DNA from: an uncultured Bacilli bacterium
Lineage (GTDB): Bacteria > Bacillota_I > Bacilli_A > RF39 > UBA660
Assembly: GCA_934090735.1 (NCBI GenBank)
Contig: CAKOJR010000001.1
Span: forward strand, 4,682-68,681
DNA: 64,000 bases
Direction of reading: 5' to 3'
Shown: piece after piece, positions 1 through 64,000 of the stretch
Numbering within the stretch: position 1 is the first letter of the stretch
Layout of the letters: each line of letters opens with the position of its first letter
Notes under the pieces: model-generated
Database searches by the model: none
Told to the model about the DNA's origin: nothing
The model's input: only the letters and a program-made list of their open reading frames with translations
Made by a program: the position numbers and the translations under genes

Positions 1-687
1 AGCGTTGGTTATCGTGTTAAAAGTAAAAATGGTGTTATTTTTAGAAAGTGGGCTAATAAAATTTTAAAAGATTATATGATTAAAGGTTATGCAGTTAATC
101 AAAAGAGATTAGAATATCTAGAAAAAACTGTTAAGTTAATTGATATTGCAGGAAGAATTGATATAAATTTAAAAGGAAATGAAGCACGGGAAATTATTAA
201 AGTAATAAATAATTATTCTAATGCTCTGAATTTACTTGATGATTATGATCACAAAAGAATAATTAAACCAAATGGTACAATTAATGAAAATAAAATTAAT
301 TATGAAGCTTGTATGAATATTGTTAATAAACTTAAATTTAGTAGTGATAGTGATTTATTTGCTCTTGAAAGAGATAACGGGGTGGAAGCAATTATTTTTG
401 ATATATATCAAACTTTTGATGGAAAGGACTTATACTCTTCAATCGAAGAAAAAGCAGCTAATTTTTTGTATTTAATTATAAAAAATCATGTGTTTATAGA
501 TGGCAACAAAAGAATAGCAGCGGCATTATTTATATATTTCTTAGATTTTTATAATCTTTTGTATTATAAAAATAAACAAGTAATTGATAATAATACTCTT
601 GTAGCAGTGACTTTATTAATAGCACAGTCTAATCCAAAAGAAAAAGAAATATTAATAGATTTAGTTATGAATTTTTTAAATAGATAA
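1..687 (+). CDS. RhuM-family virulence/Doc-Fic-motif protein, 5' partial (frame continues from window start)
   Basis: In-frame ORF from nt 1 (SVGYRVKSKNGVIFRKWANKILKDY... is typical of the RhuM N-terminal region). Contains HVFIDGNKR, matching the Doc/Fic-type HxFxDGNKR motif. Confidence 0.6.
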   Translation, partial: SVGYRVKSKNGVIFRKWANKILKDYMIKGYAVNQKRLEYLEKTVKLIDIAGRIDINLKGNEAREIIKVINNYSNALNLLDDYDHKRIIKPNGTINENKINYEACMNIVNKLKFSSDSDLFALERDNGVEAIIFDIYQTFDGKDLYSSIEEKAANFLYLIIKNHVFIDGNKRIAAALFIYFLDFYNLLYYKNKQVIDNNTLVAVTLLIAQSNPKEKEILIDLVMNFLNR

Positions 688-756
688 ATATTATATTTCT
701 TCTTGAATTTTGTATCTTTATATCATATAATTTTAATAGAATATAAGGTGATTATA

Positions 757-2322
757 GTGGAAGATAAAATATTAAATGATAAGAATAAATTAAAAATATT
801 TGCTTCTTTATTAATAGTTGTTTTACTAGTAATGGGAGTAAGTTTTGCTATATTTCAGAATTTTACAAGACAGAGTAGCACTAATAATTTAGGAGCAACT
901 AATTGTTTTAGTATATCTTTTGAGGGTGTTAGTGATGCTCTTAATTTAGAAAATGATTATCCAATTCCGGATAAAGAGGGACTCCAAAGAAATCCTTATA
1001 CATTTAAAGTAACAAATAATTGTGATAGTTATTTATCACTTGTTATTGGAGTAGAAACATTAAGTACAAGTGAAATACCAGCAAGTTTAATTAAAGGAGT
1101 AATTAAAAAAAGTGGTATAAAGCCAACAAGTGCAACTATTTTATCTAGTGGTAATACTATGGAAGCACAAAATGGTGGAGTAGCTTATGAATTGTTAAAG
1201 GATGGAATAGGAGCTAAAAAATCAAAAACTTATGATTTAAGATTATGGTTTGATGAAAGCATGACTAAAGAACAAGGGGCTACTAAGAAATATCAAGGAA
1301 AGGTTATTGTTGGTGCAAGTGCAGATGTAGAACCTCCAAAAAATTTAAGAGAAGCAATACTAGCAAATAATGAAGTTAAGACTCCAATAACTACACCAGG
1401 AGCAGCAATATCTACTGCTGATGAAGCATTACTTGCATCTACAGAAGATGATTATGGAACATCTTATTACTTTAGAGGTGCGGTAACAAATAACTATGTA
1501 GAATTTGCTAATAAGTGCTGGAGAATAGTAAGAGTTGGTGGAGATGGTTCAGTTAAACTTATCTTACATAATGATAATACTAAAAAAGTTGCTAATCCTT
1601 GTGATGCTGCAAATAATAGTATAAGTGCAGCATTTGCAAGATACTCTGGTACAACATTGGCAAGTAAATTTAATACAAACTATGATGATAATGCTTATGT
1701 AGGATTTAAGTATGGAACACCAGGTTCTAGTACATATGAAGCAACACATGCAAACACAAATAATAGTACAATACTAACTAATTTAGAGACATGGTATACA
1801 AATAATTTAAAAGATTATGCTGATACTATAGCTGATACTGAATGGTGCAATGATAAAACAAATGTAACAGATAAAACTTACAATCCAGGGAATGTGAATG
1901 GTGTTAATGGTTATGGATATGCTAAGAATATAACATATTATGGTGCTACACAAAGATTAGTAAGCACAAGTAATAGTGCTGGAGGCACTGGTCCTAGTTT
2001 AAAATGTAATGGAGAATTAAGTAAAATAACATCAAAAGTAGGGCTAATAACAGCAGATGAATTAGCATTTGCTGGATATGCTTTTAATATTAGCAATACA
2101 ACATATTTACAAGAAAATGCTATTAGTACTTATTGGTGGTCTTTGTCTCCTATCTACTTCCATGGCGGCAACGCTTACGTTTGGGGCGTTAGCGGCACCA
2201 GTGGCGACTTATTCTTCAACTACGTGGGCTTCAGCGGCGGCGTTCGCCCGGCCATTTCTCTTATATCTTCGACCAACGTAACTGGCGGTGGAACTAGTGA
2301 TAATCCTTACAAAGTGGTTTGA
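757..2322 (+). CDS. Membrane-anchored surface protein, paralog A of a 4-member family. TasA/camelysin-like N-terminal region, conserved core, C-terminal RPAISL...GTSDNPY module
   Basis: GTG start at 757 preceded by AAGGTG SD. The ORF track's TTG at 703 is less likely. N-terminal TM helix, then N-x-[FI]-x-AT..F and PYTFKVTNNCDSYL resembling the SipW-cognate/TasA region. Core LLASTEDDYGTSYYFRGAVTNNYVEFANKCWRIVR is shared with 17181.., 51649.. and the pseudogene at 59717... Confidence 0.7.
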   Translation: MEDKILNDKNKLKIFASLLIVVLLVMGVSFAIFQNFTRQSSTNNLGATNCFSISFEGVSDALNLENDYPIPDKEGLQRNPYTFKVTNNCDSYLSLVIGVETLSTSEIPASLIKGVIKKSGIKPTSATILSSGNTMEAQNGGVAYELLKDGIGAKKSKTYDLRLWFDESMTKEQGATKKYQGKVIVGASADVEPPKNLREAILANNEVKTPITTPGAAISTADEALLASTEDDYGTSYYFRGAVTNNYVEFANKCWRIVRVGGDGSVKLILHNDNTKKVANPCDAANNSISAAFARYSGTTLASKFNTNYDDNAYVGFKYGTPGSSTYEATHANTNNSTILTNLETWYTNNLKDYADTIADTEWCNDKTNVTDKTYNPGNVNGVNGYGYAKNITYYGATQRLVSTSNSAGGTGPSLKCNGELSKITSKVGLITADELAFAGYAFNISNTTYLQENAISTYWWSLSPIYFHGGNAYVWGVSGTSGDLFFNYVGFSGGVRPAISLISSTNVTGGGTSDNPYKVV

Positions 2323-2335
2323 CTTTAGTTTGTGC

Positions 2336-2364
2336 TTGACAAGTGTGTGTTATTGGCATATAAT
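2336..2364 (+). promoter_or_regulatory. Consensus sigmaA-type promoter (TTGACA-17-TATAAT) driving the ileS T-box leader
   Basis: TTGACA at 2336-2341, 17-nt spacer, TATAAT at 2359-2364. Confidence 0.6.
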
Positions 2365-2370
2365 TTATGG

Positions 2371-2600
2371 CATAAGCAGTTGATGAAGACGTTGATATGA
2401 AAGGTATTTAGAGAGCTTACGTTGTGGTGAAAGTAAGTATACTGGAAGTATTAAGGATCACTTCGGATGTTACTATAGGATAAGTATAGTACGGTATCTA
2501 CGTTATAGATAATGAGTGTATGAAATAAGTTCATAAATTAAGGTGGTAACACGGGTTTGACTCGTCCTTAGATTATGGGCTTTTTTATTTTAGGAAGGGA
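2371..2600 (+). promoter_or_regulatory. T-box riboswitch leader (Ile specifier) of ileS
   Basis: Conserved T-box sequence AATTAAGGTGGTAACACGG (about 2536-2556), followed by TCGTCCTT and a GC hairpin plus T-run terminator. AUC-containing loop (aggATCac) is a plausible Ile specifier. Confidence 0.75.
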
Positions 2601-2607
2601 GATTTTT

Positions 2608-5328
2608 ATGGATTATAAGGAAACACTTTTGATGCCTAAGACTGAGTTTCAGATGAAGGGCAATTTACCGGAGAATGAGAAGGTACAACGTGCTAAGTGG
2701 GAAGAAATGGACTTATATAATAAGTTAAGAGAGAAGAATAAGGGAAGGGAGCCTTTTGTGTTACATGATGGGCCTCCTTATGCGAATGGTTCTATTCATA
2801 TTGGTCATGCGATGAATAAGATTTTAAAGGATTTTGTTAATCGTTATGCTGCGATGAGTGGTAGGGATATGATTTATATTCCTGGATGGGATACTCATGG
2901 TCTTCCAATAGAGCAAGCAGTTACTAATAGTGGTGTTGATCGTAAGAGTATGGATAAGGCTGAATTTAGAGCTATTTGTGAAGAGTATGCTAAGAAGCAG
3001 ATTGCTATGCAGATGGAAGGTTTTAAGGCTTTAAATGTTATTGCTGATTGGGATAATTATTATGCTACGTTCCAACATGAGTTAGAGGCTAGACAAATTG
3101 AAGTATTTGCTGAGATGGCTCGTAAGGGGTTAATCTTTAAGGGAATGAAACCTGTATACTGGTCACCATCTAGTGAGAGTGCTTTAGCTGAAGCTGAAAT
3201 TGAGTATCATGATAGAAAGGATCCTTCTATATTTGTTGCTTTTGAAGTAGAGGAAGGTAATAGTGTTGTTGATAAGGGAGATTATTTAGTTATTTGGACT
3301 ACTACTCCTTGGACACTTCCTGGTAATACTGCTATATGTGTTGGACCTAATTTAGAGTATTCTAGAGTACTTGTTAATGGTAAGAAGTATGTTGTTGCGG
3401 CTGACCTTCTTGATTCACTTAAGGGTGAGTTTGGATGGGAAAATGTAGAAGTTATTAACAATTTTTATGGTACTGATTTAGAGTATGTTAAGTATAAACA
3501 TCCATTTATGGATAGAATTAGTCCAGTTGTGTTAGGTGATCACGTAACACTTGATGCAGGTTCTGGTCTTGTTCATACAGCACCTAGTTATGGTGAAGAT
3601 GACTTTAATGTTGGTAAGAAGTATAATCTAGAGATGGTGTTTGGTGTTGATGATAATGGATGCTTAAATGCTGAGTCTGGTGAAAGATTTAAGGGATTAT
3701 TCTTTGAGGATGCTAATAAAGAGGTCGTTAAGTATTTAGATGAGTTAGGTGTATTATTAAAGCTTAAGTTTATTACACACTCTTATCCACATGATTGGCG
3801 TACTAAGAAACCTATTATATTTAGAGCAACTGCTCAGTGGTTCTGTAGTATTGATAAGATTAAAGATGATATCTTAAATGAGATTGATAATAATATTAAC
3901 TGGCTTCCTGAGTGGGGTAAAGTTAGACTTCATAATATGATTGAAGGAAGAGGAGACTGGTGTATTTCTCGTCAAAGAGTTTGGGGAGTACCACTACCTA
4001 TTTTCTATAATGAAGATGGTTCTGCTATTTTAGATTATGATGTTATGATGCATGTTGCAGAGTTATTTAGAGAGCATGGTTCTAATTATTGGTTTATGAA
4101 GGATGCTAAGGATTTACTTCCTGAAGGTTATACTAATCCAGCTAGTCCAAATGGTAAGTTTACTAAAGAGATGGATATCATGGATGTATGGTTTGATTCA
4201 GGCTCTACTCATACTGGTGTATTATTAGGCAGAAATTTACCATATCCAGCTGATGTTTATTTAGAGGGTTGTGATCAATATCGTGGATGGTTTAATTCAT
4301 CATTAATTACTGGTGTAGCAGTTCATGGTAAGAGTCCTTATAAGACTTGTATAAGTCATGGATTTACTTTAGATGCTAAGGGTAATAAGATGAGTAAGAG
4401 TCTTGGTAATGGTATTGATCCACTTAAAGAGATTAGTATTAGAGGTGCTGATGTATTACGTTTATGGGTAGCTTCTACTGATTATACTGAGGATGTAAGA
4501 ATTGGTGATGAGATTCTTAAACAAGTTCAAGAGAGTTATCGTAAGATTAGAAATACTGCTAAGTTTATTTTAGGTAATTTAAATGATTTTGATCCTAATA
4601 AAGATGTGGTTAGTTTTGATGAGATGAAAGAGTATGATAAGTACATGATGAGTGAACTTAATAAGTATGTTAAGAATGTTAGAGGTGCTTATGATAGATA
4701 TTCTTATCAAGAGGTTTATAAGTATACTAATAATTTTATAAGTTTCACTTTATCTAATTTCTATTTAGATTTTACTAAGGATATTTTGTATATTGAGAAG
4801 AAGGATTCTTTAGTAAGAAGAAGTGTACAGACTGTGTTATATAATATTATTACTAAGTTAGATGTTCTTCTTGCACCAATCTTACCTTATACTACTGAAG
4901 AGATTTATCGTTATATTCCTGGAGAAAAGAAAGAAAGTGTTCATTTATTAGATATGCCTGAAGTTATGGATGTAAAAGTAGATGATGAGTTATGGAGTAA
5001 TTTCTTTAAGGTTAAGGATGATGTTTATAAGGCATTAGAGACTGCTCGTAATGAGAAAGTTATTGGTTCTGGATTAGAAGCTAATGTATACTTGAATTTA
5101 CCTGATACATTTAATAATGTTAAAGAAGTTTTAGGTGATGTTATTCATCAGTTATTAATTGTTTCTAAAGTAGTATTTACTAGTGAAGAATTACCTAAGT
5201 ATGATAATGTATCTGTTAAGATTGAAAGAAGCATTGGTGAGAAGTGTAATAGATGCTGGAATTATGTTGATGAATTAGAGGACGGCATTTGTCATAGATG
5301 CGCTAGTATATTAAATGATAATGAGTAA
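2608..5328 (+). CDS. ileS: Isoleucine--tRNA ligase
   Basis: ATG 2608 after GGAAGGGA SD. HIGH-region PPYANGSIHIGH, KMSKS motif (KMSKSLGN), C-terminal CxxC...CxxC zinc finger; 906 aa. Confidence 0.95.
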   Translation: MDYKETLLMPKTEFQMKGNLPENEKVQRAKWEEMDLYNKLREKNKGREPFVLHDGPPYANGSIHIGHAMNKILKDFVNRYAAMSGRDMIYIPGWDTHGLPIEQAVTNSGVDRKSMDKAEFRAICEEYAKKQIAMQMEGFKALNVIADWDNYYATFQHELEARQIEVFAEMARKGLIFKGMKPVYWSPSSESALAEAEIEYHDRKDPSIFVAFEVEEGNSVVDKGDYLVIWTTTPWTLPGNTAICVGPNLEYSRVLVNGKKYVVAADLLDSLKGEFGWENVEVINNFYGTDLEYVKYKHPFMDRISPVVLGDHVTLDAGSGLVHTAPSYGEDDFNVGKKYNLEMVFGVDDNGCLNAESGERFKGLFFEDANKEVVKYLDELGVLLKLKFITHSYPHDWRTKKPIIFRATAQWFCSIDKIKDDILNEIDNNINWLPEWGKVRLHNMIEGRGDWCISRQRVWGVPLPIFYNEDGSAILDYDVMMHVAELFREHGSNYWFMKDAKDLLPEGYTNPASPNGKFTKEMDIMDVWFDSGSTHTGVLLGRNLPYPADVYLEGCDQYRGWFNSSLITGVAVHGKSPYKTCISHGFTLDAKGNKMSKSLGNGIDPLKEISIRGADVLRLWVASTDYTEDVRIGDEILKQVQESYRKIRNTAKFILGNLNDFDPNKDVVSFDEMKEYDKYMMSELNKYVKNVRGAYDRYSYQEVYKYTNNFISFTLSNFYLDFTKDILYIEKKDSLVRRSVQTVLYNIITKLDVLLAPILPYTTEEIYRYIPGEKKESVHLLDMPEVMDVKVDDELWSNFFKVKDDVYKALETARNEKVIGSGLEANVYLNLPDTFNNVKEVLGDVIHQLLIVSKVVFTSEELPKYDNVSVKIERSIGEKCNRCWNYVDELEDGICHRCASILNDNE

Positions 5329-5342
5329 TCGTTAGATAAATA

Positions 5343-5381
5343 AAAAAGCTTACAATATTTGGTTATTGTAGGCTTTTTTGA
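5343..5381. terminator. Bidirectional rho-independent terminator between ileS and the convergent gene
   Basis: Hairpin aagcttacaata/tattgtaggctt flanked by A-run on one side and T-run on the other. Confidence 0.6.
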
Positions 5382-7246
5382 TTGTCTTTATTCATTTCTT
5401 TGAAGTCTATTATAGATTCATTAATTGTTCTTCTTATTAACTCTCTAATTTGTTCATCTTCTTCATGTTCTTTTAGATATTCTTCGTCTTTTGTAAATGT
5501 TTCTTCTAAGTCTTCTAATAGAACTTGTCTTTCCATTTTATCAGTTAGTAATAGGCCACTTCTTAACATGCTTGTAAGTAGGGATATTTCATATGGATAT
5601 TCTTCTAAGTCAGCGTCATAGTAGTCAAGTAAGGCATCAATTGCTAGGTTAGCAGTATCTATTCCTAAAGTAACTGTTAATTCTTCTTTTTCTTCTTCTA
5701 ATAAATCATTTTTCATTGCTATTGATTTGGTTAAGTTTTTAGGGAATGTTCCTTTATTTTGAAAGAATTCTTCTTCTATTCCAGGGCTTGCATATAGAAG
5801 GTAATATTTTTGTTTAATACTTTCTTTTGTATCTTCTTCTTCAATGAAAGAGATTGTTCTTTTGCTGATTTCATCACTTATGCGTTTTTCAAAGTCTCTT
5901 AGTGATGATATTTTTTTATGATATGAAGGAACTATTTCTTTAACGTCTTTATCTAAATTATGTTCATATGCTTCGTCATTTTCAAATAAGATATTTTTTA
6001 TTAATTGAAGAGCTCGGTAGGCAGTTACGACTGTTTCGTTTTCACCATAAACTAGAATAAGCTCTACTGGAGATTTTAATTCATCGTTTATTGTTTCAAT
6101 TAAATATTCGATAATATTGGGAATAATTTCAGGATACATTCTAAAGTAGTTAAGTAGAGTTTTTTCTTCATCGTTGTAAAGAGCAAGTAGATCAGTTAAA
6201 TTTTTAGTAAATAAACTATCTTTTAAATCTTTGATTTCTAGACTTGCTAGACCGCGATAAGCATTAAGAATTTGGCTTTCTAATTCAAGTAAGTCTTTAA
6301 GCATTTTGATATCAGTGTCATTTAAACCATAGGCAGACATTCTTAAAGATTCTAAATCATCATCTTTTGATAGTTCCTTTTTTGTCTGGGAGTTATTTTT
6401 GATGATTTCAAATAGTTTTTCTTTAACGTTTTCACTTTCACCCAAGCTTTCAATATATTCTTTAATATCTTTAATTGCTTCTTTGGATTGATATGATAAT
6501 GCAGCTTTAAAGTATGTATATAAAATATCGTCTTCATCAATGATTAAGGCATCTAGTGCTTCATCAATTTTTTCACCTATGTGACGATCTAGAAAAATTT
6601 CTTTTTGAGTTCTTGTTACCATTGTATTAAATGAAACATCGGTATTTTGTTTTTTAGGTATTGGTTCAAATGAAGACTGCACTAGAATATTTTCAATGTA
6701 TGGTGTAATAAATGATAAGTTATATTTAGCTTTTATGTTTCCTTCATCATCTAATAGAGTGTATAATGTTTTAGCAAATGATTCATCTATTAATGGAATC
6801 TCTTTAAATAAATAAGCTTCAATAGTACTTTCTTCGTCACCAGGGAATTTTATTTGTTTAACAAGTTTTTTGTTTATTAGATAACTAAATAATGATTTAT
6901 CACTTGTGATAGCATTTTCTAGAGTTGTTAAGATTCTTCTTGTGATAAGTGTGTCTCTTGATGGAGTGAGAAGTGCTTCTAAAGGTGTACATTTACTTGC
7001 AAATGATTTTGCTAGTTCTGTATATGTACTTAAAGCTGCTGTAGGGTTAGCAGTAAAATAGTTATATTCTTCTTGTTCTTCTTTTATAAGTGCTTCAATA
7101 AATACAGATAAATTCTTTTTTCTTCTATCGTAATCTGGGTGTTTGTCTTTAGTTTCTTCTAGAATAATTAGGCTTTGATAATATTCATATATTTTCATAT
7201 CAAGCTCAATTATTTTATTTATTTTTCTTTTAATAAAGTTATTCAT
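5363..7246 (-). CDS. Hypothetical acidic protein (627 aa), no recognised domain
   Basis: Long ORF with genome-typical codon usage, Glu/Asp/Lys-rich; convergent with ileS. Confidence 0.5.
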   Translation of the reverse strand: MNNFIKRKINKIIELDMKIYEYYQSLIILEETKDKHPDYDRRKKNLSVFIEALIKEEQEEYNYFTANPTAALSTYTELAKSFASKCTPLEALLTPSRDTLITRRILTTLENAITSDKSLFSYLINKKLVKQIKFPGDEESTIEAYLFKEIPLIDESFAKTLYTLLDDEGNIKAKYNLSFITPYIENILVQSSFEPIPKKQNTDVSFNTMVTRTQKEIFLDRHIGEKIDEALDALIIDEDDILYTYFKAALSYQSKEAIKDIKEYIESLGESENVKEKLFEIIKNNSQTKKELSKDDDLESLRMSAYGLNDTDIKMLKDLLELESQILNAYRGLASLEIKDLKDSLFTKNLTDLLALYNDEEKTLLNYFRMYPEIIPNIIEYLIETINDELKSPVELILVYGENETVVTAYRALQLIKNILFENDEAYEHNLDKDVKEIVPSYHKKISSLRDFEKRISDEISKRTISFIEEEDTKESIKQKYYLLYASPGIEEEFFQNKGTFPKNLTKSIAMKNDLLEEEKEELTVTLGIDTANLAIDALLDYYDADLEEYPYEISLLTSMLRSGLLLTDKMERQVLLEDLEETFTKDEEYLKEHEEDEQIRELIRRTINESIIDFKEMNKDNQKSLQ

Positions 7247-7397
7247 AATAATCCCTTCTTTTTGCTATTTATAATAGCACAAAATCATGTAATATTAAAT
7301 CTTTTTTTTGTTTTAAATTTATTTCTTGATATAAAGTTTTATATAATTTATAATTTAGATGTAATGATTGTTGTTTTGGAATTAAAGAGGTATGTGT

Positions 7398-9125
7398 ATG
7401 AAAGAATTTGTAAAGAATATTAAGAAGTTAAAGAAATATTGTAAAGGACAAAATGGAAGAATTTTTTTACTTATTCTTTTTAGTTTAATAATGGTAGCTT
7501 TAAATGTCGTAATGCCATTAATTAGTGCAAGAATTATCGTGTTACTTACTGAAAATAATTATTTAAGAATAATTTATATGGCTATTGTTATTTTAGTGAT
7601 TAATTCATCTCATAGTTTGGCAGAATATTTTACTCATAGGATTAAATTAAAGTTATTTAGGGATATTTTAAATGAGTTGGTTATTGATTTAAGTAGTAAT
7701 ATTTTAAGAATTGAAAATCAATGTTTAGATAGTCATGGAAGTGGGGTATTTATTCAGAGATTAACCGGGGATGCTGAAAGATTATCTGAGGTTATAGACA
7801 CAACAATTTTAAAAATATCAAATATTTTAAGATATTTAGGAATTATTATAGCTATATTTGTTGTTAATAAGTTGGTTTTTATTTATGTTATTTTAATGTT
7901 AGTAATTTTGTTTGTACTTGAACACTATAGAACTTTAAAGAAAAAAGAGAATGATAAAATATATCGCGTTTCTAGGGAGCGTACTTCTAGTTTTATGATT
8001 GAACTTGTTAGAGGTGCTAGAGATATAAAGATGCTTAATAGTGAGAATGATTTTACTAATGAGTTAGATAGTAAGATTAAAGATACTAATAATTTGGCAT
8101 TTAAGATGAAGAAAATTAATTGGAATTATAGATTACTTATTTTTTTCATTATGGACTTAAGTGAGTTCTTTTCAATTTGTTTATTGATTTTACTTATGAG
8201 TAAGAATATGATTGATTATGCAGTAGCGTTAGTTTTATATAATTATTGTAATAATGTTAATGGTGCTATATATGTTGTTGGTGACTTAGTTGAATATATA
8301 AGAGATTTTAATTTATCTTGTGATAGAGTATTTGCTATTATAAGTAGTAAAGAGTTTAAAAAAGAAAAATTTGGTAAAACTAAATTAAAAAGTATTAATG
8401 GAGATTTTGAATTTAAAAATGTAAGCTTTAGTTATGGAAAAGTGAAAGTGCTTAAAGATTTATCTTTTAAAGTTAAAGCTAATGAAACCGTGGCTTTTGT
8501 TGGTAAGAGTGGAGCAGGTAAAACAACTATATTTAATTTATTATGTAAAATGTATGATGCTGATAAAGGAAAGATTATGATTGATGGGGTTGATATAAAG
8601 AAACTTGATAAGGATAGTATTAGAGGAAATATTACTGTTATAAGTCAGTCACCTTATATTTTTAATGTAAGTATTAAAGATAATTTAAAACTAGTTAAAA
8701 GAGATATGACAGATGAGGAGATGTTTGATGCTTGTAAAATGGCTTGCTTAGATGACTTTATTAATTCATTACCTGATAAGTATAATACTGTTGTTGGTGA
8801 GGGCGGTATTAATTTATCTGGTGGTCAGAAGCAAAGACTTGCAATTGCTAGAGCTTTAGTTCAAAAAACAGAGATTATTCTTTTTGATGAAGCGACAAGT
8901 GCACTTGATAATGAAACTCAAGAAAAGATTCAAAAAGCCATTAATAATATGAAAAATGAATATACAATCTTAATTATTGCTCATAGGCTTTCAACAATAG
9001 TTGGTGCTGATAGAATTTTATTTTTAAATGATGGTAAGATAGAGTGCGAGGGCTCTCATGAATATTTATTAAAGAATTGTTTAGATTATAAAAAATTGTA
9101 TGAGGCTGAAATTACAAAGAATTAA
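7398..9125 (+). CDS. ABC transporter, fused permease/ATP-binding protein (type I exporter)
   Basis: N-terminal TM domain. Walker A GKSGAGKTT, signature LSGGQKQRLAIARAL, Walker B ILFDEATSALD. ATG 7398 has better SD spacing than 7392. Confidence 0.85.
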   Translation: MKEFVKNIKKLKKYCKGQNGRIFLLILFSLIMVALNVVMPLISARIIVLLTENNYLRIIYMAIVILVINSSHSLAEYFTHRIKLKLFRDILNELVIDLSSNILRIENQCLDSHGSGVFIQRLTGDAERLSEVIDTTILKISNILRYLGIIIAIFVVNKLVFIYVILMLVILFVLEHYRTLKKKENDKIYRVSRERTSSFMIELVRGARDIKMLNSENDFTNELDSKIKDTNNLAFKMKKINWNYRLLIFFIMDLSEFFSICLLILLMSKNMIDYAVALVLYNYCNNVNGAIYVVGDLVEYIRDFNLSCDRVFAIISSKEFKKEKFGKTKLKSINGDFEFKNVSFSYGKVKVLKDLSFKVKANETVAFVGKSGAGKTTIFNLLCKMYDADKGKIMIDGVDIKKLDKDSIRGNITVISQSPYIFNVSIKDNLKLVKRDMTDEEMFDACKMACLDDFINSLPDKYNTVVGEGGINLSGGQKQRLAIARALVQKTEIILFDEATSALDNETQEKIQKAINNMKNEYTILIIAHRLSTIVGADRILFLNDGKIECEGSHEYLLKNCLDYKKLYEAEITKN

Positions 9126-9150
9126 GAGGTAGACCTCTTTTTTTTATTTT
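9124..9150 (+). terminator. Rho-independent terminator after ABC exporter
   Basis: gagg-taga-cctc hairpin followed by T8. Confidence 0.55.
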
Positions 9151-9152
9151 TC

Positions 9153-9179
9153 TAAAAAAACACATCTATAAAGATGTGC
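9153..9179 (-). terminator. Rho-independent terminator after rpsD
   Basis: cacatct/agatgtg hairpin followed (minus strand) by T7. Confidence 0.55.
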
Positions 9180-9189
9180 TTAATGTTTA

Positions 9190-9792
9190 CTATCTGTTGT
9201 AGTATTCAACAATTAGTGATTCATTGATATCAGCGTTTAGTTCACTTCTTTCTGGAAGTCTTAAGTAAGTTCCAGTCATTTTCTTATCGTCAAATTCAAC
9301 ATATGCAGGACGATTTAAAGTGTTTTCTAAAGCTTGTTTCATTGCTGGATGGTTAAGTGACTTTTCTTTAACAGAAATAGTACTACCAACTTTAACATTG
9401 TATGATGGGATGTCTACACATTCTCCATTAACAAGAATATGTCCATGGTTAACAAGTTGTCTTGCACCACGTCTAGTATTAGCTAGACCCATACGATATA
9501 CAACGTTATCTAAACGACTTTCTAAAAGTTTTAGGAAGTTTTCACCAGCGATACCTTTCATTTTAGAAGCTCTTTCGAAAGTATGAGCAAATTGTTTTTC
9601 AGTTAAACCATACATAAATCTAACTTTTTGTTTTTCTTCTAACTGAATACCATATTCACTAAGTTTTCTTCTTCTGCTTGTTCCATGAATTCCAGGAGCA
9701 TAAGGACGTTTAGCTAGTTCTTTACCATTTTCTAGGCATGAGAAACCTAACTTACGTGATTTCTTATAAGCTGGACCAGTATATCTTGACAT
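9190..9792 (-). CDS. rpsD: 30S ribosomal protein S4
   Basis: [16 protein letters not shown]... N-terminus and full-length similarity to uS4; 200 aa. Confidence 0.95.
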
Positions 9793-9965
9793 AATATTTC
9801 TCCTTTCTTTCGTTTAAAGGAATTCTTATCTTCTAAGTAGGGTGTTTATTATTTTTTTCACTTAAGGCAGTTAAGTTACTAAAGTTCTTGCAAATAAACA
9901 CGTTATAAGTTAATAAGAACCTGCCTAAATACGCAAGAGTATTATATATTAAATGTATGCAAATG

Positions 9966-10682
9966 TCAATTAGTTATTCTTTGATTTTCTTTAAGATAGA
10001 TAAATAAACCAGCAATAATAAATGGTATACTTACGATTTGATTTATTGTAAGTATCTTGCTTGTGTGATTCATTCTTAAATAGTCTAAAAGAAATTTGGC
10101 AAGGGCGCATAGAAATAGGGAAATTCCTATAATATTTTTATTTTCTTTTTTCTTTTTAGATATGTATAAGTATATTAGTATAAATATTATTGATTCAGTT
10201 ATTTGAACAGGGAATAAGCTAATATTATTTGGTGCACTTAAAGAGTATTTATAAGTAATACTTAATGGACCATTATATTTTATTCCATAACAGCAACCGG
10301 CTAGAAAACAGCCAATTTTGCTTATTCCATACATTAAAGGGATAGCTGGTAATATATTATTAATTAATTCTTTGAAGTTTTTCTTATATTGTTTAGCAAA
10401 AATTATTAAAAGTATTATTATACTGATTGCAGCACCATATGATGATAAACCAATTTTATTAAAGTCTATATTATCTTTATACTTGTTAAAGTTTGTAAGT
10501 AGAGTAAAGTATTTTGCTCCAAATAAGGTTCCTAGAAGAATATATAAAATCAAGCCATAATTTTCTTCTTTTTTGTAATTTAGTGTTTTAATATTTTTAT
10601 AGATTATGTATAAGCCAGATAATATACCAATAACTACGAATAGTCCATAAAGAGGTATTTTTGTATTTATCATGTTAGCCAA
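9966..10682 (-). CDS. Polytopic membrane protein, possibly prolipoprotein diacylglyceryl transferase (Lgt) family
   Basis: Seven or more hydrophobic segments. GCFLAGCCYG motif is reminiscent of the Lgt-family signature region. Family assignment is tentative. Confidence 0.45.
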   Translation of the reverse strand: MANMINTKIPLYGLFVVIGILSGLYIIYKNIKTLNYKKEENYGLILYILLGTLFGAKYFTLLTNFNKYKDNIDFNKIGLSSYGAAISIIILLIIFAKQYKKNFKELINNILPAIPLMYGISKIGCFLAGCCYGIKYNGPLSITYKYSLSAPNNISLFPVQITESIIFILIYLYISKKKKENKNIIGISLFLCALAKFLLDYLRMNHTSKILTINQIVSIPFIIAGLFIYLKENQRITN

Positions 10683-11094
10683 AATTCTTTCCTAATGATG
10701 AGCAAGCGACAACTATAAAGATAATTGCTAATATTTTTAATATTAAAGAGATAATAAATATGATGAATAGAACTTTTATTGTTTTATTTGTAGTTGTTAT
10801 TTTGGCATAAATTAATAGTATTTTTGAACATAAGGAAAAAGGGTAACTTAACATAGTTAGAATGTATAGAGGTTTAAATATAAGCCCAATGTTTTTGGTA
10901 ATAATTGATAGAACGTATAAGATAATTATCGTTAGAATGTATTTTTCTTCTTTAGCAGTTTGTTCTGGTGTTGTTTCTGTTTTTGGTGCTTCAGTGATTC
11001 TTGTTTCAAATACTTCGGTTTTACAATTTGGGCATTCTTTAATATTATTTTCTAATTTTATTCCACAGTTTCGGCAGTAGTTATTCATTTTCAT
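10675..11094 (-). CDS. Zinc-ribbon domain membrane protein
   Basis: N-terminal CRNCG...CPNC zinc ribbon followed by TM helices; tandem paralog of the upstream gene. Confidence 0.5.
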   Translation of the reverse strand: MKMNNYCRNCGIKLENNIKECPNCKTEVFETRITEAPKTETTPEQTAKEEKYILTIIILYVLSIITKNIGLIFKPLYILTMLSYPFSLCSKILLIYAKITTTNKTIKVLFIIFIISLILKILAIIFIVVACSSLGKNFG

Positions 11095-11620
11095 TCCTTT
11101 CTAGTTCGGGATTATCTTTTCCGTAAATGTTTTTACCTCTGACAACGTAAGTTTCATTATTTTTCTTTACAACTGTTAAGATAAATTCTTCGGTATCATT
11201 AGTTATTTTAAAATAATACGAAGTACATTCTGATTCATCTAAATATTCGTATTGTTTGCACACTCCACCATCACAACCGAATACTGGATCAAAATAGCAA
11301 TCACCATAAGTTATACATTTACCTGATTCTTTATATTTCACTTTGTTATTTTGGTTTGGATAGTGCTCTTGTAAATACGGAATAATATATTCCTTTTTTA
11401 GGTTATTTATATAAATTTCTTTTTTTATTAATGGAATAAGAATGCTTATAGTAATGATAATTGCAAGTATTATTAATATAGTTAATATAATTTTTCTTTT
11501 TTTCTTTTTTTCTGGTGATACGTATCCATCTGGTAATTTTATTATTGGAGTAGCACAATTTTGACAGAAGAATTCGTTATTAGTTAATTTTTTACCACAA
11601 TTGGTACAATAATTATTCAT
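11081..11620 (-). CDS. Zinc-ribbon domain membrane protein
   Basis: N-terminal CTNCG...CQNC zinc ribbon, single TM, Cys-rich extracellular part. Confidence 0.5.
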   Translation of the reverse strand: MNNYCTNCGKKLTNNEFFCQNCATPIIKLPDGYVSPEKKKKRKIILTILIILAIIITISILIPLIKKEIYINNLKKEYIIPYLQEHYPNQNNKVKYKESGKCITYGDCYFDPVFGCDGGVCKQYEYLDESECTSYYFKITNDTEEFILTVVKKNNETYVVRGKNIYGKDNPELERNENE

Positions 11621-11732
11621 GGTAACACTTCCTTATGATAATTTTACTATGGATGATTATTATTTGCAATTATGAGTTAAATAATTGAAATGGTATTTGT
11701 TGTGTGTTAAAATTAATTTATGATAGTTAGGG

Positions 11733-14138
11733 TTGATTAAAGTGAAAGACTATTTTGAATTTAAAAATTATGATGATGCGATAAGTTTAGATGCTGCTAT
11801 TGTAAGAGGAAGTAATTTTAGGATAACTGTCTTGTCTGATGTTTTAGTGCGTATTGAGTTTAGTCCTGAAGGTAAGTTTGAAGATAGACCGACTGAACTT
11901 GTTAAATTTAGAAAATTTGATGTTCCTAAATTTTTGAAAAAGGAAGACGAAAATTTCTTAGTTATTACGACTAATTATTTTAAACTTGAGTATCAAAAAG
12001 GAAAACCTTTATATGGAACTAAAATGAATCCTAGTGTTAATTTTAAAATAAGTTTAAATAATACAGATAAGGTTTGGTTTTTTGGAGCAGCTGAGGCAAG
12101 AAATTTTAAGGGAACAAGTTATAGTTTTGATAATGGCAATCTTAGTTTTGGAAAAGGTCTTTATTCAACTGATGGTTTTGTTTCTTTAGATGATAGTAAA
12201 AGTCTTATCTTTAATAAAGATGGATCACTTGGTAAGAGAAGTGATGAAAGAATAGATACTTATGTATTTATGTATCGTAAGGATTTTGGGTATTGTTTAA
12301 GAGATTATTTTAAACTTACATTAAAGCCTAGTTTACTTCCTAGATATGCTTTAGGTGTATGGTGGAATAAAGATGTTACATATGATTATAAGATGATTGA
12401 AGATTTAGTATGGGCATTTAAGAAAAATGAGATACCTTTATCTGTGTTTTTACTTGGCCCAGAGTGGCATATGACTTATGAAAATACCTATACTGGTTAT
12501 ACTTTTGATTATAATTTAATACCTAATCCTAAGGAACTTGCAGATTATTTACATAGTAATAATATAAGACTTGGAGTAAATATTGATCCTTCTGGTGGTA
12601 TTAGTCCTGATGAGATAGCTTATACAAGATTTAAACAGATATCTGGATATACTAATGAAGGAGTTATTCCATTTAATGTATTTAATAAACAAATGTTAAC
12701 AGCGTATTTTGATGAATTTATTAAACCTCTTAATGAAATTGGTGTAGATTTTTATTGGATAGATTATAATAATAAAGATGATCTTTATACGTTAAGAGCA
12801 CTTAATTATTATCATTTTAATAATTATAAATCTGGTAAAAAGAGAAGAGGAATGATACTATCTAGAAATGGAATGCTTGCTTCTCATTTGATGCCTGTTT
12901 TATATAGTGGTAAAACTGTTGTGTCTTGGGATAGTTTAAAGACACTTCCTGAGTATAATTCTAGAGCTGCTAATATTGGACTTTCTTGGTGGAGTCATGA
13001 TATAGGTGGATTTAGTGGAGGAGTAGAAGATCCAGAACTTTATATGAGATATGTACAGTTTGGAACATATAGCCCGATACTTCGTTTTAGTAGTGATGCT
13101 TCACATTTTTATAAGAGAGAGCCATGGCTTTGGGATGTTAAAACATTTAGTGTTGTTAAAGAGTATTTGAAGTTAAGACACAGACTTATTCCATATATTT
13201 ATACAGAGGCTTATAAGTATTCAAAGACAGGGCTTCCTTTAGTACAACCACTTTATTATAGATATCCGGAAATTTATGATGAACCAACATATAGAAATGA
13301 ATATTATTTTGGGACAGAGTTATTTATAGCACCAATTACAACTAAAAGGGATCTTTTGATGAATCGTACTATTCATAGAATATTTTTACCTAATGGTGTG
13401 TGGTATGATTTTAAGACTGGTAAGAAGTTTATTGGTGGTAAGAGGTATGTATCTTTCTTTAAGGATGAGGATTATCCTGTGTTTGCTAAGCAAGGAACTA
13501 TTATTCCAATGAGTTTTTTATCTAATGAAGATTTAAATAATACAGAGGTTCCAAGTAAACTAGAGGTACATGTATTTCCTGGAGCTAGTAATGTTTATAA
13601 GTTATATGAGGATGATGGAATAAGTACGGCTTATGAAGATGGCTTTTATTTGGTAACTGATATTGATTATAATTATCAAGCAAATAATTTTACGGTTATT
13701 ATTAGACCTACTGAAGGTAAAAGCGGAATAGTGCCATTAAAGAGGGATTATTTAGTTCGTTTTAGAAATACGAGAAAAGCTAGTGATATTGATGTATTTA
13801 TTGCTGATGCAACGTATGATAATTATGATAGTTATGTTGATGGTAATGATTTTGTAGTACTCGTTAAGGATGTATCAACTGCTAAACAGCTTACAATCAA
13901 TTGTAGGGGTAAAGATATTGAAATTGATGCAGAGAGAATTATTAATGATGATATTGATAGTATTTTAAGTGATTTACAGATTAAGACTAGCTTGAAAGAG
14001 AATATTGCTGCTATCTTATTTAGTGATTTAGAAATAAAGAATAAGAGAATCGAAGTTAGAAAATTAAGAGCTAAAGGATTAAATGGAAAATATATAAGAA
14101 TGTTCTTAAAACTACTTGAATATATTGCAGAAATTTAA
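11733..14138 (+). CDS. Glycoside hydrolase family 31 (alpha-glucosidase/alpha-xylosidase-like)
   Basis: YWIDYNN catalytic-nucleophile region and SWWSHDIGGF motif typical of GH31; 801 aa. Start (TTG 11733 or GTG 11742) uncertain. Confidence 0.75.
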   Translation: MIKVKDYFEFKNYDDAISLDAAIVRGSNFRITVLSDVLVRIEFSPEGKFEDRPTELVKFRKFDVPKFLKKEDENFLVITTNYFKLEYQKGKPLYGTKMNPSVNFKISLNNTDKVWFFGAAEARNFKGTSYSFDNGNLSFGKGLYSTDGFVSLDDSKSLIFNKDGSLGKRSDERIDTYVFMYRKDFGYCLRDYFKLTLKPSLLPRYALGVWWNKDVTYDYKMIEDLVWAFKKNEIPLSVFLLGPEWHMTYENTYTGYTFDYNLIPNPKELADYLHSNNIRLGVNIDPSGGISPDEIAYTRFKQISGYTNEGVIPFNVFNKQMLTAYFDEFIKPLNEIGVDFYWIDYNNKDDLYTLRALNYYHFNNYKSGKKRRGMILSRNGMLASHLMPVLYSGKTVVSWDSLKTLPEYNSRAANIGLSWWSHDIGGFSGGVEDPELYMRYVQFGTYSPILRFSSDASHFYKREPWLWDVKTFSVVKEYLKLRHRLIPYIYTEAYKYSKTGLPLVQPLYYRYPEIYDEPTYRNEYYFGTELFIAPITTKRDLLMNRTIHRIFLPNGVWYDFKTGKKFIGGKRYVSFFKDEDYPVFAKQGTIIPMSFLSNEDLNNTEVPSKLEVHVFPGASNVYKLYEDDGISTAYEDGFYLVTDIDYNYQANNFTVIIRPTEGKSGIVPLKRDYLVRFRNTRKASDIDVFIADATYDNYDSYVDGNDFVVLVKDVSTAKQLTINCRGKDIEIDAERIINDDIDSILSDLQIKTSLKENIAAILFSDLEIKNKRIEVRKLRAKGLNGKYIRMFLKLLEYIAEI

Positions 14139-14149
14139 TATAATACACT

Positions 14150-14340
14150 TTAAGCAGATGAAGAAAGAGTATTAGTAAATTATTTATTTATAGAGAGTTA
14201 ATGGTTGGTGAGAGTTAATAGTAAAAATTTATGAACTTGCTTTTGGATGTGTTAGGTGAAGGCCTTTAAGACTTTTGAGTAATAATTAAGGTGGTACCAC
14301 GGTCTTTCGTCCTTTGGATGATGGCCGTTTTTTTATGGAG
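14150..14340 (+). promoter_or_regulatory. T-box riboswitch leader (Leu specifier) upstream of leuS operon
   Basis: AGAGAG box, CUU-containing loop (aaCTTgc), T-box AATTAAGGTGGTACCACGG at 14286-14304, TCGTCCTTT, terminator hairpin and T7 ending about 14337. Confidence 0.75.
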
Positions 14341-14344
14341 GAGT

Positions 14345-14701
14345 ATGGATAATTTAATAGTGTTTGTTGTTAGTTTTGTGATTGTCTTTATAACTTATTT
14401 TATTATTTATTTAATTAAATATAAGAAGGGAACAATTAAGGAAACTAAGGAAGTTAAGTTTTTATGTTATAAGTATAGAGTTAAAATTAAAGATATGAAT
14501 TTTAAACGGTTATGGTTTGTGTTTGCACTTCTTAATGCATTTATAATAAGCGTGAGTGGGACAGTATGTACAAGTTTAAAGATTGGTTATGTGTGGCAGG
14601 TGCTTACAGGATTTGGACTTTTATTTATAATGATATTTTTAGTGTATGGAGCACTAGGTAAGATTTTAGTAAGAAAAGAGAAGAAAGGTGATAGAAAATG
14701 A
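14345..14701 (+). CDS. Small hydrophobic membrane protein (about 118 aa) between the leuS T-box and leuS
   Basis: ORF with 2-3 predicted TM helices; GGAGGA just upstream of ATG 14345 (short spacing); stop overlaps leuS start (ATGA). The ORF-track start at 14291 lies inside the T-box and is rejected. Confidence 0.4.
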   Translation: MDNLIVFVVSFVIVFITYFIIYLIKYKKGTIKETKEVKFLCYKYRVKIKDMNFKRLWFVFALLNAFIISVSGTVCTSLKIGYVWQVLTGFGLLFIMIFLVYGALGKILVRKEKKGDRK

Positions 14702-17097
14702 TTAATACAAGAATTATTGAAAAGAAATGGCAAAAGAGATGGGAAGAAGAAGGGGTATTTACTGCTAAGAATAATAGTGATAAGGAAAAGTATTATATTT
14801 TAGTTGAGTTTCCATATCCATCAGGAGCTGGACTTCATGTAGGACATGTTAGAAGTTACACAGCGCTTGATGCAATGGCTAGACTTAAAAGAGCTCAAGG
14901 ATACAATGTTCTTTATCCAATAGGATGGGATGCATTTGGAGCTCCAGCAGAGCAGTATGCAATAAAAAATCATGTATATCCAAGTAAGATGGTTAGTGAG
15001 TGTATAGATAATTTTAAGCATCAAATTAAATCACTTGGTATATCATTTGATTGGAGTAGAGAGATTAATACAAGTAGTCCAGAGTATTATAAGTGGACTC
15101 AGTGGCAGTTTTTACAGTTTTATAAGGCAGGTTTAGCATATAAAGCTGAGAAGGATATTAATTGGTGTCCTAATTGTAAGATGGGATTATCTAATGAAGA
15201 TGCTGCTGGCGGTGTATGTGAAAGATGTGGCTCTAAGGTTGAGAAGAAGCTTAAAAATCAGTGGATGCTTAAGATGACAGCTTATGCTGATAGTTTAATT
15301 GAGGGACTAAAAGATACTGACTTTATGGAAAAGATTAAGACAGCACAGATTAACTGGATTGGTAAGAGCGTTGGTGCTGAGGTTGATTTTAAACTTAATG
15401 GTGCAGAAGACGTGCTTAAGGTATTTACAACAAGATGTGATACTTTATATGGTGTAACGTTTATGGTAATGAGTCCAGAACATCCATTTTTAGAAAAGTA
15501 TAAAGATAGAATTAAAAATATAAATGAGTTAAAGGCTTATCAAGAAGCTGCTAAAGTTAAAAGTGAAATTGAAAGAACTGATGAAAGTAAGGAGAAGACT
15601 GGTATTAAGTTAGATGGACTTGAAGCAGTTAATCCAGTAAGTGGTGAGATTATTCCAATATATGTTTCTGATTATGTTTTAGCTGGATATGGTACAGGTG
15701 CTATAATGGCAGTTCCAGCACATGATACTAGAGATTATGCTTTTGCGAAGAAGTTTGGTATTAAGATTATTCCGGTTATTGAAGGCGGAGATATTTCTAA
15801 AGAAGCTTATACTGGTGATGGGGTTCATATTAATTCTGGCGTTTTAGATGGACTTGGTAAGGAAGATGCAATCAATACTTGCCTTAAATATTTAGAAGAT
15901 AATCGTATTGGTAAGAAGACTACTAATTATAGATTACAAGACTGGATTTTCTCTAGACAGAGATTCTGGGGTGAGCCGATTCCAATGATTTATTGTGAAG
16001 ATTGTGGATGGGTTCCTGTTCCAGAAGAAGAACTTCCTTTAGTACTACCAGACGTTAAGAGTTATGAACCAACTGATAATGGAGAAAGTCCACTAAGTAC
16101 ACTTGATGAATGGGTAAATGTTCCTTGTCCACACTGCGGTAAGATGGCGAAGAGAGAGACTGATACAATGCCTAACTGGGCCGGATCATCTTGGTACTGG
16201 ATTAGATATATGGATCCAAATAATGATAAAGAGTTTGCTAGCCGTGAAGCGATGGATTACTGGGGACAAGTTGATTATTATAATGGTGGTATGGAACATG
16301 CTACAAGACATTTGCTTTATGCAAGATTCTGGAATCAGTTCTTGTATGATCAAGGTTTGGTAAGTGTTAGAGAACCATTTAAGAAAAGAGTAGCTCATGG
16401 TATGATTTTGGGTGAAAACAATGAAAAGATGAGTAAGAGTAAAGGTAATGTAGTTAATCCAGATGATATGGTTGCTAATTATGGTGCCGATGCTCTTAGA
16501 ACTTATGAAATGTTTATTGGAGATTATCCTAAAGATGCTGCTTGGAGTGAAAATGGTCTTAAAGGATGCAGAAAGTTCTTAGAAAGAGTAGATAGAATTA
16601 AGGCTAAACTTATCAGTGGTGAAGAATATTCTAAGAATTTAGAAAGTTTAATGCATAAGACTATTAAGAAAGTTACTAATGATTTACTTAGCATGAAGTA
16701 TAATACAGCAGTAAGTGCTTTAATGATTTTACTTAATGCTATGGAAAAAGAGGAGTCTATTACTCATAAGGATTACAGAACGCTACTAGCACTACTTAAT
16801 CCAATTGCTCCTCACATTACAGAAGAACTTAATGAGGAATGTAAGCTTGGAGAAGAACTTGCAGTAAGCTCTTGGCCAGAATATGATGAAAGTAAAACAA
16901 CTGATTCTGAGTTTGAGATAGGCGTTCAAGTTAATGGAAAACTTAGAGGAAGCGTATTAATTAGTGAAGATGATTCTGAAGAAGAAATAAAGACGAAAGC
17001 ACTTAATAATGAAAATGTTAAAAAGTATACAGATGGCCTTAATATAGTTAAAGTTATTGTAGTACCAAAGAGAATTGTTAGTGTTATAGTTAAATAG
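14698..17097 (+). CDS. leuS: Leucine--tRNA ligase
   Basis: HVGH (HIGH) motif, KMSKSKGN, CP1 editing domain, IEKKWQKRWEEEG N-terminus; 799 aa. Confidence 0.95.
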   Translation: MINTRIIEKKWQKRWEEEGVFTAKNNSDKEKYYILVEFPYPSGAGLHVGHVRSYTALDAMARLKRAQGYNVLYPIGWDAFGAPAEQYAIKNHVYPSKMVSECIDNFKHQIKSLGISFDWSREINTSSPEYYKWTQWQFLQFYKAGLAYKAEKDINWCPNCKMGLSNEDAAGGVCERCGSKVEKKLKNQWMLKMTAYADSLIEGLKDTDFMEKIKTAQINWIGKSVGAEVDFKLNGAEDVLKVFTTRCDTLYGVTFMVMSPEHPFLEKYKDRIKNINELKAYQEAAKVKSEIERTDESKEKTGIKLDGLEAVNPVSGEIIPIYVSDYVLAGYGTGAIMAVPAHDTRDYAFAKKFGIKIIPVIEGGDISKEAYTGDGVHINSGVLDGLGKEDAINTCLKYLEDNRIGKKTTNYRLQDWIFSRQRFWGEPIPMIYCEDCGWVPVPEEELPLVLPDVKSYEPTDNGESPLSTLDEWVNVPCPHCGKMAKRETDTMPNWAGSSWYWIRYMDPNNDKEFASREAMDYWGQVDYYNGGMEHATRHLLYARFWNQFLYDQGLVSVREPFKKRVAHGMILGENNEKMSKSKGNVVNPDDMVANYGADALRTYEMFIGDYPKDAAWSENGLKGCRKFLERVDRIKAKLISGEEYSKNLESLMHKTIKKVTNDLLSMKYNTAVSALMILLNAMEKEESITHKDYRTLLALLNPIAPHITEELNEECKLGEELAVSSWPEYDESKTTDSEFEIGVQVNGKLRGSVLISEDDSEEEIKTKALNNENVKKYTDGLNIVKVIVVPKRIVSVIVK

Positions 17098-17128
17098 AAC
17101 TTGGATGAAATATTTCCAAGTTTTTATA
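17098..17128 (+). terminator. Rho-independent terminator after leuS
   Basis: aacttgga/tccaagtt hairpin followed by T5. Confidence 0.6.
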
Positions 17129-17180
17129 TGGACTAAATAAAATTATTATTATATAATGTTATCATAAGGAAGGTATAGAT

Positions 17181-18869
17181 ATGAAGAAAATAATTAGTTT
17201 AATTATTGTATGCACGATAATTATTTCTGGAATGTTTATATATAGAAATGATAATAAAAAGACTTTTACTGATGATAATAGTGCTGAACCAATAATAGCA
17301 GCATTTATTGACGGAGAAGAAAGTACTACATTTCCAACAAATAGTAAATATGTAGCATCTGTTGAATGTACTAAAAATGGTGTTAAGCAAAATGTGGGAG
17401 CTAAAGCTACTTGGAATGGCACTAAATGGGTAGTATCTATTGATGATATAAGTGCTGGAAATGTTAGATGTAGTGCAAACTTTGTAACACCTACTTTAAC
17501 TAATTTGATTTTAGCTGATAATGAAGTTAAGGCACCACTTACTACTCCTGGTCGTGATGTTGCTGCTTATACGTTAGATGATGCTCAAACACATGTGGCA
17601 AGTGTTTCTACTGATGAACAAAATTATTATATTACTTATGCATCATCTTGGACTGTTGGAGATGTTAGGATGGGATTTGATCATACATTTGAATTGGTGA
17701 ATCCTGCCGTTACATATGATACATATGCAAATTCATATTCTAGTTTAGTTGGTAAATATTTACCTTATAGTACTATTAGTTGTAATAATTTAAGTTGTTC
17801 TGGCCAAAAAACAGCTGGAACTAAAAGTAAAACTACGGGATTACAAAGCGTAATATATATTGTAAGCGCTACTTCTGATAGTTTTACATATAAACGTATT
17901 TCATCTACTAAGAATATGTCAGAATCTTTACTTGCAAGTACGGAAGATGATTATGGTACTTCATATTATTATAGAGGAAATGTTAAAGATAATTACGTAC
18001 AATTTGCAAATAAATGCTGGCGAATAGTAAGAATAACAGGCGATGGTTCAGTCAAATTAGTGCTTCATAATGATAATGTTTCTGATGCTACAAACCCTTG
18101 TTCATCTGTTAATAATAATGATACTGCAGCCTTTGCACATTATGATGGTACTTCTTATATTAGTCTTTTTAATTCTAATTATAATGATAATACATATATG
18201 GGATTTATGTATGGTGCAACAGGTGCAAGTGATTATACAAGTACGCATGCAAATACAAATAAAAGCGTAGTACTTACAAATTTAGAAACATGGTATAATA
18301 ATAATTTAGCACCATATGAAAGTAAACTTGCAGATACAATATGGTGTAATGATAAAAAAACATTTAAAACGTATACACAAAAAGGTACGACAACTTATGG
18401 TACTGGATTTGGTTATGGGACTAATGTGACAGGCTATGGTGCATATGACAGAATTTATGGTAGTGATACTCATTCATATGCCAAACCGAGTTTAGTATGC
18501 CCTGATGATAATGATGGTGGAAAGTTATCTAAGTTTACTGTTAATGATACAATTAATGGCAATGGTAAGCTTACATATAAAATTGGGTTGTTAACTGCGG
18601 ATGAAGTTGCTTTTGCTGGGGCTATGTATTCTACAAAAGATAGTTTATTTTATTTAGGTGAAAACGTTGGCGATACAGCATGGTGGACAATGTCACCAGC
18701 GGATTTTACTAGTAATCAAGCATTTATTTTTGAGGTTAAAAAAAATAGTTTGGGTACAGCATTTTCAGCTTATGGGAGTGCAGCGTTGCGACCTGCTATA
18801 TCACTCGTATCTGGTATTGAAGTTACTAGTGGAACAGGTACTAGTGAAGATCCTTATGTTGTAAATTAG
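17181..18869 (+). CDS. Membrane-anchored surface protein, paralog B of the family. Different N-terminal domain, same core and C-terminal module
   Basis: AAGGAAGG SD; N-terminal TM; shares EVKAPLTTPG, LLASTEDDYGTSYYYRGNVKDNYVQFANKCWRIVRITGDGSVKLVLHNDN, GLLTADEVAFAG, WWTMSP and RPAISLVSG..GTSEDPYVVN with paralogs A and C. Confidence 0.7.
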   Translation: MKKIISLIIVCTIIISGMFIYRNDNKKTFTDDNSAEPIIAAFIDGEESTTFPTNSKYVASVECTKNGVKQNVGAKATWNGTKWVVSIDDISAGNVRCSANFVTPTLTNLILADNEVKAPLTTPGRDVAAYTLDDAQTHVASVSTDEQNYYITYASSWTVGDVRMGFDHTFELVNPAVTYDTYANSYSSLVGKYLPYSTISCNNLSCSGQKTAGTKSKTTGLQSVIYIVSATSDSFTYKRISSTKNMSESLLASTEDDYGTSYYYRGNVKDNYVQFANKCWRIVRITGDGSVKLVLHNDNVSDATNPCSSVNNNDTAAFAHYDGTSYISLFNSNYNDNTYMGFMYGATGASDYTSTHANTNKSVVLTNLETWYNNNLAPYESKLADTIWCNDKKTFKTYTQKGTTTYGTGFGYGTNVTGYGAYDRIYGSDTHSYAKPSLVCPDDNDGGKLSKFTVNDTINGNGKLTYKIGLLTADEVAFAGAMYSTKDSLFYLGENVGDTAWWTMSPADFTSNQAFIFEVKKNSLGTAFSAYGSAALRPAISLVSGIEVTSGTGTSEDPYVVN

Positions 18870-18916
18870 ATGTTTATGTAGTAAAATGGTATTAGAAAGT
18901 AGAAAGAGGTTGTTTT

Positions 18917-19900
18917 ATGAGTCAGTATGAAGCTTATGAAAGTGCAAGTACGTTAGCTAATACAACGTTAGCAGTTGGTGGAGCATTTGCAATTATTTAT
19001 TTAGTTGTTATGTTAATAAGTTTTGTTTTAACGATAATAACTTTAGTTGCGTTAGCTAAAATTTATAAGAAGTTAGGATTACATTGGTGGGCTGTTTTAG
19101 TTCCATTTTATGGACCTTGGGTTTTCTTTAAGGCGATGGATTTACCAGGATGGCTTTCTATACTTCCAGTAGCTAATATTCTTGCTCTTATTGTTGTTAA
19201 TTATAGGTTAGCTGGTAAGTTTGGAAAAGGTGCAGGTTTTGGATTAGGTCTAGTTTTTTTAACATCAATTTTTTATATGATTTTAGGATTTGGTGATGCT
19301 ACTGTAGTTGGTAGTGATAATGCTGGTGATGTACAGTTTGATTTAATGGCAAATGATCCTAATGAGGGCGGAGAACTTAATTTAATGACTCCTGATCCTA
19401 TTGGTGATATTCCTAGTGAGCCTGAAGAAGTTAAGGGTTTTGATTTAGAGGAGAAACCTAGTTTAGCAGAGCAAATTACTGCAGAACCAGTTAAGATTGA
19501 AACTTTAGATAGCACTCCTGAAGTGTTAGATATTCCTGTAGCAAGTGATACTAGCGTGGGAGATAATATATTTGCTAGTGAAGAGGTAAGTGCTGGCTCA
19601 GCTCCAATTAATGAACCAAGTTATAATGATAATATATTTGAAATGCCTGCTTTTAAGAGCGATGTAGCTGAAGAAAAGAAACCTGAAGAGATATTTAATA
19701 GTCCACAGTTTGAAAATACTATATCAATTGATAAAATAAGTAATCCTGAAATGCCAACTTCTGAAGTTGAGATGCCTAAGGTAAGCAGTGATGCTATAGC
19801 AGAAGAATTTATTAACAATAATAAGATTTGTCCTAATTGTGGTTATAGTAATGGTAGCTCTATTAAAGCTTGTGTTAAATGTGGACATTTATTAGATTAA
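18917..19900 (+). CDS. DUF5684-like membrane protein with acidic linker and C-terminal zinc ribbon
   Basis: IYKKLGLHWWAVLVPFYGPW...GFGLGLVFL...ILGFGDA resembles DUF5684; CPNCG...CVKCGH at C-terminus. Confidence 0.5.
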   Translation: MSQYEAYESASTLANTTLAVGGAFAIIYLVVMLISFVLTIITLVALAKIYKKLGLHWWAVLVPFYGPWVFFKAMDLPGWLSILPVANILALIVVNYRLAGKFGKGAGFGLGLVFLTSIFYMILGFGDATVVGSDNAGDVQFDLMANDPNEGGELNLMTPDPIGDIPSEPEEVKGFDLEEKPSLAEQITAEPVKIETLDSTPEVLDIPVASDTSVGDNIFASEEVSAGSAPINEPSYNDNIFEMPAFKSDVAEEKKPEEIFNSPQFENTISIDKISNPEMPTSEVEMPKVSSDAIAEEFINNNKICPNCGYSNGSSIKACVKCGHLLD

Positions 19901-19925
19901 CTTCCTTTGTGGAAGTTTTTTTATT
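19899..19925 (+). terminator. Rho-independent terminator
   Basis: aacttcc/ggaagtt hairpin followed by T7. Confidence 0.6.
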
Positions 19926-20038
19926 AAAAAAATAGTAGTGTGAAATTTTTGACGCTAAAATTAATAAAATATTTTTTCTCTAGTTATGATTGTATTTACT
20001 AAAGGTGCTAAAAATTATATAATTGTGATGGTGGTAAC

Positions 20039-20572
20039 ATGATAAAGGTATTTACAGGTCCAATGTTTAGTGGAAAGAGTGATGCTCTACTTAATGAGTA
20101 TGATAAGAGATATCATAAGAGTAGAATTCTTCTATTTAAACCTAAGATGGATACAAGGGATTATGGGGTTGTTAAGACTCGTAAGGGTAAAGAGATTAAT
20201 GCGATATTAGTTGATGATATTAAGGATATTCCCAGTTATATAACTGATAAGATTAATACTATTTTTATTGATGAGGCTAATTTTTTAAAGGGTGATATAA
20301 ATATTTTATTGGAGTTATCTGTTATGGAAGATTTAGATATTTATATTGCTGGACTTAATATGACTAGTGAGCAAGCTCCTTTTGGAATTATGCCACAGCT
20401 TTTAGCAATTGCTGATGAGATAGAGATACTTCATGCTTCTTGTAATGAGTGTAATAGAGATGCTATCTATACTTATTATGATGGTAAGAAGAAAGGAGAT
20501 ATTTTGGTTGGTAATGATAATTATATAGCTCTTTGTGCTAGGTGTTTAAGAAGGAAGAAAAATGAGAGGTAA
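20039..20572 (+). CDS. tdk: Thymidine kinase
   Basis: GPMFSGKS P-loop, C-terminal CNECN...CARC zinc ribbon; 177 aa. Confidence 0.9.
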   Translation: MIKVFTGPMFSGKSDALLNEYDKRYHKSRILLFKPKMDTRDYGVVKTRKGKEINAILVDDIKDIPSYITDKINTIFIDEANFLKGDINILLELSVMEDLDIYIAGLNMTSEQAPFGIMPQLLAIADEIEILHASCNECNRDAIYTYYDGKKKGDILVGNDNYIALCARCLRRKKNER

Positions 20573-21194
20573 GTTACTTGTTATTGAGGGAACTGAGGGT
20601 TCTGGAAAAGAAACACAGGCTGATTTACTTGTTAAAAGATTAAATGAGATGGGTGAAGAAGCAGTAAAGATGCGTTTTCCAATGTATGATACACCTACTG
20701 GTAAGATAATTTATGAACATATTTTAAATAAAGATGGAAATAGTTATTTTGATGAAGAAGTGGATCCTAAGGCATTATCTTTATATTATGCTGCTGATAG
20801 AGTGAATAATATAGGAAAGATTAATGAGTTATTAGAAAAAGGTGTTCATGTAGTACTTGATAGATATGTTGAGTCTAATATGGCTTATCAAGCTAGTAAG
20901 TTTGATGATGTTAAAGATAGGGTTAATATGATATTTTGGATGGAGCAATTAGAGTTTAATTTACTTGATTTGCCAAGACCAGATAAAGTTATTTTCTTGT
21001 TCTTACCTTATCAATATAGACCTTTAGTTGGTGAAGAAGCTGATCCAAAGTATCATAATATTGAGATGACTTATCATTTACTAAGTAGAAGATATGATTT
21101 TGGAGTTGTTAGCTGCGTCAATGATGATAAACTAAAGGATATAAGTTCAATTAGTGATGAAGTTTTAGAATATGTTAAGAATATTATCAAATAA
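20562..21194 (+). CDS. Thymidylate kinase (Tmk)-like nucleotide kinase with atypical P-loop
   Basis: LLVIEGTEGSGKETQ resembles the Tmk N-terminus but the P-loop ends GKE instead of GK[ST]; DRY-like LDRY motif present. Overlaps tdk by 11 nt. Confidence 0.55.
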   Translation: MRGKLLVIEGTEGSGKETQADLLVKRLNEMGEEAVKMRFPMYDTPTGKIIYEHILNKDGNSYFDEEVDPKALSLYYAADRVNNIGKINELLEKGVHVVLDRYVESNMAYQASKFDDVKDRVNMIFWMEQLEFNLLDLPRPDKVIFLFLPYQYRPLVGEEADPKYHNIEMTYHLLSRRYDFGVVSCVNDDKLKDISSISDEVLEYVKNIIK

Positions 21195-21308
21195 ATGTAA
21201 AGTATTGTGCAAGTAATGTAAATATAAGGTATAATTGTTGTATGGATTTAGGCGAAAACTGACAATTGTTGACATTTCATTTTGATATCATGTATATTGG
21301 AGGATGAA

Positions 21309-21488
21309 ATGTTAGTTAAAGTTTTTGATGAATCGCATGAAAAAGATTTAGAACAAGCAGTTAATGCTTTTCTTATGACTAATATTGAGCTAATTGATAT
21401 TAAGTATAGCGTGGGAGTAGCAACGTTTGGAGAAGAGCAGATTTATTGTTTTACTGCGATGATTATTTATAGAAATTTGAGTGAATAG
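21309..21488 (+). CDS. Sporulation protein Cse60-like small protein
   Basis: MLVKVFDESHEKDLEQAVNAFL...IDIKYSV...EQIYCFTAMIIYR matches the Cse60 family pattern; GGAGGA SD. Confidence 0.55.
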   Translation: MLVKVFDESHEKDLEQAVNAFLMTNIELIDIKYSVGVATFGEEQIYCFTAMIIYRNLSE

Positions 21489-21490
21489 TA

Positions 21491-23140
21491 ATGAAGAAAA
21501 ATAGTTTTGTAACTGGAACTTTTATTGCGACAGCATCCGTAATTTTGGTAAAGATATTAGGGATGCTTTATGTTGTGCCTTTTTATATTATTGTTGGATC
21601 AAAGGGTGGAGCATTATATAGTTATGGTTATAATATTTATTTGATATTTTTATCTATTAGTTCTGCTGGCATTCCAAGTGCGATGAGTAAGCTCATTAGT
21701 GAGTATAATGCGACTGGAAAGATTGAAGCAAAGACAAGGGCGTATAGGTTAAGTAGAAAGTTTATTAGTTATTTTTCTTTTGCAACGTTTATACTTTTAT
21801 TTGTGTTTGCAGAGGAACTTGGGTCACTTATTTTAGGTGATTTACAAGGTGGTAATACAATAGCAGATGTGGCTTTTGTTATTAGATGTGTTTCATTTGC
21901 AGTTTTGATAGTACCTCACTTAAGTGTTGCTAAGGGATATTTACAAGGGCATGAGTATGTAGGACCTTCATCAACAGCAAATTTAATAGAGCAGATTGTT
22001 AGAATATTTGTTATTTTGGCTGGTTCTTATTTGTGTTATAAAGTTTTAAATAGAAGTTTAACGCTTACGATTGGTATTGCAGTTAGTGGAGCTTTCTTTG
22101 GCGGTTTAGTTGCTTATTATTACTTGAAAAGACAGATTAATAAGAATAAAAAGGTTCTTGATTTAGATAGAAAACTAGAAAAAGATGATATTAGTAATAA
22201 AGAGATTATTAAAAAGATAGCTATATATGCAGTGCCGGCTATTGTACTTAATTTAATTAGTAGTATTTATAGTTTTACAGATATGGTTATTATTTTGCGT
22301 GTACTTGATCATTTAGGATATTCAGCACATGATGTTGAGTTTATTACAAGTGTTATTAGTACATGGGGAAGTAAAATATGTATGATAGTTAACTCAATTG
22401 CGATGGGAATGACAGTTACGCTTATTCCATCTATTGTATCTGCTCATGCGACGAGTAATTGGAAGGATTTAAATGAGAAGTTAAATAAGAGCCTTCAAAT
22501 TATTATTTATGTAAGTTTACCAATGACGATTGGGTTGTCTATCTTAGCTACACCTGTATGGACAGTATTTTATAATATAAATCATTATGGTGGAGATATT
22601 CTTAAGATAATGGTGTTTAATGCGCTTGTTGGTAATGTTAGTTTGGTTGTGTCAACGGCATTACAGAGCTGTAATAAGTTTAAGGCTGTATATTTAACCA
22701 ATATCTTTGGGTGTTTGTTTAATGCAGCTTTAGATATGCCTCTTATGATTATTTGTAATCATTTTGGAATTGGTGCTTATTATGGAGCTGTTATTGCATC
22801 ATTTATAGGTTATACAATTTCTATTTATGTTGGACTTAAGGCGTTTAACGGGGTTCATAAGATTAATTATAAGGATACTTTTATTATGGTGTTTAAGACA
22901 CTTGTGCCTGCACTAGTTATGACTGCTGTGCTTATTGTACTTAATAATTTCTTACCATTTAATGTTTATAGTCGTACGAGTAGTGTCAAGTTGATTGTTG
23001 TTGATGCGGTTATTGGTGCATTTATTTATATAGGTTTAAGTATTTGGATGAAGATACCTCAGCATATATTTGGTACTAAAGAGATAAATAAGATCATAAA
23101 AAAACTTACATTTGGTAAGTTTCAAATAAAGGAAAGTTAA
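21491..23140 (+). CDS. MOP-superfamily flippase (MurJ/SpoVB/YtgP-like polysaccharide or lipid II flippase)
   Basis: About 14 TM segments, N-terminal GTFIATASVILVKILGMLYVVPF typical of the SpoVB/YtgP family; 549 aa. Confidence 0.7.
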   Translation: MKKNSFVTGTFIATASVILVKILGMLYVVPFYIIVGSKGGALYSYGYNIYLIFLSISSAGIPSAMSKLISEYNATGKIEAKTRAYRLSRKFISYFSFATFILLFVFAEELGSLILGDLQGGNTIADVAFVIRCVSFAVLIVPHLSVAKGYLQGHEYVGPSSTANLIEQIVRIFVILAGSYLCYKVLNRSLTLTIGIAVSGAFFGGLVAYYYLKRQINKNKKVLDLDRKLEKDDISNKEIIKKIAIYAVPAIVLNLISSIYSFTDMVIILRVLDHLGYSAHDVEFITSVISTWGSKICMIVNSIAMGMTVTLIPSIVSAHATSNWKDLNEKLNKSLQIIIYVSLPMTIGLSILATPVWTVFYNINHYGGDILKIMVFNALVGNVSLVVSTALQSCNKFKAVYLTNIFGCLFNAALDMPLMIICNHFGIGAYYGAVIASFIGYTISIYVGLKAFNGVHKINYKDTFIMVFKTLVPALVMTAVLIVLNNFLPFNVYSRTSSVKLIVVDAVIGAFIYIGLSIWMKIPQHIFGTKEINKIIKKLTFGKFQIKES

Positions 23141-23433
23141 AGCATATACATGTTGCTTGAATAGTTATAATCACTAGGAGTAGTGGTAGTGCTTTTTTCT
23201 AAGTTAGAGATTCTAGTTTCTAGTCTTGATACTTGTCTTTCTAACTTAGAGATTCTGGCATCTAGTTCTTCAGAAGAGCCAGCAACTGGGCCAGCATAAA
23301 ATGAAGAGTTTGCTTGCATTTGAGTATTCATTGGTATGTTCATTGGAGTATTCATGTTAGGCATTTGCTGATAGCCGTTATTATAACTGTTAAAGCCATA
23401 CTCTTGGAAAAATGAGTTTCGGTCTTTTTTCAT
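23137..23433 (-). CDS. Small Gln/Asn/Met-rich protein with C-terminal coiled coil
   Basis: ORF of 98 aa, LERQVSRLETRISNLE heptads; weak support. Confidence 0.35.
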   Translation of the reverse strand: MKKDRNSFFQEYGFNSYNNGYQQMPNMNTPMNIPMNTQMQANSSFYAGPVAGSSEELDARISKLERQVSRLETRISNLEKSTTTTPSDYNYSSNMYML

Positions 23434-23488
23434 AATTCACCTCTACAATAATATATGTAAGAGTGGATAAAAGTTTAATGGAGGATTT

Positions 23489-24103
23489 ATGAGATTAAGA
23501 AATGTTAAAGATGCAAATAATATTTTAATAAATAGTGGATTACTTGTAGAAGCTAATCCTTTTAATGATGATAAGAAATTATGTATTGAGGTTGGTACTG
23601 GTAAGGGTGACTTTATTATTGGAATGGCTAGGAATAATCCTGATGTTAACTTTATTGGAATTGAAAAGTATCCTTCTGTACTAGTTAGAGCTGTTCAAAA
23701 ACTTGATGAGATGCCAGATAATTTAAGATTTATGTGTTTTGATGCTAAGAATATTTGTGATTATTTTGATCATAATGTAAACACAATATATTTAAATTTT
23801 AGTGATCCTTGGCCTAAGGCTAGACATGCGAAAAGAAGACTTACTAGTGAGACTTTTTTACCACTTTATGAGAAGATTTCTGAAGGTGATGTTCATATTA
23901 TTCAGAAGACTGATAATAAGGGTTTATTTGCTTATTCATTAGAGATGTTTAATAATTATGGTTATAAATTTAATAAGATTTCTTTAGATTTAACCAATAG
24001 TGATATAACTAATGTTAGAACGGAATATGAGAATAAGTTTATTAGTTTGGGACAGACAATAAATTATGCTGATGTTATAAAAAGTTTACCAAATGATAAA
24101 TAA
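23489..24103 (+). CDS. trmB: tRNA (guanine46-N7)-methyltransferase
   Basis: IEVGTGKGDF SAM-binding motif, NFSDPWPKARH motif; 204 aa. Confidence 0.9.
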   Translation: MRLRNVKDANNILINSGLLVEANPFNDDKKLCIEVGTGKGDFIIGMARNNPDVNFIGIEKYPSVLVRAVQKLDEMPDNLRFMCFDAKNICDYFDHNVNTIYLNFSDPWPKARHAKRRLTSETFLPLYEKISEGDVHIIQKTDNKGLFAYSLEMFNNYGYKFNKISLDLTNSDITNVRTEYENKFISLGQTINYADVIKSLPNDK

Positions 24104-24129
24104 CTGGTATAATGTATTTAGGAGACTAT

Positions 24130-24759
24130 ATGAAAAAATGTATTTTAGTAATAATGTTTTTATTACTTTGTGGATGCACTAATATTAATAATGCTAGTGT
24201 TCAAGATATAACAAAAGAAGTGTTAAGTTCTAAAATAAAAAGTTATAATGAGTATAGGACGGGTTATAAATATTATTTACCGCAGGCACTTAATGTAAAT
24301 TCATCTAAAAAATATAATGAAATACTTAATGATGATAAGTATAAATACTATTTATATGTTGATTTGGTTAGTTATTTAAAAAAGACAGAATTTGAGTATA
24401 AAGTTAATGAAAATGCTTATTTGAGTATGGCACTTGATGATAAGGGATATTTAGAAATAAATGAAAAAAATGATAAATATCTAATTGAAATTATGTATAA
24501 TTATGCTAAAATAGAAGTGATAGTAGAAAAAGAAGATATTAATAAAAGTGTTACAAATTCACTTATTGTTTTATCTACTATTGCTTATACGGATGATATT
24601 GTTAAGAATTTGTTATCTATTGATGAGGTTACTTCTTCTGAAGAAACGTTTAGTATGTTTGATGAGGATGCTAGTGATAGTAATTTCTTAGAGGTATATA
24701 AAGAATATGGTAATTATGAGGGTGACGATAAAGTTCCGGATTTAGATGTGATTAAATAA
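24130..24759 (+). CDS. Putative lipoprotein
   Basis: MKKCILVIMFLLLCGC signal peptide with lipobox-like LLCGC; AGGAG SD. Confidence 0.5.
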   Translation: MKKCILVIMFLLLCGCTNINNASVQDITKEVLSSKIKSYNEYRTGYKYYLPQALNVNSSKKYNEILNDDKYKYYLYVDLVSYLKKTEFEYKVNENAYLSMALDDKGYLEINEKNDKYLIEIMYNYAKIEVIVEKEDINKSVTNSLIVLSTIAYTDDIVKNLLSIDEVTSSEETFSMFDEDASDSNFLEVYKEYGNYEGDDKVPDLDVIK

Positions 24760-24770
24760 GGAGTGATAAA

Positions 24771-25544
24771 ATGAGTGTTTTTAAGAAGTTAAAAGATGTA
24801 CTCTTTGATGTTGAAGAAGAAGAGATACCAGTAATAACTAAAGAAGAGAAGAAACCTGTTAGGGAAGAACCTAAAAGAGAAGCTAATCCAATTAAGGAAG
24901 TTAAGATGCCTAAAGAGGAAGTAATTCCTTCTAGAAGTAGTAATTTTAATTTTCCACTTGATGATTTTGAGGAAGAGAAACCTAAAATTAGGGTAAGAGA
25001 AGTTAGAGATGATTTTGATTTTGATTATACTCCTAGAAGAAGTGCTCCAGTAGAGCCCAAAAAAGATGAAAGAAGAATGGATTATAGTAAGTTCTTAAAG
25101 GAGGAGCCTCATAAGAAGGAACCTAGTAAACCTTTTAAGCCTACGCCAATTATTTCACCTGTATATGGAATATTAGATCAGAATTATACTAAAGATGATG
25201 TTATTGTAAAGACTGATATTGGTGTTAAGGCACCAGATTTAGATGAAGTAAGAAAAAGAGCTTATGGAGTTGAAGAGAAGAAAAAGAAGGTTAGTAAGGA
25301 AGCTACTAAGATAGAAGTAGAGGAAGATGAATTTACTGAACCTTTAAAGAGTTTAGATGAGATTTTAACTTCTAAAGATGAAGATAAAAAAATAGATGCC
25401 GAGGTTATAGAAGAAAAGGATGAACCTGTAATCGAGGAAGCACCTGTTACTGAAACTAAGGAAGATACACTTGAAAACGATTTATTTAATTTAATCGATT
25501 CAATGTATGAAGAAAAAAATAAAGAAAGTGAGGATGAAGAATAA
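24771..25544 (+). CDS. Acidic Lys/Glu-rich protein (SepF-like N-terminus only)
   Basis: MSVFKKLKDVLFDVEEEE resembles the SepF start but no SepF C-domain was recognised; 257 aa. Confidence 0.4.
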   Translation: MSVFKKLKDVLFDVEEEEIPVITKEEKKPVREEPKREANPIKEVKMPKEEVIPSRSSNFNFPLDDFEEEKPKIRVREVRDDFDFDYTPRRSAPVEPKKDERRMDYSKFLKEEPHKKEPSKPFKPTPIISPVYGILDQNYTKDDVIVKTDIGVKAPDLDEVRKRAYGVEEKKKKVSKEATKIEVEEDEFTEPLKSLDEILTSKDEDKKIDAEVIEEKDEPVIEEAPVTETKEDTLENDLFNLIDSMYEEKNKESEDEE

Positions 25545-25837
25545 TGGAAGGATTAACAACAGCGTTACCAGTAATTATTTATTTATTACTTATTATTTTA
25601 CTAGTTATAGGTATTATTTTAGGAATTAAACTTATAATTACTATAGATAAGACAAATACAATACTTGATGATGTATCTAAAAAGGTAGCTTCACTAGATA
25701 CTGTGTTTGGTTTTATTGATGGTGTATCAAATAAAATGGCTTATCTAGGTGGAAAAATGACTCAAGGAGTAGTAAGCTTGATTAATAAGATTACTGGATT
25801 GAAGAAAAGAAAGGATGAGGATGATTTTTATGAGTAA
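25544..25837 (+). CDS. DUF948 (YtxG-like) membrane protein
   Basis: N-terminal TM then helical domain; 97 aa. Confidence 0.5.
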   Translation: MEGLTTALPVIIYLLLIILLVIGIILGIKLIITIDKTNTILDDVSKKVASLDTVFGFIDGVSNKMAYLGGKMTQGVVSLINKITGLKKRKDEDDFYE

Positions 25838-26261
25838 AAATAGTGGAAAAGGATGCAGTTTATTAACTGGTTTAGCAATTGGTGCTGGACTTGGAATTTT
25901 ATTTGCACCTAAAAAAGGTTCTGAAACTAGAAAGGAGTTAACTATTAAGATTAACGAGCTTTGGGATAAGGTTAAAGAACTAGAATATGATGATGTTAAA
26001 AAATCTTTAGAAAAGAAGATTAAAGAATTAAAGAAGGAACTTGCTGATTTAGATCAAGAAAAGGTTGCTTCTGTAGTTAAAGAAAAAGCTAAAATGATTC
26101 AAATTAAAGCTGAAGAATTATATAATATGGCAGTTGAAAAAGGAACACCAGTTTTAGAAAAAGCTGCTGACGATGTTAGAAAGAAAACTGTTGAAGTATT
26201 AAATAAAGCAATTGATGCTATTGAAAAACCTGAACCAAAAAAGATAGCTAAGAATAAGTAA
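25830..26261 (+). CDS. YtxH-like general stress protein (DUF3618-type)
   Basis: MSKNSGKG...TGLAIGAGLGILFAPKKG followed by coiled coil; terminator follows. Confidence 0.55.
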   Translation: MSKNSGKGCSLLTGLAIGAGLGILFAPKKGSETRKELTIKINELWDKVKELEYDDVKKSLEKKIKELKKELADLDQEKVASVVKEKAKMIQIKAEELYNMAVEKGTPVLEKAADDVRKKTVEVLNKAIDAIEKPEPKKIAKNK

Positions 26262-26288
26262 GAAGCCTGTTAAGAGGCTTTTTTATTG
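26261..26288 (+). terminator. Rho-independent terminator
   Basis: aagcct/aggctt hairpin followed by T6. Confidence 0.6.
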
Positions 26289-26370
26289 ACGTTTTTATAG
26301 ACTTTAAATTTGTTTTATTGTAAAATTGTTATTGTTAGAATAGCAAAGATTTTTTGTTAGGTGGTGATTT

Positions 26371-27819
26371 ATGAAACTCGTAGTTTGTTTTGGTGATGAT
26401 GATTTTTTTTCTTTTAAAGATGGCGAAGTACATATTACTATACGTGATTTAAGAAACCTTAAGAATGTAATTAATAATATGGAACTTCGTGATGAATTTA
26501 TAGATAGAGAAAGATTATTATCAAATAATGGTTATGATGATGATATTGCTGATAGAATATGTGAAGTTAGGTGTATGCCTAGATTTGATGATTTTAATGA
26601 TTTTGAAAGTATTAGAATTTGTCTAAATAAAAGCGTTAATATTGATGATGCTTGTGATTTTTTGAAGGGTTTTCCTTATAAGGTTATTATAGATACGCAT
26701 GATATTGAATTAGATGGTGTGTATAAGATTTGTTCTAAACAGTATGCAGTGCAGCCTTTGATTAAGAATGAATATAATACAGAGTCTATGAGTGCTAGTG
26801 AGGTTAAGAGGTCTTTGGAAGTGGTTTTTGATTTTGCTAAGAAACTTAATGATGGAAAATTAAGCCCTTTAGAAAAATTAATGTTTTTATATGATTACTT
26901 AAAGACAAGAATTTATAAAGAGGATGAAGATTATTCTAATTCAGCATCTTTATCTAAAGTTACACTTGGTGATAGTATTGTATGTTTGGGATATGCTAAT
27001 TTATTTAGTGCAATAGCTAATTTAATTGGAATTCCAACAGATGTAAAAATATACGGTAGTAATTTAGATAAGAGTGGCGGCCATGCCACTGTAACTAGTT
27101 ATATAAATGATGATAAGTATAATTTCCATAGTATATTAGAGTTTGATCCAACTTGGGACGCAAAGAAAAGTGAGAATGATACGCGTTATATTTCAAAATA
27201 TTATTGGTTTGGATTAGCACCATTATTTAGTGAAGAGTGTAAAAAGTCATGTAATCTTACTGCGCTTGGAGAAAGTAAAAGTGGAGGGAAGCTTTTTAAA
27301 TATTTTTATAATTGTACTAATTTGTTAAAAGTTGGTGATGATGCTGGTGTACGTTTGAATAAAAGGTTTTTTAGTACACTTTTTGAGAAGGTAGAAGAAG
27401 AGTTTTCTAAGCTTGGATATGTAGCAGGGTTATTTCTTTTACAGGATATAGCTTCTAAAGATAGCATTACTAAACATGATATAGATCTTTTACATTATAC
27501 TTATTTAAAATTATATGAAAATAATTTAGGGTATGATGAATTTTTAAGACTTTTATATTTTGTTAGAAGAAGTGAATTTGTATTTAATGATAATTATCAG
27601 CTTGATTTTGATGATGTTGTAAGTATTTCAAGAAAAAGAGAAACTAGAAATAATTTACTGGCTTATGTTTTATTTAAAGATAGAGATGAGTATAAGAATA
27701 TTGCTAGTTTATGGGAATTTAGAAGTGTACCTAAAGATGAAAAAAATAAACTTGAGTACGATAAGAAAAGACTTGAATTAGTTAAAACTTTAAATGGAGT
27801 AGTTGAAAGAAATAAGTAG
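26371..27819 (+). CDS. Transglutaminase-like (papain-fold) domain protein
   Basis: Cys in CLGYANLFSAIANLIGIPT, His in GGHATV, Asp in FDPTWD in the correct order for a transglutaminase-like Cys-His-Asp triad; 482 aa. Confidence 0.55.
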   Translation: MKLVVCFGDDDFFSFKDGEVHITIRDLRNLKNVINNMELRDEFIDRERLLSNNGYDDDIADRICEVRCMPRFDDFNDFESIRICLNKSVNIDDACDFLKGFPYKVIIDTHDIELDGVYKICSKQYAVQPLIKNEYNTESMSASEVKRSLEVVFDFAKKLNDGKLSPLEKLMFLYDYLKTRIYKEDEDYSNSASLSKVTLGDSIVCLGYANLFSAIANLIGIPTDVKIYGSNLDKSGGHATVTSYINDDKYNFHSILEFDPTWDAKKSENDTRYISKYYWFGLAPLFSEECKKSCNLTALGESKSGGKLFKYFYNCTNLLKVGDDAGVRLNKRFFSTLFEKVEEEFSKLGYVAGLFLLQDIASKDSITKHDIDLLHYTYLKLYENNLGYDEFLRLLYFVRRSEFVFNDNYQLDFDDVVSISRKRETRNNLLAYVLFKDRDEYKNIASLWEFRSVPKDEKNKLEYDKKRLELVKTLNGVVERNK

Positions 27820-27865
27820 TATTATTTCTTTTTTTTAGAGCATAATAATATTGGGAGTTGATATT

Positions 27866-28078
27866 ATGGAAAAAGTACCAAGTATGGTAAGTAGTAAAGA
27901 TTTAGATTATTTAGCAGATATTTTTAATTGGAATTATGGAGCTTATAAATCTGCGATGAATATGGAGAGTGAACTTACTGATAAGTCACTTAGTAAATGT
28001 TCAAGAAAAGTATCCGATTTATTTATGAATAATATAGATACTGTTTTAGATATTTTAGGTGGTGAAGATAATGAGTAA
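27866..28078 (+). CDS. Small hypothetical protein
   Basis: GGGAG SD, 70 aa, translationally coupled to next ORF. Confidence 0.4.
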   Translation: MEKVPSMVSSKDLDYLADIFNWNYGAYKSAMNMESELTDKSLSKCSRKVSDLFMNNIDTVLDILGGEDNE

Positions 28079-28391
28079 AGTTGTTAAAAATAGTAAAACC
28101 GAAGTTCCTTGCGGAATGTGTATGAATGATAAAGATTATATGAATAGTATTCTTTCTAGTTTGAAAGAGATGAGTAAAAATTATGTTGTTGCTTTAACTG
28201 AAGCTAGTAATGAAGTTTTATTTAAGAAGTTAAAGAAAGATTTTGATAAAATAATAGATGCTCAAAGAGCGGTATATGAAGTTATGTTTGAAAATGGCTG
28301 GTATGTGTTAGAGGAAGCTGATAAAAGTAAAATTAATGAAAAGTATAATATGCTTTGTACAGAGTTATCAGAATTGGGAGAAGAAGAGTAA
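28071..28391 (+). CDS. CotF-domain-like (spore coat protein F family) small protein
   Basis: ALTEASNEVLFKKL...QRAVYEVMFENGWY resembles the Coat F helical repeat; 106 aa. Confidence 0.4.
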   Translation: MSKVVKNSKTEVPCGMCMNDKDYMNSILSSLKEMSKNYVVALTEASNEVLFKKLKKDFDKIIDAQRAVYEVMFENGWYVLEEADKSKINEKYNMLCTELSELGEEE

Positions 28392-28448
28392 TTTCTTCTT
28401 TTTTTGCTATTTAAAATTTTTGATAGTGATGATATAATATAGGTGTTT

Positions 28449-28524
28449 GCTGAAATAGCTCAATAGGTAGAGCAACGCCCTCGTAACGCGTAGGTTGTAG
28501 GTTCAAGTCCTATTTTCAGCACCA
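28449..28524 (+). tRNA. tRNA-Thr (anticodon CGU) with encoded CCA
   Basis: Cloverleaf: acceptor GCTGAAA/TTTCAGC, D-arm GCTC..GAGC, anticodon loop CTCGTAA (CGT), T-arm GTAGG-TTCAAGT-CCTAT, 3' ACCA. Confidence 0.85.
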
Positions 28525-28539
28525 TTAAAATGCTCAATA

Positions 28540-28563
28540 TCCCTTAAAATAAGGGTTTTTTTA
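28540..28563 (+). terminator. Rho-independent terminator after tRNA-Thr
   Basis: ccctta/taaggg hairpin followed by T7. Confidence 0.65.
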
Positions 28564-28853
28564 TTATTTATATTCCACAAAATATGGTAAATTTCCATAT
28601 TTTTCACCCATTTCGTGGTAATTTTATGGTAATTTTAATAAAAAAGTGAAATAAACCATCTACTTTAACTAATGACATTGTCTCTAGTTCAACGTCCGAG
28701 ACGTAAGGTAGAGATATTCTTTCACATATGTTTTATATAATCTTATTTGAAATAAATGTTAATTGATTCTGATGAGAATAATTTTTTTATTAAATTTGCA
28801 TTTTGTATGGTACAATATAGTTAGATAGAAAATAGTATTATATGGAGGGTGTT

Positions 28854-29885
28854 ATGAAAAGAAAGATACTTACTATTTTGATGGGGGTATTTGTTATTTT
28901 TGGATTGACTGGGTGTGGTAATGTGTTAAAAAAAGATAATTTTAAAATTAGAGAAGCCGAAACTAAAAGTGTTAAGTATACTGATTTTGATAATGGGCTT
29001 ATTAAATTAAAAGTACCTGAGGGATGGAAAGTTGATGTACTTGGTGATTATATTCATTATATTGTTAAAGCATATAATCCAGAAAAAACTATTTACCAAT
29101 TTTATTTTAATTTAAAAGTTGAGGGATTTAATAAGAGCGAGGATTCTAAGTCTTGGTATCAAAGATTTTATCCAGATAGCCCATTTGCTAAAACTTCAGT
29201 TATTGCAAGTAAAGATACAGAAGGTTATTTTAAAATTTTTAATGATATGGGTAAACTTAATAATACAGCTGCTTTTACATTTCCAGAACTTAATGATTTT
29301 ACAGTTACTGAAAACTTAGGTAAAGGTTTAGTTGGTGGAGATATACTTAGAGCAACATTTAAAGATGCTAGTGGCACTGAAGGTGATGGAATATTTACAT
29401 CTTATGTTTATGATGCTGGTGCTTATTATGTAACTGAGAATATTATGTCAGGTAAAAAAATTGATAATTATCCACTTTCTGTGTATGATACAATATTTAT
29501 AACTGCGCCAAAGGATGAGTTTGTTAACTGGGAAGAAGTATTAAATACAGTTGCTGGTTCATTAGAGTTTACAGATACTTTCTTAAATGGATTTAATCAG
29601 CAACAAGATGCAGTAATGAAGAATTTTCAAAGTATAAGAAATATTTGTAATCAGATTAGTGATGGAATAATGGATTCTTGGAATAAGAGAAGTGCTAGTT
29701 TTGATATAATGAGTCAGAAACAAAGTGATGCTATACTTGGTTATGAAAGAGTTTATGATACAGAAACTAATGATGTTTATAAGGCTTATAATGGATTTAC
29801 AGATGACTATGATGGTGAGAGATATAAGTCTATAGATGATAATATGTATATTAAGGGAATTAGTGGTTATATTGAAAAAGATTAA
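28854..29885 (+). CDS. Putative lipoprotein
   Basis: MKRKILTILMGVFVIFGLTGCG lipobox; 343 aa; terminator after. Confidence 0.55.
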   Translation: MKRKILTILMGVFVIFGLTGCGNVLKKDNFKIREAETKSVKYTDFDNGLIKLKVPEGWKVDVLGDYIHYIVKAYNPEKTIYQFYFNLKVEGFNKSEDSKSWYQRFYPDSPFAKTSVIASKDTEGYFKIFNDMGKLNNTAAFTFPELNDFTVTENLGKGLVGGDILRATFKDASGTEGDGIFTSYVYDAGAYYVTENIMSGKKIDNYPLSVYDTIFITAPKDEFVNWEEVLNTVAGSLEFTDTFLNGFNQQQDAVMKNFQSIRNICNQISDGIMDSWNKRSASFDIMSQKQSDAILGYERVYDTETNDVYKAYNGFTDDYDGERYKSIDDNMYIKGISGYIEKD

Positions 29886-29937
29886 GAACTTGAAAAGAGT
29901 TCTTTTTTGATGCTATAATACCTTTATAGGAGGTTAT

Positions 29938-30504
29938 ATGGAAGAAAAAGGATTTTTTAGTATTAGTGAAGATTTGATTCCAAATGGAACAGAGGTTTAT
30001 GTTTTTCATGGATCTAGTAATAATAATATAGAAGGGTTTGAAGATGGTGCTTATATTAAGGGAACTATAGTAGGGCATAGAGTATCTGAAAATTTATCTA
30101 CAGATTATTATAGAGATTCTGCTTGGTGTGAGTTTATTTATTCAATTGTTGGTGAAAATGGTAAAACTTATGAAGCAACTTATGGTAGTGCATTAATTGG
30201 TAGTTTTTTTATTAGAACTCAAAAAGATTTCTTAAAGTATTTAGTTACTGCAATAAAGGATAATTTAATTAAAGTTACAGAATTAAATAAACAAAATAAA
30301 ATTCTTAGCGAAACATTAAAAACTGTTATGACAGATGAAATGAGTGTTGGAGGAATAAAACCATCTAGTGCTTATGATAAAGATTTTATGACTATTGCTG
30401 AAGCTATGTCTAATATGAAATATGATGCTAACCTTACTGGTGAAGAGATAAGCGAATATGGTGATTCTGGAAAATCTGGTGAAACACCTAAAGGATTAAT
30501 GTAA
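29938..30504 (+). CDS. Hypothetical protein
   Basis: 188-aa ORF with SD, no recognised domain. Confidence 0.45.
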   Translation: MEEKGFFSISEDLIPNGTEVYVFHGSSNNNIEGFEDGAYIKGTIVGHRVSENLSTDYYRDSAWCEFIYSIVGENGKTYEATYGSALIGSFFIRTQKDFLKYLVTAIKDNLIKVTELNKQNKILSETLKTVMTDEMSVGGIKPSSAYDKDFMTIAEAMSNMKYDANLTGEEISEYGDSGKSGETPKGLM

Positions 30505-30568
30505 TCGATAAACAGGCTTGATAGTCTGTTTTTTATGTTATAATATTGTATGTTTGAAGGTGATAATA

Positions 30569-31108
30569 ATGAAGTATTTAGTGCTACTTAGAGGAGTTAA
30601 TATTAGTGGTAAAAATAAAGTAAATATGGGCATACTTAAAGATTCGTTAGTAAGTGATGGGTATCTTTCTGTTAAAACTTATTTGAATAGTGGTAATATC
30701 ATATTGGAAAGTGATTTAGATAAAGATAAAATAGTTAGAGATATGGCATGTATCATTAAAGATAAATTTGATGTTAGTGTTCCGGTTTTTATTATAGATT
30801 TTAATAAATTAAAAGATATTTTAAATAATAATCCAAAGTGGTGGGGAACTAATAATAAAGAAATGTATGATAATCTTATTTTTATAATGCCTGGAGTTAG
30901 TGCTGGTGAAGTTTGTGATGCTCTTGGGAAGCCTTCAGATGATATTGAGAAAGTTTATGTTTATGATAATGTAATATTTTGGTCATTTAAATTAGATAGT
31001 TATAGGAAAGCTAATTGGTGGATTAAGACGGCAAGTACTGATATAAAAGATGATATTACAATCAGAACGGCTGGTACTGTAAGAAAACTTTTGGAAATGG
31101 GTAAGTAA
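30569..31108 (+). CDS. DUF1697 family protein
   Basis: MKYLVLLRGVNISGKNKV...YLNSGNIIL matches the DUF1697 N-terminal signature. Confidence 0.6.
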   Translation: MKYLVLLRGVNISGKNKVNMGILKDSLVSDGYLSVKTYLNSGNIILESDLDKDKIVRDMACIIKDKFDVSVPVFIIDFNKLKDILNNNPKWWGTNNKEMYDNLIFIMPGVSAGEVCDALGKPSDDIEKVYVYDNVIFWSFKLDSYRKANWWIKTASTDIKDDITIRTAGTVRKLLEMGK

Positions 31109-31110
31109 TT

Positions 31111-31596
31111 GTGAATAAAGAAGAAATATATGATTTTATAAAGAAAAGAGAAATTTGGTTTGAGATAACTAATCATAAAGCTGTTTATTCTATGGAAGAT
31201 TTAAAGGATGTAAAACTTCCTTATAGAGAAGGCAATGCTAAAAATTTATTTGTACGTGATGATAAGAAAAAAAATTATTATTTAATTATGGTTAAGGAAA
31301 AAAAGCGTGTTAATTTATCTTTATTTAAAGAAAAACATAATACTAGGCGTTTGTCTTTTGCTAGTTGTGAAGATTTGGAAAGAATTCTTGGACTTTTTCC
31401 CGGGGCTGTTAGTCCTTTAGGTATACTTAATGATAAAGACAGGCAAGTTAAATTTTATTTAGACAGTGATTTTCATGATGAGGATATTATTGGGATGCAT
31501 CCAAATGATAATACAGCGACGTTGTGGCTTAAGGTAAAGGATTTAAAGGATATTGTTAAAGAGCATGGTAATGAAGTTTATGAGGCAGAGTTATGA
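31111..31596 (+). CDS. YbaK/ProX-like aminoacyl-tRNA deacylase domain protein
   Basis: GAVSPLG motif and overall YbaK/EbsC pattern; GTG start. Confidence 0.55.
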   Translation: MNKEEIYDFIKKREIWFEITNHKAVYSMEDLKDVKLPYREGNAKNLFVRDDKKKNYYLIMVKEKKRVNLSLFKEKHNTRRLSFASCEDLERILGLFPGAVSPLGILNDKDRQVKFYLDSDFHDEDIIGMHPNDNTATLWLKVKDLKDIVKEHGNEVYEAEL

Positions 31597-32480
31597 TTTT
31601 GTTTGCAAGTGGTAGAACTGATATTCCTGCTTTTTATTCTAAGTGGTTTGTAAATAGAGTAAATGTTGGATTTGTTGATGTGAGAAATCCATTTAATTCT
31701 AGGCTCGTAAGCAGAATTAATTTTAGTGATGTAGATTTAATTATGTTTTGTAGTAAGAATCCATTACCAATGATTGATAAGCTGGAAAAGATAAAAGTAC
31801 CAGTTTTGTTTCATGTAACAATAACACCATATGACAAGGAGATTGAACCTAATATACCTGATAAGAGATTGATTATTGAAGGAGTAAAGAATTTATCTTT
31901 AGTTCTTGGTGCAGATAATGTTGTGGTTAGATATGATCCAATATTTTTGAGTGAAAAGTATAATATTAATTATCATATAAAAGCTTTTGATAAATTATGT
32001 AAAAGGTTAAATGGTTATGTTAATAAAATAATAGTATCTTTTATGGATGAGTATAAGAATGTTATAAATAATAGGAATATATTAAAGTACCGAGCTTTTA
32101 CCAGAGATGATTATAAGAAAATAAGTGAAGCTTTTAGTAAGAGTGCTAGAGATAATGGGATGAGTGTTCAAACTTGTTTTGAGGATGAGGACTTAAGCGA
32201 GTATGGATTTATTAAGGGTGAGTGTTTGTCTCATGAACTAGCTTATATTTTAACTGGTAAGAAATTTAGAAGTAGTAATGTTAGAAAAGAGAAGAAGTGT
32301 GAGTGCGTGCAAATGGTTGATATTGGGGATTATAATTCATGCATGCATATGTGTAAATATTGTTATGCTAATTATGACGAAAAAACAGTAAGTAGTAATT
32401 TTAAGAGGCATCTTGATAATTCTTCTTTACTTATTGGAACTATTCAAAGTGATGATGTAATAAAGGTTAGAAAAAAATAA
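31593..32480 (+). CDS. DUF1848 family protein
   Basis: MILFASGRTDIPAFYSKWFVNR N-terminus typical of DUF1848; C-terminal Cys cluster CECV...CMHMCKYC. Confidence 0.55.
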   Translation: MILFASGRTDIPAFYSKWFVNRVNVGFVDVRNPFNSRLVSRINFSDVDLIMFCSKNPLPMIDKLEKIKVPVLFHVTITPYDKEIEPNIPDKRLIIEGVKNLSLVLGADNVVVRYDPIFLSEKYNINYHIKAFDKLCKRLNGYVNKIIVSFMDEYKNVINNRNILKYRAFTRDDYKKISEAFSKSARDNGMSVQTCFEDEDLSEYGFIKGECLSHELAYILTGKKFRSSNVRKEKKCECVQMVDIGDYNSCMHMCKYCYANYDEKTVSSNFKRHLDNSSLLIGTIQSDDVIKVRKK

Positions 32481-32511
32481 AAAGTATGTTATACTTGTGA
32501 TAGGAGGATAT

Positions 32512-32757
32512 ATGAGGAAGTTAGAAGTAAATCGTATTTATAAGCATTTTAAGGGTGATTATTACATAGTTCTTGGAACTGGGATTAATTCGGAAACTTT
32601 AGAGGAGTATGTTATTTATAGGGCATTATATGGTGAAGGCAAAGTTTATTTAAGGGAGATTAATAATTTTTTAAGTGAAGTTGATCATGAGAAGTATCCT
32701 AATGTTAAGCAAAAATACCGCTTAGAGTTACAAGTGATAGAAAGTGTGAAGAAATGA
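32512..32757 (+). CDS. DUF1653 family protein
   Basis: YKHFKGDYY...YVIYRALYGEGKVYLR pattern; AGGAGGA SD. Confidence 0.55.
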   Translation: MRKLEVNRIYKHFKGDYYIVLGTGINSETLEEYVIYRALYGEGKVYLREINNFLSEVDHEKYPNVKQKYRLELQVIESVKK

Positions 32758-33287
32758 TTTTATATCATGTTGATAGAAGTGGGCATTTAGCTACTGGAAT
32801 GAAGATTGATCTTGTTAAGAATTTTGAAAGATTAGTTCCAGAATATTATTTTGAGGGTTTATCTAGTCATGGAGTTCAATATTATTTAAGAGATTATAAA
32901 AGTAAAGATGATACTTTAGAAGCAGTATTTGAGTATGAAAGAAGGCTACATTATAGTGATAGATTTTCTAGGTTAACGTCTTTTTATGCGTCTGATGCGG
33001 CTAGTGTGTTAAAGGGAATTGAAAAAAGAAAAATGGATGAAGTCTTTTATAAGATTTATGAGATTGAAGTTAGTGATGATTGTTATCAGAAGTATGTTAT
33101 GAACTTAGTTAGAGGTTGGAATATGGAGAGCACAATTTATTATGCTAGGTGTTATTGGGAAAATAAAAAAGATGATATTTTTAAAGCGGATGATGAACCT
33201 TTTTATGAGTATTTGGTAAAGTTACCTGTTGTAATAGGTAAGGAAGTTACTAAGAAAGAATTAGAGTTGATTGTTTCAGTAAAATAG
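32754..33287 (+). CDS. Hypothetical protein
   Basis: 177-aa ORF overlapping previous stop; terminator after. Confidence 0.45.
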   Translation: MILYHVDRSGHLATGMKIDLVKNFERLVPEYYFEGLSSHGVQYYLRDYKSKDDTLEAVFEYERRLHYSDRFSRLTSFYASDAASVLKGIEKRKMDEVFYKIYEIEVSDDCYQKYVMNLVRGWNMESTIYYARCYWENKKDDIFKADDEPFYEYLVKLPVVIGKEVTKKELELIVSVK

Positions 33288-33318
33288 AATGAGGATTTAA
33301 TGGATTCTCATTTTTTTA
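33288..33318 (+). terminator. Rho-independent terminator
   Basis: aatgaggat/attctcatt hairpin followed by T7. Confidence 0.5.
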
Positions 33319-33382
33319 GCATCTTGACAAATCTACTGATAAATGTTAAAATATCAGTAGATTTGTCAAAAAGGAGAAATTT

Positions 33383-34009
33383 ATGAAAGAGATAACTATT
33401 GAGAAGTTTAAGGAAGAGGGCAATATAGAAATTGTTAAATTTCTTATGAAAATAAATAATGGGTATGTTACTTCAAAAGATTTAGATAATTATGGTGTAC
33501 ATAGAATGTATCTTAATATAATGCTTAAAAAAGGATTTATTGAAAAAGTAGCTCCTGGCGTATATATGGATAGTAGTAAAATTGAAGATAAATATTATAT
33601 ATTTAGTTTAAGTATGCCAAATACAATATATTCTCATATGACAGCACTTTATTTTCATGGACTATCTATTAAAGCACCAGATAATAGGTATGATATAACG
33701 GTAAGGAAAACTTATAATAGTATACATCTTAAAGAGCATAATGTATTTTATGTTTGTGATGATATATATGAATTAGGTCTTACGGAGATAGAAACTCCAA
33801 TGGGAAATAAGGTTAGAGTTTATGATATGGAAAGATGTATATGTGATATTATTCGTTCTAAAAACAGAATAGATTTTGAACATGTTAAGTATAGTATAAG
33901 ACAGTATCTTAAAAGGAAGGATAAGGATCTTGTCAAACTTTCTAAATATGCTGATATAATGGGAATTAAAAATCAAGTAATGAATTTCTTGGAGATATTT
34001 TATGAATAG
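33383..34009 (+). CDS. AbiEi-like antitoxin/transcriptional regulator (type IV toxin-antitoxin / abortive infection)
   Basis: N-terminal AbiEi-like domain, positioned immediately upstream of and overlapping an AbiEii-type gene. Confidence 0.6.
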   Translation: MKEITIEKFKEEGNIEIVKFLMKINNGYVTSKDLDNYGVHRMYLNIMLKKGFIEKVAPGVYMDSSKIEDKYYIFSLSMPNTIYSHMTALYFHGLSIKAPDNRYDITVRKTYNSIHLKEHNVFYVCDDIYELGLTEIETPMGNKVRVYDMERCICDIIRSKNRIDFEHVKYSIRQYLKRKDKDLVKLSKYADIMGIKNQVMNFLEIFYE

Positions 34010-34838
34010 TATGCAACTTAAGGCTAAAATAAAAAATATATCAAAAGAAAAAAATATTGATTTTAATACGTTACTTAGACTATATATGTATGATAGATAT
34101 TTAGAAAGACTTTCAAAAAGTAAGTATATAGATAATTTTATTTTAAAGGGTGGCTTTTATTTAAGTGTTTTATTTGGTGTAGAAAACAGGGCTACTATGG
34201 ATATTGATACAGCTTTTAGAAATGCAGATTTTAATGAAGAAACATTAGTTCAAATGATAAAAGAGATACTTTCTATAAATGTAAATGATAATGCAAAGTT
34301 AAATTATGTTAGTATAGTACCTATTAGAGATGAAGATGAGTATGGTGGCTTTAGGGTCACAATATTGGTTGAATATGAAAATATTAAGCAATCATTTCAT
34401 ATTGATATTGCAACAGGTGATCCAATAACTCCTAAAGAGATAAGATATAAATATTTACCATTACTTGGTGACGATTATATAAATTTATATGCTTATAATA
34501 TAGAAACTGTCTTAGCTGAAAAAATAGAAACGATTTTAAGCAGGCTTGAACTAAATGGAAGAACAAGAGATTTTTACGATATATTTTTAATTTACTCAAA
34601 AGAATGGAATAATGTTAATATTGAACATTTTAAGAAAGCAGTAAATAAGACATTTGATAAAAGAGGATATAGCGGAAATTTATGTAATTCTTTAAACATT
34701 ATAAAAAATAGTATTGTATTAAAAGAACGATGGAAAAGATATCAAAGTAATTTTTTATATGCTAGAAATATAGAATATGAGGAAATAATGAATTGCTTAG
34801 AAGAAATGTTAAAATACATAAAAAAATATGAGTATTAG
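34002..34838 (+). CDS. AbiEii/AbiGii-family nucleotidyltransferase toxin (DUF1814)
   Basis: LKAKIKNISKEKNIDFNTLLRLYMYDRYLERLSKSKY..FILKGG...MDIDTAF matches the AbiEii N-terminal and NTase pattern. Confidence 0.65.
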   Translation: MNSMQLKAKIKNISKEKNIDFNTLLRLYMYDRYLERLSKSKYIDNFILKGGFYLSVLFGVENRATMDIDTAFRNADFNEETLVQMIKEILSINVNDNAKLNYVSIVPIRDEDEYGGFRVTILVEYENIKQSFHIDIATGDPITPKEIRYKYLPLLGDDYINLYAYNIETVLAEKIETILSRLELNGRTRDFYDIFLIYSKEWNNVNIEHFKKAVNKTFDKRGYSGNLCNSLNIIKNSIVLKERWKRYQSNFLYARNIEYEEIMNCLEEMLKYIKKYEY

Positions 34839-35947
34839 TTCTCATATTTTTTATATTCTTTTAAGAAGAAGTCATCGGTCATACCTGCGATGTAGTCGAT
34901 AGCAATTCTTTCTGGAGTGTTTCGTCTATATTTTTCATTTTTGTTTTTTATAAATATTTTGTAGATGTTACTATCTGTGTTATTATCTTTAATGTCTTTT
35001 AGTAGATGGTTAAATAGGCTTTCAAACATGTTTTCATATTCAGCGAGTTCTTCTTTGGTGTTGGCTTTTGAGTAGATGTTTTCGTAGTTGAATTTTTTTA
35101 GTTTTTTTAAAGCATTGAAGACGTTATCACTCATTTTTAGGTATGGTTTATCTATGCTGTTATTTATAATATCCATTATTAATGTGTTTACTATTTCTTT
35201 GTTGGTTGAACCAATAATGTCAGTTATTTCTTTTGGTAGGTCTTCTTTTTTTATTAGATTAAGACGTTCAGCGTCTTCAATATCTCTTCCTAGATAGGCA
35301 ATGATATCGCTTATTCTAACTACACATCCTTCTAGAGTGTTTGGGATAAGTGTTTTGGTGTATCCTTCAATTTTATAACAGTTTTCATAGTCTTGTAAGA
35401 ACTCTTCAGTTGTTTTCTTTTTTGGATGATATTCTTTTAGTTCAAGTTCTCCATTATGGCATAGGATAGCATCTAGGGTTTGAATAGATAGGTTGATGCC
35501 TTCTCCGTTATTTTCAATATCCATTAATTCTCTTACACTTTGAACATTGTGGTTAAAGTATCCTTCATTATGTTTAAGACTAATTTTATTTAATATTCTT
35601 TCTCCTTCATGACCGAATGGGACATGTCCTAAGTCATGACCTAGAGCAGCTGCTTCAATTAAATCTTCGTTTAGTGATAGAGCTCTACCGATGGTGCGAG
35701 CTATTTTAGAGACTAATTGTACATGAACCATTCTTTTGGAAATGTTGTCATTGTCTTTTAGAGAGAAGACTTGAGTTTTGTCCATATATCTTGTGTAAGA
35801 TGTACTATGAATGATGCGGTCGATGTCTCTAAAGAAGTTTGGTCTAATGTCTTCTTCTATAGGTATTAGTCTTATTGATTCTTTGTCTTTTGCAGCATAG
35901 GGACTATAGAATTTTTCTCTTAATAGCATTCTTTCTTTTATATTCAT
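34835..35947 (-). CDS. dGTP triphosphohydrolase-like HD-domain phosphohydrolase
   Basis: HSTSYTRYMDKTQVF...GHDLGHVPFGHEGE HD motif typical of the Dgt family; 370 aa. Confidence 0.8.
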   Translation of the reverse strand: MNIKERMLLREKFYSPYAAKDKESIRLIPIEEDIRPNFFRDIDRIIHSTSYTRYMDKTQVFSLKDNDNISKRMVHVQLVSKIARTIGRALSLNEDLIEAAALGHDLGHVPFGHEGERILNKISLKHNEGYFNHNVQSVRELMDIENNGEGINLSIQTLDAILCHNGELELKEYHPKKKTTEEFLQDYENCYKIEGYTKTLIPNTLEGCVVRISDIIAYLGRDIEDAERLNLIKKEDLPKEITDIIGSTNKEIVNTLIMDIINNSIDKPYLKMSDNVFNALKKLKKFNYENIYSKANTKEELAEYENMFESLFNHLLKDIKDNNTDSNIYKIFIKNKNEKYRRNTPERIAIDYIAGMTDDFFLKEYKKYEN

Positions 35948-37875
35948 GCTTCCTCCTTAAATACGTATTTATAGTAGTTTGTTTCTAAGATATTTTTTGA
36001 TATTACGAATTTGTTATAGACGGTTGTACTTATTTTATCAACATAGTTGTCTGGTAATTCTTCGTCAGTTGTTTTGGTAAATTTATTGGTGCTCGCATCA
36101 AAGAAGCCTTTTTCAGTTATCCATGAACGATCATTTAAGATAACTAGTCCATCAGCGTTTGATAGGATGTCTCTACCCATTAGAAGTCTTGAGTCAAATT
36201 TAACTCCAAATAGGTTTAAAACTGTAGGAAGGATGTCTAGGCTTTCAGCTAGTTTATCTACTTTAATTGGTTCTTTAATGTCTGATGACCAAATAATTAA
36301 ATTGTTTTTGTGAATATCAAATTTTGGATTGGTAAGTGGGGTAACTTCATTAATTTCATCATTTGTTAGACCATATGGATAGTGGTCTGCAGATAGGACG
36401 ATGACAGTTTTGTCAAGTAAGTTATTATCTTTTAGTTTTGTTAAAAGTTTTTCAAGTGCACGGTCAAGTTCAATTTGTGTTGCTTTATATGCTTTTACGG
36501 CAGTACTGTAGTTAGTGTTTTCAACTAGTGATTTGTTTTTAGCAGCCATATTATTTCCATAGAAGTTATATTCTAAGTGTCCTGATATTGTCATGTAGTA
36601 GGTTACAAATTTTTCTTCATCTTTGTACATATCAAATGTTGCGTCAATCATTTCAATATCACTTTGAGGCCATTTTTTACAGTTCATTAGTTTTTGAAGA
36701 CCATTACCACATGCCATATAGGTGTATCCCATATTTGGATGTGATAGGTTACGATCATAATATTTATATTGTCCATCATGAAAAGCGTATGCTGAGTATC
36801 CTAATTTTTTAAAGATGTTTCCATAGACGTAAGGCAGATAATTTTTACTTGATTTATAGAAAGACCAGACACTTTCTTTAGGTAGGAGACTTGTTAAAGT
36901 AACATATTCACCATCGGATGTACTAACATAATAGATAGGTGAGTACATATTGGTAAAGTTAAATCCTTCATGAACTAGTTTGTATAGAGTTGGAGTTAAG
37001 TCTTTATCTACAGCAAGAGGTGAGAAGGCTTCAGCTGTTATAGCGATTAGATTTTTGCCTTCAAACATACCGGTGTATTTATTTTTTTCGGATGCTTCTT
37101 GACTATTCATATAAAGGTGAATATTTTTTATTTCTTCGTTTGTTTCTGATTCTGCTAGAGTAGCAAAGTCAATGTCTTCTTTGTTGTATTCAATATTTTT
37201 GCTGGCGGGTTTTTCTTCTTCGGTTGTGTCCTCGGTGAAAACGTCGATTGTTTTTTCTTCAAAGTGAATGATTCTTTCTAAGTCAATACGCATTGTTGTT
37301 AGAATGCCGAAGATTTTTGCCGATTGATTAGGTGCGTGTTTATAATAATATAAGTTTTTAGCAGAGTAGATGTCTTTCTTGTCAATGTTTAAAGTAAGAG
37401 TGCAGAATGTAAATAGACCTATAAATATTAGAGTTTTGATAAGGGGGTTTTTGTAGTTAGAATCATTTGTTTCAATATATTTATTAAATACTAATAATAA
37501 GATTGCGGGGATTAGTAATAAAAGAACACATGGAATATTTTTAAGAATAACGGAGATGATTGCTCCCATGAAGCCAAATACTTGTCCTCCATGAACTACT
37601 GAGTAGATACTTATAATGTTTCCATAGAATTTAAAGTTTATTACTTGGGCGATAAATAAAATACTTAGGAAAACGTTTATAGAGATGAATAACCATTTAT
37701 TTACTTTTTTATTAAAGAGACTAGTTATTAGATCATTAAATATACCAAATAGAATGGTAAATATGGTTAAAAATAAAAATCCTTTAAGTGTGAAAGATTT
37801 AAATATAAATAAGTGATATATTAATTCTAAATAATAAATATATATAATTGATAATAATGTTTTTTTGTAATTCAT
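35944..37875 (-). CDS. LtaS-family lipoteichoic acid synthase / sulfatase-domain membrane protein
   Basis: 5 N-terminal TM helices plus extracellular alkaline-phosphatase-like sulfatase domain (NLIAITAEAF...TSDGE...). Confidence 0.75.
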   Translation of the reverse strand: MNYKKTLLSIIYIYYLELIYHLFIFKSFTLKGFLFLTIFTILFGIFNDLITSLFNKKVNKWLFISINVFLSILFIAQVINFKFYGNIISIYSVVHGGQVFGFMGAIISVILKNIPCVLLLLIPAILLLVFNKYIETNDSNYKNPLIKTLIFIGLFTFCTLTLNIDKKDIYSAKNLYYYKHAPNQSAKIFGILTTMRIDLERIIHFEEKTIDVFTEDTTEEEKPASKNIEYNKEDIDFATLAESETNEEIKNIHLYMNSQEASEKNKYTGMFEGKNLIAITAEAFSPLAVDKDLTPTLYKLVHEGFNFTNMYSPIYYVSTSDGEYVTLTSLLPKESVWSFYKSSKNYLPYVYGNIFKKLGYSAYAFHDGQYKYYDRNLSHPNMGYTYMACGNGLQKLMNCKKWPQSDIEMIDATFDMYKDEEKFVTYYMTISGHLEYNFYGNNMAAKNKSLVENTNYSTAVKAYKATQIELDRALEKLLTKLKDNNLLDKTVIVLSADHYPYGLTNDEINEVTPLTNPKFDIHKNNLIIWSSDIKEPIKVDKLAESLDILPTVLNLFGVKFDSRLLMGRDILSNADGLVILNDRSWITEKGFFDASTNKFTKTTDEELPDNYVDKISTTVYNKFVISKNILETNYYKYVFKEEA

Positions 37876-37965
37876 GATACTGCACCTTCATCGAATATTA
37901 TATCATGATATTAATAAATAATTGCTACTTAATTTAGAATAATGTATAATTAGTGTGGTGATAGT

Positions 37966-38703
37966 ATGAATTTTGAACTTAATAGAAATCAGCTTAAGAT
38001 GATAGCAATATTTGCAATGCTTTTTGATCATGCCTTGTGGGTATTATTTCCTGGATATGATAACGGAGTAGTTATTTTACTTTTACATTCGATAGGTAGG
38101 TTAGCCGCTCCGATATTTTGTTTTTTTATAACTGAAGGTTATATTCATACAAGAAATGTTAAGAAGTATGCTTTAAGGTTATTTTTATTTAGTATAGTTT
38201 CACATTTTGCTTATTGTTTTGCATTTGGGATTAATTATATTCCTTTTATTAAGGGTTCTATATTTAATCAAACTAGTGTTATGTGGTCTTTACTTTTGGG
38301 ACTTGTTTCAATAATGATATATGATTCTAAGATGAAAGGAATATATAAGTTTTTGCTTATATGCTTTGTTTGCATTTTAGCGTTTCCAGCTGATTGGAGT
38401 ATGATAGGAACACTTATGGTGCTATATGGATATATTAATAAAGATAATTTTAATAAGAGAATGTTTATTATTCCGTTTTTTACTTTCTTTTATGCTTTAG
38501 TATTTGCAATATTTTTAAATCCCTATTATGGTATTTTACAGATGTGCACAGTTTTTACGATACCATTACTTAAAAGATATAATAATAAGCCAGGTAATTG
38601 TAAGTGGATGAAGTGGTTTTTCTATATTATATATCCGGCACATTTAATTATTTGTGGGCTTATCAGATTAGCACTTCATGGTAATATTCCAGTTATTGGT
38701 TAG
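37966..38703 (+). CDS. TraX-family membrane protein
   Basis: LKMIAIFAMLFDHALWVLFP matches the TraX signature. Confidence 0.6.
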   Translation: MNFELNRNQLKMIAIFAMLFDHALWVLFPGYDNGVVILLLHSIGRLAAPIFCFFITEGYIHTRNVKKYALRLFLFSIVSHFAYCFAFGINYIPFIKGSIFNQTSVMWSLLLGLVSIMIYDSKMKGIYKFLLICFVCILAFPADWSMIGTLMVLYGYINKDNFNKRMFIIPFFTFFYALVFAIFLNPYYGILQMCTVFTIPLLKRYNNKPGNCKWMKWFFYIIYPAHLIICGLIRLALHGNIPVIG

Positions 38704-38763
38704 GGCATTAGTTGTGCCTTTTTTTTATGGTTTGAATACATTATAAGTGAGTAAGGGGGATTT

Positions 38764-39735
38764 ATGAAAAAAAAGATATTGTGCTTGGTAGTATTTGTCG
38801 CAGGTTTATTTTTAGTTATTTTTATGAATAGACATGATAAAGTTAAAGAAAGTTTAAATGTAGTGAAGGTTGCTGAAGTTACTCATAGTGCTTTTTATAC
38901 ACCTTTTTATGTAGCTATAGAAAAAGGATATTTTGAAGAAGAGGGGATAAAGATAGATTTAATTTTAACTAGTGGAGCGAATAATGTTACTGCTGCAGTT
39001 ATATCAGGAGATGTACATGTAGGTTTTTGCGGACCAGAAGCTACTATGTATGTTTATGATAATGGTGAGAAAGATTATTTAGTTTCTTTTGCGGGGCTTA
39101 CTAAAAGAGATGGGCAGTTTATTGTTTCTAGAGAAAAGATAGATAATTTTACGTTATATAGTTTGAAAGGAAAAGAGGTACTTGCTGGTAGACGAGGTGG
39201 AATGCCAATTGTTAACTTTTATAATGCTTTAGAAAAGGAAAATATTACTGACGTTAATGTTAATGATTCAGTAGATTTTGCTAATTTAACTAGCGCATTT
39301 GTTGGTGGTACGGGAGACTTTGTTAATTTATTTGAACCTAATGCGACTAAGCTAGAGAAGATGGGGTATGGTTATGTTTATGATAGTGTTGGAAAGTATT
39401 CTGGTGAAGTACCATATACTGCATTTAATGCTAAGAGAAGTTATGTAAGTGCAAATAAAGATATTATAGATGGTTTTAGAAAAGCAATTAATAAAGGACT
39501 TGTTTATACTTTTAATAATAGTGCTGAAGTAATTGCTAAGGATATTTTAGGTCAGTTTCCAGATACTTCACTTGATGATTTAACTAGTATAATTGATAGA
39601 TATAAAAGAGCAGATAGTTATCTTAATAGTTCTTTTATAAGTGAGAAGTCTTATGATAATTTAACTGATATGTTAATTAAGAATATGATGATTAGTGAAA
39701 GGTTACCTTATAGTACTTTGATTGTAAATGAATGA
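38764..39735 (+). CDS. ABC transporter substrate-binding protein (NMT1/SsuA/TauA-like)
   Basis: Signal anchor then NMT1/THI5-like fold pattern. Confidence 0.7.
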   Translation: MKKKILCLVVFVAGLFLVIFMNRHDKVKESLNVVKVAEVTHSAFYTPFYVAIEKGYFEEEGIKIDLILTSGANNVTAAVISGDVHVGFCGPEATMYVYDNGEKDYLVSFAGLTKRDGQFIVSREKIDNFTLYSLKGKEVLAGRRGGMPIVNFYNALEKENITDVNVNDSVDFANLTSAFVGGTGDFVNLFEPNATKLEKMGYGYVYDSVGKYSGEVPYTAFNAKRSYVSANKDIIDGFRKAINKGLVYTFNNSAEVIAKDILGQFPDTSLDDLTSIIDRYKRADSYLNSSFISEKSYDNLTDMLIKNMMISERLPYSTLIVNE

Positions 39736-40471
39736 TGTTTTAAAACTAGTTAATGTAGAAAAGAGTTTTAATACTTTATCTGGTGAAGTGGAAGCAATAG
39801 GTGATGTATCTTTTGATGTTCATGATGGAGAAATTATTGGAATTGTTGGATCTAGTGGATGTGGTAAGAGTACGCTTTTAAATATTATTGCAGGTTTAGA
39901 TAAGGAAACTGGTGGTAATGTTATAAGGTATAAGAGTAATTATGGATATATGCTGCAAAGTGATGCATTACTTCCGTATAAAAATGTACTTGATAATGCA
40001 ACGCTTGGTTTAAAACTTAAGAAGATGCTAAATGATGAAACGTTAAATTATACAAAAAAATTACTTTCACAGTTTGGTTTAGATAAATTTTTAGAAAAAA
40101 TGCCGTCAGAACTTTCTGGAGGCATGAGACAAAGAGTTGCTCTTGCTAGAACGCTTGCAATAAAGCCGGATTTGGTTTTACTTGATGAACCACTTTCTGC
40201 TCTTGATTATGTAACTAGACTAACAATAACTGATGATATTTATAAAATATTAAAGGAACTTAAAGTTACTACTATATTAATAAGTCATGATATTGCAGAG
40301 TGTGTTTCATTTTGTGATAGGGTTATAGTTCTTTCTAAAAGGCCTGCTAGAGTTAAGAATATATATGAGATAAATCTTTTGGGTGATACTCCTTCTAAAA
40401 AGCGAAAAGCTAATAATTTTTATGATTATTATGATAAGATATGGGGTGATTTAGATAAAGACATCTCTTAG
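39728..40471 (+). CDS. ABC transporter ATP-binding protein (SsuB/TauB-like)
   Basis: Walker A GSSGCGKST, signature LSGGMRQRVALAR, Walker B LLDEPLSALD. Confidence 0.85.
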   Translation: MNDVLKLVNVEKSFNTLSGEVEAIGDVSFDVHDGEIIGIVGSSGCGKSTLLNIIAGLDKETGGNVIRYKSNYGYMLQSDALLPYKNVLDNATLGLKLKKMLNDETLNYTKKLLSQFGLDKFLEKMPSELSGGMRQRVALARTLAIKPDLVLLDEPLSALDYVTRLTITDDIYKILKELKVTTILISHDIAECVSFCDRVIVLSKRPARVKNIYEINLLGDTPSKKRKANNFYDYYDKIWGDLDKDIS

Positions 40472-40523
40472 ACAAAAAAGATTTTTAAAAAGAAGAAAGT
40501 TAGAATCTTTTAGTGTTATTTTC

Positions 40524-41237
40524 TTGCAAGTATTTATTTTAATATTGTTTTTAGGATTATGGCAGGTGCTTAGTGATAAGGGAGTAATTAATAGTTTTAT
40601 TTTTTCTAGTCCATATAAAGTAATGATGTCGATTAAGGGGTTACTTGTTAGTGGAGAGCTTTATAATCATGTGTATACAACTTTAAAGGAGATAATGCTT
40701 AGTTTTACGATTGGTTCTTTATTAGGTTTTGTTTTAGCTGTAACATTTTATTTAGTACCTTTTTTAAAGAGAGTGATGGATCCATATCTTACACTTTTTA
40801 ATAGTTTACCTAAGGTATCTTTGGGACCAATATTAATTATTTGGTTAGGTGCTAATATGAAATCTATTGTGGTAATGAGTTTACTTATTAATGTTATTGT
40901 AACACTTGTGACGATTTATAACGGGCTGGTTACAACAGATGTTTATAAGATAAAGATGTTTAAAAGTTTTGGAGCAAGTACTTATCAGATTATGACTAAG
41001 TTAGTGATTGCTAGTAATAAGAAGACAATCTTTTCTAGTTTGAAATTAAATATTTCGATGAGTTTAATTGGTGTTATTATGGGAGAATTTTTAGTAAGTA
41101 AAGCAGGCGTTGGTTATTTAATTTTATATGGAACTCAGGTATTTAATTTAACACTTGTAATGGCAGGAATTGTTATTATTATGATTATTTCATTTATCTT
41201 ATATGAAGCATTAGATATATTTGAGAAGAAATGTTAA
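40524..41237 (+). CDS. ABC transporter permease (SsuC/BPD family)
   Basis: 6 TM permease. TTG start; upstream in-frame segment RQKRFLKRRKLESFSVIF lacks a canonical start, so the true start may be non-canonical. Confidence 0.7.
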   Translation: MQVFILILFLGLWQVLSDKGVINSFIFSSPYKVMMSIKGLLVSGELYNHVYTTLKEIMLSFTIGSLLGFVLAVTFYLVPFLKRVMDPYLTLFNSLPKVSLGPILIIWLGANMKSIVVMSLLINVIVTLVTIYNGLVTTDVYKIKMFKSFGASTYQIMTKLVIASNKKTIFSSLKLNISMSLIGVIMGEFLVSKAGVGYLILYGTQVFNLTLVMAGIVIIMIISFILYEALDIFEKKC

Positions 41238-41308
41238 GAGCTTTATGGCTCTTTTTAAGTTGCTAAGAATATTTATTTTTTATATAATATTTATAAGGTA
41301 GGAGGATT

Positions 41309-42211
41309 ATGAAAAGGAAAGTATTTTTGTTAGTGGTTCTTGTTTTAATAATTACTGGTTGTGGTAAGAAAGAAGATGAAGTAAAGTTAAATAGTTTAAA
41401 AGAAGAGGTAATGTATAATAAAAAGATAGAGGATGATAGTTATTATAAGAAGATAAGTGGTGATGTTATTAATGATGGTACTTTATTTTCAGAAATGGCA
41501 TTTATTACTGGGCATGAGGCTTATATATTTGATCCGTCTAGTTTAAAGGAAGGTAATTTTAAATATAAGAAGGTTTTTGATATTCCAGAGGAAGTAAACG
41601 TGCTTAGTATGGATATTCCTTATGGAGCAGATATTTCTTTTTATTCAGATAATAATAAGAAGTATACTTTTAGGGATAGTAATTATGACAGGAATGTCGA
41701 AGACACGTATGCTTATTATGATAATGCGATATATAGTTCTAGTGATTATGTAGCTCATGATTATAGTGATTATTTTAAAGTGCCAATTAGTTATGATTTG
41801 ATGGGTAATTTGTTTTATGCTAAAGATAATGTTTTGTATAAGAAAAATTATGGTTATTATGATTTTATTAAGAAGATAAATATTGATGATAGTATTAGTA
41901 AAATTGATGGTAATTATGAAGGAGAAAAAATACTAAAAATTTATAATCAGAGAATTGTTAAAACAGATAAGGCTTTTTATGAAGTTGTAGAGTATTATAA
42001 AGATGGGGTTCTTAGTACGACTACTTTAAAGATGAATTTATTAAGTAAGTATTATGATGAAGTATTAACACTTACTTATGAGTATGTAATACTTAAGGAT
42101 TATACAATAATACCAATAAATGATACTTTAGTGAATAATCATGGTAAGGAGTATAATGCAAACTTTTATTTAAAGAAGTATGAAAGTGATTTAGATACAT
42201 TTGAAGAGTAA
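41309..42211 (+). CDS. Putative lipoprotein
   Basis: MKRKVFLLVVLVLIITGCG lipobox; Tyr/Asn-rich; 300 aa. Confidence 0.55.
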   Translation: MKRKVFLLVVLVLIITGCGKKEDEVKLNSLKEEVMYNKKIEDDSYYKKISGDVINDGTLFSEMAFITGHEAYIFDPSSLKEGNFKYKKVFDIPEEVNVLSMDIPYGADISFYSDNNKKYTFRDSNYDRNVEDTYAYYDNAIYSSSDYVAHDYSDYFKVPISYDLMGNLFYAKDNVLYKKNYGYYDFIKKINIDDSISKIDGNYEGEKILKIYNQRIVKTDKAFYEVVEYYKDGVLSTTTLKMNLLSKYYDEVLTLTYEYVILKDYTIIPINDTLVNNHGKEYNANFYLKKYESDLDTFEE

Positions 42212-42309
42212 AAGCTCTTCTTTTTAAAAGTCTTGTAAAATGGTAGGCATGTTATTTACAAGTTTGGAAAAGTCTGTTATAATTTTTTTAGAATAGGAAG
42301 GGTTGTACG

Positions 42310-43773
42310 ATGATAAACTTGATAAATGAGATAAATAGTAAGTTAAAAGCAATTATTAGTGAGTTAGAAGATAAGAAAAGTGAATGTGAAAGTGTTTTAG
42401 ATGATGTTAAGTCTAAAATTGATAAGAAAATTGATGAAGCCAAAAGGTATAAAGTTGACGTTGATAGTGCCAAGGATAAAATTAAAACATTAGAAGAAGA
42501 AATAAAGGCACTTGAAATTGATTTAACTGATTTAAACGAGAGGTTTGGTAAGAAAGACTTAAATGCAATTGTTGAAGCTGGTAATAAAGAGATTAATGCG
42601 AAAATGATTGCTAAACAAAATGAGATTACTAAATATCGTGAAAAAATTGGTGAACTTACTGAAAAGGCCAGAGCTATTAAAGACTTACTAATTAATTTAA
42701 AAAAGGATAAGGAAATTAAAACTGAAAGATTATCTAATTATACAAAAGCTTTAGAGTATTATTCTAAGGAATTAAATCGTATAATTGATTTTGCATCTGA
42801 AAACCCAGATAATTTAATTTTTGAACCTACTTATGAGGTTAAGAAATATGAGGATGTTAATTTAGATAGTCCTGTGTTTGATGAAATTAGTCAAATGGAT
42901 GAACCAGATGAAGAAGAGGAAACTACGGCTAGTGTTAGTGAACCAGAACCTGATGTAAAAACTTTAGAAGAGCCAGCAACAACAGATTATCAAAAAATAG
43001 ATTTTAAAGCTTTAAATGACTCTATAGATAGTGAGTATGCAAGTATTTTTGGAACTGGATTAGATGATGAGGAAGAAAAGACTGATTTAAAAGAACCAGC
43101 TACTGAACCTGAAGTTCATACAGAAAGTGAGAAATCTGAAGAATCTGTTCTTCAGGAAAAGAAGGAAGAATCTAAGGATGAAAGCTTAAATATTTTTGAC
43201 CATGAAAATGTAAGTGATGGAGGATTTAGTTTTGGTGGTTTAAGTGAAGCAGATTTGAATATGGAGCCTGAAGTAGAACCTGAACCAGTTACTACTGATA
43301 ATACAATGAATTCTACTGATACGGAAAAAGAAAATAGTTTAAGTTTTGAACCTGTTGAAGAAAAAAATGATAATGAAAATGAACTTATTAACTTATTTAC
43401 AGAAAATGGAGTAGATTATTATAATTTTACTAAAGCAGACCAAGATAGATTAAAAGCTAATTATAATAAAGAAATGTATAAGAAAGTATTTGATGTTTTA
43501 AAGAGAAACAATATTAAGCTAGATGAAATTTATGAATCAGCTGATATATTCACAACTAGTACACCAGCTGAAATAGAACATGTAATTAGTAAACTTTTAC
43601 TTGCAGGACAAACTACTAGTAATATAAGTTATGTTTTATCTGCATTACCACTTATCAATAGTTTTGATTTAAATGAAGTTATTAAGAGTTATGGACCTAA
43701 AGTTAGTGAAGCAAATATTACAGATTTGATTGTAAAAGCTAAACATTTGAATGATTTAGGAGGTAACAGATAA
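42310..43773 (+). CDS. Coiled-coil / acidic-linker protein (hypothetical)
   Basis: N-terminal heptad region, Glu/Asp-rich low-complexity centre, C-terminal helical domain; translationally coupled to next ORF. Confidence 0.5.
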   Translation: MINLINEINSKLKAIISELEDKKSECESVLDDVKSKIDKKIDEAKRYKVDVDSAKDKIKTLEEEIKALEIDLTDLNERFGKKDLNAIVEAGNKEINAKMIAKQNEITKYREKIGELTEKARAIKDLLINLKKDKEIKTERLSNYTKALEYYSKELNRIIDFASENPDNLIFEPTYEVKKYEDVNLDSPVFDEISQMDEPDEEEETTASVSEPEPDVKTLEEPATTDYQKIDFKALNDSIDSEYASIFGTGLDDEEEKTDLKEPATEPEVHTESEKSEESVLQEKKEESKDESLNIFDHENVSDGGFSFGGLSEADLNMEPEVEPEPVTTDNTMNSTDTEKENSLSFEPVEEKNDNENELINLFTENGVDYYNFTKADQDRLKANYNKEMYKKVFDVLKRNNIKLDEIYESADIFTTSTPAEIEHVISKLLLAGQTTSNISYVLSALPLINSFDLNEVIKSYGPKVSEANITDLIVKAKHLNDLGGNR

Positions 43774-44060
43774 TGAATTATTTAAAAGATTTAGGATTAA
43801 CTGATGATGATATTACAATGATTAATGGTTCAAGTGAAGCTAGTGTAATTGAGAAACTTAAATTATTTCCATCATTAGTTAAAGAGAATTATACTTATTT
43901 AAAAGGAATTGGTATAAAGAATTATAAAGAGGTGTTTATGGGACATACTCATATGTTCTTTATAAATCCAGACAGATTTAGAGCAATCTTTGAGAAGTAT
44001 GATCATGCAGATTTGATTAGATGCTTAGAGAAGAATGCTGCAGTAATTGAAAAATTATAA
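43773..44060 (+). CDS. Small helical protein (hypothetical), coupled to upstream gene
   Basis: TAATG overlap; 95 aa; terminator after. Confidence 0.45.
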   Translation: MNYLKDLGLTDDDITMINGSSEASVIEKLKLFPSLVKENYTYLKGIGIKNYKEVFMGHTHMFFINPDRFRAIFEKYDHADLIRCLEKNAAVIEKL

Positions 44061-44061
44061 T

Positions 44062-44090
44062 AAAAACCTAATTTAGGTTTTTATTTTTTC
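44062..44090 (+). terminator. Rho-independent terminator
   Basis: aaaaaccta/taggttttt hairpin followed by T-run. Confidence 0.55.
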
Positions 44091-44129
44091 TTTAAATACT
44101 TAATTATGCATGTTATAATGTGAATTAGA

Positions 44130-44654
44130 ATGGTAGAAGATAATATGAAATATAATATAGGTGAAAATGTACTTATAAAAAAAGCAAGTATTGATGACTT
44201 AGATAAAATATTAAATTTTCAAAAGAATATAATAGATAGAATGCCAAATAAAGAATTTTTTACTCCTTTAACTGAGCATGAATTTGTTTATCCAATTGAA
44301 AATAATGGATTAGTTTATTTATTATATTATGATAATACTTTAATTGGGTTATTTGTATTAACTATTAATCCTGAGGATGACATACTAGATGAGTATCAGT
44401 TAGACAGTCCTTTAGATGTTGCAATATTTGATAGTGTTATGATAGAGGATAAGTATAGAGGATATGGTTTACAATTACAAGGCATGAAATTAATAAATAA
44501 AGGTGCGCATGAACTTGGTGTAAAAAGAATTGTAGCAACAATTCATCCAAATAATAAATATAGTTTAGATAATTTTTTGAAGGATAATTATAAAATTATC
44601 AATCAGATAGAAATTCATGGTGGACCAAGATATATAGTGGAAAGATTTGTGTGA
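44130..44654 (+). CDS. GNAT-family N-acetyltransferase
   Basis: GNAT motif A region RGYGLQLQG and overall pattern. Start 44130 or 44145. Confidence 0.6.
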   Translation: MVEDNMKYNIGENVLIKKASIDDLDKILNFQKNIIDRMPNKEFFTPLTEHEFVYPIENNGLVYLLYYDNTLIGLFVLTINPEDDILDEYQLDSPLDVAIFDSVMIEDKYRGYGLQLQGMKLINKGAHELGVKRIVATIHPNNKYSLDNFLKDNYKIINQIEIHGGPRYIVERFV

Positions 44655-44663
44655 GGTAGATTT

Positions 44664-44978
44664 ATGAGTAAATATATAATGATAACAAGTACATTTGATA
44701 ATATGGATGAATTAGAGAAAGTATCACGTATATTGCTTGAAAAGAGATTAGTGAGTTGCACGCAGGTATCCACTATAAAATCCACTTATTACTGGAAGAG
44801 AAAGTTAGTTACTTCTGATGAGTATTTATTAATGATGAAAACTAAAAAAGTGTTATATTCTGAGGTTGAAAAAGTTATTTTAGAAAATCATAGTTATGAA
44901 GTTCCCCAGATTGTAGCTTATGATATTTGTATGGGGTATTCTAAATATTTAAAATGGATTGATGAAGAAACGAAGTAG
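44664..44978 (+). CDS. cutA: Divalent-cation tolerance protein CutA
   Basis: CutA1 pattern including CTQVSTIKSTYYWKRK...HSYEVPQIVAYDI...YLKWI. Confidence 0.7.
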   Translation: MSKYIMITSTFDNMDELEKVSRILLEKRLVSCTQVSTIKSTYYWKRKLVTSDEYLLMMKTKKVLYSEVEKVILENHSYEVPQIVAYDICMGYSKYLKWIDEETK

Positions 44979-44990
44979 AGGTAAAGAAAT

Positions 44991-45500
44991 ATGACTGATA
45001 GTGGTAAAAGTTTATTACTTGTAATAGACTTACAAAAGAGTTTTATAAATGTTAATACTTCTTTAATTCCTTTAAAGGTTGAGGGGTTAATAAGAAATAA
45101 TAATTTTGATTATGTGGCATTTACTAAGTTTGTGAATTTTGATACTTGTAATTTTAATACTATGTTAAATTACAGGGGATGTATGAGTGAAGAAGAAAGA
45201 AATATAGTGATAGATACCGGCGATAATAAAATATTTTGTAAAAGTATTTATTCTGCTTTAAATGATGAACTTGTTAATTATATAAATGATAACAATATAG
45301 ATATAATATATTTGTGCGGTATTGATACTGATGCATGTGTGTTAAAGACAGCAATTGATTTATTTGAAAATAATTATAATTTTAGAGTTATTGAAAATTG
45401 CTCTATGAGTCACTCTGGTAAAGAGTTTCATGAGTTTGCGGTTAAAATGTTAAAGAAATTAGTTGGAGAGCAAAATATAATTTCTTTGGAGTGTGATTAA
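44991..45500 (+). CDS. Isochorismatase-family cysteine hydrolase
   Basis: LLLVIDLQKSF and YLCGIDTDACV catalytic-Cys region. Confidence 0.65.
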   Translation: MTDSGKSLLLVIDLQKSFINVNTSLIPLKVEGLIRNNNFDYVAFTKFVNFDTCNFNTMLNYRGCMSEEERNIVIDTGDNKIFCKSIYSALNDELVNYINDNNIDIIYLCGIDTDACVLKTAIDLFENNYNFRVIENCSMSHSGKEFHEFAVKMLKKLVGEQNIISLECD

Positions 45501-45670
45501 GAATGAAAGTGCCTTTAAGATTTCAAATTACTGAGTTTGATTGTGATACAGTGTCTCTTTTAAATGCTTTAAGTTATTTATATGAAAGAGAGGAAATACC
45601 AGCATTACTTGTTAAACAAATTCATTAATATATGCCAGATTGTATTAATTAGTAGAAGAGTTAGAGATAA

Positions 45671-46384
45671 ATGAGAGTAGTCGTAGTTGGGTCTGGAAGT
45701 ATGTGGACTCGTTATAATAGTGCTTGTTATATGGTAGATGATAATATAATGGTAGATTTTCCGAATGGGGCTTGTAAATATTTATATAGAAATGGTGTTG
45801 ATATTAAGAAAATTAATCATGTTTTAATCACACACTTTCATGGTGATCATTATTTTGATATACCGTTTTATGTATTAAAAAAGTCAAAAAGTGGTGATAC
45901 AAATTCGGTTATTTATTGTTCTAAAGATGGAAAATCTAAAATTAAAAAAATTGGACATTTAGCTTTTCCGAATTCTTTTGAGGAAGCTGTTAATGATAGT
46001 GAGTTAAAATTTCGCTGTAAAGATAGTTTTGAAATAAATGAATATTTAATTAGTAGAGTTTTAGTTGATCATGGAAGAATGAAACCTGCATATGGATATA
46101 TTTTTAATGATGGAGATAAAATAGTTGGTTTTACAGGAGATACTTCATTATGCGATAATGTTGAGTTAATGGCTAATAAATGTTCTTATTTATTTTGTGA
46201 TTGTATGAGATGTGAAGGAAATAGTAAGCATATGGGAATAGATAATTTGGAATATCTTTCTAAAACTTATATAACCTGTACTTTTGTGGTTAGTCATTTA
46301 GATGATGAAACAAGAGATGCGTTAATTAAACTTAATTTAGAAAATGTTATAGTTCCTGAAGATTATCAAATATTTAATATATAA
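45671..46384 (+). CDS. MBL-fold metallo-hydrolase
   Basis: HVLITHFHGDHY (HxHxDH) motif. Confidence 0.65.
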   Translation: MRVVVVGSGSMWTRYNSACYMVDDNIMVDFPNGACKYLYRNGVDIKKINHVLITHFHGDHYFDIPFYVLKKSKSGDTNSVIYCSKDGKSKIKKIGHLAFPNSFEEAVNDSELKFRCKDSFEINEYLISRVLVDHGRMKPAYGYIFNDGDKIVGFTGDTSLCDNVELMANKCSYLFCDCMRCEGNSKHMGIDNLEYLSKTYITCTFVVSHLDDETRDALIKLNLENVIVPEDYQIFNI

Positions 46385-46393
46385 GGAAATATT

Positions 46394-47259
46394 ATGAGTG
46401 ATAAAGTAAAAGGTATTATATTTTTATTTTTATCTGCTTTTTTATATGGTTTGAATGTACCAATTTCTAAGTATTATTTAAATGATTTATCATCTAATGA
46501 GTTACTTTTTTTTATATTTTGGTGCAAGTATTGGTATGGCTTTGATTATTTTATTTAATAAAAATAGAAAATCATCTTTTATACTAGATAAAAAAATGAA
46601 GTATCAAGTTTTTGGAGTGGTACTTTGCGATATGTCTGCTTCTTTGTTTATTGTTGAATCTTTAAAGTATCTTAGTGCAAGTGTGGTTTCTTTATTAAGT
46701 GTTTTAGAGATAGGAGCAACTATTTTAATTTCAGTAGTTTTATTTAAAAAGAAAATTAGTAAAAAATTATTATTGTCTTTAATATCAGTTACTATTGGCG
46801 GAATGTTGCTTTCTGTTGATGGGTTATTTAATGATAAGTTATCATTAATGGTATTGCTTGTTGTGGTAGCTACAATTTTGTGGGGTACTGAAAATAATTT
46901 AACTGCAAGTGTTAGTGATAAAAATTCTCTAGCATTAGTTTTTTATAAATGTCTTGGAGTAGCTATTTTTAATTTAATTTTTATAATAGATAGTAATATT
47001 TTGTCTTTAGTTTTTAATAATTTGTATTTATTATTAATTGGCTTTTTTACATATGGTCTAAGTATTTTGTTTTTTGCTTACGGAACAAAGTTTATTGGTG
47101 CTGGAAGAACTGCAATTATTTTTTTCATTGAGTCCTATTTTTAGTATGATAATGAGTATTATTGTTTTTAAAAGTGAAGTTAATTTATTATTTATTAATA
47201 GTTTAATTTTTATGATTATAGGTATTTATTTAACAGCTAGCGATAAAAACGATGATTAA
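46394..47259 (+). pseudogene. EamA/DMT-family transporter gene disrupted by two +1T homopolymer frameshifts
   Basis: N-terminal MSDKVKGIIFLFLSAFLYGLNVPISKYY in frame 2 stops at 46556. The gene continues in frame 0 after a T8 run (46506-46513), then shifts again after a T7 run (47119-47125) into the frame encoding ...SPIFSMIMSIIVF...IGIYL. Removing one T at each run restores a single about 287-aa EamA ORF. Confidence 0.65.
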
Positions 47260-47302
47260 AAATTACAGATTTTAAAGGTCTGTAAGCCCGGTAAATAATG
47301 GG

Positions 47303-47331
47303 ATTGCATCACTTAAAACTTTATGTTAATA
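47303..47331 (+). promoter_or_regulatory. Promoter of toxin mRNA copy 1 (TTGCAT-17-TAATAT)
   Basis: -35 TTGCAT 47303-47308, 17-nt spacer, -10 TAATAT 47326-47331. Hexamers and spacing are conserved in copy 2 although the flanks diverge. Confidence 0.6.
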
Positions 47332-47393
47332 TACCTCTTTGAAGAGTACTATGTTAGGCTTCTCCTTTCTATAAAAAGAAGGGAGTGATGTAT

Positions 47394-47483
47394 ATGAAAA
47401 AATTAAAGTCTGTTTTAGATAATTTAATTATCATAATCGTCCTTTTAATTATTTTAAAGGTAATTGTTATTATTTTTAGATAA
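47394..47483 (+). CDS. 29-aa hydrophobic peptide MKKLKSVLDNLIIIIVLLIILKVIVIIFR, putative type I toxin (copy 1)
   Basis: AAGGGAG SD 9 nt upstream; single TM-like peptide. 5' UTR gaagagtactatgttaggcttctcc is complementary to 3' UTR ggagaagcctaac...gttagtgctcttcc (47537-47570). Confidence 0.6.
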   Translation: MKKLKSVLDNLIIIIVLLIILKVIVIIFR

Positions 47484-47484
47484 A

Positions 47485-47572
47485 ATAAAAGAAGCTACTA
47501 GCATTACCTGTTAAGTAGCTTCAAAAGTCAATACTGGAGAAGCCTAACTTTCAGGGGTTAGTGCTCTTCCTT
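47485..47572 (-). ncRNA. Putative cis-antisense antitoxin sRNA (copy 1), overlapping toxin 3' UTR
   Basis: Minus-strand promoter TTGAAT (rc of 47603-47608), 18-nt spacer, TATAAT (rc of 47579-47584). Minus-strand terminator hairpin gaagctact...agtagcttc (47491-47519) followed by T-run (rc of 47482-47490). Confidence 0.5.
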
Positions 47573-47669
47573 AAATTAATTATACTACAAATTGCTTATA
47601 TTATTCAAGTGCTTTTTTATATGAAAATTACAGATTTTAAAAGTCTGCAAACCAGCATAAATAAAGGGC

Positions 47670-47698
47670 TTGCATGAGTTTTAAGTTTGCGATAATAT
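47670..47698 (+). promoter_or_regulatory. Promoter of toxin mRNA copy 2 (TTGCAT-17-TAATAT)
   Basis: -35 47670-47675, -10 47693-47698. Confidence 0.6.
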
Positions 47699-47760
47699 AC
47701 TTACTTGAAGAGTACTATGTTAGGCTTCTCCTTTCTATAAAAAGAGGGGGAGTGATGTAT

Positions 47761-47850
47761 ATGAAAAAATTAAAGTCTATTTTAGATAATTTAATTATCA
47801 TAATCGTCCTTTTAATTATTTTAAAGGTAATTGTTATTATTTTTAGATAA
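47761..47850 (+). CDS. 29-aa hydrophobic peptide MKKLKSILDNLIIIIVLLIILKVIVIIFR, putative type I toxin (copy 2)
   Basis: Identical to copy 1 except V7I; same SD and UTR complementarity. Confidence 0.6.
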   Translation: MKKLKSILDNLIIIIVLLIILKVIVIIFR

Positions 47851-47851
47851 A

Positions 47852-47938
47852 TAAAAGAAGCTACTAGCATTACCTGTTAAGTAGCTTCAAAACATATACG
47901 TGGAGAAGCCTAACTTTCAGGGGTTAGTGCTCTTCCCT
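47852..47938 (-). ncRNA. Putative cis-antisense antitoxin sRNA (copy 2)
   Basis: Minus-strand TTGTAT-18-TATAAT promoter (rc around 47945-47974) and terminator hairpin plus T-run mirrored from copy 1. Confidence 0.45.
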
Positions 47939-47983
47939 AAATTAATTATACAACATTAAAGCTAATTTATACAAGTTTTTTTC

Positions 47984-48012
47984 TTGAAATAAGTATTTTC
48001 ATTTGATATACT
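47984..48012 (+). promoter_or_regulatory. Promoter (TTGAAA-17-TATACT) for tyrS-operon T-box leader
   Basis: -35 47984-47989, -10 48007-48012. Confidence 0.5.
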
Positions 48013-48017
48013 ATCTT

Positions 48018-48150
48018 TGTTAGTGATGAAGAGATTTACGACCTTGGAGCTAAAACGTGAAAGTCGCGTTAAGATTAGAGAGCATGTAATCATGAATTAA
48101 GGTGGTACCGCGGATTTTATTCGTCCTTTAGTTTATGATTTTTTTTGTGG
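48018..48150 (+). promoter_or_regulatory. T-box riboswitch leader (Tyr specifier UAC)
   Basis: gatTTACgacc specifier region, AGAGAG box, T-box AATTAAGGTGGTACCGCGG (48098-48116), TCGTCCTTT, T-run terminator ending about 48148. Confidence 0.75.
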
Positions 48151-48158
48151 AGGAATTT

Positions 48159-48773
48159 ATGATTAAAAGAATAATATTTGATGTTGATAACACCCTTTTA
48201 AATACGTATAAAGATTGCATAAATGCTTATACAGAGTTTTTAAAAGATTATCCTAATATTAAACCTAAGATGTTTTATGATACTATTGGAGAGTTTGAAT
48301 TAAAAGGCATTGGATTTGATAAAGATGAACTTTCTAAATATATTAGTGATAGATTAAAGATTATGTTTAATAAAAATGATTTAAATAAATGTTTAGATAT
48401 TTATGCAGGATATTCAACTTTATTAAATGATGATACTAGTGATGTTCTTGATTATTTAAGTAACAAGTATACTTTAGTAGTGCTTACTAATTGGTATACT
48501 GAAGCACAAAAAGGAAGATTACGATACCACGGCTTAGATAAATATTTTAAGAATATATATGGATGTGAATATGGTATGAAGCCAAATAAAGATTTTTTTG
48601 ATTTAGCAAAAGAAGATGATAATTATGATGAATGTGTAATGGTTGGAGATAGTTTATCTAGTGATATTAATCCAGCTAAAGCACTTGGAATGAAAACTAT
48701 TTATATAAGTAAAGATAATGAGAATACTGATAGTACAATAAATGATATAAAAAAATTAAAAGATATATTATAG
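48159..48773 (+). CDS. HAD-superfamily hydrolase
   Basis: IIFDVDNTLL (DxDxT) motif I, later K and GDSxxD motifs; GGAGGA SD. Sits between the T-box and tyrS. Confidence 0.7.
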   Translation: MIKRIIFDVDNTLLNTYKDCINAYTEFLKDYPNIKPKMFYDTIGEFELKGIGFDKDELSKYISDRLKIMFNKNDLNKCLDIYAGYSTLLNDDTSDVLDYLSNKYTLVVLTNWYTEAQKGRLRYHGLDKYFKNIYGCEYGMKPNKDFFDLAKEDDNYDECVMVGDSLSSDINPAKALGMKTIYISKDNENTDSTINDIKKLKDIL

Positions 48774-48784
48774 GAGGAGATATT

Positions 48785-50011
48785 ATGAATTTATTTGAAG
48801 ATTTAAAATGGAGAGGACTAGTTAAGGATATTAGTAGTCCAGAAATAGAAAAATTATTAAATGGAGAACCAATTAGTTTTTATTGGGGAACTGATCCAAC
48901 TGCAGATAGTTTGCATTTAGGTCATTATTCATCACTAGTAACAGCTAAAAGACTTGCTAAAGCAGGACATCATCCAATACTACTTATTGGTGGAGCTACT
49001 GGACTTATTGGCGATCCTAGACCAACAGCTGAAAGAGAAATTATTAGCAAAGAGACATTAAACAAAAATTTAGAAGGTATTTCTAAACAGGTTAGTGCTT
49101 TATTTGATGGTAAAGCAGAACTTGTTAACAATTATGATTGGTTTAAGGGTTACGAGTTTTTAGATTTTTTAAGAGATGTTGGTAAGTATATTAATGTTAA
49201 CTATATGTTAGATAAAGATATTATTAGAAGAAGATTAGAAACGGGTATTACTTATGCAGAGTTTTCTTATACATTAATTCAAGGTTACGATTTCTTAAGA
49301 TTATTTGAAGATAAGAATTGTGTACTTCAAGCTGAAGGCTCTGATCAATGGGGAAATATTACTACTGGTATCGATTTAATTAGAAAGATTACTGGTAAGG
49401 AAGCTTATGGTTTTACAATGCCACTTGTTCTTGATAAGACTGGTAAGAAGTTTGGTAAGAGTGAAGGCAATGCTTTATGGCTTGATAAGAATAAGACTTC
49501 TAGTTATGAGTTATATCAGTACTTAGTTAATGTTGATGATTCACTTGTTATTGATTATTTAAAGATATTTACTTTCTTAAGTAAAGAAGAAATAGAAGTG
49601 TATGAAAGAAAGAATAATGAGCATCCAGAAGAAAGAGAAGCACATATTGCTTTAGCTAGAGAAATTATTACAGATATTCATGGTAAGGATGAATATTTGA
49701 AAGCTAAAAAGATTAGTGATTGTTTATTTAAGGGTGATATAACTCTTTTAGGTGAAGATGAATTAGAAGATGCCTTTAAAGGTGCTCCTTCATTTGATAT
49801 TACTTTAAATGAGAAGATAATAGATATATTGGTAAACTCTAAAATATGTTCTAGTAAAAGAGAGGCAAGAGAATTCTTAAGTGCTGGAAGTATAATTGTT
49901 AATGGAGAAAAAATCAGTGATGAAAATGAAATAGTTACTGATGATAAGTTATTATTTAATAAATATTTAATTGTACGTAAAGGTAAGAAGAAATACTATA
50001 TAGGTAAGTAA
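48785..50011 (+). CDS. tyrS: Tyrosine--tRNA ligase
   Basis: HLGHY (HIGH) and KFGKS (KMSKS) motifs, C-terminal S4-like domain; 408 aa. Confidence 0.95.
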   Translation: MNLFEDLKWRGLVKDISSPEIEKLLNGEPISFYWGTDPTADSLHLGHYSSLVTAKRLAKAGHHPILLIGGATGLIGDPRPTAEREIISKETLNKNLEGISKQVSALFDGKAELVNNYDWFKGYEFLDFLRDVGKYINVNYMLDKDIIRRRLETGITYAEFSYTLIQGYDFLRLFEDKNCVLQAEGSDQWGNITTGIDLIRKITGKEAYGFTMPLVLDKTGKKFGKSEGNALWLDKNKTSSYELYQYLVNVDDSLVIDYLKIFTFLSKEEIEVYERKNNEHPEEREAHIALAREIITDIHGKDEYLKAKKISDCLFKGDITLLGEDELEDAFKGAPSFDITLNEKIIDILVNSKICSSKREAREFLSAGSIIVNGEKISDENEIVTDDKLLFNKYLIVRKGKKKYYIGK

Positions 50012-50078
50012 TCTTATCTTTTTTCTTTTATTTACAAAAAGTTAATTTGTTGTTATAATTTTTGTATAGAATAGGAAG

Positions 50079-50315
50079 ATGAGTATGGATGAAATATTAT
50101 TAGATGGTGTGATTGAAGTAAATGGTGAGAAGTTACATGTACTTTTTATGTTTGAAAATAATAATAAAAGATATATTGTATATGTTTTAGAAAATGGTGA
50201 TATTAGTGCTTCAATACTTGGTGATGATATAACATTACTTCCTATAACTACTGATGAAGAATGGGATATGGTTGATGCAGAGTTAGAAAAAAGGGATGAC
50301 ATATGGACAAAATAG
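50079..50315 (+). CDS. DUF1292 family protein
   Basis: IEVNGEKLHVLFMFENNNKRYIVYV...EEWDMV typical DUF1292. Confidence 0.6.
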   Translation: MSMDEILLDGVIEVNGEKLHVLFMFENNNKRYIVYVLENGDISASILGDDITLLPITTDEEWDMVDAELEKRDDIWTK

Positions 50316-51640
50316 TTGTTAGCTGTGAAAAAAATAAATTAACGACTAAATATTACAATAGTTTTGATGATAGTTCTTATAGTAATATCTTTTTTGGTGC
50401 AGAAGCTAAGAGATTTTTAGATGAAATCGAGAAGAGAGATGCTACTGGTGCGAGAATCAGTAAAGATGGTAAAGTGCTTAGAGTTGTTTATCCTGATAGA
50501 GTGATTTTCATTAAAGATTATAAGTTAGTGTTTGAAAATATTGATGCAAGAAGAAATATTGATAGATATAATGCTAATAAAGCTAAAAGGTATATGAATG
50601 GTACTAGGAAAGCTAAGAGAGTATCTAAGACTGGAGCTATTACTAAAGGATTATTAGTTCTTCTTATTATGGTTTCTGTATTAAGTATTAGTCATAAGAT
50701 AAAGAGTTTTGATGATCCGTTTACTCCTAATGCTAGCGCTACTTGGATGGATGATACTAATCAGGAAAGTATTGAAAAATATTTAAATGGTGAGCAGCCG
50801 ATTACGGATGATGATAAAGTAGTTTTAAATACGATAAGTAATACTACTGAGGGAAATGATCCAGGATATGATAAACTTTTATTAGATACACAGATTATAA
50901 GTTTATCTGACGTTGAAGAGGCAGAAAAGACGGAACCAACAAATGGAGAACTTCTTGCTCAAATGGTTGAGGAGAAAGATACTATTTATCATAATTTTAA
51001 TATTGATTTTAGTGATAGAACTAGTGATGAAAAAGCAGCCATAGCTAGAGAAAATTATTATAATTTGATTAGTAGATATGCGAAAACTTATGGGTTAGAT
51101 GCTAATTTAGTAATGGCAATTGCAACGCAAGAAAGAGCAGAACATAGTACGGAGATTGACCCTGGTGGTGGTATTGGTTTAATGCAAATACAGTATAGTG
51201 TTTGGGTTAATCAAGATGTTACAGCGTATAATTTTGAAACAGGTAACTGGGAGACATTTCATATAACTGATAGTAATATTAGAGAGCTTGATACCAATAT
51301 AAAGATTGGGTGTATGTATTTTCAAAATTGTTTAGTTAATATGGATTATAATGTACCAGCTGCATTATGTGCTTATAACTGGGGAACTACTAGTGCTAGA
51401 AATAAGATAAGTCAGTTTTCACAGGATAGAGGGCTTACTGTTAATGAAGTTTTAGAAGCAAATGATACTTCTTGGGTTAATTTGTTTGATGTTGATGGTG
51501 ATACTTCACTAGCTTATCCTAAAGTTGTTCTTTCTTATTATGATAGCAGTAAACCAATTATTAATGATAAAATAGATGAGAATGGTAATGATATTGTGGT
51601 AAGTACTACAGTAAGTAGTCCATTGATTAAAAATAAGTAG
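50303..51640 (+). CDS. Membrane-anchored lytic transglycosylase (SLT domain)
   Basis: TM anchor, then IATQERAEHS...GGGIGLMQIQ (catalytic Glu-Ser plus GLMQ SLT motif). Overlaps the DUF1292 gene by 13 nt. Confidence 0.7.
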   Translation: MDKIVVSCEKNKLTTKYYNSFDDSSYSNIFFGAEAKRFLDEIEKRDATGARISKDGKVLRVVYPDRVIFIKDYKLVFENIDARRNIDRYNANKAKRYMNGTRKAKRVSKTGAITKGLLVLLIMVSVLSISHKIKSFDDPFTPNASATWMDDTNQESIEKYLNGEQPITDDDKVVLNTISNTTEGNDPGYDKLLLDTQIISLSDVEEAEKTEPTNGELLAQMVEEKDTIYHNFNIDFSDRTSDEKAAIARENYYNLISRYAKTYGLDANLVMAIATQERAEHSTEIDPGGGIGLMQIQYSVWVNQDVTAYNFETGNWETFHITDSNIRELDTNIKIGCMYFQNCLVNMDYNVPAALCAYNWGTTSARNKISQFSQDRGLTVNEVLEANDTSWVNLFDVDGDTSLAYPKVVLSYYDSSKPIINDKIDENGNDIVVSTTVSSPLIKNK

Positions 51641-51648
51641 GTGATTAC

Positions 51649-53538
51649 ATGAAAGATAAAAAGAAAGTAAAAATTTATTATGGGTTACTAATAACTTTAA
51701 TTATTTTTGCAGGTGTAAGTTACGCTTGGTTTAGACTTACTAAAACTCAGGAAAATAAGAATGTTATTGGAACAAGGTCTTGCTTAGATGCAACGCTTAC
51801 TGAGGAAACTTCAAACATAGTTTTGGATGATGCTTTTCCAATAAGTGATGAAGATGGTATGAAGCAAACTCCTTTTACTTTTACTTTAAAAAATAATTGT
51901 GAAGGATATGTTAAAGTTTATATTACTATTGATAGTAAGTATAGAGAAAGTGCTAGTACTGATTATTTAAAAGATGATTATGTAAAAGCTAATTTGTCTA
52001 CCAAGGGAACTACTACGGGACAATCTACTTTATTAGCTAATAATCAGTTAATAGATTTAGAAAATAATAATAAAGGATATATTCTTGTATCAACTGGATT
52101 AAAAGCTAATGAAGAAAAGAGTTATGACTTAAGAGTATGGGTAGATAGTGAAACTACACTAGAGCAAGGATTAAATAAAAGCTGGGAAGGAAAGATAGTT
52201 GTTGTAGGCGAGGCTTCTGAAGTAGAAACTTTAAATGGTGCTATACTTGCTAGAAATGATGTGAAAGAGCCACTTACTGTGCCAGCTCAGGAAACAAGTG
52301 GCTATACTAAAGATGATATAACGAAAACCTTAACTATGAATATATCTCAAACATATCAAGGATATTATTTTACATATGGTACTGGATATGAAGCTAATGA
52401 AACTAATTTTAATTTAACTGGTGCTTCAGTAACAACTGAAACCTATGCTAATTCATATTCGAATTTAGTTGGCAAATATCTGCCTGCTGTATATGCTAAT
52501 TTTGTTAATTATAGTAATTTTTCATCAGCCACAGCGGGAACGATGAAAACAACTACTAATTTAGGAAGTGTGTATTATATTGTTAGTGCCAGCTTAAATA
52601 GTTTGACTTATAAAGAGATTTTATCAAATAAAAATCAAACAGAAGCACTTTTAGCTAGTACAGAAGATGATTATGGAATAAGTTATTATTTTAGAGGAGC
52701 TGTAAGAAATAATTATGTACAGTTTGCAAATAAATGCTGGAGGATAGTAAGAATCACTGGTGATGGAAGCGTAAAATTAATATTACATAATGATAATATT
52801 AATAATTCATCTACTCCGTGTTCATCAACGAATAATAGTGATACAGCAGCATTTGCTAGGTATTCTGATGATTTATATACTAACTCATTTAATCCGAGTT
52901 CTAATGATAATGCTTATATGGGATTTATGTATGGAACAACGGGTACAAGTAATTACGCGAGTACTCATGCCAATATTAATAAAAGCACAACTCTTGTAAA
53001 TTTAGAAGCTTGGTATGAGAAAAATAACTTAGATATGTATGTAGATAAACTAGCAGATACAATATGGTGTAATGATAAGAGTGTAGTTGATGGCGGATTA
53101 GGATATGGTTCTCAAGGTACAAATTATGGTGCACATAATAGAGTTACTAGTAGTGGAACTCCTTCATTAATATGTCCGAATGATAAAAATAATGGAAAGT
53201 TGTCTAAGTTTACTGTTAATGACGAAATTAATGGAAATGGTGCATTAACATATAAAATCGGATTATTAACTGCTGATGAAGCTGCATTTGCTGGTTTATC
53301 TGTTAATCTTCCAAATTATTCTATGTATTTATCTGAGAATGCTGAAGATATAGATTGGTGGACGTTATCTCCTAATAGTTCACAAAATAATTTATTTTTT
53401 TGGGTAGTAGAATCTAGTGCTTTACAGAGTGATCTTATCAAGAAAAATTTAGGTTTAAGACCTGCAATTGCTTTAAAATCTAATGTTGAAATTTCTGGTG
53501 GAAAAGGTACTAGTGAAGATCCTTATGTTGTTAATTGA
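51649..53538 (+). CDS. Surface protein paralog C: TasA/camelysin-like N-terminal region with SipW-cognate-type signal, conserved core, C-terminal RPAIALKS..GTSEDPYVVN module
   Basis: SYAWFRLTKTQENKNVIGT resembles the SipW-cognate signal motif; PFTFTLKNNCEGYVKVYITID TasA-like; shares the core and C-module with 757.. and 17181... Confidence 0.7.
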   Translation: MKDKKKVKIYYGLLITLIIFAGVSYAWFRLTKTQENKNVIGTRSCLDATLTEETSNIVLDDAFPISDEDGMKQTPFTFTLKNNCEGYVKVYITIDSKYRESASTDYLKDDYVKANLSTKGTTTGQSTLLANNQLIDLENNNKGYILVSTGLKANEEKSYDLRVWVDSETTLEQGLNKSWEGKIVVVGEASEVETLNGAILARNDVKEPLTVPAQETSGYTKDDITKTLTMNISQTYQGYYFTYGTGYEANETNFNLTGASVTTETYANSYSNLVGKYLPAVYANFVNYSNFSSATAGTMKTTTNLGSVYYIVSASLNSLTYKEILSNKNQTEALLASTEDDYGISYYFRGAVRNNYVQFANKCWRIVRITGDGSVKLILHNDNINNSSTPCSSTNNSDTAAFARYSDDLYTNSFNPSSNDNAYMGFMYGTTGTSNYASTHANINKSTTLVNLEAWYEKNNLDMYVDKLADTIWCNDKSVVDGGLGYGSQGTNYGAHNRVTSSGTPSLICPNDKNNGKLSKFTVNDEINGNGALTYKIGLLTADEAAFAGLSVNLPNYSMYLSENAEDIDWWTLSPNSSQNNLFFWVVESSALQSDLIKKNLGLRPAIALKSNVEISGGKGTSEDPYVVN

Positions 53539-53619
53539 TAGGTTTAGGCCTATCTTTTAGTTTGGGCTTTTTTTTCTTTCTAGATAATGTTATAATTTAA
53601 AGAGAATAGGGCTGGTGTT

Positions 53620-54522
53620 ATGAAGAATAAGAGTGGGTTTATTGCTACTAGTTTAATATATACTTTTTTTCTTGCTTTTATTGCTATATTAACTGCTCTT
53701 TTAAGTAATTATATTGCTAATAAGACGATACTTGATAGGTATAATAGTGATATTCAAAATAAACTTAATAATGGTAATGGTAGTGTTAGTTTATATGTAT
53801 CTTATGCTAGTATAGATGATGGTAAGACGATTACTAATTTAGTTCGTAATGGTAATTTTAGTGATGGTTTAAATGAGTGGAATATTCATGGTGGCGGTAA
53901 TTTTTTAGCTGCTAATTTTATTAAGCCTTGTATAATTAAGAATGGTTATAGTGGTTATTTATCTCAACCGATTAATGTTGTTCCTGATCATAAATATTAT
54001 TTAAGAATGGAGTATCATCAAGTTGGTAATAATAATGGGGATGTGTTTGTTTCAAGTGCTGTAGATAATAGTGATGTAGGTATAAATAAGGTTATTAGTA
54101 GTTCTATTAGTGGTGATGGTTGGAAAAGTATTTCAGAGATAGTAGAGTTAACTGGTAGTGAATTACTTAGAAGTATGATTGTTGGTAAACAAAGTTATGG
54201 TAGTTCTAGTACTTATTATACTAATTTACTTTTAATGGATATTACATATGCTTTTAATGATAGTGTTAGTAAAGATTGGCTTGATAATAATATAGGTTAT
54301 TTTGATGGAACGGTTTCTTTTTTAAAAAAGGATTTTGCAGATGATGACGAAATTACTTTTACATTAGTTCCTTACTCTGGTTATAAAATTAATACTATTA
54401 ATTGTGATTATGATAATTATGAAAGAACACCTACTACGGATGAAGTTGATACTAAATATTTATTTAAGTTTAAAAATAATAGTCATGATAATAGGTGTAA
54501 TATTACTTTTAAGCATGAATAG
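53620..54522 (+). CDS. Pseudopilin-like membrane-anchored protein with CBM4/9-like beta-sandwich domain
   Basis: N-terminus KSGFIATSLIY (pilin-like hydrophobic segment but no Glu+5). NGNFSDGLNEWNIHGGGN...DHKYYLRMEY...GWKSISEIVEL matches the CBM_4_9 pattern. Confidence 0.5.
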   Translation: MKNKSGFIATSLIYTFFLAFIAILTALLSNYIANKTILDRYNSDIQNKLNNGNGSVSLYVSYASIDDGKTITNLVRNGNFSDGLNEWNIHGGGNFLAANFIKPCIIKNGYSGYLSQPINVVPDHKYYLRMEYHQVGNNNGDVFVSSAVDNSDVGINKVISSSISGDGWKSISEIVELTGSELLRSMIVGKQSYGSSSTYYTNLLLMDITYAFNDSVSKDWLDNNIGYFDGTVSFLKKDFADDDEITFTLVPYSGYKINTINCDYDNYERTPTTDEVDTKYLFKFKNNSHDNRCNITFKHE

Positions 54523-54531
54523 GAGGACAGT

Positions 54532-55041
54532 ATGAAAAATCGAGGTTTTGTTTTAGTTGAAACAATTGTGGTTATTCTTGTACTTTGCGTTCTTTTGATT
54601 ATGCTTTATGGTGGGTATATGAATGTTATTAGTGCAGTTCAAAGAAAGAGTTATTATGATAATACAGAGTATATTTATAAGACTAATTTAATTAAGGAAT
54701 ATATTGAAAATAGTGGTTTTAATGGTTATGAAGGCGCTGATATGTATATTTATTGTCAGGGAAGCGCTGATTGCATATCTAGAGGAAACGATTATTTTGA
54801 AGAGTTAACTAAAAATATGCATGTTATTTCTATTTATATTATGAAGTGGTTTACTACAGATATAGCTGAGGATGAATTATCTAGTTTAGAAGCTACGACC
54901 CAAAATTATATTAGAAAATTAGATCCAACTAAGCCGACTAATGAAAATGTTTATAGAGTTATTGTTATGTTTGAAGATGAAAATAATTTAGGAAGTACGC
55001 CAACTATATATCAGTATGCTTCTTTAAAGTTAGGGGATTAA
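54532..55041 (+). CDS. Type IV pilin-like protein (class III signal peptide)
   Basis: MKNRG|FVLVETIVVILVL: prepilin cleavage motif with Glu+5. Confidence 0.7.
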   Translation: MKNRGFVLVETIVVILVLCVLLIMLYGGYMNVISAVQRKSYYDNTEYIYKTNLIKEYIENSGFNGYEGADMYIYCQGSADCISRGNDYFEELTKNMHVISIYIMKWFTTDIAEDELSSLEATTQNYIRKLDPTKPTNENVYRVIVMFEDENNLGSTPTIYQYASLKLGD

Positions 55042-55043
55042 TT

Positions 55044-55580
55044 ATGAATAAGAAGGGAATGACACTTGTTGAGATAATTGTATCGATTGTTCTGGTATCT
55101 ATTATTCTTGTTTTTATAACTAGGCTATTGATTACAGTTAATGGGTTATATAAAAGAAGTAAGTTAGAAGTTGATTTTGAAATATTAGATACTCTTTTAA
55201 TAGATGCGATAGAGTCTGATGTGAATAGGTATGGTGTTAAGGAAGTGAGCTCTGATAGTAAAAGTATAACATTTACTTTTAATGCTTATAGAGAGAGCAA
55301 ACTTGATGAGTATATTGTTAAAAAGTTATCATTAACAGATGATGGTAGTTATATAAAGTATGAACAAGTAAGTACAAGTACTCCTTTAACTAGTGATGAA
55401 AGAGCTAATAATTTTGTACGTAAGATTCCAGATGGAGCTATTTTGGATACTACCAATTGTTTTATTAATAATGAACTTTATAGTGATTCAACTTCTAAAT
55501 TATATGAAATAAAGTTTAAAATTATGTCTTCAAATGGAAATGATTTTACTGCTAATATATTTTTTAAAACTCTAGGATAG
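55044..55580 (+). CDS. Type IV (pseudo)pilin-like protein
   Basis: MNKKG|MTLVEIIVSIVLV prepilin motif. Confidence 0.7.
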   Translation: MNKKGMTLVEIIVSIVLVSIILVFITRLLITVNGLYKRSKLEVDFEILDTLLIDAIESDVNRYGVKEVSSDSKSITFTFNAYRESKLDEYIVKKLSLTDDGSYIKYEQVSTSTPLTSDERANNFVRKIPDGAILDTTNCFINNELYSDSTSKLYEIKFKIMSSNGNDFTANIFFKTLG

Positions 55581-55590
55581 AGGTGATTTT

Positions 55591-58500
55591 ATGAAAAGTA
55601 ATAAGGGTTTTACAATGGTAGAACTTCTTGCTGTTATTACAATTTTATCTGTTATTATGATTATTTTAATACCGGCTGTTGATAATATATCTAAAAGTAC
55701 TAAGGAGAGTATATTAAGTTCAAAAATTAATACTATAGAAACAAGTGCTTCAAAGTTTGGTGAGGATAATATTAATAATTATCAAAAGTGTACTAATGCT
55801 TTAGAGGGCGGGGCAATTGGTGGATATGTTTATACAGGTTGTTTGATTAGTGTTACTGATTTGGTTAGATTAGGTTATTTGGAGTTTGATACAACTAAAA
55901 ATGGTGCTAACTTTATTAGTAATCCAGTTACTGGTGGAAGTATAGATGGTAATATATTACTTTGTTATGATCCTCATACAATAACAGTTAATGCAACTTT
56001 TTATAATAATGGTGATGTAAATTATTCGTGTCCAGCAGTTAGTGATAGTGGTAATTATTCACTTAATTTAGGAGCTACCAGAAAAGATTTTTATTGGGGT
56101 ACTCATGAAGTATTTAAAACTAAAATATATACTAAAGGTGATTTTAAGAATATAACTTGTAGTGTTGATGGACCATTTAGCTGCTCTATTTCTGGTGATG
56201 ATTTAACCATTACTTTAAATGATAGTGGTACTGGAGCTAATGGTAGTTATCAAGTACAAGTAACGGCTACTTATAATGAAAATAGTGAAGATAAGAATCT
56301 TTATAGAAGAATGAATTTAGGTGTGTATGTTGTTAATTTTGATATAGATGATTATACACCGGGAATGTGTATGAAGACTTTTAGTAATGAGGTATTTAGA
56401 ATTACTGGTGAAAATTATGGTAAGTTTTCTTTGGAAGATGTTAGCGATGGATTAAATGCTACTATTAAAGATGATGTTCTTTATATGAATAGTGGTTCTG
56501 TTACTGGCGAGCAAAGTTTCCTTATTAAAGAAGATCATGCTGGTTTAACTAAACAAATTTTAAGAGAAGTTTATAATTTAAGTGTAGAAACGCAAATTAC
56601 GAATGTTATTGTTGGAGAAGCTGCTACTAAGGTAGAACTTAAGGCAGATGGTGCTGGTGATTTAAAGATTACGACTGATAGTGCAGCTGCTAGTTTATCT
56701 TCAAATAATAGTTCTTTTTCAAGTACAATAACTTTAAGAGGTCAAAATTATTTCTATATAAGAGGAAATAGTATTGGAACGGTTAATATTACGATAAAAG
56801 GCTCTTTATGTGGTGAAACTAGTTTTAGTGTAAATGTATCTAATATAAAACTTGATAACCAGGATATTCCTAAGTATTTATATTTTAACGGAGGCACAAG
56901 ACGAAATAATGATAAGACTCAGTTTAAGTCTAAAATAGTTGGTAGTACAGTTAATGATTTTTCATGTACTGTTTATAAGAAGAATGGTAGTAATTATGTT
57001 CAAAATGATGAATATTTAACGTGCTATATCGAAAATGATACTCTTACTATAGAAACAACTTCTGGTAATAATATTTTTAGTAATGTTACGGATTTAAAGG
57101 TTAATGTAAAGAGTGAAACAAATGGTTCTTTAGATATTTATATACCAATTATATATAGAACTAGTATATCTTTTAAAAAGAATGGTAGTAAAGTATCTAG
57201 AGTTTGTAAAGAACTTAATTCAAGTGCTGGGCTAAGTGATGAAACTATTTTGATTTATGGAAATAATTTAGGAGTTCTTAGTAGTGATGGCACTAGTTGT
57301 AATAGTAATACTACTAATATTGTTTTCGATAGTATGATAGATTATTATTTAGTAGATGTAGGTGATCCAATAAATCCAACTATTTCAATTACGAATAATT
57401 GTGCTAGCGTTTCCGATAGCTATGGAAAGATGGTTTTATCAAGACATAATGTTACTAGTTCTCAGTATAATAGTACACTTCCATATAAGCTTGGAAGAAC
57501 TAATACTGGTAGAGAGATTGTCTATATCAGAGAAAATAATGGTAATAGATTAGGTGCTCTTTATTATCACATTTATTCTTTAAATAGTAGCTCTAATTCT
57601 GTTACTTTAGGTGTTGGAAAGCAAAGTGCACAGATAAGAATTAGTTATGCTGCAACTGGTAGTGTTAGTTATAGGATTGCAAATAAAGATGTTGCCAGGG
57701 TTAATGTTATAAGTAGTGATACATTTTCTTATGATGATAATATTAATAAGACTTTTACTGATATAATTACAATAACAGCACTTAGAACGGGCACAACATA
57801 TTTAACTATAAGTGGAAAAGAATGTGGGACGTTTACAATTCCAATTTATGTTACAAATGTTTTTGCAATAAATTTAGATGGTGGCATATATGGAACTGTT
57901 AGTCAGTCATCTTTAACTTGTACTGAATCTAGACTTAATTCTGGGTGCTCTGTAACTTTACCTGACTTTACTGTACCTAGTGGAATTACGAAAAAAGGTT
58001 GGAGTACTAATCCAAATGGTGGTAATGTCTTAAGTGTTGGTAGTAGTGTTATGATTAATAATAATACTAAAGGAACTACTTATTATGCAATAGCAGATAA
58101 TCCAAGACCTAGTTGTTTATTTACAAATGTTCCTAGTGATATTTATGGTAAAGATAAAGTTTATATAAATTGTACTGATGTTGGTGGAGGCCTTTCTAGT
58201 GATACGATAAGTACTAGTAGTATAAGTGCTAGTAATGAAGTTATAGTAGAAAGTGTTAGTAAGGTTAGTAATATAACTAATGGATATAAGTTTGAAGTTA
58301 CAGTAAATCCAAATAATTATTATGGACCATTTACTCTTACATTAAATGAAGGAGCTGTTAGTGATGTATATGGATTTTCTAATAAAAAGGTTGTAACTAG
58401 TGAGATTATTAGTGCAGAACATGAATATGTAAGTTTTTATGAAATCGGTAAGGACAATAAAGAAGATTTAATTGCTTTCTTATATGATAATAAGGATATT

Positions 58501-59625
58501 GATGGAAGTGATGGTTATACACTTAAGGTATATGGTTCCGGTGACATGGAAGATTTTACTAAAGCACCATGGGATGGTTATGCAGAATCAATTAATAATA
58601 TTGTTTTAAGTAGTGAGTTAACTAGTATTGGTAACAATGCTTTTTATGGAACTAATATAAGTAATATTAATATACCTAATAGTGTTAGTAGTATAGGAGC
58701 ATCGGCATTTGAAAGTACTAGCTTAAAGATACTTAATGTTAATAGTGAAACTATTGGTAAGAGAGCATTTGCTAATAATTTAGAACTTACTAGTTTGACT
58801 ATTGGAGGTAATGTTAGAACTATAGAACAGTATGCTTTTAGTACAAATACTAATTTAAGTGATATAACCTTTAAAGAAGGCGTAGAGTATATTCGTGATT
58901 ATGTATTTATTGATAGTAAACTTGGCAATTTAGTTATGCCAAATAGTTTACAAACTATTGGGGATTATGCTTTTTATAATTTTAAAGGAGAAAGTGTTGA
59001 TATTAGGAATGCTTATGTAGGACTTGCATCATTTAGGGGAACTAATTTTAAAGAGATAAAAGCAAGCACTTTAGAGGTAAAGGATAACATTTTATATAAT
59101 GGAGATATTCTTATACTAGTTCCGGATAAGCTTGAGGGTAATGTTAAAATTATAGAAGGAACAAGTACAATAACTTATGAAGCATTAAAAGGCTTTGTAA
59201 GTGCTGATGAGAAAATGATGAGTTTAACTATTCCTAGTTCAGTTACAGAAATAAATTCAGTAATTAATTTAAATATAAAAGAGTTTATAGTAAGTGATGA
59301 TAATGATAGATATATGAGTGATAATGGAGTTCTTTATGATAAATACAGTGATGCTTTAGTAAGTATACCTAGTTATTATCAGGAGTCTAGTTATACCATA
59401 AATTCAAAAAGAATTAATAGTTATTCAATAATGAATAATATAATTCTTAAGACTATTACTCTTGGTGATACAGTTGAAACTATTGAAAATAATGCTGTTT
59501 ATGGTAGAGGAGATTTAGGAATAAGACAGGTTATTAATTATTCAAATGTTTCATATAGCAATGCTCATTATGATTTAGATTATTCTATATCTTTTATGGA
59601 TAAAGTTAATGATGTTCAAAATTAA
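55591..59625 (+). CDS. Giant pilin-adhesin fusion: prepilin N-terminus, Ig-like repeats, BspA-type leucine-rich repeats (1344 aa)
   Basis: MKSNKG|FTMVELLAVITIL prepilin motif; Big_2-like segments; C-terminal LRR_5/BspA repeats (IPNSVSSIGASAFES..., IGKRAFANNLELTSLTIG..., MPNSLQTIGDYAFYNF). Confidence 0.7.
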   Translation: MKSNKGFTMVELLAVITILSVIMIILIPAVDNISKSTKESILSSKINTIETSASKFGEDNINNYQKCTNALEGGAIGGYVYTGCLISVTDLVRLGYLEFDTTKNGANFISNPVTGGSIDGNILLCYDPHTITVNATFYNNGDVNYSCPAVSDSGNYSLNLGATRKDFYWGTHEVFKTKIYTKGDFKNITCSVDGPFSCSISGDDLTITLNDSGTGANGSYQVQVTATYNENSEDKNLYRRMNLGVYVVNFDIDDYTPGMCMKTFSNEVFRITGENYGKFSLEDVSDGLNATIKDDVLYMNSGSVTGEQSFLIKEDHAGLTKQILREVYNLSVETQITNVIVGEAATKVELKADGAGDLKITTDSAAASLSSNNSSFSSTITLRGQNYFYIRGNSIGTVNITIKGSLCGETSFSVNVSNIKLDNQDIPKYLYFNGGTRRNNDKTQFKSKIVGSTVNDFSCTVYKKNGSNYVQNDEYLTCYIENDTLTIETTSGNNIFSNVTDLKVNVKSETNGSLDIYIPIIYRTSISFKKNGSKVSRVCKELNSSAGLSDETILIYGNNLGVLSSDGTSCNSNTTNIVFDSMIDYYLVDVGDPINPTISITNNCASVSDSYGKMVLSRHNVTSSQYNSTLPYKLGRTNTGREIVYIRENNGNRLGALYYHIYSLNSSSNSVTLGVGKQSAQIRISYAATGSVSYRIANKDVARVNVISSDTFSYDDNINKTFTDIITITALRTGTTYLTISGKECGTFTIPIYVTNVFAINLDGGIYGTVSQSSLTCTESRLNSGCSVTLPDFTVPSGITKKGWSTNPNGGNVLSVGSSVMINNNTKGTTYYAIADNPRPSCLFTNVPSDIYGKDKVYINCTDVGGGLSSDTISTSSISASNEVIVESVSKVSNITNGYKFEVTVNPNNYYGPFTLTLNEGAVSDVYGFSNKKVVTSEIISAEHEYVSFYEIGKDNKEDLIAFLYDNKDIDGSDGYTLKVYGSGDMEDFTKAPWDGYAESINNIVLSSELTSIGNNAFYGTNISNINIPNSVSSIGASAFESTSLKILNVNSETIGKRAFANNLELTSLTIGGNVRTIEQYAFSTNTNLSDITFKEGVEYIRDYVFIDSKLGNLVMPNSLQTIGDYAFYNFKGESVDIRNAYVGLASFRGTNFKEIKASTLEVKDNILYNGDILILVPDKLEGNVKIIEGTSTITYEALKGFVSADEKMMSLTIPSSVTEINSVINLNIKEFIVSDDNDRYMSDNGVLYDKYSDALVSIPSYYQESSYTINSKRINSYSIMNNIILKTITLGDTVETIENNAVYGRGDLGIRQVINYSNVSYSNAHYDLDYSISFMDKVNDVQN

Positions 59626-59716
59626 AACTTTGGACATTTTTATTTATAAAAATAGTAGTTAGTGCCTTGATTAAAAGGTAATTATCATATATAATTATTT
59701 ATAGTAGGTGAGGTTC

Positions 59717-60990
59717 GTGGATTTTATAGAAAGGGAGAAGAAGAAAAGAACTATTTTGTATGGCTTATTATAGATTAACTAAAACACAGACAAATAAGAA
59801 TATTATTGCAACTAGAACTTGTTTAGATACTAGTTTAACTTAAGAAACTAGTGAAATAGTATTAGCTGAAGCTTTTCCAATAAGTGATGAAGATGGACTT
59901 AAACAGACCCATTTACTTTTACTTTAAAGAATAATTGTGATAGTTATGTTAAAGTAAATATAATGTTAGTAAGTGATTATAGAACAAGTGATGATACAGC
60001 TTATTTAAAAGATGATTATGTTAAGACTAATTTTTCTTTTAAGGGAACTACTGATGGAGAAATGGATATTTTAAGCTCATTTCCTTTGGGAGAAGCGGAT
60101 GTTAATACTGAAGGTTATATTCTTAAGAGTATGGGTTTAACGAGTAACGAAGAAAAGAGTTTTGATTTAAGATTGTGGGTTGATTCAGAAACTACTATAG
60201 AGCAAGGTTTAAATAAGATGTGGAGTGCTAAGGTTGTTGTTACAGCAATGGCTGCAGAGGAACCTCCTGCTGCACCTAAGGGGTGGTATGAAGCTAATAT
60301 AGGAACTTTTCTGGCAGCATTAAGGGAAAATGTTTCTTTAAGTAAAGTAGCTACTGTTCCTGGTAGTGAGGTTAGTGGCTATACGCACAACGATGTTGAT
60401 AGTTCGACAGCAAGTGTTAGTACGACGTATCAAAAATATTACTTTACTTATGGAACTGGTTTTGAAGCAAATGGTACTAAGTTTAATTTGACTTATTATG
60501 AAGATATGCTGGCTGATACAATATGGTGTAATGATAAAAGTACTTCTAGTGGATTAGGATATGGAACTAGTACTACTAATTATAGTGTTTATGGAAGATT
60601 AGTTACTTTTAAGAAACCAACATTAATATGTTCTAAAGATAATAGTGGCGAAAGTTATCTAAATTTACTGTAGATGATACAAGTTATGGTAATGGTAATT
60701 TAACTTATAAGGTTGGATTACTAACTGCAGATGAGGTAGTATTTGTTGGTTCTGTGTATGGTGTATATAACCGCTCTACATATTTGTATGAAAATGGTAC
60801 ATCGGTTTGGTGGACAATGTCACCTAAGGGTTATGATGCTAGTTATACAGAAGTTTGACGAGTTAGATCTGGTTATCTAAATGGAGATAGTGTTACGTCA
60901 TCTTATGCACTTCGTCCATCTATTGCTTTAGTTTCTACAGTTACAATTACTGGAGAAGGTACTAGTGAAAACCCTTATATAGTAAAGTAG
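59717..60990 (+). pseudogene. Decayed paralog D of the surface-protein family
   Basis: Homologous to the 51649.. gene. It has lost the about 10-codon TM segment with a frameshift, carries an in-frame TAA in the TasA-like region, a 1-nt deletion, a roughly 200-aa internal deletion removing the conserved core, and a further frameshift plus TGA before the RPSIALVS..GTSENPYIVK tail. Confidence 0.7.
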
Positions 60991-60996
60991 GTGTTT

Positions 60997-61566
60997 ATGA
61001 AGAAAAAATATGTTTATTTAATTGGTGTATTTATTATAGTATGCGTTATTATTCTTATTATTTGTTTTAGTAAGAAGGATAGTATCAGGCTTTATGATAA
61101 GTATAGTGCTAGAATAGGTATTAATTACAATGATAATAGTTATTCTAGAAGTTTTGATTATGATGGAGTAACTGGTAGAATAATATATGAAGATAAGACT
61201 GTCTATATGGATAGCAAAGGAGTATATTACAGTTTAGATAATGATTATTATAAGTATGAAACTGATATTAATTATACTTCACTTAGTGATGTGATTAGTA
61301 AATTTAAAATTTTAGAAAAAAACAATGAAGAGTATAGATGTGAAGTTAGTTCTGAATTTTTAGATAGTTTATTTATTAAAGGGACACCAAGTGATTGTTA
61401 TTTAAGTATAGATGGTGGATATGTAAAGGGGGTGAGTGTTAACTTCGATAAAGGAAATGTGTATATTTCTTTTAAGAAGTTAGGTGATGATTTTAGTGTT
61501 AGCATGCTTGGTTATTTTGATGAAAAATCTAAGATTGTGCATGATAATATATTGGAAATTAAATAG
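60997..61566 (+). CDS. Bitopic membrane protein (possible PilN/PilO-like pilus assembly component)
   Basis: Short cytoplasmic Lys-rich N-terminus, one TM helix, about 160-aa extracytoplasmic domain; located between pilin genes. Function is speculative. Confidence 0.4.
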   Translation: MKKKYVYLIGVFIIVCVIILIICFSKKDSIRLYDKYSARIGINYNDNSYSRSFDYDGVTGRIIYEDKTVYMDSKGVYYSLDNDYYKYETDINYTSLSDVISKFKILEKNNEEYRCEVSSEFLDSLFIKGTPSDCYLSIDGGYVKGVSVNFDKGNVYISFKKLGDDFSVSMLGYFDEKSKIVHDNILEIK

Positions 61567-61574
61567 GAGGATTT

Positions 61575-63338
61575 ATGAAGAATAAGAAAGGATTTACTTT
61601 AGTAGAAATTATTGCTGTTATTGCACTAATTGCAGTTATTGTTGGTATTTTTATTGTTAATTTAGTTGGTAAAAATGATCCTAAAGAAAATAATAAAGAT
61701 ACAGTTAAACAAATCTTAAGTGCTGCAGATGCTTATGTTAGTGCTAATAAGAGTGAAATTGAAAAGTTGTATGAGGGGTATAATTTTGTTGATATAACAA
61801 TTGGCGACTTAAAAAATAATGGTTTACTTAGTGAAGATATTATTAATAAGGAAACTAATGAAAAATATAAAGATGATGTAGTGGTTCGTGTTACTTTAAA
61901 TGATGCAACAAAAGCAACTGAGTTTGAACTTGATCCAGAAGATAAGGATACAGATAATACTTATCTTGTAGCTGATACTATTTATTTGGAGTATGATGCT
62001 AGTGGAACTAATTGGTGTAATGGGGAAAATGAATTTAAGGGATTAAATAATGCTGATTCAAATTATGGTAAGTTAGTTCTTACATCTTTAGATGAACCAA
62101 GTAGAAGTATAGATTTATTTAAAGATGATACTATTAAGGTAAAGTCTTGTAATGTTGATGTTACAAAGGCTGGTACTTATAGTGTAGTGTATACTTATAC
62201 TTATAATGGAGTTAATGTTGATAAAACAAGAACTGTATATGTAGCTGCTAGTGCTACTGATGTAGATAGTTTTACTGCTAATTTGAAATTAAATGGTGTT
62301 GTGACTAATAAAATTAATTTAGGTGCTACAGATGTTAATATTTTTATAACACTTCGTTATAAGAATGGTACTTCAAAAGAAATTGATAAACCAATAAATG
62401 AAATAACTGATTTTACTATTAAAGGATTTTCTACTGAACCTGTTGGAAATAAAACAGCAATAGTTAGTTATAATAAAACTAATAGTGATGGTTCTGTTCC
62501 TAGTCCAGTTAATTTAGATTATATGGTAAGTGATGAGCTTGTTGATTTTATTGGAAGTGATTGTGTTTTAGAGCCTGGTAAGACAGATGAATGTTATTAT
62601 AGAGGCGAAGTTGAAACTAACTATTTAAAATATGAAAATAGTTCATATATGTTTAGAATTTATTATAGAAATGGCAATGGTATTAAAGTTATTGCTAATG
62701 ATCCATATAGTTATACATGGAATGGAAAAACTAGCAGTGATTTAGTATATGGCATGATTGGTGCTTGTAAGTATAGTGGATGTTGTAATGGTGGAAGATA
62801 TTATTATCAAGGATTAGGTGGAACAAATTATGGGTCATCATTTAACTATCCTACAATGAGTAATATTGTTAATCATTTCTATACTTCTATTGTTAATGGT
62901 AGTCCTAAATATGTAGATAATCAATATATTACTGGTGCTGGACTTGGTGGTGGAGCATTCTATACTAAAGTAGCTCTTATGAGTAAAAATGATTATACTA
63001 AAGTAGCTAATTGTAATGGTAATAATTGTTTTAGAAGTTATTTAACTAATAATAGTAATGCTGGTAAAGATTTCTGGTTAGTAGAAACAGTTTCATTTAC
63101 GATGGATACTTCTAACTTTAACTATGGTAGAAGTGAAGCACATGTTTATAACAATTATGTTGATGCTAGTACATTTGTTGTTGACAAAGGTGGTTCTTAT
63201 AAAGGATATACTGATAATGATTATTATACTACTAATGTAACATATGCTACTAATAAGGTAAGACCAACATTACAACTTAAGAATGCTAAAATAGTTAGTG
63301 GAAATGGAACAAAAGCAAATCCATTTATTGTAAGGTAG
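61575..63338 (+). CDS. Large type IV pilin-like protein (587 aa) carrying the C-terminal module shared with the surface paralogs
   Basis: MKNKKG|FTLVEIIAVIALIAV prepilin motif. C-terminus VRPTLQLKNAKIVSGNGTKANPFIVR parallels RPAISL...G.GTSEDPYVV. Confidence 0.65.
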   Translation: MKNKKGFTLVEIIAVIALIAVIVGIFIVNLVGKNDPKENNKDTVKQILSAADAYVSANKSEIEKLYEGYNFVDITIGDLKNNGLLSEDIINKETNEKYKDDVVVRVTLNDATKATEFELDPEDKDTDNTYLVADTIYLEYDASGTNWCNGENEFKGLNNADSNYGKLVLTSLDEPSRSIDLFKDDTIKVKSCNVDVTKAGTYSVVYTYTYNGVNVDKTRTVYVAASATDVDSFTANLKLNGVVTNKINLGATDVNIFITLRYKNGTSKEIDKPINEITDFTIKGFSTEPVGNKTAIVSYNKTNSDGSVPSPVNLDYMVSDELVDFIGSDCVLEPGKTDECYYRGEVETNYLKYENSSYMFRIYYRNGNGIKVIANDPYSYTWNGKTSSDLVYGMIGACKYSGCCNGGRYYYQGLGGTNYGSSFNYPTMSNIVNHFYTSIVNGSPKYVDNQYITGAGLGGGAFYTKVALMSKNDYTKVANCNGNNCFRSYLTNNSNAGKDFWLVETVSFTMDTSNFNYGRSEAHVYNNYVDASTFVVDKGGSYKGYTDNDYYTTNVTYATNKVRPTLQLKNAKIVSGNGTKANPFIVR

Positions 63339-63346
63339 GTGAGATT

Positions 63347-64000
63347 ATGGAGAATAAAAAGAATTATGTTTTAATTGGTGTACTTATTGTTGTTATTGTA
63401 GGTGCATTATTAATCAAGTATTTTAGTGATAGGAAAACTAATAATGTTCTTAACGGTGATACAATTATAGGAAGTAGTTTAAATACTAAAGAACAAGCTA
63501 ATGTAGATTCTTATTTGAAAGATGAGCTTGTTAAAAATAAGTATACACTAGACAGAGCAAAAGTTTATGTAGATCCTTATAAAGTTAGTCCACTTAGTGC
63601 TATTATTATATTTTATACTGATAATAGTATGGAAGTTAGTGTAACAGTTAAGGGTAAGAATAATGATGATTTTACAGTAAATTATGGAAAAAGTAATTAC
63701 CATTATATACCAGTGTATGGATTATATGCTGATTATGATAATAAAGTTGTTGTAACTTTAGGAGATAAAACTACTAAAGAATTTACTATTAAAACTGATA
63801 AGATTAATGTTCCAGCTATAAAAGCTGAAAGCGGAAATGTAACTGCATCTGGGGACTTTTATTTGCTTACTAGCCCAATAGGTATGTGTTCCATTGGAGT
63901 TGATGGATATGGTAATCTTAGATGGATGTTAGGTGATTATTATTATCATAATATTAAAGTATTAGATAATGGTCATTTACTAATAGGTATTGATACTGAT
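63347..64000 (+). CDS. Bitopic membrane protein, 3' truncated by window end
   Basis: MENKKNYVLIGVLIVVIVGALLI TM anchor; ORF open to the end of the window. Confidence 0.45.
   Translation, partial: MENKKNYVLIGVLIVVIVGALLIKYFSDRKTNNVLNGDTIIGSSLNTKEQANVDSYLKDELVKNKYTLDRAKVYVDPYKVSPLSAIIIFYTDNSMEVSVTVKGKNNDDFTVNYGKSNYHYIPVYGLYADYDNKVVVTLGDKTTKEFTIKTDKINVPAIKAESGNVTASGDFYLLTSPIGMCSIGVDGYGNLRWMLGDYYYHNIKVLDNGHLLIGIDTD

Follow-up and report, generated by a model that had tools for sequence, protein, structure and literature searches.

A large family of probable modular surface-binding proteins with a divergent DUF6273 core and a candidate TasA-type N-terminal module in an uncultured gut lineage

PilY1 is a non-pilin adhesin encoded among minor pilins, and PilB and PilC of Streptococcus sanguinis are modular type IV pilins in which a pilin N-terminus is joined to a large adhesin module. 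TasA, CalY and BsaA (Peptidase_M73) are SipW-dependent subunits of biofilm fibres, and the dedicated SipW-type signal peptidase is usually encoded with them in one operon. In the sipW-bsaA-bsaB-bsaC system of Clostridium perfringens, the release of proteins with TasA-type signal peptides depends on type IV pilins, and BsaC is a TasA-type protein with a large binding domain, vWA (PMC11580942). A C-type-lectin-like fold and targeting by DGRs have been reported for the DUF6273 domain, and receptor-binding proteins of phages are among the DGR targets described as containing it (PMC10743442). A further source describes gut bacteria in which the binding portions of pilus-subunit relatives are varied by DGRs. 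The literature searched contained no paper mentioning DGRs and TasA together. Here, we analyse three intact genes (A, B and C) and a remnant (D) in a 64-kb stretch of DNA (the window). Taken as a whole, the explanation that we consider best, and probable, is that they represent an unannotated and very large protein family of an uncultured low-GC gut lineage, whose modular members are exported through Sec and serve in binding at the surface or outside the cell; precedents are found in three papers (PMC11580942, PMC9674648 and PMC10269814).

Members of the family in the window

The four copies are arranged as follows.

757..2322, + strand: copy A, 521 aa, GTG start; TasA-like N-terminal module (nt 757-1356), linker and DUF6273-like core (nt 1423-2319)
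17181..18869, + strand: copy B, 562 aa; plain signal/anchor, small unrelated N-terminal domain, middle domain and core (nt 17922-18866), with the variable-region equivalent at 18681
51649..53538, + strand: copy C, 629 aa; TasA-like module (51649-52242), middle domain (~52321-52638) and core (52642-53535), with the variable-region equivalent at 53356
59717..60990, + strand: copy D, pseudogene

Copies A, B and C have in common a C-terminal core of ~300 aa with 51–54% amino-acid identity (by blastp, A/B 52% over 318 aa, A/C 51% over 313 aa and B/C 54% over 460 aa), and the N-termini of A and C are 33% identical over 220 aa; all blastp pairs have E ≤ 1e-37. These values confirm the dispersed paralog family, three members intact and one decayed, that had been proposed from the sequence at these positions, and we agree with the original prediction that the N-terminal domain of B is unrelated. 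The GTG start of A at 757 agrees with a database protein of 521 aa. The middle domain, ~105 aa in length, is lacking in A and present in its orthologues P0165, P0168 and P0219, which are 78–81% identical to it. A scan of the 64-kb window with the family HMM revealed no additional strong member beyond the known copies. The family comprises more than 6,300–7,200 clusters at 90% identity, every one of them unnamed, and related genomes contain 8–11 family loci each, in support of the earlier description of these genes as dispersed and encoding large surface proteins.

Copy D has decayed by several events. In tblastn alignments, residues 26–74, 75–257, 439–517 and 517–628 of C correspond to D in frames 3, 2, 2 and 1, respectively, and residues ~258–438 of C are missing owing to an internal deletion of ~180 codons, which also removed the core motif. 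The h-region of the signal peptide is deleted, a TAA codon is located at 59841 and there are at least two frameshifts. The same decay is seen in an independent assembly (L053), and the D-orthologues of sister genomes are intact (523–537 aa). The motif LLASTEDDYG...CWRIVR, which had been taken as common to all four copies, is thus present in A, B and C, and the block containing it is deleted in D.

The C-terminal core and its variable region

We assign the C-terminal ~300 aa of the family as a divergent DUF6273 domain. Against the Pfam model (PF19789; gathering threshold 23.5 bits), C scores 25.6 bits, above gathering, B scores 18.4 bits, below it, and A has no match; 15 of 44 family members match at E ≤ 0.1, and the alignments are confined to the C-terminal part of the model, between a third and a half of its length. 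The core, which had been described as not assignable to a named domain, can be assigned as divergent DUF6273 and as the scaffold of a DGR variable region (VR). Both AF2 models have pLDDT < 50 across the core, and the C-type-lectin fold therefore rests on Pfam and the literature.

The assignment of the variable region comes from a related MAG, in which a family member (locus L003) adjoins a complete DGR with the order target–TR–accessory ORFs–RT. The VR (11675-11792) is the WWSLSP...VRPA segment of the family member, the TR is located at 12141-12258 and the RT contains GIGNMTSQ and YMDD motifs. Mismatches between TR and VR occur at 21 of the 34 TR adenines and at five of the 79 other positions. 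In the family, the DGR variable region is what lies between WWSLSP and VRPA. By this mechanism, the TR RNA is reverse-transcribed with adenine-specific errors and then copied back into the target gene, which randomises ~15–20 surface positions on a fixed scaffold. Since the same head is rewritten by a DGR in related genomes, the family proteins are probably fast-evolving adhesins. The head would bind ligands such as glycans or surface structures of the host, of food or of other microbes, and the paralogs would supply a repertoire of binding specificities.

Copy A retains a GC-rich, adenine-depleted VR with a conserved 3' boundary.

2127..2265, + strand: DGR variable-region-like segment of A (WWSLSP...GVRPA), followed by the GC-rich 3' boundary GTTCGCCCGGCC

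This segment is 70–71% identical to the TR and VR of L003, with a GC content of 0.54–0.58 compared with a gene mean of 0.33, and its mismatches to the heterologous L003 TR fall at 22 of 34 TR adenines and 10 of 79 other positions. Orthologues of A (75–81% identical) are hypervariable only at the VR positions defined by the scaffold, where the residues are mostly reachable from AAC. Among the paralogs, 30 of 44 have VR regions with a GC content of 0.50–0.63, compared with 0.31–0.35 in the upstream gene sequence. The versions in B, C and D are AT-rich and fossil, those of B and C being fixed and D itself dead; the GC content of the VR-equivalent is 0.39 in B and 0.31 in C. Sequence entropy among the C-orthologues reaches its maximum at residues 571–600.

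Neither a TR nor an RT was found in the 64-kb window, within 10 kb of the A-orthologues or in the 10 kb downstream of the pilin-like gene E (see below). The nearest strains (>99% identical) have a VR in A that is identical to the one studied here, so ongoing diversification in this genome is not evident, and copy A may be a recent relic of DGR targeting. At non-adenine positions, the remaining VR-type paralogs of the L003 genome show 11–23% mismatches to the L003 TR, so they are not all served by a single TR. No second TR fitting the A/D-type VR scaffold was found among the loci examined, and a scan of ~0.9 Mb of loci for DGR RT motifs returned a single RT, that of L003.

The N-terminal module and the adjoining pilin-like genes

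In A, C and D, we infer that the first ~190 aa form a divergent TasA/camelysin-type module. Its predicted layout starts with a signal peptide whose cleavage would follow the motif G-x-[ST]-[YF]-A and, as at SipW-type sites, precede an aromatic P2'; a conserved N-terminal strand comes next, and then a jelly-roll sandwich. Such a module would export the protein and may also anchor it or polymerise it by donor-strand exchange, displaying the lectin-like head. Cleavage (arrows) is predicted at GVSYA↓WF for C and at GVSFA↓IF for A, so that the mature proteins would start at W27 and I32, respectively; the site of TasA is GGGTWA↓AF, with the mature protein starting at A28. Five positions of the site are 82–97% conserved in 142 of 149 diverse representatives and are equal to those of TasA, including the aromatic P2' (P3 S/T 96%, P1 A 96%, P2' W/F/Y 87%).

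In profile searches, the TasA, Peptidase_M73 and TIGR04088 HMMs had no match at E ≤ 1 among the window proteins. Relatives gathered with the N-module at E ~ 1e-34 include matches to Peptidase_M73, TasA, TIGR04088 and TIGR04090. One of them, P0355, scores 25.2 bits against Peptidase_M73 (gathering 22.5), with residues 1–100 aligned to model positions 2–91, and P0359, P0395 and P0414 match the same model below threshold; NF046066 gives at most 20 bits against a cutoff of 450. The hhalign comparison of the N-module with TasA is collinear and weak (probability 19%), and alignments to TasA were obtained with phmmer. When PDB sequences were searched with profiles of the whole family, of the N-module and of two alternative N-modules, TasA was not matched. 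The N-domain was modelled with pLDDT 70–85, and its second-ranked Foldseek match is AbpA (7ueg), an archaeal pilin resembling TasA (E 5.5e-4, TM(target) 0.35), with CanA at rank 39; TasA itself is not among the top 50, and generic jelly rolls score alike. Directly behind the cleavage site, the sequence is conserved and the monomer model is of low confidence. The module also contains two invariant cysteines and a Q-x3-N motif, which are not at aligned TasA positions. Of the TasA/camelysin likeness proposed for A, C and D, the part that holds is the cleavage pattern at five positions, together with the passing score of P0355 and the rank of AbpA; a direct HMM match is lacking for the window copies. 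A sipW-like signal peptidase, whose search had been proposed, was found neither in the window nor within 10 kb of 45 loci, and the S.SM.P motif occurs in no ORF of the window and these loci (810 kb in total). At 50% identity the N-module has 4,514 representatives, N-terminal in all, with passengers of adhesin type (DUF285/PARCEL, LRR, Flg_new and DUF6273).

Copies C and D lie among genes for a cell-wall enzyme and pilin-like proteins.

50303..51640, + strand: membrane-anchored SLT lytic transglycosylase (Pfam SLT, 1.4e-10), directly upstream of C
53620..59625, + strand: four type IV pilin-like genes, with N_methyl and LRR_5 matches and N-termini read
60991..61566, + strand: 191-aa signal-anchored protein, 188 aa in relatives and kept between D and E
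61575..63338, + strand: E, a modular type IV pilin-like protein of 587 aa (N_methyl, 2.9e-6)

The four pilin-like genes encode proteins of 300 aa (G↓F, without Glu5), 169 aa, 178 aa and 1344 aa, the last with BspA-type LRR repeats. A prepilin leader (G↓F-x-x-x-E) is absent from A–D and is present in the neighbours starting at 54532, 55044, 55591 and 61575. The island of the SLT gene, C, D and five type IV pilin-like genes is conserved, with synteny to L001, L046, L047 and L053, and the order SLT–C–four pilin-like genes–D–188-aa protein–pilin E recurs in several related genomes. The C-terminus of E has three weak collinear matches to the family core (best stretch with the family HMM, i-E 2e-4), and on this sequence evidence E is possibly a distant relative; a homologue search with its C-terminal 268 aa gave two matches only. 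An hhalign probability of 6.5% against the family is the reason why E is not counted as a member. A pilus ATPase, a platform protein and a prepilin peptidase were not found in the window, and one apparent pilus ATPase from a motif scan of ~0.9 Mb of loci was rejected, being an ABC exporter. By analogy with BsaA and BsaC of C. perfringens, the arrangement suggests that the proteins of C and D may be assisted by pili in their passage through the wall.

Alternative readings and relation to known systems

The N-module could instead be merely a stalk of ordinary paralogous surface proteins, secreted or membrane-anchored by a generic Sec signal, its TasA likeness amounting to a common small-x-Ala cleavage site and a generic β-sandwich. 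The weak hhalign result, the lack of a direct TasA HMM match in the window copies and of a sipW nearby (window and 45 loci), and the AF2 models, in which residues 2–35/40 are a single helix, all agree with such proteins, as do the structural matches, whose range (Foldseek E 1e-4 to 1e-3, TM 0.3–0.4) also includes the unrelated jelly rolls Pgp3, IBDV VP2 and AP2 mu. A generic signal accounts poorly, however, for the conservation of all five TasA-like cleavage positions across the representatives, for relatives that reach the Peptidase_M73 gathering score collinearly from model position 2, for the presence of two TasA-like filament subunits, AbpA and CanA, among the top structural matches and for the conservation of the post-cleavage segment despite its low model confidence; we regard this reading as unlikely, while granting it a real share of our expectation. 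Somewhat less weight is given to the proposal that C, and formerly D, are PilY1-like tip or accessory adhesins of the adjoining type IV pilin cluster rather than self-standing fibres or anchors. The conserved gene order of the island speaks for it, as do the signal peptide of C, which has no prepilin leader, and the modular adhesins with LRR repeats among the adjoining pilins. It is doubtful nonetheless, because pilin genes are missing from the surroundings of A, of B and of most paralogs in related genomes, and the window lacks the pilus ATPase, platform protein and prepilin peptidase; we also count against it that we know of no sequence similarity between the family and PilY1-type proteins.

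Two further readings concern the history of the copies. According to the original prediction, the core is ~80% identical at the nucleotide level, enough for recombination between copies, and ongoing gene conversion would then homogenise or shuffle them. The measured core identity is 68–72%, reaching 75–83% only in 20-codon windows of the 50-aa motif, and the longest exact matches between copies are 14, 20 and 27 nt, so that neither the figure nor recombination between copies is borne out. The local rise in the motif and the modular differences among orthologues, in which A-type proteins have or lack the middle domain, could be taken as traces of conversion, but every rise in identity is accounted for by protein conservation; recent conversion is rejected since the nucleotide alignment has no elevated-identity tracts beyond it, and the ongoing form appears very improbable. 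Still less credible is an origin from phage-derived, tentaclin-like receptor-binding proteins with DUF6273 in prophage remnants. The occurrence of this domain in phage DGR targets (PMC10743442) is in its favour, but housekeeping genes flank every copy (including those for IleRS, LeuRS and TyrRS, and a ribosomal operon upstream of A), a near-identity search with 24 kb of the window found no match in plasmid and phage collections, the proteins begin with signal peptides and the loci keep their positions from species to species. On these grounds we reject a prophage origin.

The preferred reading, exported modular binding proteins, yields a testable function from two results: the core as a variable lectin-like scaffold of DGR type and the front end as a TasA-like export or assembly module, the latter reused with many adhesin passengers. 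The unnamed members run into thousands and occupy many loci in small, reduced genomes, so the family is probably central to the way in which an uncultured human-gut lineage attaches to something. At one orthologous position, an active-looking VR in sister genomes corresponds here to a fossil VR (C) or a pseudogene (D), and the copies provide a natural series for the gain and loss of DGR targets. A more far-reaching and rather improbable extension would make the family a Gram-positive-type counterpart of DGR-diversified pilus adhesins, in which TasA-like modules build short donor-strand fibres or stalks with a lectin head on each subunit, a chromosomal DGR rewrites many remote heads, and the dedicated type IV pseudopilus and lytic transglycosylase near C and D move subunits through the wall.

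As in DGR variable proteins that contain a C-type-lectin or DUF6273 domain, such as Mtd of Bordetella phage and the phage tentaclins (PMC10743442), the VR of the family occupies the C-terminal end of its domain, the variable positions derive from AAC and are set in a fixed scaffold, TR and VR differ specifically at adenines, and the 3' boundary is rich in GC; one relative, L003, has the full target–TR–accessory ORFs–RT cassette. In contrast to the phage proteins, its members are chromosomal and cellular, with signal peptides and many dispersed paralogs, and the domain is ~300 aa long, with long insertions and borderline DUF6273 scores. The window differs from DGR systems in having no TR or RT and in the loss of VR character in three of four copies. 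The pilus-related proteins that gut bacteria vary by DGRs belong to a different phylum and a different protein family. With TasA, CalY and BsaA the family has in common G(P5), S/T(P3), an aromatic P2, Ala(P1) and an aromatic P2', a conserved strand at the N-terminus ahead of a predicted jelly-roll sandwich (~150 aa), Peptidase_M73 matches of relatives from weak to gathering level, and structural matches to AbpA and CanA. It differs from them in lacking an adjacent sipW and a direct HMM match; whereas TasA and BsaA are single-domain subunits, the module here carries a passenger of 300–450 aa. The two invariant cysteines and Q-x3-N also set it apart from TasA. As in the C. perfringens bsa system, a protein with a TasA-like module is associated with pilins, here through adjoining pilin-like genes and a lytic transglycosylase; there sipW forms part of the operon and the pilins are encoded elsewhere, whereas here this is reversed. 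The modular pilins of S. sanguinis resemble the 1344-aa LRR pilin and E, that is, the neighbours rather than A–D.

Paralogous copies A–D

Three intact members of the family and one decayed member are present in the window:

Copy A: 757–2322, 521 residues, GTG start
Copy B: 17181–18869, 562 residues
Copy C: 51649–53538, 629 residues
Copy D: 59717–60990, pseudogene

The window has a GC content of 26–37% in 2-kb segments with a strongly positive GC skew, encodes housekeeping proteins (IleRS, LeuRS, TyrRS, Tdk, Tmk, S4, Lgt and LtaS-like and MurJ-like proteins) and has no near match in plasmid and phage collections. An AbiEi/AbiEii type IV toxin–antitoxin pair is located at 33383–34838. The original prediction of a dispersed paralog family is largely right: A, B and C are clear paralogs, with 51–54% identity between their C-terminal ∼300 residues (the core), and D is a pseudogene. 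A middle domain of ∼105 residues is common to B and C, and an N-terminal module of ∼200 residues (N-module) is common to A and C (33% identity). The middle domain is absent from A and present in the relatives P0165, P0168 and P0219, which are 78–81% identical to A on both sides of it; copy A is a domain-deletion variant, with a clean presence/absence polymorphism among orthologues. A Fic-domain gene (76–687) lies directly upstream of A and is longer in relatives, with an additional RhuM domain.

Copy D keeps the GTG start and 'DFIEREKKKRTILYGLL', and its signal h-region is deleted. It contains a TAA at 59841 and at least two reading-frame changes, and ∼180 codons are gone, including the LLASTEDDYG...CWRIVR block that D had been thought to share. 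The decay is real, as the same 236-residue fragment occurs in an independent assembly and the orthologues in sister genomes are intact (523–537 residues). Recombination between the copies had also been proposed; recent gene conversion is not supported, since nucleotide identity is 68–72% overall (75–83% inside a 50-residue motif only) and stretches of complete identity reach at most 14, 20 and 27 nt.

Searches with C and A returned >6,300 and >7,200 clusters at 90% identity, respectively (both lower bounds), nearly all from gut metagenome assemblies and none with a functional name. Single related genomes contain 8–11 family loci, and relatives in human-gut MAGs include uncultured Tenericutes bacterium UMGS1021/UMGS1372 and uncultured Bacilli bacterium. 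The source may be a member of an RF39-like lineage.

The core as a variable lectin scaffold

The conserved core is a variable lectin scaffold of the type found in diversity-generating retroelements (DGRs); this is the main result and was not part of the original prediction. Pfam DUF6273, reported to be a C-type-lectin-like domain in phage receptor-binding proteins that are hypermutated by DGRs (PMC10743442), matches C with 25.6 bits (gathering score 23.5), B below threshold and A not at all; at E ≤ 0.1 it is found in 15 of 44 family members. In two AF2 models the core has pLDDT < 50 and its fold is not resolved.

Among all related loci scanned for motifs, one reverse transcriptase (RT) was detected; it is in the MAG locus L003, where it lies 1.3 kb downstream from the gene for a family member 57% identical to C. 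Its variable region (VR) and template repeat (TR) are arranged as follows (L003 positions):

9977–14299: complete DGR cassette, family member as target gene
11675–11792: VR, 3' end of target gene
12141–12258: TR, intergenic copy
12505–12867 and 12845–13201: two small ORFs
13202–14299: RT with GIGNMTSQ and YMDD motifs

A 118-nt repeat joins the 3' end of the target gene to the intergenic copy. The two differ at 21 of 34 template adenines compared with five of 79 other positions, a bias that is the signature of mutagenic retrohoming, and the VR codes for the stretch from WWSLSP to VRPA.

Window positions 2127–2265, within copy A, match both the L003 TR and VR. This segment has the 3' boundary GGCGTTCGCCCGGCCATTTCTCTTATATCTTCGACC in common with the VR, and its mismatches to the foreign TR fall at 22 of 34 adenines versus ten of 79 other positions. 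It stands out as a GC spike (0.54–0.58; gene 0.33). Orthologues of A (75–81% identical overall) have completely different residues, mostly reachable from AAC, at defined positions of a fixed scaffold (WWSLSP-xxFxGxxAxVWxVxGxxGxFxxxxVxxxxGVRPS), and orthologues of C show an entropy peak at residues 571–600. When all loci are compared, the GC content is 0.50–0.63 in 30 of the 44 paralog VR regions and 0.31–0.41 in the remainder (WWTMSP/WWTLSP type). A alone among the copies in the window is of the VR type; the equivalents in B, C and D (0.39, 0.31 and 0.38) are AT-rich fossils. In sister genomes (L001 and L046–L049; cf. window 48785–63338), the orthologues found in synteny with C and D are of the GC-rich VR type, and D is intact.

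Copy A retains the look of a DGR target; B, C and D are fixed or dead derivatives. DGR activity in this genome is unproven, as the window, the sequence up to 10 kb from A orthologues and the 10 kb beyond E (a pilin-like gene near D) yielded neither TR nor RT, and the VR of A is common to the nearest strains. A T-box leader upstream of IleRS (2371–2572) fills the gap after A, which therefore has no TR directly downstream. The VR scaffolds fall into at least two classes, and within the L003 genome the TR disagrees with other paralogs at 11–23% of non-adenine positions; more than one TR must exist or have existed.

The N-terminal module

TasA-family models gave no match on window proteins, and profile searches of PDB sequences with the family and the N-module were empty. 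An N-module profile retrieved 4,514 representatives at 50% identity, always with the module N-terminal, in proteins of 105–916 residues. The passengers (DUF285/PARCEL in 17 of 103, DUF6273 in 11 of 103, and also LRRs, Flg_new and RCC1) are typical binding modules. A few relatives match Peptidase_M73, TasA NF046066, TIGR04088 and TIGR04090; P0355 passes the Pfam Peptidase_M73 threshold, with residues 1–100 covering model positions 2–91.

The cleavage region is strongly conserved (Gly at P5 82%, Ser/Thr at P3 96%, Tyr/Phe at P2 97%, Ala at P1 96%, Trp/Phe/Tyr at P2' 87%). That of TasA is GGGTWA↓AF, with the mature N-terminus at Ala28 confirmed by PDB entry 8aur, and the aromatic P2' is reported as the reason that TasA requires SipW and not a LepB-type enzyme (PMC10269814). 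The window and 810 kb of related loci contain no signal peptidase gene. The hhalign match between the N-module and TasA is weak (E = 1.2e-3, probability 19%) and runs collinearly from the signal through the first ∼50 residues of the mature protein; phmmer alignments have the same register. Foldseek with the N-domain model (AF2, pLDDT 70–85) placed AbpA, an archaeal TasA-like bundling pilin, in second position (E = 5.5e-4), CanA being matched by another model; generic jelly rolls score similarly, and TasA was not among the matches listed. The predicted TasA/camelysin-like N-termini were a good lead, indirectly supported by the relatives and the cleavage pattern and not by direct HMM matches on the window copies, and the N-module is probably homologous to the TasA superfamily.

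TasA (PMC9674648) and BsaA (PMC11580942) polymerize by donor-strand exchange, and the N-module might hypothetically do likewise. In C the module (51649–52242) contains invariant Cys45, Cys84 and Gln34 and nearly invariant Asn38, shortly beyond the predicted cleavage site; a disulfide or a BsaA-like cross-link involving these residues is conceivable. Paralogs matched by the core only (L019–L032 and L037–L041) have other camelysin-like N-termini (GLSYAFFSARISG...AGSLSIEY, TTSFAVFEDTKSN...), so that the lectin core is combined with several versions of a TasA-like module.

The pilin island around C and D

Upstream of copy C is a gene for a membrane-anchored SLT transglycosylase; downstream come four type IV pilin-like genes, D, a gene for a 191-residue protein and E, in an order conserved in several related genomes:

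53620–59625: four type IV pilin-like genes
61575–63338: fifth type IV pilin-like gene, E

One pilin-like protein is a modular 1344-residue protein with BspA-type LRR repeats; another, of 300 residues, has a CBM-like segment and G↓F without Glu5. The window encodes no pilus ATPase, platform protein or prepilin peptidase. In some sister genomes the LRR pilin gene is followed by an inserted Schlafen/AlbA_2 gene, and a further paralog lies beyond an arylsulfotransferase gene that comes after E. Among non-family proteins, E gives the best match to the family HMM, through three weak, collinear stretches of its C-terminus that resemble the core (YYRG..NY, VRPTLQL and NPFIV). Homologues of its C-terminal domain are scarce in a large protein database (two matches), and a relation to the family is not established.

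In C. perfringens, type IV pilins are needed for release of SipW-processed BsaC and of BsaA oligomers (PMC11580942), which makes a functional link between C and its pilin-like neighbors plausible by analogy. A and B have no pilin-like neighbors, so this link would not extend to the family as a whole. DGR-diversified binding proteins are a known kind, to which this family belongs; new here is their fusion to a TasA-like module, partly within a pilin island.

Follow-up and report, generated by a model that had tools for sequence, protein, structure and literature searches.

A 64-kb stretch of DNA from an uncultured Bacilli bacterium (the window, numbered from its first letter) carries two tandem copies of a short unit encoding a hydrophobic peptide of 29 residues, and the question raised by this locus is what these units do. 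The earlier note had read them as type I toxin-antitoxin modules, and this reading is supported by the sequence comparisons and the folding models described below. We consider it probable that the 366-nt units are type I toxin-antitoxin modules of an undescribed family, which work like bsrG/SR4 of Bacillus subtilis. In such a module, a plus-strand mRNA of about 275 nt, starting at 47341 or 47707, would encode the presumed toxin, and a convergent minus-strand promoter would produce a presumed antitoxin of about 88 nt, fully complementary to the 3' UTR of the mRNA.

The two units fill the window from 47259 to 47990; they are about 366 nt long, the spacing between copies is 365-367 nt and their mean column identity is 93% in sequence comparison. 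The order within a unit is a plus-strand promoter, a 25-nt mRNA 5' end, a Shine-Dalgarno sequence (SD), a 29-codon hydrophobic ORF, a hairpin that would terminate transcription on the minus strand only, a 35-nt 3' element and a convergent minus-strand promoter (Table 1). The tandem duplication was found as first proposed, with all four of its elements (toxin promoter, complementary UTRs, SD with peptide, antisense gene) in both copies. The frameshifted EamA gene said to adjoin the units was confirmed as three EamA fragments. The T-box said to lie downstream is also present; it does not serve tyrS alone, as had been claimed, and leads a HAD-hydrolase gene, which is followed by tyrS. That the units are themselves a leader of this T-box was ruled out, since they sit in at least four unrelated genomic contexts.

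Table 1. Positions of the features of the two units in the window
Feature	Position	Strand	Remarks
Unit 1	47259-47623		
Unit 2	47624-47990		
Left-edge palindrome TTACAGA-N9-TCTGTAA, unit 1	47263-47285	-	every unit has one
Left-edge palindrome TTACAGA-N9-TCTGCAA, unit 2	47628-47650	-	
Toxin promoter TTGCAT-17-TAATAT, unit 1	47304-47332	+	extended -10 TG at 47324-47325; predicted start near 47341
Toxin promoter TTGCAT-17-TAATAT, unit 2	47670-47698	+	CG in place of TG; predicted start near 47707
mRNA 5' end GAAGAGTACTATGTTAGGCTTCTCC (GAAGAGUACUAUGUUAGGCUUCUCC as unit 1 RNA)	47341-47365 and 47707-47731	+	25-mer identical in both units
Alternative local hairpin CUCCUUUCU/AGAAGGGAG over SD, unit 1	47362-47385	+	fold with 3' element absent or masked
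ORF MKKLKSVLDNLIIIIVLLIILKVIVIIFR, 29 aa, unit 1	47394-47483	+	from ORF listing; SD GGGAG 47381-47385; internal anti-SD UCCUU 47440-47444
ORF MKKLKSILDNLIIIIVLLIILKVIVIIFR, 29 codons, unit 2	47761-47850	+	SD 47748-47752; internal UCCUU 47807-47811
Antisense terminator hairpin GAAGCTACT...AGTAGCTTC (GAAGCUACU...AGUAGCUUC), unit 1	47491-47522	-	followed by UUUUAUUUUAU, minus strand only
Antisense terminator hairpin, unit 2	47857-47888	-	
3' element, pairing arms GGAGAAGCCTAAC...GTTAGTGCTCTTC; unit 1 GGAGAAGCCUAAC-UUUCAGGG-GUUAGUGCUCUUCC	47536-47570 and 47902-47936	+	
Predicted antisense RNA (antitoxin), unit 1, about 86-90 nt	47484-47572	-	ends predicted from promoter and terminator
Predicted antisense RNA (antitoxin), unit 2	47850-47938	-	
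Antisense promoter TTGAAT-18-TATAAT, unit 1	47579-47608	-	10/12 consensus match
Antisense promoter TTGTAT-18-TATAAT, unit 2	47945-47974	-	
Possible toxin-mRNA 3' terminator, hairpin and U6, unit 1	47586-47618	+	overlaps antisense promoter

The SD and the 29-aa peptide were recovered as described, GGGAG lying 8 nt upstream of the ATG of a 29-codon ORF in both copies. Across the family the peptides are 27-29 aa long, positions 10-28 are nearly all I, L, V or F, and the frame is kept in four subfamilies; length and hydrophobic pattern of the ORF are conserved. The ORF occurs in 19 distinct 90-nt versions and in 27-codon subfamilies, which differ by in-frame indels, and its variable sites fall 10, 6 and 14 times on the first, second and third codon positions. 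Pro and Gly are absent from all 20 peptide variants. Judged from this composition, the peptide would span the membrane with a single helix behind a cationic N-terminus. The third base of codon 16 is invariably C, which gives a rare codon (usage in the window's genes: GTC 2%, ATC 7%, TTC 10%) and preserves the internal UCCUU whatever amino acid is encoded.

We asked if related genomes have an annotated protein of greater length that includes the peptide, and found a single annotated relative, P0001, a gene call of 43 aa among billions of proteins. A 58-aa ORF of unit 2, like P0001, begins in upstream sequence that is not conserved, and this reading frame is not open in unit 1; the start ATG of P0001 lies inside the 5' UTR and is not in frame in the window copies. 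The longer protein was therefore rejected. A 51-aa ORF on the minus strand (47715-47870) was also discarded, unit 1 keeping only 21 aa of it open.

In agreement with the earlier view that the peptide does not obviously belong to the Fst, TxpA, BsrG or SprA families, Pfam, NCBIfam, PHROGs and PADLOC gave no match with any peptide subfamily (these libraries may not each include a BsrG/SR4 model), and Rfam, searched with 47262-47990 at E values up to 10, gave one chance microRNA match and nothing else, antitoxin RNA families included. A phmmer search of 1.84 billion representative proteins returned 0 matches. With the 58-aa read-through ORF as protein query P0001 was the only match, and with six concatenated peptides no match was obtained, candidates being swamped by low-complexity words. 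Plasmid and phage collections gave no tblastn match, in a search where the low-complexity filter may mask the query; by blastn the unit matched no phage and, among plasmids, one 42-nt stretch attributed to chance. The 25-mer of the mRNA 5' end was absent from viral contigs. Full-text literature searches, made with the sequences of the peptide and the UTRs and also for type I systems of RF39 or Mollicutes, yielded nothing relevant.

The sequence of the toxin promoter and its retention in both copies were as reported; it is not, as had been stated, near-consensus, its hexamers matching the consensus at 3/6 and 4/6 positions (7/12 overall), and a consensus promoter scan did not list it. In the family, TTG is invariant, the -35 hexamer is TTGCA[CT] in 27/31 units, the -10 region TGnTA[AT]TAT in 26/31 and the spacer 17 nt in 29/31. 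The 25-mer that would begin the mRNA occurs twice in the 64-kb window, where chance predicts 0 occurrences. The mRNA is probably longer than the 235 nt first estimated, namely about 275-280 nt, as it would reach the hairpin and U-run at the right end of the unit. In relatives this putative terminator has a 9-bp stem, AAAGUGCUU/AAGCACUUU, followed by a U-run and showing compensatory variants; it is weak in both window copies.

The convergent minus-strand promoter and terminator hairpin, from which an antisense RNA of about 87 nt had been proposed, are present in both copies and predict a transcript of about 86-90 nt. The hairpin between the ORF and the 3' element is taken as the intrinsic terminator of this RNA because its U-run, UUUUAUUUUAU, is found on the minus strand only; the corresponding A-run of the plus strand is invariant in the family and the stem shows compensatory changes. 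A simple terminator scan reported no terminators, its 8-nt loop limit being smaller than the hairpin loops, and terminator hairpins were judged from folds. As folded, the predicted antisense RNA consists of a 5' hairpin that copies the mRNA 5'-end sequence, a 13-nt linker and the terminator hairpin; this fold beats shuffled sequence only modestly (z about -2.1). The whole of this RNA is complementary to the 3' UTR of the toxin mRNA (predicted duplex of -161 kcal/mol in unit 1). No significant complementarity was found outside this overlap when it was paired with the 5' UTR and ORF: the best duplex had -28.7 kcal/mol, compared with a shuffle mean of -25.9 (sd 4.2), and 24% of the shuffles were as good.

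The same elements could also be read without any antisense RNA, the 3' element, hairpins and hexamers being purely cis-acting (in stability, termination or translational control) or sites of protein binding. The 3' element does have a clear cis role through the 5'-3' helix described below, and part of the antisense -35 hexamer lies within the 3' arm of the putative plus-strand terminator, an overlap that might account for some of the conservation of the hexamer. However, the antisense -10 hexamer is TATAAT in 31/31 units and is single-stranded in the mRNA fold; it stands 18 nt (30/31) from a -35 hexamer that is TTG[TA]AT in 31/31, across a spacer of variable sequence (entropy 0.63). Moreover, the terminator hairpin has its invariant U-run on the minus strand only, and orphan units that have lost the peptide gene and its promoter keep exactly the antisense promoter, hairpin and terminator. 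A purely cis-acting role is thus very unlikely, and an antisense transcript remains the preferred reading.

The units of the window belong to a family. The 5' UTR 19-mer was found at 9 loci in three uncultured gut genomes, and an independent 21-mer upstream of the promoter at 27 further true loci in human-gut metagenomes; two other metagenome matches of the 21-mer (L014 and L036) were set aside as unrelated, higher-GC sequence. Every full unit found with the upstream 21-mer also has the 5' end, the ORF, the 3' element and the antisense promoter. In total, 31 distinct full units with four peptide subfamilies were collected from these genomes and metagenomes, together with decayed or truncated copies; exact 19-21-mers were used in these scans, which therefore reach close relatives only. 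Mean column entropy over the 31 units is 0.056 in the 5' end and 0.053 in the 3' element, compared with 0.59 in the ORF and 1.1 in the linker.

Units are intergenic, multicopy and often tandem (pairs in the window and in at least 7 other loci, L001, L006 with L004, L005, L012, L027, L030 and L033), and the UMGS1021 assembly (contigs URHW01) alone has at least 4 intact units, 2 decayed ones and 1 orphan. Such a multicopy, tandem, sharply bounded unit with a conserved left-edge palindrome might be a repetitive or mobile intergenic element of the MITE or REP kind, in which the ORF and the hexamers are incidental. Against this, units occupy the same genomic positions in different species, beside a 572-aa gene (L006, L007, L010), beside a 190-aa regulator-like gene (L002, L009) and upstream of a T-box (L008 and the window), which indicates vertical descent rather than transposition. 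In addition, they have no terminal inverted repeats and no match in the plasmid and phage collections, and conservation tracks the ORF frame, the SD and the promoter hexamers rather than the ends of the element. We regard a mobile element as extremely unlikely.

Toxin halves have been lost repeatedly while antisense halves persist. The peptide gene is interrupted by a frameshift in L006/L028, by a nonsense codon in L010 and by a C-terminal frameshift in L039; the 5' UTR and start codon are deleted in L002 and the promoter in L037. Five orphan units retain the antisense gene only, with its promoter, hairpin and terminator; an orphan of subfamily D lies at L009:1613-1771. This pattern bears on a further explanation, that the peptide is a non-toxic small membrane protein (for example a regulator or part of a membrane complex) under cis-antisense control, with the RNA architecture unchanged. 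The role of the peptide as a toxin is presumed, the length and hydrophobic pattern of the ORF are conserved, and small hydrophobic proteins controlled by antisense RNA are not always toxins, as exemplified by a candidate without toxicity of Fozo et al. (PMC2887945). On the other side, several subfamilies and tandem copies coexist in one genome, and no partner gene was found consistently beside the units. The inactivation of peptide halves with retention of antisense halves, in the five orphans as elsewhere, is more easily explained by a dispensable toxin with a protective antitoxin than by a housekeeping subunit, and the layered occlusion of translation predicted below is typical of toxin mRNAs. 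A non-toxic peptide is consequently rather improbable, and we retain the toxin-antitoxin reading.

Folding bore out the complementarity first noticed between the 5' UTR and the 3' UTR. A 24-bp helix of the 5' end with the 3' element closes the MFE fold of both units (-73.5 and -73.9 kcal/mol; z = -7.3 and -6.5), and 0/200 shuffled sequences folded as well; the helix survived extension of the RNA to the putative terminator and was predicted in 32/32 mRNA variants. The 3' element is predicted either to fold on itself as a local hairpin or to engage the mRNA 5' end with both arms, as in this structure. The 5' end likewise has two functions in the folds, as the 5' arm of the closing helix and, through CUUCUCC in its 3' part, as an anti-SD. 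In nascent mRNA, or when the 3' element is masked, a hairpin clamping the SD was predicted in 32/32 units, leaving the SD an unpaired probability of 0.01-0.02. This clamp measures 7-10 bp, compared with a short SD helix (about 5 bp) in the free full-length mRNA; subfamily C retains it with a different inner sequence. The partner of the SD switches from the ORF to the 5' UTR in 32/32 folded units. None of the predicted states leaves the SD or the AUG unpaired, and the SD has an unpaired probability of at most 0.21.

Variation in the family is compatible with these structures. Standard pairs are formed in 96.7% of base-pair cells, and four pairs are changed on both sides, a number reached in 0/500 shuffles. 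One of these four, in the 5'-3' helix, is fully compensatory (G6:C to A:U, in subfamily D); A.C mismatches result from the 5'-end change G18A in 5 units and from one 3'-arm change in one copy of a tandem pair (L033b). Covariation support is thin because the key helices vary very little.

These folds suggest the following course of events. During transcription, CUUCUCCUUUCU would pair with the SD over 7-10 bp, which would make the nascent RNA untranslatable. When transcription has passed the 3' element, the two arms of this element would pair with the first 25 nt, closing the molecule, burying the 5' end and removing the anti-SD. In this closed mRNA, presumably the stable form, the SD would be held only by the short helix with UCCUU in the ORF; the closed form is the likelier one to be translated, although the SD and AUG are predicted to be paired there too. 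The 5' hairpin of the antisense RNA copies the mRNA 5' end and would compete with it for the same 3' element. Binding through the complementary loops and the single-stranded linker would displace the mRNA 5' end, and the strong SD clamp would re-form. Binding would also yield a perfect duplex of about 86 bp, which RNase III may cut.

The earlier note had compared the layout with txpA/RatA or bsrG/SR4; the comparison holds for the layout, and the closest analogue is specifically bsrG/SR4. As in bsrG/SR4, a convergent antisense RNA would pair with the 3' UTR of a toxin mRNA that is closed by a long 5'-3' helix, and the SD helix would lengthen when the antitoxin binds (in silico, from about 5 to 7-10 bp). 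The differences are several: no similarity of peptide or RNA sequence was detected, and the peptide has 29 aa and a charged N-terminus, whereas BsrG has 38 aa. The predicted antisense RNA, about 88 nt long, would reach at most 4 nt of the ORF, whereas SR4, of about 180 nt, overlaps further. Its terminator lies between the ORF and the 3' arm, and the units are chromosomal, multicopy and tandem in uncultured gut hosts, not prophage-borne. In bsrG, structure probing showed a 5'-3' helix P1 of nt 1-35 with nt 232-262, followed by the terminator, and an SD helix of 4 bp, which binding of SR4 to the 3' arm extends to 8 bp (PMC3834814).

The other 3'-overlapping systems of B. subtilis (txpA/RatA, bsrE/SR5 and yonT/SR6) also have a convergent cis-antisense RNA 3' of a small hydrophobic ORF, and degradation of the duplex by RNase III is expected for them (PMC5848175). 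Their peptides are unrelated to those described here, no homology to TxpA was found and Rfam gave no match, RatA included; RatA leaves the SD helix unchanged (PMC3834814), whereas a change is predicted here. The fst/RNAII system (par of pAD1) and the Fst/Ldr/Lpt/SprA1 group resemble the units in having convergent genes around an intervening hairpin and a peptide of about 30 residues, and in fst/RNAII, as here, the antisense RNA does not cover the ORF (PMC8594479). However, the motif APXXXGXXX shared by Fst-group peptides (PMC8309996) is absent. Direct repeats let RNAII pair with the 5' region of the toxin mRNA, whereas the repeats here are inverted and the predicted antisense RNA would be of the same sense as the 5' end of the mRNA.

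The units also share features with systems of other layouts. For instance, the E. coli systems zorO/zorP, ibs/sib and ldr/rdl have short ORFs (about 29 aa for ZorO/ZorP) arranged as tandem repeats within a single intergenic region; the repeats are similar outside the ORF as well, and tandem repetition of this kind is a recognised hallmark of type I systems (PMC2887945). Their sequences are unrelated to the present ones, and their antisense RNAs are divergent or fully overlap the ORF. In hok/Sok and aapA1/IsoA1, as in our model, a 5'-3' interaction locks the full-length toxin mRNA and metastable 5' hairpins block co-transcriptional translation. In contrast with our model, the mRNA there is activated by trimming of its 3' end and the antisense RNA acts on the 5' region; here the antisense RNA would target the 3' arm, loss of which is predicted to tighten the SD clamp and not to open it. 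Compared with hok/Sok, moreover, no mok-like leader ORF is conserved between the copies, the Hok/Gef Pfam families are not matched and the predicted antisense gene is on the 3' side.

If this interpretation is correct, the catalogue of type I systems gains a family that homology searches cannot recognise, in an uncultured low-GC lineage of the human gut (Tenericutes or Bacilli in the records) from which we found no report of such systems. The bsrG/SR4 mechanism would likewise gain an independent example, replicated in nature, of an antisense RNA that acts at the 3' end and is predicted to remodel a ribosome-binding site about 150 nt upstream. The mimicry of the 5' end is unusually clean and open to simple compensatory mutations.

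The four peptide subfamilies share almost the same 5' end and 3' element. An antisense RNA from any copy, orphans included, could therefore neutralise the mRNA of any other, and the orphan antisense genes and near-identical control elements make this cross-neutralisation of paralogues directly testable. A broader proposal, which we put forward tentatively and with the chances against it, is that the 25-nt 5' end and the 35-nt 3' element form a shared RNA control cassette around freely diverging peptides. The antitoxin would mainly mimic the mRNA 5' end, any copy or orphan would silence every toxin in a pooled antitoxin network of a reduced-genome gut bacterium, and antisense read-through to a second terminator, located upstream of the toxin promoter, would give a longer RNA.

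The palindrome at the left edge of each unit could conceivably be an operator site; it is probably a minus-strand RNA hairpin with a U-run, serving as a backstop terminator for antisense read-through. Its sequence variants form 290/308 standard pairs when written as minus-strand RNA, compared with 261/308 as plus-strand RNA.

Two units of 365-367 nt each lie head-to-tail at 47259-47990, with a mean column identity of 93% (unit 1, 47259-47623; unit 2, 47624-47990; see the table). The consensus promoter scan listed the unit 1 antisense promoter (10/12 consensus match). The putative toxin promoter was absent from that listing and matches at only 7 of 12 positions; calling it near-consensus, as an earlier note on this DNA did, was overstated. 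The 25-mer that forms the predicted 5' end of the toxin mRNA is present in exactly two copies in the 64 kb, versus 0 expected by chance. The post-ORF hairpin has A-runs on both plus-strand flanks, and because the U-run UUUUAUUUUAU consequently follows it only in minus-strand RNA, it is predicted to be the terminator of the antisense transcript and not of the mRNA.

Features of the two units, peptide subfamilies, and altered, intact or orphan copies in DNA stretches from relatives (L numbers)
Feature	Position	Strand	Details
Left-edge palindrome, first in plus-strand order	47263-47285; 47628-47650		23 nt
Toxin promoter	47304-47332; 47670-47698	+	TTGCAT-17-TAATAT
25-mer	starts 47341; 47707	+	GAAGAGTACTATGTTAGGCTTCTCC, about 8 nt past -10 box
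Shine-Dalgarno site (SD)		+	GGGAG, 8 nt before ATG, both units
ORF	47394-47483; 47761-47850	+	29 codons
Post-ORF hairpin	47491-47522; 47857-47888		GAAGCTACT...AGTAGCTTC
Linker between post-ORF hairpin and 3' element		+	13 nt, variable
3' element	47536-47570; 47902-47936	+	35 nt, GGAGAAGCCTAAC-TTTCAGGG-GTTAGTGCTCTTCC
Antisense promoter, unit 1	47608-47579	-	TTGAAT-18-TATAAT
Antisense promoter, unit 2	47974-47945	-	TTGTAT-18-TATAAT
Subfamily A peptide			MKKLKSILDNLIIIIVLLIILKVIVIIFR, 29 aa
Subfamily B peptides			MKQLKSILDKLIIILVLLFILKIAFTIFR and MKQFKLILDKIIIILFLLFILKIAFAMFR, 29 aa
Subfamily C peptide			MKQIKEILQLLCILVILLIIFIITIKY, 27 aa
Subfamily D peptide			MKQIKEIISYLIVLIIFLIILVITIKC, 27 aa
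Decayed copy	L006/L028 (L006:7812-8000 + L004:1-82 = L028:2169-2521)		1-nt deletion, frameshift
Decayed copy	L010:1631-1859		stop at codon 3
Decayed copy	L039:173-532		C-terminal frameshift, giving 36 aa
Decayed copy	L002:1689-1981		5' UTR and start codon deleted
Decayed copy	L037:2199-2553		8-nt deletion, -10 region
Intact subfamily D unit	L025:9677-9978	+	
Orphan antisense gene	L002:6855-6996	-	
Orphan antisense gene	L009:1613-1771	+	
Orphan antisense gene	L017:556-719	+	
Orphan antisense gene	L019:1496-1658	+	
Orphan antisense gene	L032:7178-7327	-	

In protein searches, the only annotated relative was a 43-aa gene call in a JGI metagenome, which starts inside the 5' UTR; an exhaustive phmmer search of 1.84 billion representative proteins gave no match. 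At the DNA level, the invariant 19-mer TTGAAGAGTACTATGTTAG, used as scan word, recovered nine stretches from three uncultured genomes ('uncultured Tenericutes bacterium UMGS1021', 'uncultured Bacilli bacterium' from Hadza samples, and MAG S25M). Metagenomes were scanned with the upstream palindrome GATTTTAAAAGTCTGCAAACC, chosen so that the paired regions were not selected for. Of 29 stretches obtained 27 were genuine, all from human-gut assemblies; the exact 21-mer matches L014:2129-2149 and L036:254-274 arose by chance, in higher-GC unrelated contigs (Ga0126343) with no unit near. A DNA profile made from the two window units identified 56 full or partial units across the recovered loci, and we aligned the 31 distinct full units (alignment A2) and the 32 distinct mRNA regions (alignment A3). 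The units are chromosomal, in intergenic DNA amid ordinary genes, and nothing similar was found in plasmid, phage and viral-contig collections. Certain sites are shared across species: L006, L007 and L010 have a unit next to a 572-aa gene, L002 and L009 have one beside a regulator-like gene of 190 aa, and in L008, as in the window, a unit lies upstream of a T-box/HAD/tyrS operon. Tandem pairs are common (window, L001, L006+L004, L005, L012, L027, L030, L033).

In A2, entropy is about 0.05 for the 25-mer and the 3' element but rises to 0.59 in the ORF and 1.1 in the linker. The 22 metagenome-derived units in A2 were selected via the upstream palindrome only, so the search cannot account for their conserved 25-mer. 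The antisense -10 box TATAAT is present in 31/31 units, with a -35 box that is TTGTAT in 17 and TTGAAT in 14 and a spacer of 18 nt in 30/31, free in sequence (entropy 0.63). The invariant TATAAT falls in a single-stranded stretch of the predicted mRNA fold, so that its conservation is not attributable to mRNA structure. All units share TTG in the toxin promoter, and 29/31 have a 17-nt spacer there.

Four peptide subfamilies (A-D) are carried on this common RNA scaffold. The frame is open in 19 distinct 90-nt ORF sequences, and the subfamilies differ in length by an in-frame gap of 9 nt. Codon positions 1, 2 and 3 have 10, 6 and 14 variable sites, respectively. Nearly all replacements are within I, L, V, F, A and T, and no peptide variant contains Pro or Gly. 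Within the ORF, UCCUU is invariant; the codon preceding CTT is GTC, ATC or TTC according to the subfamily, so that the third-position C is kept although the amino acid differs. Within the window's genes, these three make up only 2% of Val, 7% of Ile and 10% of Phe codons, and the retention of a rare C-ending codon points to RNA-level selection for an internal segment pairing with the SD.

The pairing of 5' and 3' UTRs proposed in the earlier note was borne out by folding. The RNA from 47341 to just beyond the 3' element has a predicted energy of -73.5 kcal/mol (z -7.3) in unit 1, and its unit 2 counterpart -73.9 kcal/mol (z -6.5); neither was equalled by any shuffle. The two arms of the 3' element find their predicted partners in nucleotides 1-11 and 13-25; the resulting 24-bp helix closes the entire molecule and is retained when the RNA is extended to 276-280 nt. 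When this helix, the terminator hairpin and the SD/UCCUU helix were tested together on A3, standard pairs were found in 96.7% of cells, compared with 41-52% when the 3' partners were slid by 1-3 columns. Four pairs had changed on both sides (shuffle mean 0.6; four reached in 0/500 shuffles), one of them in the 5'-3' helix: G6:C became A:U in subfamily D (5' end GAAGAAC..., 3' arm ...GTATTC...). Most of the remaining single changes still allow wobble pairing (A5G, C9U and, in the 3' arm, C to U). A.C mismatches arise from two changes: at the 5' end G18A, seen in five units, and in the 3' arm a change in one unit of L033. Sequence variation in A3 is too low for strong covariation statistics, and support for the predicted helix comes mainly from its stability, its presence in 32/32 variants and differential conservation.

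The predicted antisense RNA (47572 to about 47484) folds with a single-stranded linker of 13 nt between a 5' hairpin and the terminator hairpin (z about -2.1). Its 5' hairpin, GGAAGAGCACUAAC-CCCUGAAA-GUUAGGCUUCUCC, is the mRNA 5' end plus an inserted loop, and the two RNAs would therefore compete for one partner. Antisense RNA and mRNA are predicted to form a perfect duplex of about 86 bp (-161 kcal/mol); the 5' UTR and the ORF showed no significant complementarity to the antisense RNA. In full-length mRNA, folding gives the 5'-3' helix in 32/32 variants and pairs the SD with the UCCUU region in 30/32, with an SD unpaired probability of 0.15-0.21 in the window units. When the 3' part is absent or masked, the freed CUUCUCCUUUCU pairs with AGAAGGGAG, which draws the SD into a helix of 7-10 bp in all 32 units (unpaired probability 0.01-0.02); subfamily C keeps this local helix with another inner sequence (UUUUACA/UGUGAAA). 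The 5' segment would thus clamp the SD in nascent mRNA, the 3' part of which is not yet made, and the antisense RNA, by masking the 3' part, would free the 5' segment so that the clamp re-forms.

By layout and predicted mechanism the closest known system is bsrG/SR4. Probing by Jahn and Brantl showed that helix P1 of bsrG joins nt 1-35 to nt 232-262, and that SR4 binding to the 3' arm leaves the 5' arm single-stranded, lengthens the SD helix from 4 to 8 bp and lowers translation (PMC3834814); RNase III cuts the duplex (PMC3834814; PMC5848175). The SD switch predicted for our units, here from folding only, agrees with this behaviour, and we therefore propose that the antitoxin may similarly have two functions, a change of the SD helix and RNase III cutting of the duplex, the latter purely inferred. 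On the same grounds the units are best described as a putative type I toxin-antitoxin module of the Gram-positive 3'-overlapping kind. No sequence criterion that could be tested places them in the BsrG, TxpA, Fst/Ldr, SprA1 or Hok families, and Pfam, NCBIfam, PHROGs and PADLOC recognised no subfamily A-D peptide, in agreement with the earlier note, in which the peptide did not obviously fit the Fst, TxpA, BsrG or SprA families. The T1TAdb paper, which covers 24 families from 218 species, does not name Tenericutes, Mollicutes or Firmicutes (PMC8594479), Fozo et al. (2010) name neither Tenericutes nor Mollicutes (PMC2887945), and full-text literature searches with the sequences of the peptide and the UTRs gave no match. 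The units are therefore classed as a new candidate family, of which the gene arrangement is well supported.

On the plus strand, most units close with a hairpin, AAAGUGCUU...AAGCACUUU, and a U-run after it. Compensatory variants occur in the stem (e.g. L037), and the toxin mRNA likely terminates here. This hairpin shares sequence with the antisense promoter, in its spacer and -35 box, and is weak in both window copies. The palindrome is found at the left edge of every unit in L001-L039. It makes standard pairs in 290/308 cases as minus-strand RNA versus 261/308 as plus-strand RNA, because a plus-strand A.C is a minus-strand G.U, and 4-6 U follow it on the minus strand. It is tentatively a backstop terminator for antisense read-through, and as a second terminator may give a longer antisense transcript that spans the toxin gene completely. 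An operator function is an alternative reading.

Peptide genes have been inactivated in several independent ways, and the antisense promoter and hairpins are intact in the decayed copies. At the L025 subfamily D site, five other assemblies have the antisense half only. These five orphans keep TTGTAT-18-TATAAT, the 5' hairpin and the terminator, and are without the toxin promoter, 5' UTR and first 18 or so codons of the subfamily D unit; the site, downstream of a 1255-aa membrane-protein gene, is common to at least two species. In UMGS1021 alone, units of types A, B, B' and C are intact, two further copies are decayed and one is an orphan. Such decay of the toxin half with the antisense half kept would be a sign of toxin-antitoxin biology.

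Upstream of unit 1, an EamA-type transporter gene (46394-47259, +) is broken into pieces of 54, 220 and 61 aa in three reading frames; each piece matches PF00892, and the gene is therefore a pseudogene or carries a pair of assembly frameshifts. The genes upstream of the unit differ in UMGS1021 (L008). Two short overlapping ORFs (41 and 30 aa; 45503-45674, +), between an isochorismatase-family gene (44991-45500) and a metallo-beta-lactamase-fold gene (45671-46384), could represent a further broken gene. A T-box leader (48017-48131, +; promoter 47984-48012) lies directly after unit 2 and is followed by genes for a HAD-family hydrolase (48159-48773) and tyrS (48785-50011). It scores 53.5 bits, below the gathering score of 93, with a stem I of 7 nt versus 76 in the model; it retains UAC, within GAGAUUUACGACC, and a normal antiterminator/T-box sequence, and could be a T-box of naturally minimal form. 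Elsewhere in the window are a second T-box leader, full-length and scoring 97.2 bits (2371-2572, +), and a tRNA gene (28449-28521, +). GC skew is strongly positive, 0.19-0.43, throughout the 64 kb.

Follow-up and report, generated by a model that had tools for sequence, protein, structure and literature searches.

Modular type IV pilin-like proteins in a conserved gene module of an uncultured Bacilli bacterium, with TasA-like paralogs interspersed

Minor pilins usually come as a set of four, one member of which lacks the glutamate at position 5 (Glu5), as GspK does in the type II secretion system (T2SS). Single clusters such as the pil locus of S. sanguinis exist alongside separate operons of about four minor pilins for priming and the tip, namely fimU-pilVWXY1E of Pseudomonas and Neisseria type IVa pili and GspH-I-J-K. 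Modular pilins have been described as widespread (PMC8179133), and the modular minor pilins of monoderm S. sanguinis are among them (PilB-vWA and PilC-lectin; Raynaud et al. 2021, PMC8179133; PMC9934059). Surface fibres of another kind are built by donor-strand assembly of B. subtilis TasA, of the TasA/camelysin (Peptidase_M73) group (PMC9674648, PDB 8aur). Here we analyse a 64,000-nt stretch of DNA from an uncultured Bacilli bacterium (the window), in which pilin-like and TasA-like genes are interleaved. The host is a low-GC, monoderm gut lineage of the Bacilli type; the genomes are small, as a near-genome-size contig of 1.03 Mb indicates. The relevant features are as follows.

703-2322, + strand: intact paralog of 539 aa in the A629 family (A2 profile, hmmsearch E=3e-173)
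17181-18869, + strand: intact A629-family paralog, 562 aa (hmmsearch, E=1e-196; DUF6273, E=0.002)
50303-51640, + strand: SLT445, membrane-anchored lytic transglycosylase (Pfam SLT, E=1.4e-10)
51649-53538, + strand: A629, with a TasA/camelysin-like β-sandwich N-domain, a middle domain and a C-terminal DUF6273 (C-type-lectin-fold) module
53537-53554, + strand: terminator-like hairpin with a T-run on its 3' side, within the 81 nt that separate A629 from B300 (consensus match only)
53620-54522, + strand: B300, pseudopilin-like, with a hydrophobic helix and a CBM-like jelly-roll module (MKNKSG|FIATS)
54532-55041, + strand: C169, putative small minor pilin of 169 aa (MKNRG|FVLVE)
55044-55580, + strand: D178, putative small minor pilin of 178 aa (MNKKG|MTLVE)
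55591-59625, + strand: E1344, predicted giant modular pilin, with a pilin N-terminus, Ig-like repeats and a C-terminal BspA-type leucine-rich-repeat (LRR) region (MKSNKG|FTMVE)
59708-60984 (about), + strand: A629-family pseudogene, its longest open piece a 236-aa ORF at 59963-60673
60997-61566 (start at 60991 or 60997), + strand: G191, small bitopic all-β protein, translationally coupled to H587
61575-63338, + strand: H587, predicted modular pilin with a class III signal peptide (MKNKKG|FTLVE)
63347-64000, + strand: 5' part of ASST; the full protein is a 624-aa N-terminally anchored arylsulfotransferase-family β-propeller (Pfam)

Glu5 and a class III (prepilin) signal peptide can be read in C169, D178, E1344 and H587, and B300 has the same type of leader and hydrophobic helix with Glu5 missing, in agreement with a previous sequence-only reading of this DNA that had counted four canonical prepilin N-termini, among them proteins of 1344 and 587 aa, and one pseudopilin-like ORF. 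The Pfam N_methyl profile (PF07963, curated cut-off 21.2 bits) scores D178, E1344 and H587 above its cut-off (24.4, 26.3 and 27.0 bits) and C169 under it (16.2 bits), TIGR02532 (curated cut-off 16.3 bits) passes all four Glu5 ORFs at 18.1-22.9 bits (C169 18.1, D178 22.9), and B300 matches neither profile. A prepilin regular expression applied to every window ORF of at least 60 aa matched these four only, so the clustering of prepilins is not due to chance. When the first ~30-65 residues (α1) were compared with PDB sequences, nearly all matches were type IV pilins or pseudopilins, the α1 of E1344 matching solved type IV pilins, and an alignment of H587 orthologs shows both Glu5 and the Gly of the leader without exception down to 34% identity. 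A fold search gave no match to a pilin globular domain, the H587 pilin module included. By these profile and residue matches the prepilin N-termini of the cluster are judged genuine.

Beyond their N-termini, the larger proteins carry payloads of diverse types. Residues 72-152 of B300 match the CBM-like domain of the Cry1Ac protoxin (E=1.4e-5); the protein belongs to no Pfam or NCBIfam family, its own family is narrow (265 proteins), and it is a candidate tip subunit of the GspK/ComGG type. C169 has a weak ComGF-like match (E=6e-4), and the LRR region of E1344 is recognized by Pfam LRR_5 at E=1.3e-48. H587 comprises a pilin module (aa 1-~140), two Ig-like domains (~167-320) and a DUF6273/C-type-lectin-fold module (~330-587), its model running from a helix and β-sheet through the Ig domains to the lectin fold. 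An N-terminal pilin module plus a separate domain that is not specific to pilus biology is the architecture of a modular pilin, and from their domain content we take the large ORFs to be pilins fused to adhesin-type modules (CBM-like in B300, Ig and BspA-type LRR in E1344, Ig and DUF6273 in H587). The proposal that pilin-type and TasA-type proteins share a C-terminal module proved real yet distant: H587 and A629 both end in DUF6273/C-type-lectin-fold modules, related through three colinear weak HMM segments (best domain E=0.004). DUF6273 also occurs in the N-terminal domain of the Thomasclavelia ramosa IgA protease (PDB 9qa6; PMC12402451), where its host protein is a protease rather than a type IV pilin or a TasA-like protein, and in phage tail proteins that are targets of diversity-generating retroelements (DGRs; 'tentaclins', PMC10743442), unlike the present proteins, for which neither the window nor ~1.3 Mb of related loci showed a DGR.

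Comparison with relatives defines a seven-gene module, B300-C169-D178-E1344-G191-H587-ASST, which is kept in the same order and with tight junctions (2-10 nt) in UMGS1021, L081 and L080, and in L080 the order is retained at only 30-52% identity within different flanks. Orthologs of C169 are 74% (L004) and 48% (L080) identical, those of D178 69% and 37%, and those of E1344 68%, 42% and 30%, while the B300 ortholog of L080 keeps its position at 35% identity. G191 is the small bitopic protein that had been noticed after the pseudogene; it has no match in Pfam or PDB, its orthologs are 67% (L019) and 37% (L081) identical, L080 has a positional equivalent, and this conservation of place suggests a conserved partner of the module. 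The second bitopic ORF, described as cut by the window end, is likewise confirmed and can now be named: L001, an ENA contig identical to the window and extending 9.3 kb past its end, supplies the full ASST gene (Arylsulfotrans E=1.1e-33, Arylsulfotran_N E=1.1e-16), which is the final and best-conserved member of the module, with orthologs at 84%, 59% and 52% identity that in every case lie immediately 3' of the H587 ortholog.

The locus resembles that of S. sanguinis in its monoderm host, in proteins that combine a class III signal peptide, a small pilin module and a bulky binding domain, and in the presence of several modular pilins for which tip display and adhesion are predicted. It differs in its payloads (CBM-like, Ig with BspA-LRR in a 1344-aa protein, and Ig with the DUF6273 lectin fold), in having no major pilin, ATPase, platform or peptidase, and in the conserved ASST-family gene and TasA-like paralogs embedded in it. 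With fimU-pilVWXY1E and GspH-I-J-K it would share the separate set of about four minor pilins, although the host is a monoderm with no secretin and the GspG and GspH profiles reach only 14-19 bits against cut-offs of 80-89, so that there is no membership by sequence; with no other Gsp component in the window, a standard T2SS operon is not what we find. PilY1, a non-pilin β-propeller encoded with minor pilins, may have a parallel in the ASST-family propeller that closes the module, an analogy only, since ASST is membrane-anchored and of a different propeller family. The earlier statement that the locus matches no described system is thus not upheld for its pilin part, which fits both the published modular minor pilins (PMC8179133) and the four-minor-pilin set.

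The TasA-like genes behave differently. The A629 N-terminus is a Sec-type anchor or signal ending in SYA|WF, resembling TasA in a signal that ends aromatic-Ala-aromatic-Phe and is followed by a β-sandwich, and its DUF6273 module contains a hypervariable loop (aa 576-603). A629 itself does not match Pfam Peptidase_M73 (PF12389) at E<=0.1, this profile matches the N-domains of 4 of 16 diverse paralogs (best E=3.7e-5), and hhalign of the N-domain alignment against an approximate TasA sequence gave E=0.001 at 21% probability. The best PDB fold match of the N-domain is the TasA fibre subunit (8aur), a TasA-type β-sandwich, and kinship of the family's N-domain with TasA/camelysin is supported. Compared with TasA, A629 is 2-3 times longer, with an extra middle domain and the lectin-fold module, and fibres are putative here; the family has no sipW or tapA neighbour and forms at least 16-19 dispersed paralogs per genome instead of one operon. 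SipW-cognate status, also proposed, is not supported: TIGR04088 hits 1 of 16 N-domains (E=0.044), TapA likewise 1 of 16 (E=0.098), and in a crude motif scan neither the window nor ~1.3 Mb of loci centred on paralogs showed the catalytic motif of signal peptidase I. To A629 and the decayed copy already recognized, the window adds two further intact paralogs, listed above. The decayed copy, 50% identical to A629 over 175 aa, lies in pieces in frames 1/2/1/3 (tblastn), with at least three frameshifts and ~180 aa deleted (A629 residues ~258-438), and is 73% identical in nucleotides to an intact 527-aa gene at the equivalent position in UMGS1021.

Most paralogs sit amid unrelated housekeeping genes with no pilin close by, and the copy number and dispersal of the TasA-like genes do not support the idea that they serve the pilus specifically. 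An A629-type gene nevertheless lies 5' of B300 in this genome, UMGS1021 and L080, and the E1344-G191 gap, occupied here by the pseudogene, holds one copy in UMGS1021, three in L081 and none in L080. In a tree of N-domains the gap paralogs from different lineages cluster, as do the two upstream paralogs, which indicates that A629-type genes have long resided inside the module, whereas in the tree of C-terminal modules cluster-resident and dispersed copies are intermixed. Such positional orthologs across lineages could mean a functional link, and we count them against the explanation favoured below. Upstream, SLT445 starts within the DUF1292 ORF 50079-50315 and ends 8 nt before A629; its ortholog in UMGS1021 is 76% identical, and no SLT gene lies 5' of the module in the distant relative L080. 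The SLT domain that had been placed directly upstream of the pilins is real, though it adjoins A629 and not the pilins, and its proposed role as a filament partner is not supported because of its translational coupling to the housekeeping-type DUF1292 gene and A629, the hairpin before the pilins (one of two terminator-like sites in 14 kb) and its absence from L080. SLT445 is probably a neighbour that lies outside the conserved pilin module.

Profile searches found no T2SSE, T2SSF or Peptidase_A24 domain in the window, as had been claimed for PilB/GspE, PilC and PilD, nor in the next 9.3 kb (73 kb in all). Three sister genomes (UMGS1021, JAUNFK and CAKOOH) each have an orphan gene for a PilB/GspE-type ATPase, which in the closest sister genome lies on another contig. 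The ATPase is intact with all motifs, the C-x2-C...C-x2-C motif being present, and it matches T2SSE at E=2e-126, GspE at 1.5e-148, PilB at 8.5e-146, ComGA at 1.4e-80 and PilT at 3.5e-52, corresponding to ~490 bits for GspE/PilB (GspE 495, cut-off 630) and 270 for ComGA (cut-off 300). No PilC (T2SSF) or PilD (Peptidase_A24) was found in ~1.3 Mb of related-genome loci, ~15-25% of each genome. The expectation that the machinery lies past 64 kb or elsewhere is supported by the ATPase, which was seen in the sister genomes and not in this one. Orphan small prepilins are located among housekeeping genes, one of them, of 141 aa, 16.5 kb downstream (ComGC match, E=1.9e-7). With the genes for the assembly motor at other loci in sister genomes, we regard this as a known system in an unusual form rather than as a new system.

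The core module probably provides a Gram-positive type IV filament with its minor (priming and tip) subunits and its adhesins. In all five pilin-like proteins a prepilin peptidase would cut behind the Gly of the leader; B300, C169, D178 and E1344, to judge from their number, their sizes and the missing Glu5 of B300, would form the initiating tip complex, so that the tip of the filament would carry a CBM-like module and an Ig/LRR adhesin, and H587 would be a second modular pilin displaying its C-type-lectin-fold module. The payloads may bind ligands, and G191 and ASST may have roles alongside the pilins. The PilB/GspE-type ATPase encoded elsewhere would power polymerization of a small major pilin, for which the orphan 141-aa prepilin is a candidate, the type IV filament genes of this lineage appearing to be scattered singly amid housekeeping genes. 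The A629-type genes would encode separate, Sec-exported TasA/camelysin-like surface or fibre proteins with the same lectin-fold module, a few copies of which have presumably long been resident in the module, 5' of B300 and in the E1344-G191 gap, duplicating and decaying there.

This residence, recurrent across relatives and old by the N-domain tree, and the payload module common to H587 and A629 would also suit a functionally composite system in which the TasA-like lectin proteins cooperate with the pilin module: either a GspE-like ATPase drives a short pseudopilus that pushes or positions TasA-like proteins through the wall, T2SS-like in a monoderm, or TasA-like donor-strand fibres are nucleated at, or anchored to, the tip of the pilus. 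A slightly better match of the ATPase to GspE than to PilB, and an RcpC + T2SSE cluster adjoining another A629-family paralog in L009, lean the same way. We consider such cooperation rather unlikely, given that most paralogs lie far from pilins, that the gap copy, a pseudogene here and absent in L080, is dispensable, that the hairpin separates A629 from the pilins, that the C-terminal-module tree mixes resident and dispersed copies, and that A629-family N-termini are of the ordinary Sec type. The composite locus proposed by the sequence-only reading is partly right: the pilins and the shared module stand, and the SLT partner, SipW dependence and an undescribed system are not supported.

It is unlikely, too, that no filament is made and that the prepilin-type N-termini are only cleavable or retained anchors for adhesins beside vestigial type IV machinery. 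The strict retention of Glu5 and of the Gly of the leader points to selection on residues used in filament assembly, a group of four pilin-like genes of different sizes, one lacking Glu5, makes a typical priming set, and three genomes retain an intact ATPase; set against this are the unclustered machinery genes with PilC and PilD missing from the sampled loci, the small genomes and the H587 pilin module with its lack of a fold-search match. An operon of the comG type, encoding a competence pseudopilus that takes up DNA, would agree with the monoderm, Bacilli-type host, with weak N-terminal ComGC, ComGE, ComGF and ComGD matches (E 2e-7 to 5e-3) and with the ComGC match of the orphan pilin, yet ComGC/D/E/F score only 14-31 bits against equivalog cut-offs of 49-80, with matches that span only the common α1 helix, neither comGA nor comGB is adjacent, and the lineage's ATPase scores far higher to GspE/PilB than to ComGA. 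The comG operons of B. subtilis and S. pneumoniae are not known to include 300-, 587- or 1344-aa pilins bearing CBM, lectin or LRR modules, and we hold a comG operon, standard or otherwise, to be very unlikely. That the lectin-fold modules of A629 and H587 are DGR targets, making the locus a hypervariable receptor array, is scarcely credible: near-identical strain variants differ at scattered sites with no burst in the loop, and a reverse-transcriptase motif is absent from the window and ~1.3 Mb of related loci.

A further likeness is to the TANB77 Tad-type pilus cluster (PMC11680825), whose pilin-like proteins are likewise conserved within a clade of uncultured gut Firmicutes that have small genomes and are known from MAGs only; that cluster is of the Tad/Flp type with its own ATPase and platform, in contrast to the type IVa-like GFxxxE prepilins described here, whose machinery is not nearby. 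A separate Tad-like operon exists in the present lineage.

The genes closing the window probably form a conserved minor-pilin and tip-adhesin module equipped with modular pilins, in a lineage that keeps its type IV filament genes dispersed; the same locus houses resident copies of a greatly expanded TasA-like, lectin-fold surface family. Three features make it unusual: a lectin-fold module swapped between carriers, a conserved arylsulfotransferase-family (ASST) gene together with the small bitopic protein G191, and scattered machinery. In this low-GC stretch (about 28%), all genes from 50.3 kb to the window end lie on the + strand:

50079-50315, +, small DUF1292 ORF
50303-51640, +, SLT445, lytic transglycosylase
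51649-53538, +, A629, TasA-like protein
53620-54522, +, B300, pseudopilin-like protein without the conserved Glu at +5 (Glu5)
54532-55041, +, C169, small pilin
55044-55580, +, D178, small pilin
55591-59625, +, E1344, giant pilin
~59708-60984, +, decayed A629 paralog, pseudogene
60997-61566, +, G191, bitopic protein
61575-63338, +, H587, pilin
from 63347, +, ASST-family ORF, cut by the window end

An ENA contig (L001), identical across a 12.4-kb overlap and reaching 9.3 kb beyond the window, completes the cut ORF as a 624-aa ASST-family protein, which is followed in order by genes for a transporter, a TPR protein, KsgA, MurG, FtsQ, QueH, a lone 141-aa prepilin, FtsY and YlxM. Elsewhere in the window, ORFs of 627, 300 and 487 aa (5363-7246 on the - strand, 41309-42211 and 42310-43773) have no Pfam family at E<=0.001.

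C169, D178, E1344 and H587 each combine a short basic leader, its last residue Gly, with a hydrophobic helix and Glu5; B300 retains the leader and helix but lacks Glu5. The prepilin N-termini proposed by the sequence-only reading are well backed: D178, E1344 and H587 exceed the Pfam N_methyl cut-off, all four proteins exceed that of TIGR02532 and are the only matches to a prepilin regular expression among all window ORFs, and the N-terminal 30-65 residues retrieve solved structures that are nearly all type IV pilins or pseudopilins (geopilin, S. sanguinis PilE1, PilA, GspG, MshA). The priming or tip complex of type IV filaments (GspH-K, FimU-PilVWX) is usually recognized by a set of four neighboring pilin-like genes that differ in size, one of them without Glu5. 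Of the five pilin-like proteins, three bear added modules: the C-terminal end of E1344 is a BspA-type LRR region (LRR_5, E=1.3e-48), residues 72-152 of B300 resemble the CBM-like beta-roll of Cry1Ac protoxin (E=1.4e-5), and the predicted model of H587 (pLDDT 79.5) comprises a long N-terminal helix with a small sheet, a pair of Ig-like domains and, at the C-terminus, a domain with the DUF6273 fold, with a Foldseek search of the PDB returning generic tandem-Ig matches only. Modular pilins, onto which binding modules are grafted, have been described as a class that is reported to be widespread and presumed to be tip-displayed (PMC8179133), and their catalogue gains three payload types here. A further modular architecture is seen in a more distant clade (CAKOOH; L039 20198-21877), where a 559-aa prepilin carries Cys-rich payload repeats, CS..CGGG.(Q/K)S, resembling thrombospondin type 1 repeats.

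The synteny comparison suggested from the sequence alone delimits the module. UMGS1021, a MAG labelled "uncultured Tenericutes" and the closest genome, has the same gene order, with orthologs at 65-84% identity; a more distant locus, L081 (H587 ortholog 50% identical), features E1344, three A629 paralogs, G, H and ASST; and on the 1.03-Mb contig L080 (30-52% identical) an A629-like gene and two small ORFs precede B-C-D-E-G-H-ASST between entirely different flanks. As the order is kept in UMGS1021, L080 and, for the E1344-G-H-ASST part, L081, we take B300-C169-D178-E1344-G191-H587-ASST to be the conserved module. Gene junctions within blocks measure 2-10 nt. The families are narrow (265 proteins for B300, 51 for H587), and a metagenome scan with the H587 family added just two full-length loci. 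ASST is the best-conserved member (84, 59 and 52% identity); the match of E. coli AssT to the ASST-family protein is too weak to assess catalytic residues, and a literature search for ASST together with pilins returned nothing relevant. G191 has no match in Pfam, NCBIfam or PDB searches. An AbiEi/AbiEii toxin-antitoxin pair lies at window positions 33383-34838, with a similar pair directly 3' of the ASST gene in L081 (13758-15294). The proposed partnership between the lytic transglycosylase and the filament is not supported: SLT445 overlaps the DUF1292 ORF at its start, abuts A629 at its end and is separated from B300 by a terminator-like hairpin within the 81-nt A629-B300 gap, and is therefore not counted in the pilin module; on this coupling, the hairpin and its absence from L080, it was rejected as a pilus partner.

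The Pfam models T2SSE, T2SSF and Peptidase_A24, for the PilB-type ATPase, PilC platform and PilD prepilin peptidase, respectively, find nothing in the 64-kb window, in agreement with the sequence-only reading, which had placed the machinery either beyond 64 kb or elsewhere. The next 9.3 kb are likewise devoid of all three; the second option holds for the ATPase, in sister genomes. BLAST with PilB from the canonical pil locus of an unrelated metagenome (L112) matched a protein of 447-462 aa encoded in three of the lineage's genomes, including UMGS1021 contig URHW01000003 (L066 1043-2431, L029 4084-5427 and L062 7733-9097, all on the - strand). Each time it is a solitary gene on the opposite strand, with LytR, HD-domain, ValRS and MurB genes next to it, and its product matches full-length T2SSE (E 2e-126) as well as GspE (1.5e-148), PilB (8.5e-146), ComGA (1.4e-80) and PilT (3.5e-52); a tetracysteine motif is present along with Walker A, Walker B and His boxes. 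Neither PilC nor PilD was detected in the ~1.3 Mb of loci sampled, which make up only about 15-25% of each genome; motif scans for PilD and T2SSE gave positives on unrelated loci used as controls. Phylogenetic bracketing from the sister genomes thus supports a machinery that would be encoded elsewhere in this genome. Solitary genes for small prepilins (141-171 aa, canonical KKGFTLVE) also sit between housekeeping genes such as QueH/FtsY and EngB/Der (L001 19877-20302, 16.5 kb downstream of H587; L031 4998-5513; L071 2694-3146; L076 3229-3666), and their products are candidate major pilins. A separate Tad-like operon in related genomes (L071 14293-18691, L076 12184-16601, L079 9-4407), encoding two TadE-like pseudopilins, a CpaE/ParA-like protein, a TadA/CpaF ATPase (T2SSE E=5e-60) and membrane proteins resembling TadB and TadC, gives the lineage a second type IV filament system. 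Type IV filament genes appear scattered singly across the lineage's genomes, among housekeeping genes, where operon-based annotation would miss them.

A629 has over 6,300 homologs. When species-representative genomes were scanned, the 141 matches were concentrated in a few gut MAGs, and in each of four assemblies at least 16-19 distinct paralogs are present, most of them among housekeeping genes with no pilin nearby; two further intact window copies, absent from the earlier account, lie far from the pilin cluster beside IleRS and LeuRS (703-2322 and 17181-18869). All members share a hydrophobic N-terminal segment that closes with a [ST]-Y-A-[WFY]-F-type motif, a variable beta-rich N-domain and a conserved module of ~300 aa, which is DUF6273 by Pfam. 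The former "SipW/TasA-type" label stands in its second half: although A629 itself matches no TasA or camelysin profile in Pfam, Peptidase_M73 matches 4 of 16 diverse paralog N-domains (best E=3.7e-5), which supports a TasA-like fold, whereas the SipW-cognate signal model is not matched and no signal-peptidase gene lies near any paralog. Because the AF2 model of A629 is poor (mean pLDDT 49.7), we used only its N-domain match; a PDB profile search with the family gave no matches. With at least 16-19 genes of ~1.9 kb, the family would occupy an estimated ~3% of a ~1-1.5-Mb genome, which points to strong selection on surface recognition. Family genes at ~51% identity on contigs of a Phocaeicola vulgatus bin (L063-L065, CAVIQT01...) most likely reflect a binning error. 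On an 8.3-kb contig (L009 2401-8081), an RcpC/CpaB-like protein, a T2SSE ATPase and two membrane proteins are encoded directly upstream of a paralog; this cluster could be a mobile element or a second link between the A629 family and a secretion ATPase.

The C-terminal module said to be common to H587 and A629 is indeed shared: H587 gives three weak colinear matches to the A629-family profile, covering the YYxRG...NY...FRI motif and the ...VRPxLxL...GxGT..NP end, in line with its DUF6273 fold. DUF6273 is named in a protease paper and described as a C-type-lectin fold in another source; the same lectin-fold cassette is carried by both pilin and TasA-like proteins, and its movement between these carriers parallels the sharing described between modular pilins and PilY1. 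The least conserved stretch among A629 orthologs, a loop at residues 576-603, matches the location of variable regions targeted by diversity-generating retroelements in related domains; such targeting was rejected, with no reverse transcriptase motif in the window or in ~1.3 Mb of related loci and no strain-level burst of changes or hypermutation.

The A629 copies inside the cluster bear on whether the two carriers are also functionally linked. The E1344-G191 gap contains 0, 1 or 3 paralogs or a pseudogene depending on the lineage; in the window, the decayed paralog noted before is a genuine pseudogene (at least three frameshifts, a ~180-aa deletion) whose UMGS1021 ortholog is intact. UMGS1021 has an extra 556-aa ORF, cytoplasmic-looking and lacking a signal sequence, inserted after the E1344 ortholog and before the gap paralog (L004 18056-19726), marking the gap as a variable insertion site. 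In neighbor-joining trees, built without support values, gap paralogs of different lineages cluster together on the N-domain, and the pair of upstream paralogs does likewise; this positional grouping is lost on the C-terminal module. A cluster-specific clade was rejected, and the pattern indicates long cluster residence with module shuffling. One could imagine that the type IV pilin and the expanded TasA-like donor-strand family, two unrelated fibre carriers, work together beyond sharing the DUF6273 cassette, the pilin module, GspE-like ATPase and ASST propeller exporting, anchoring or nucleating TasA-like fibres; the result would be a hybrid in a monoderm, part type IV filament and part TasA-type matrix system, whose machinery genes are scattered over the chromosome. 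As the cluster copies are dispensable and most family members lie elsewhere, we regard such coupling as unlikely and keep it as a minority possibility. The favored minor-pilin and tip-adhesin module, for its part, offers a candidate attachment apparatus for abundant, uncultured small-genome gut Bacilli (MAGs labelled 'Tenericutes/Bacilli'), homologs occurring in very many human-gut assemblies. Finally, relatives carry Tenericutes/Mycoplasma labels, which are doubtful since a Coat_F (spore coat) family ORF at window positions 28059-28391, together with MurG, FtsQ and SLT, points to a walled organism.
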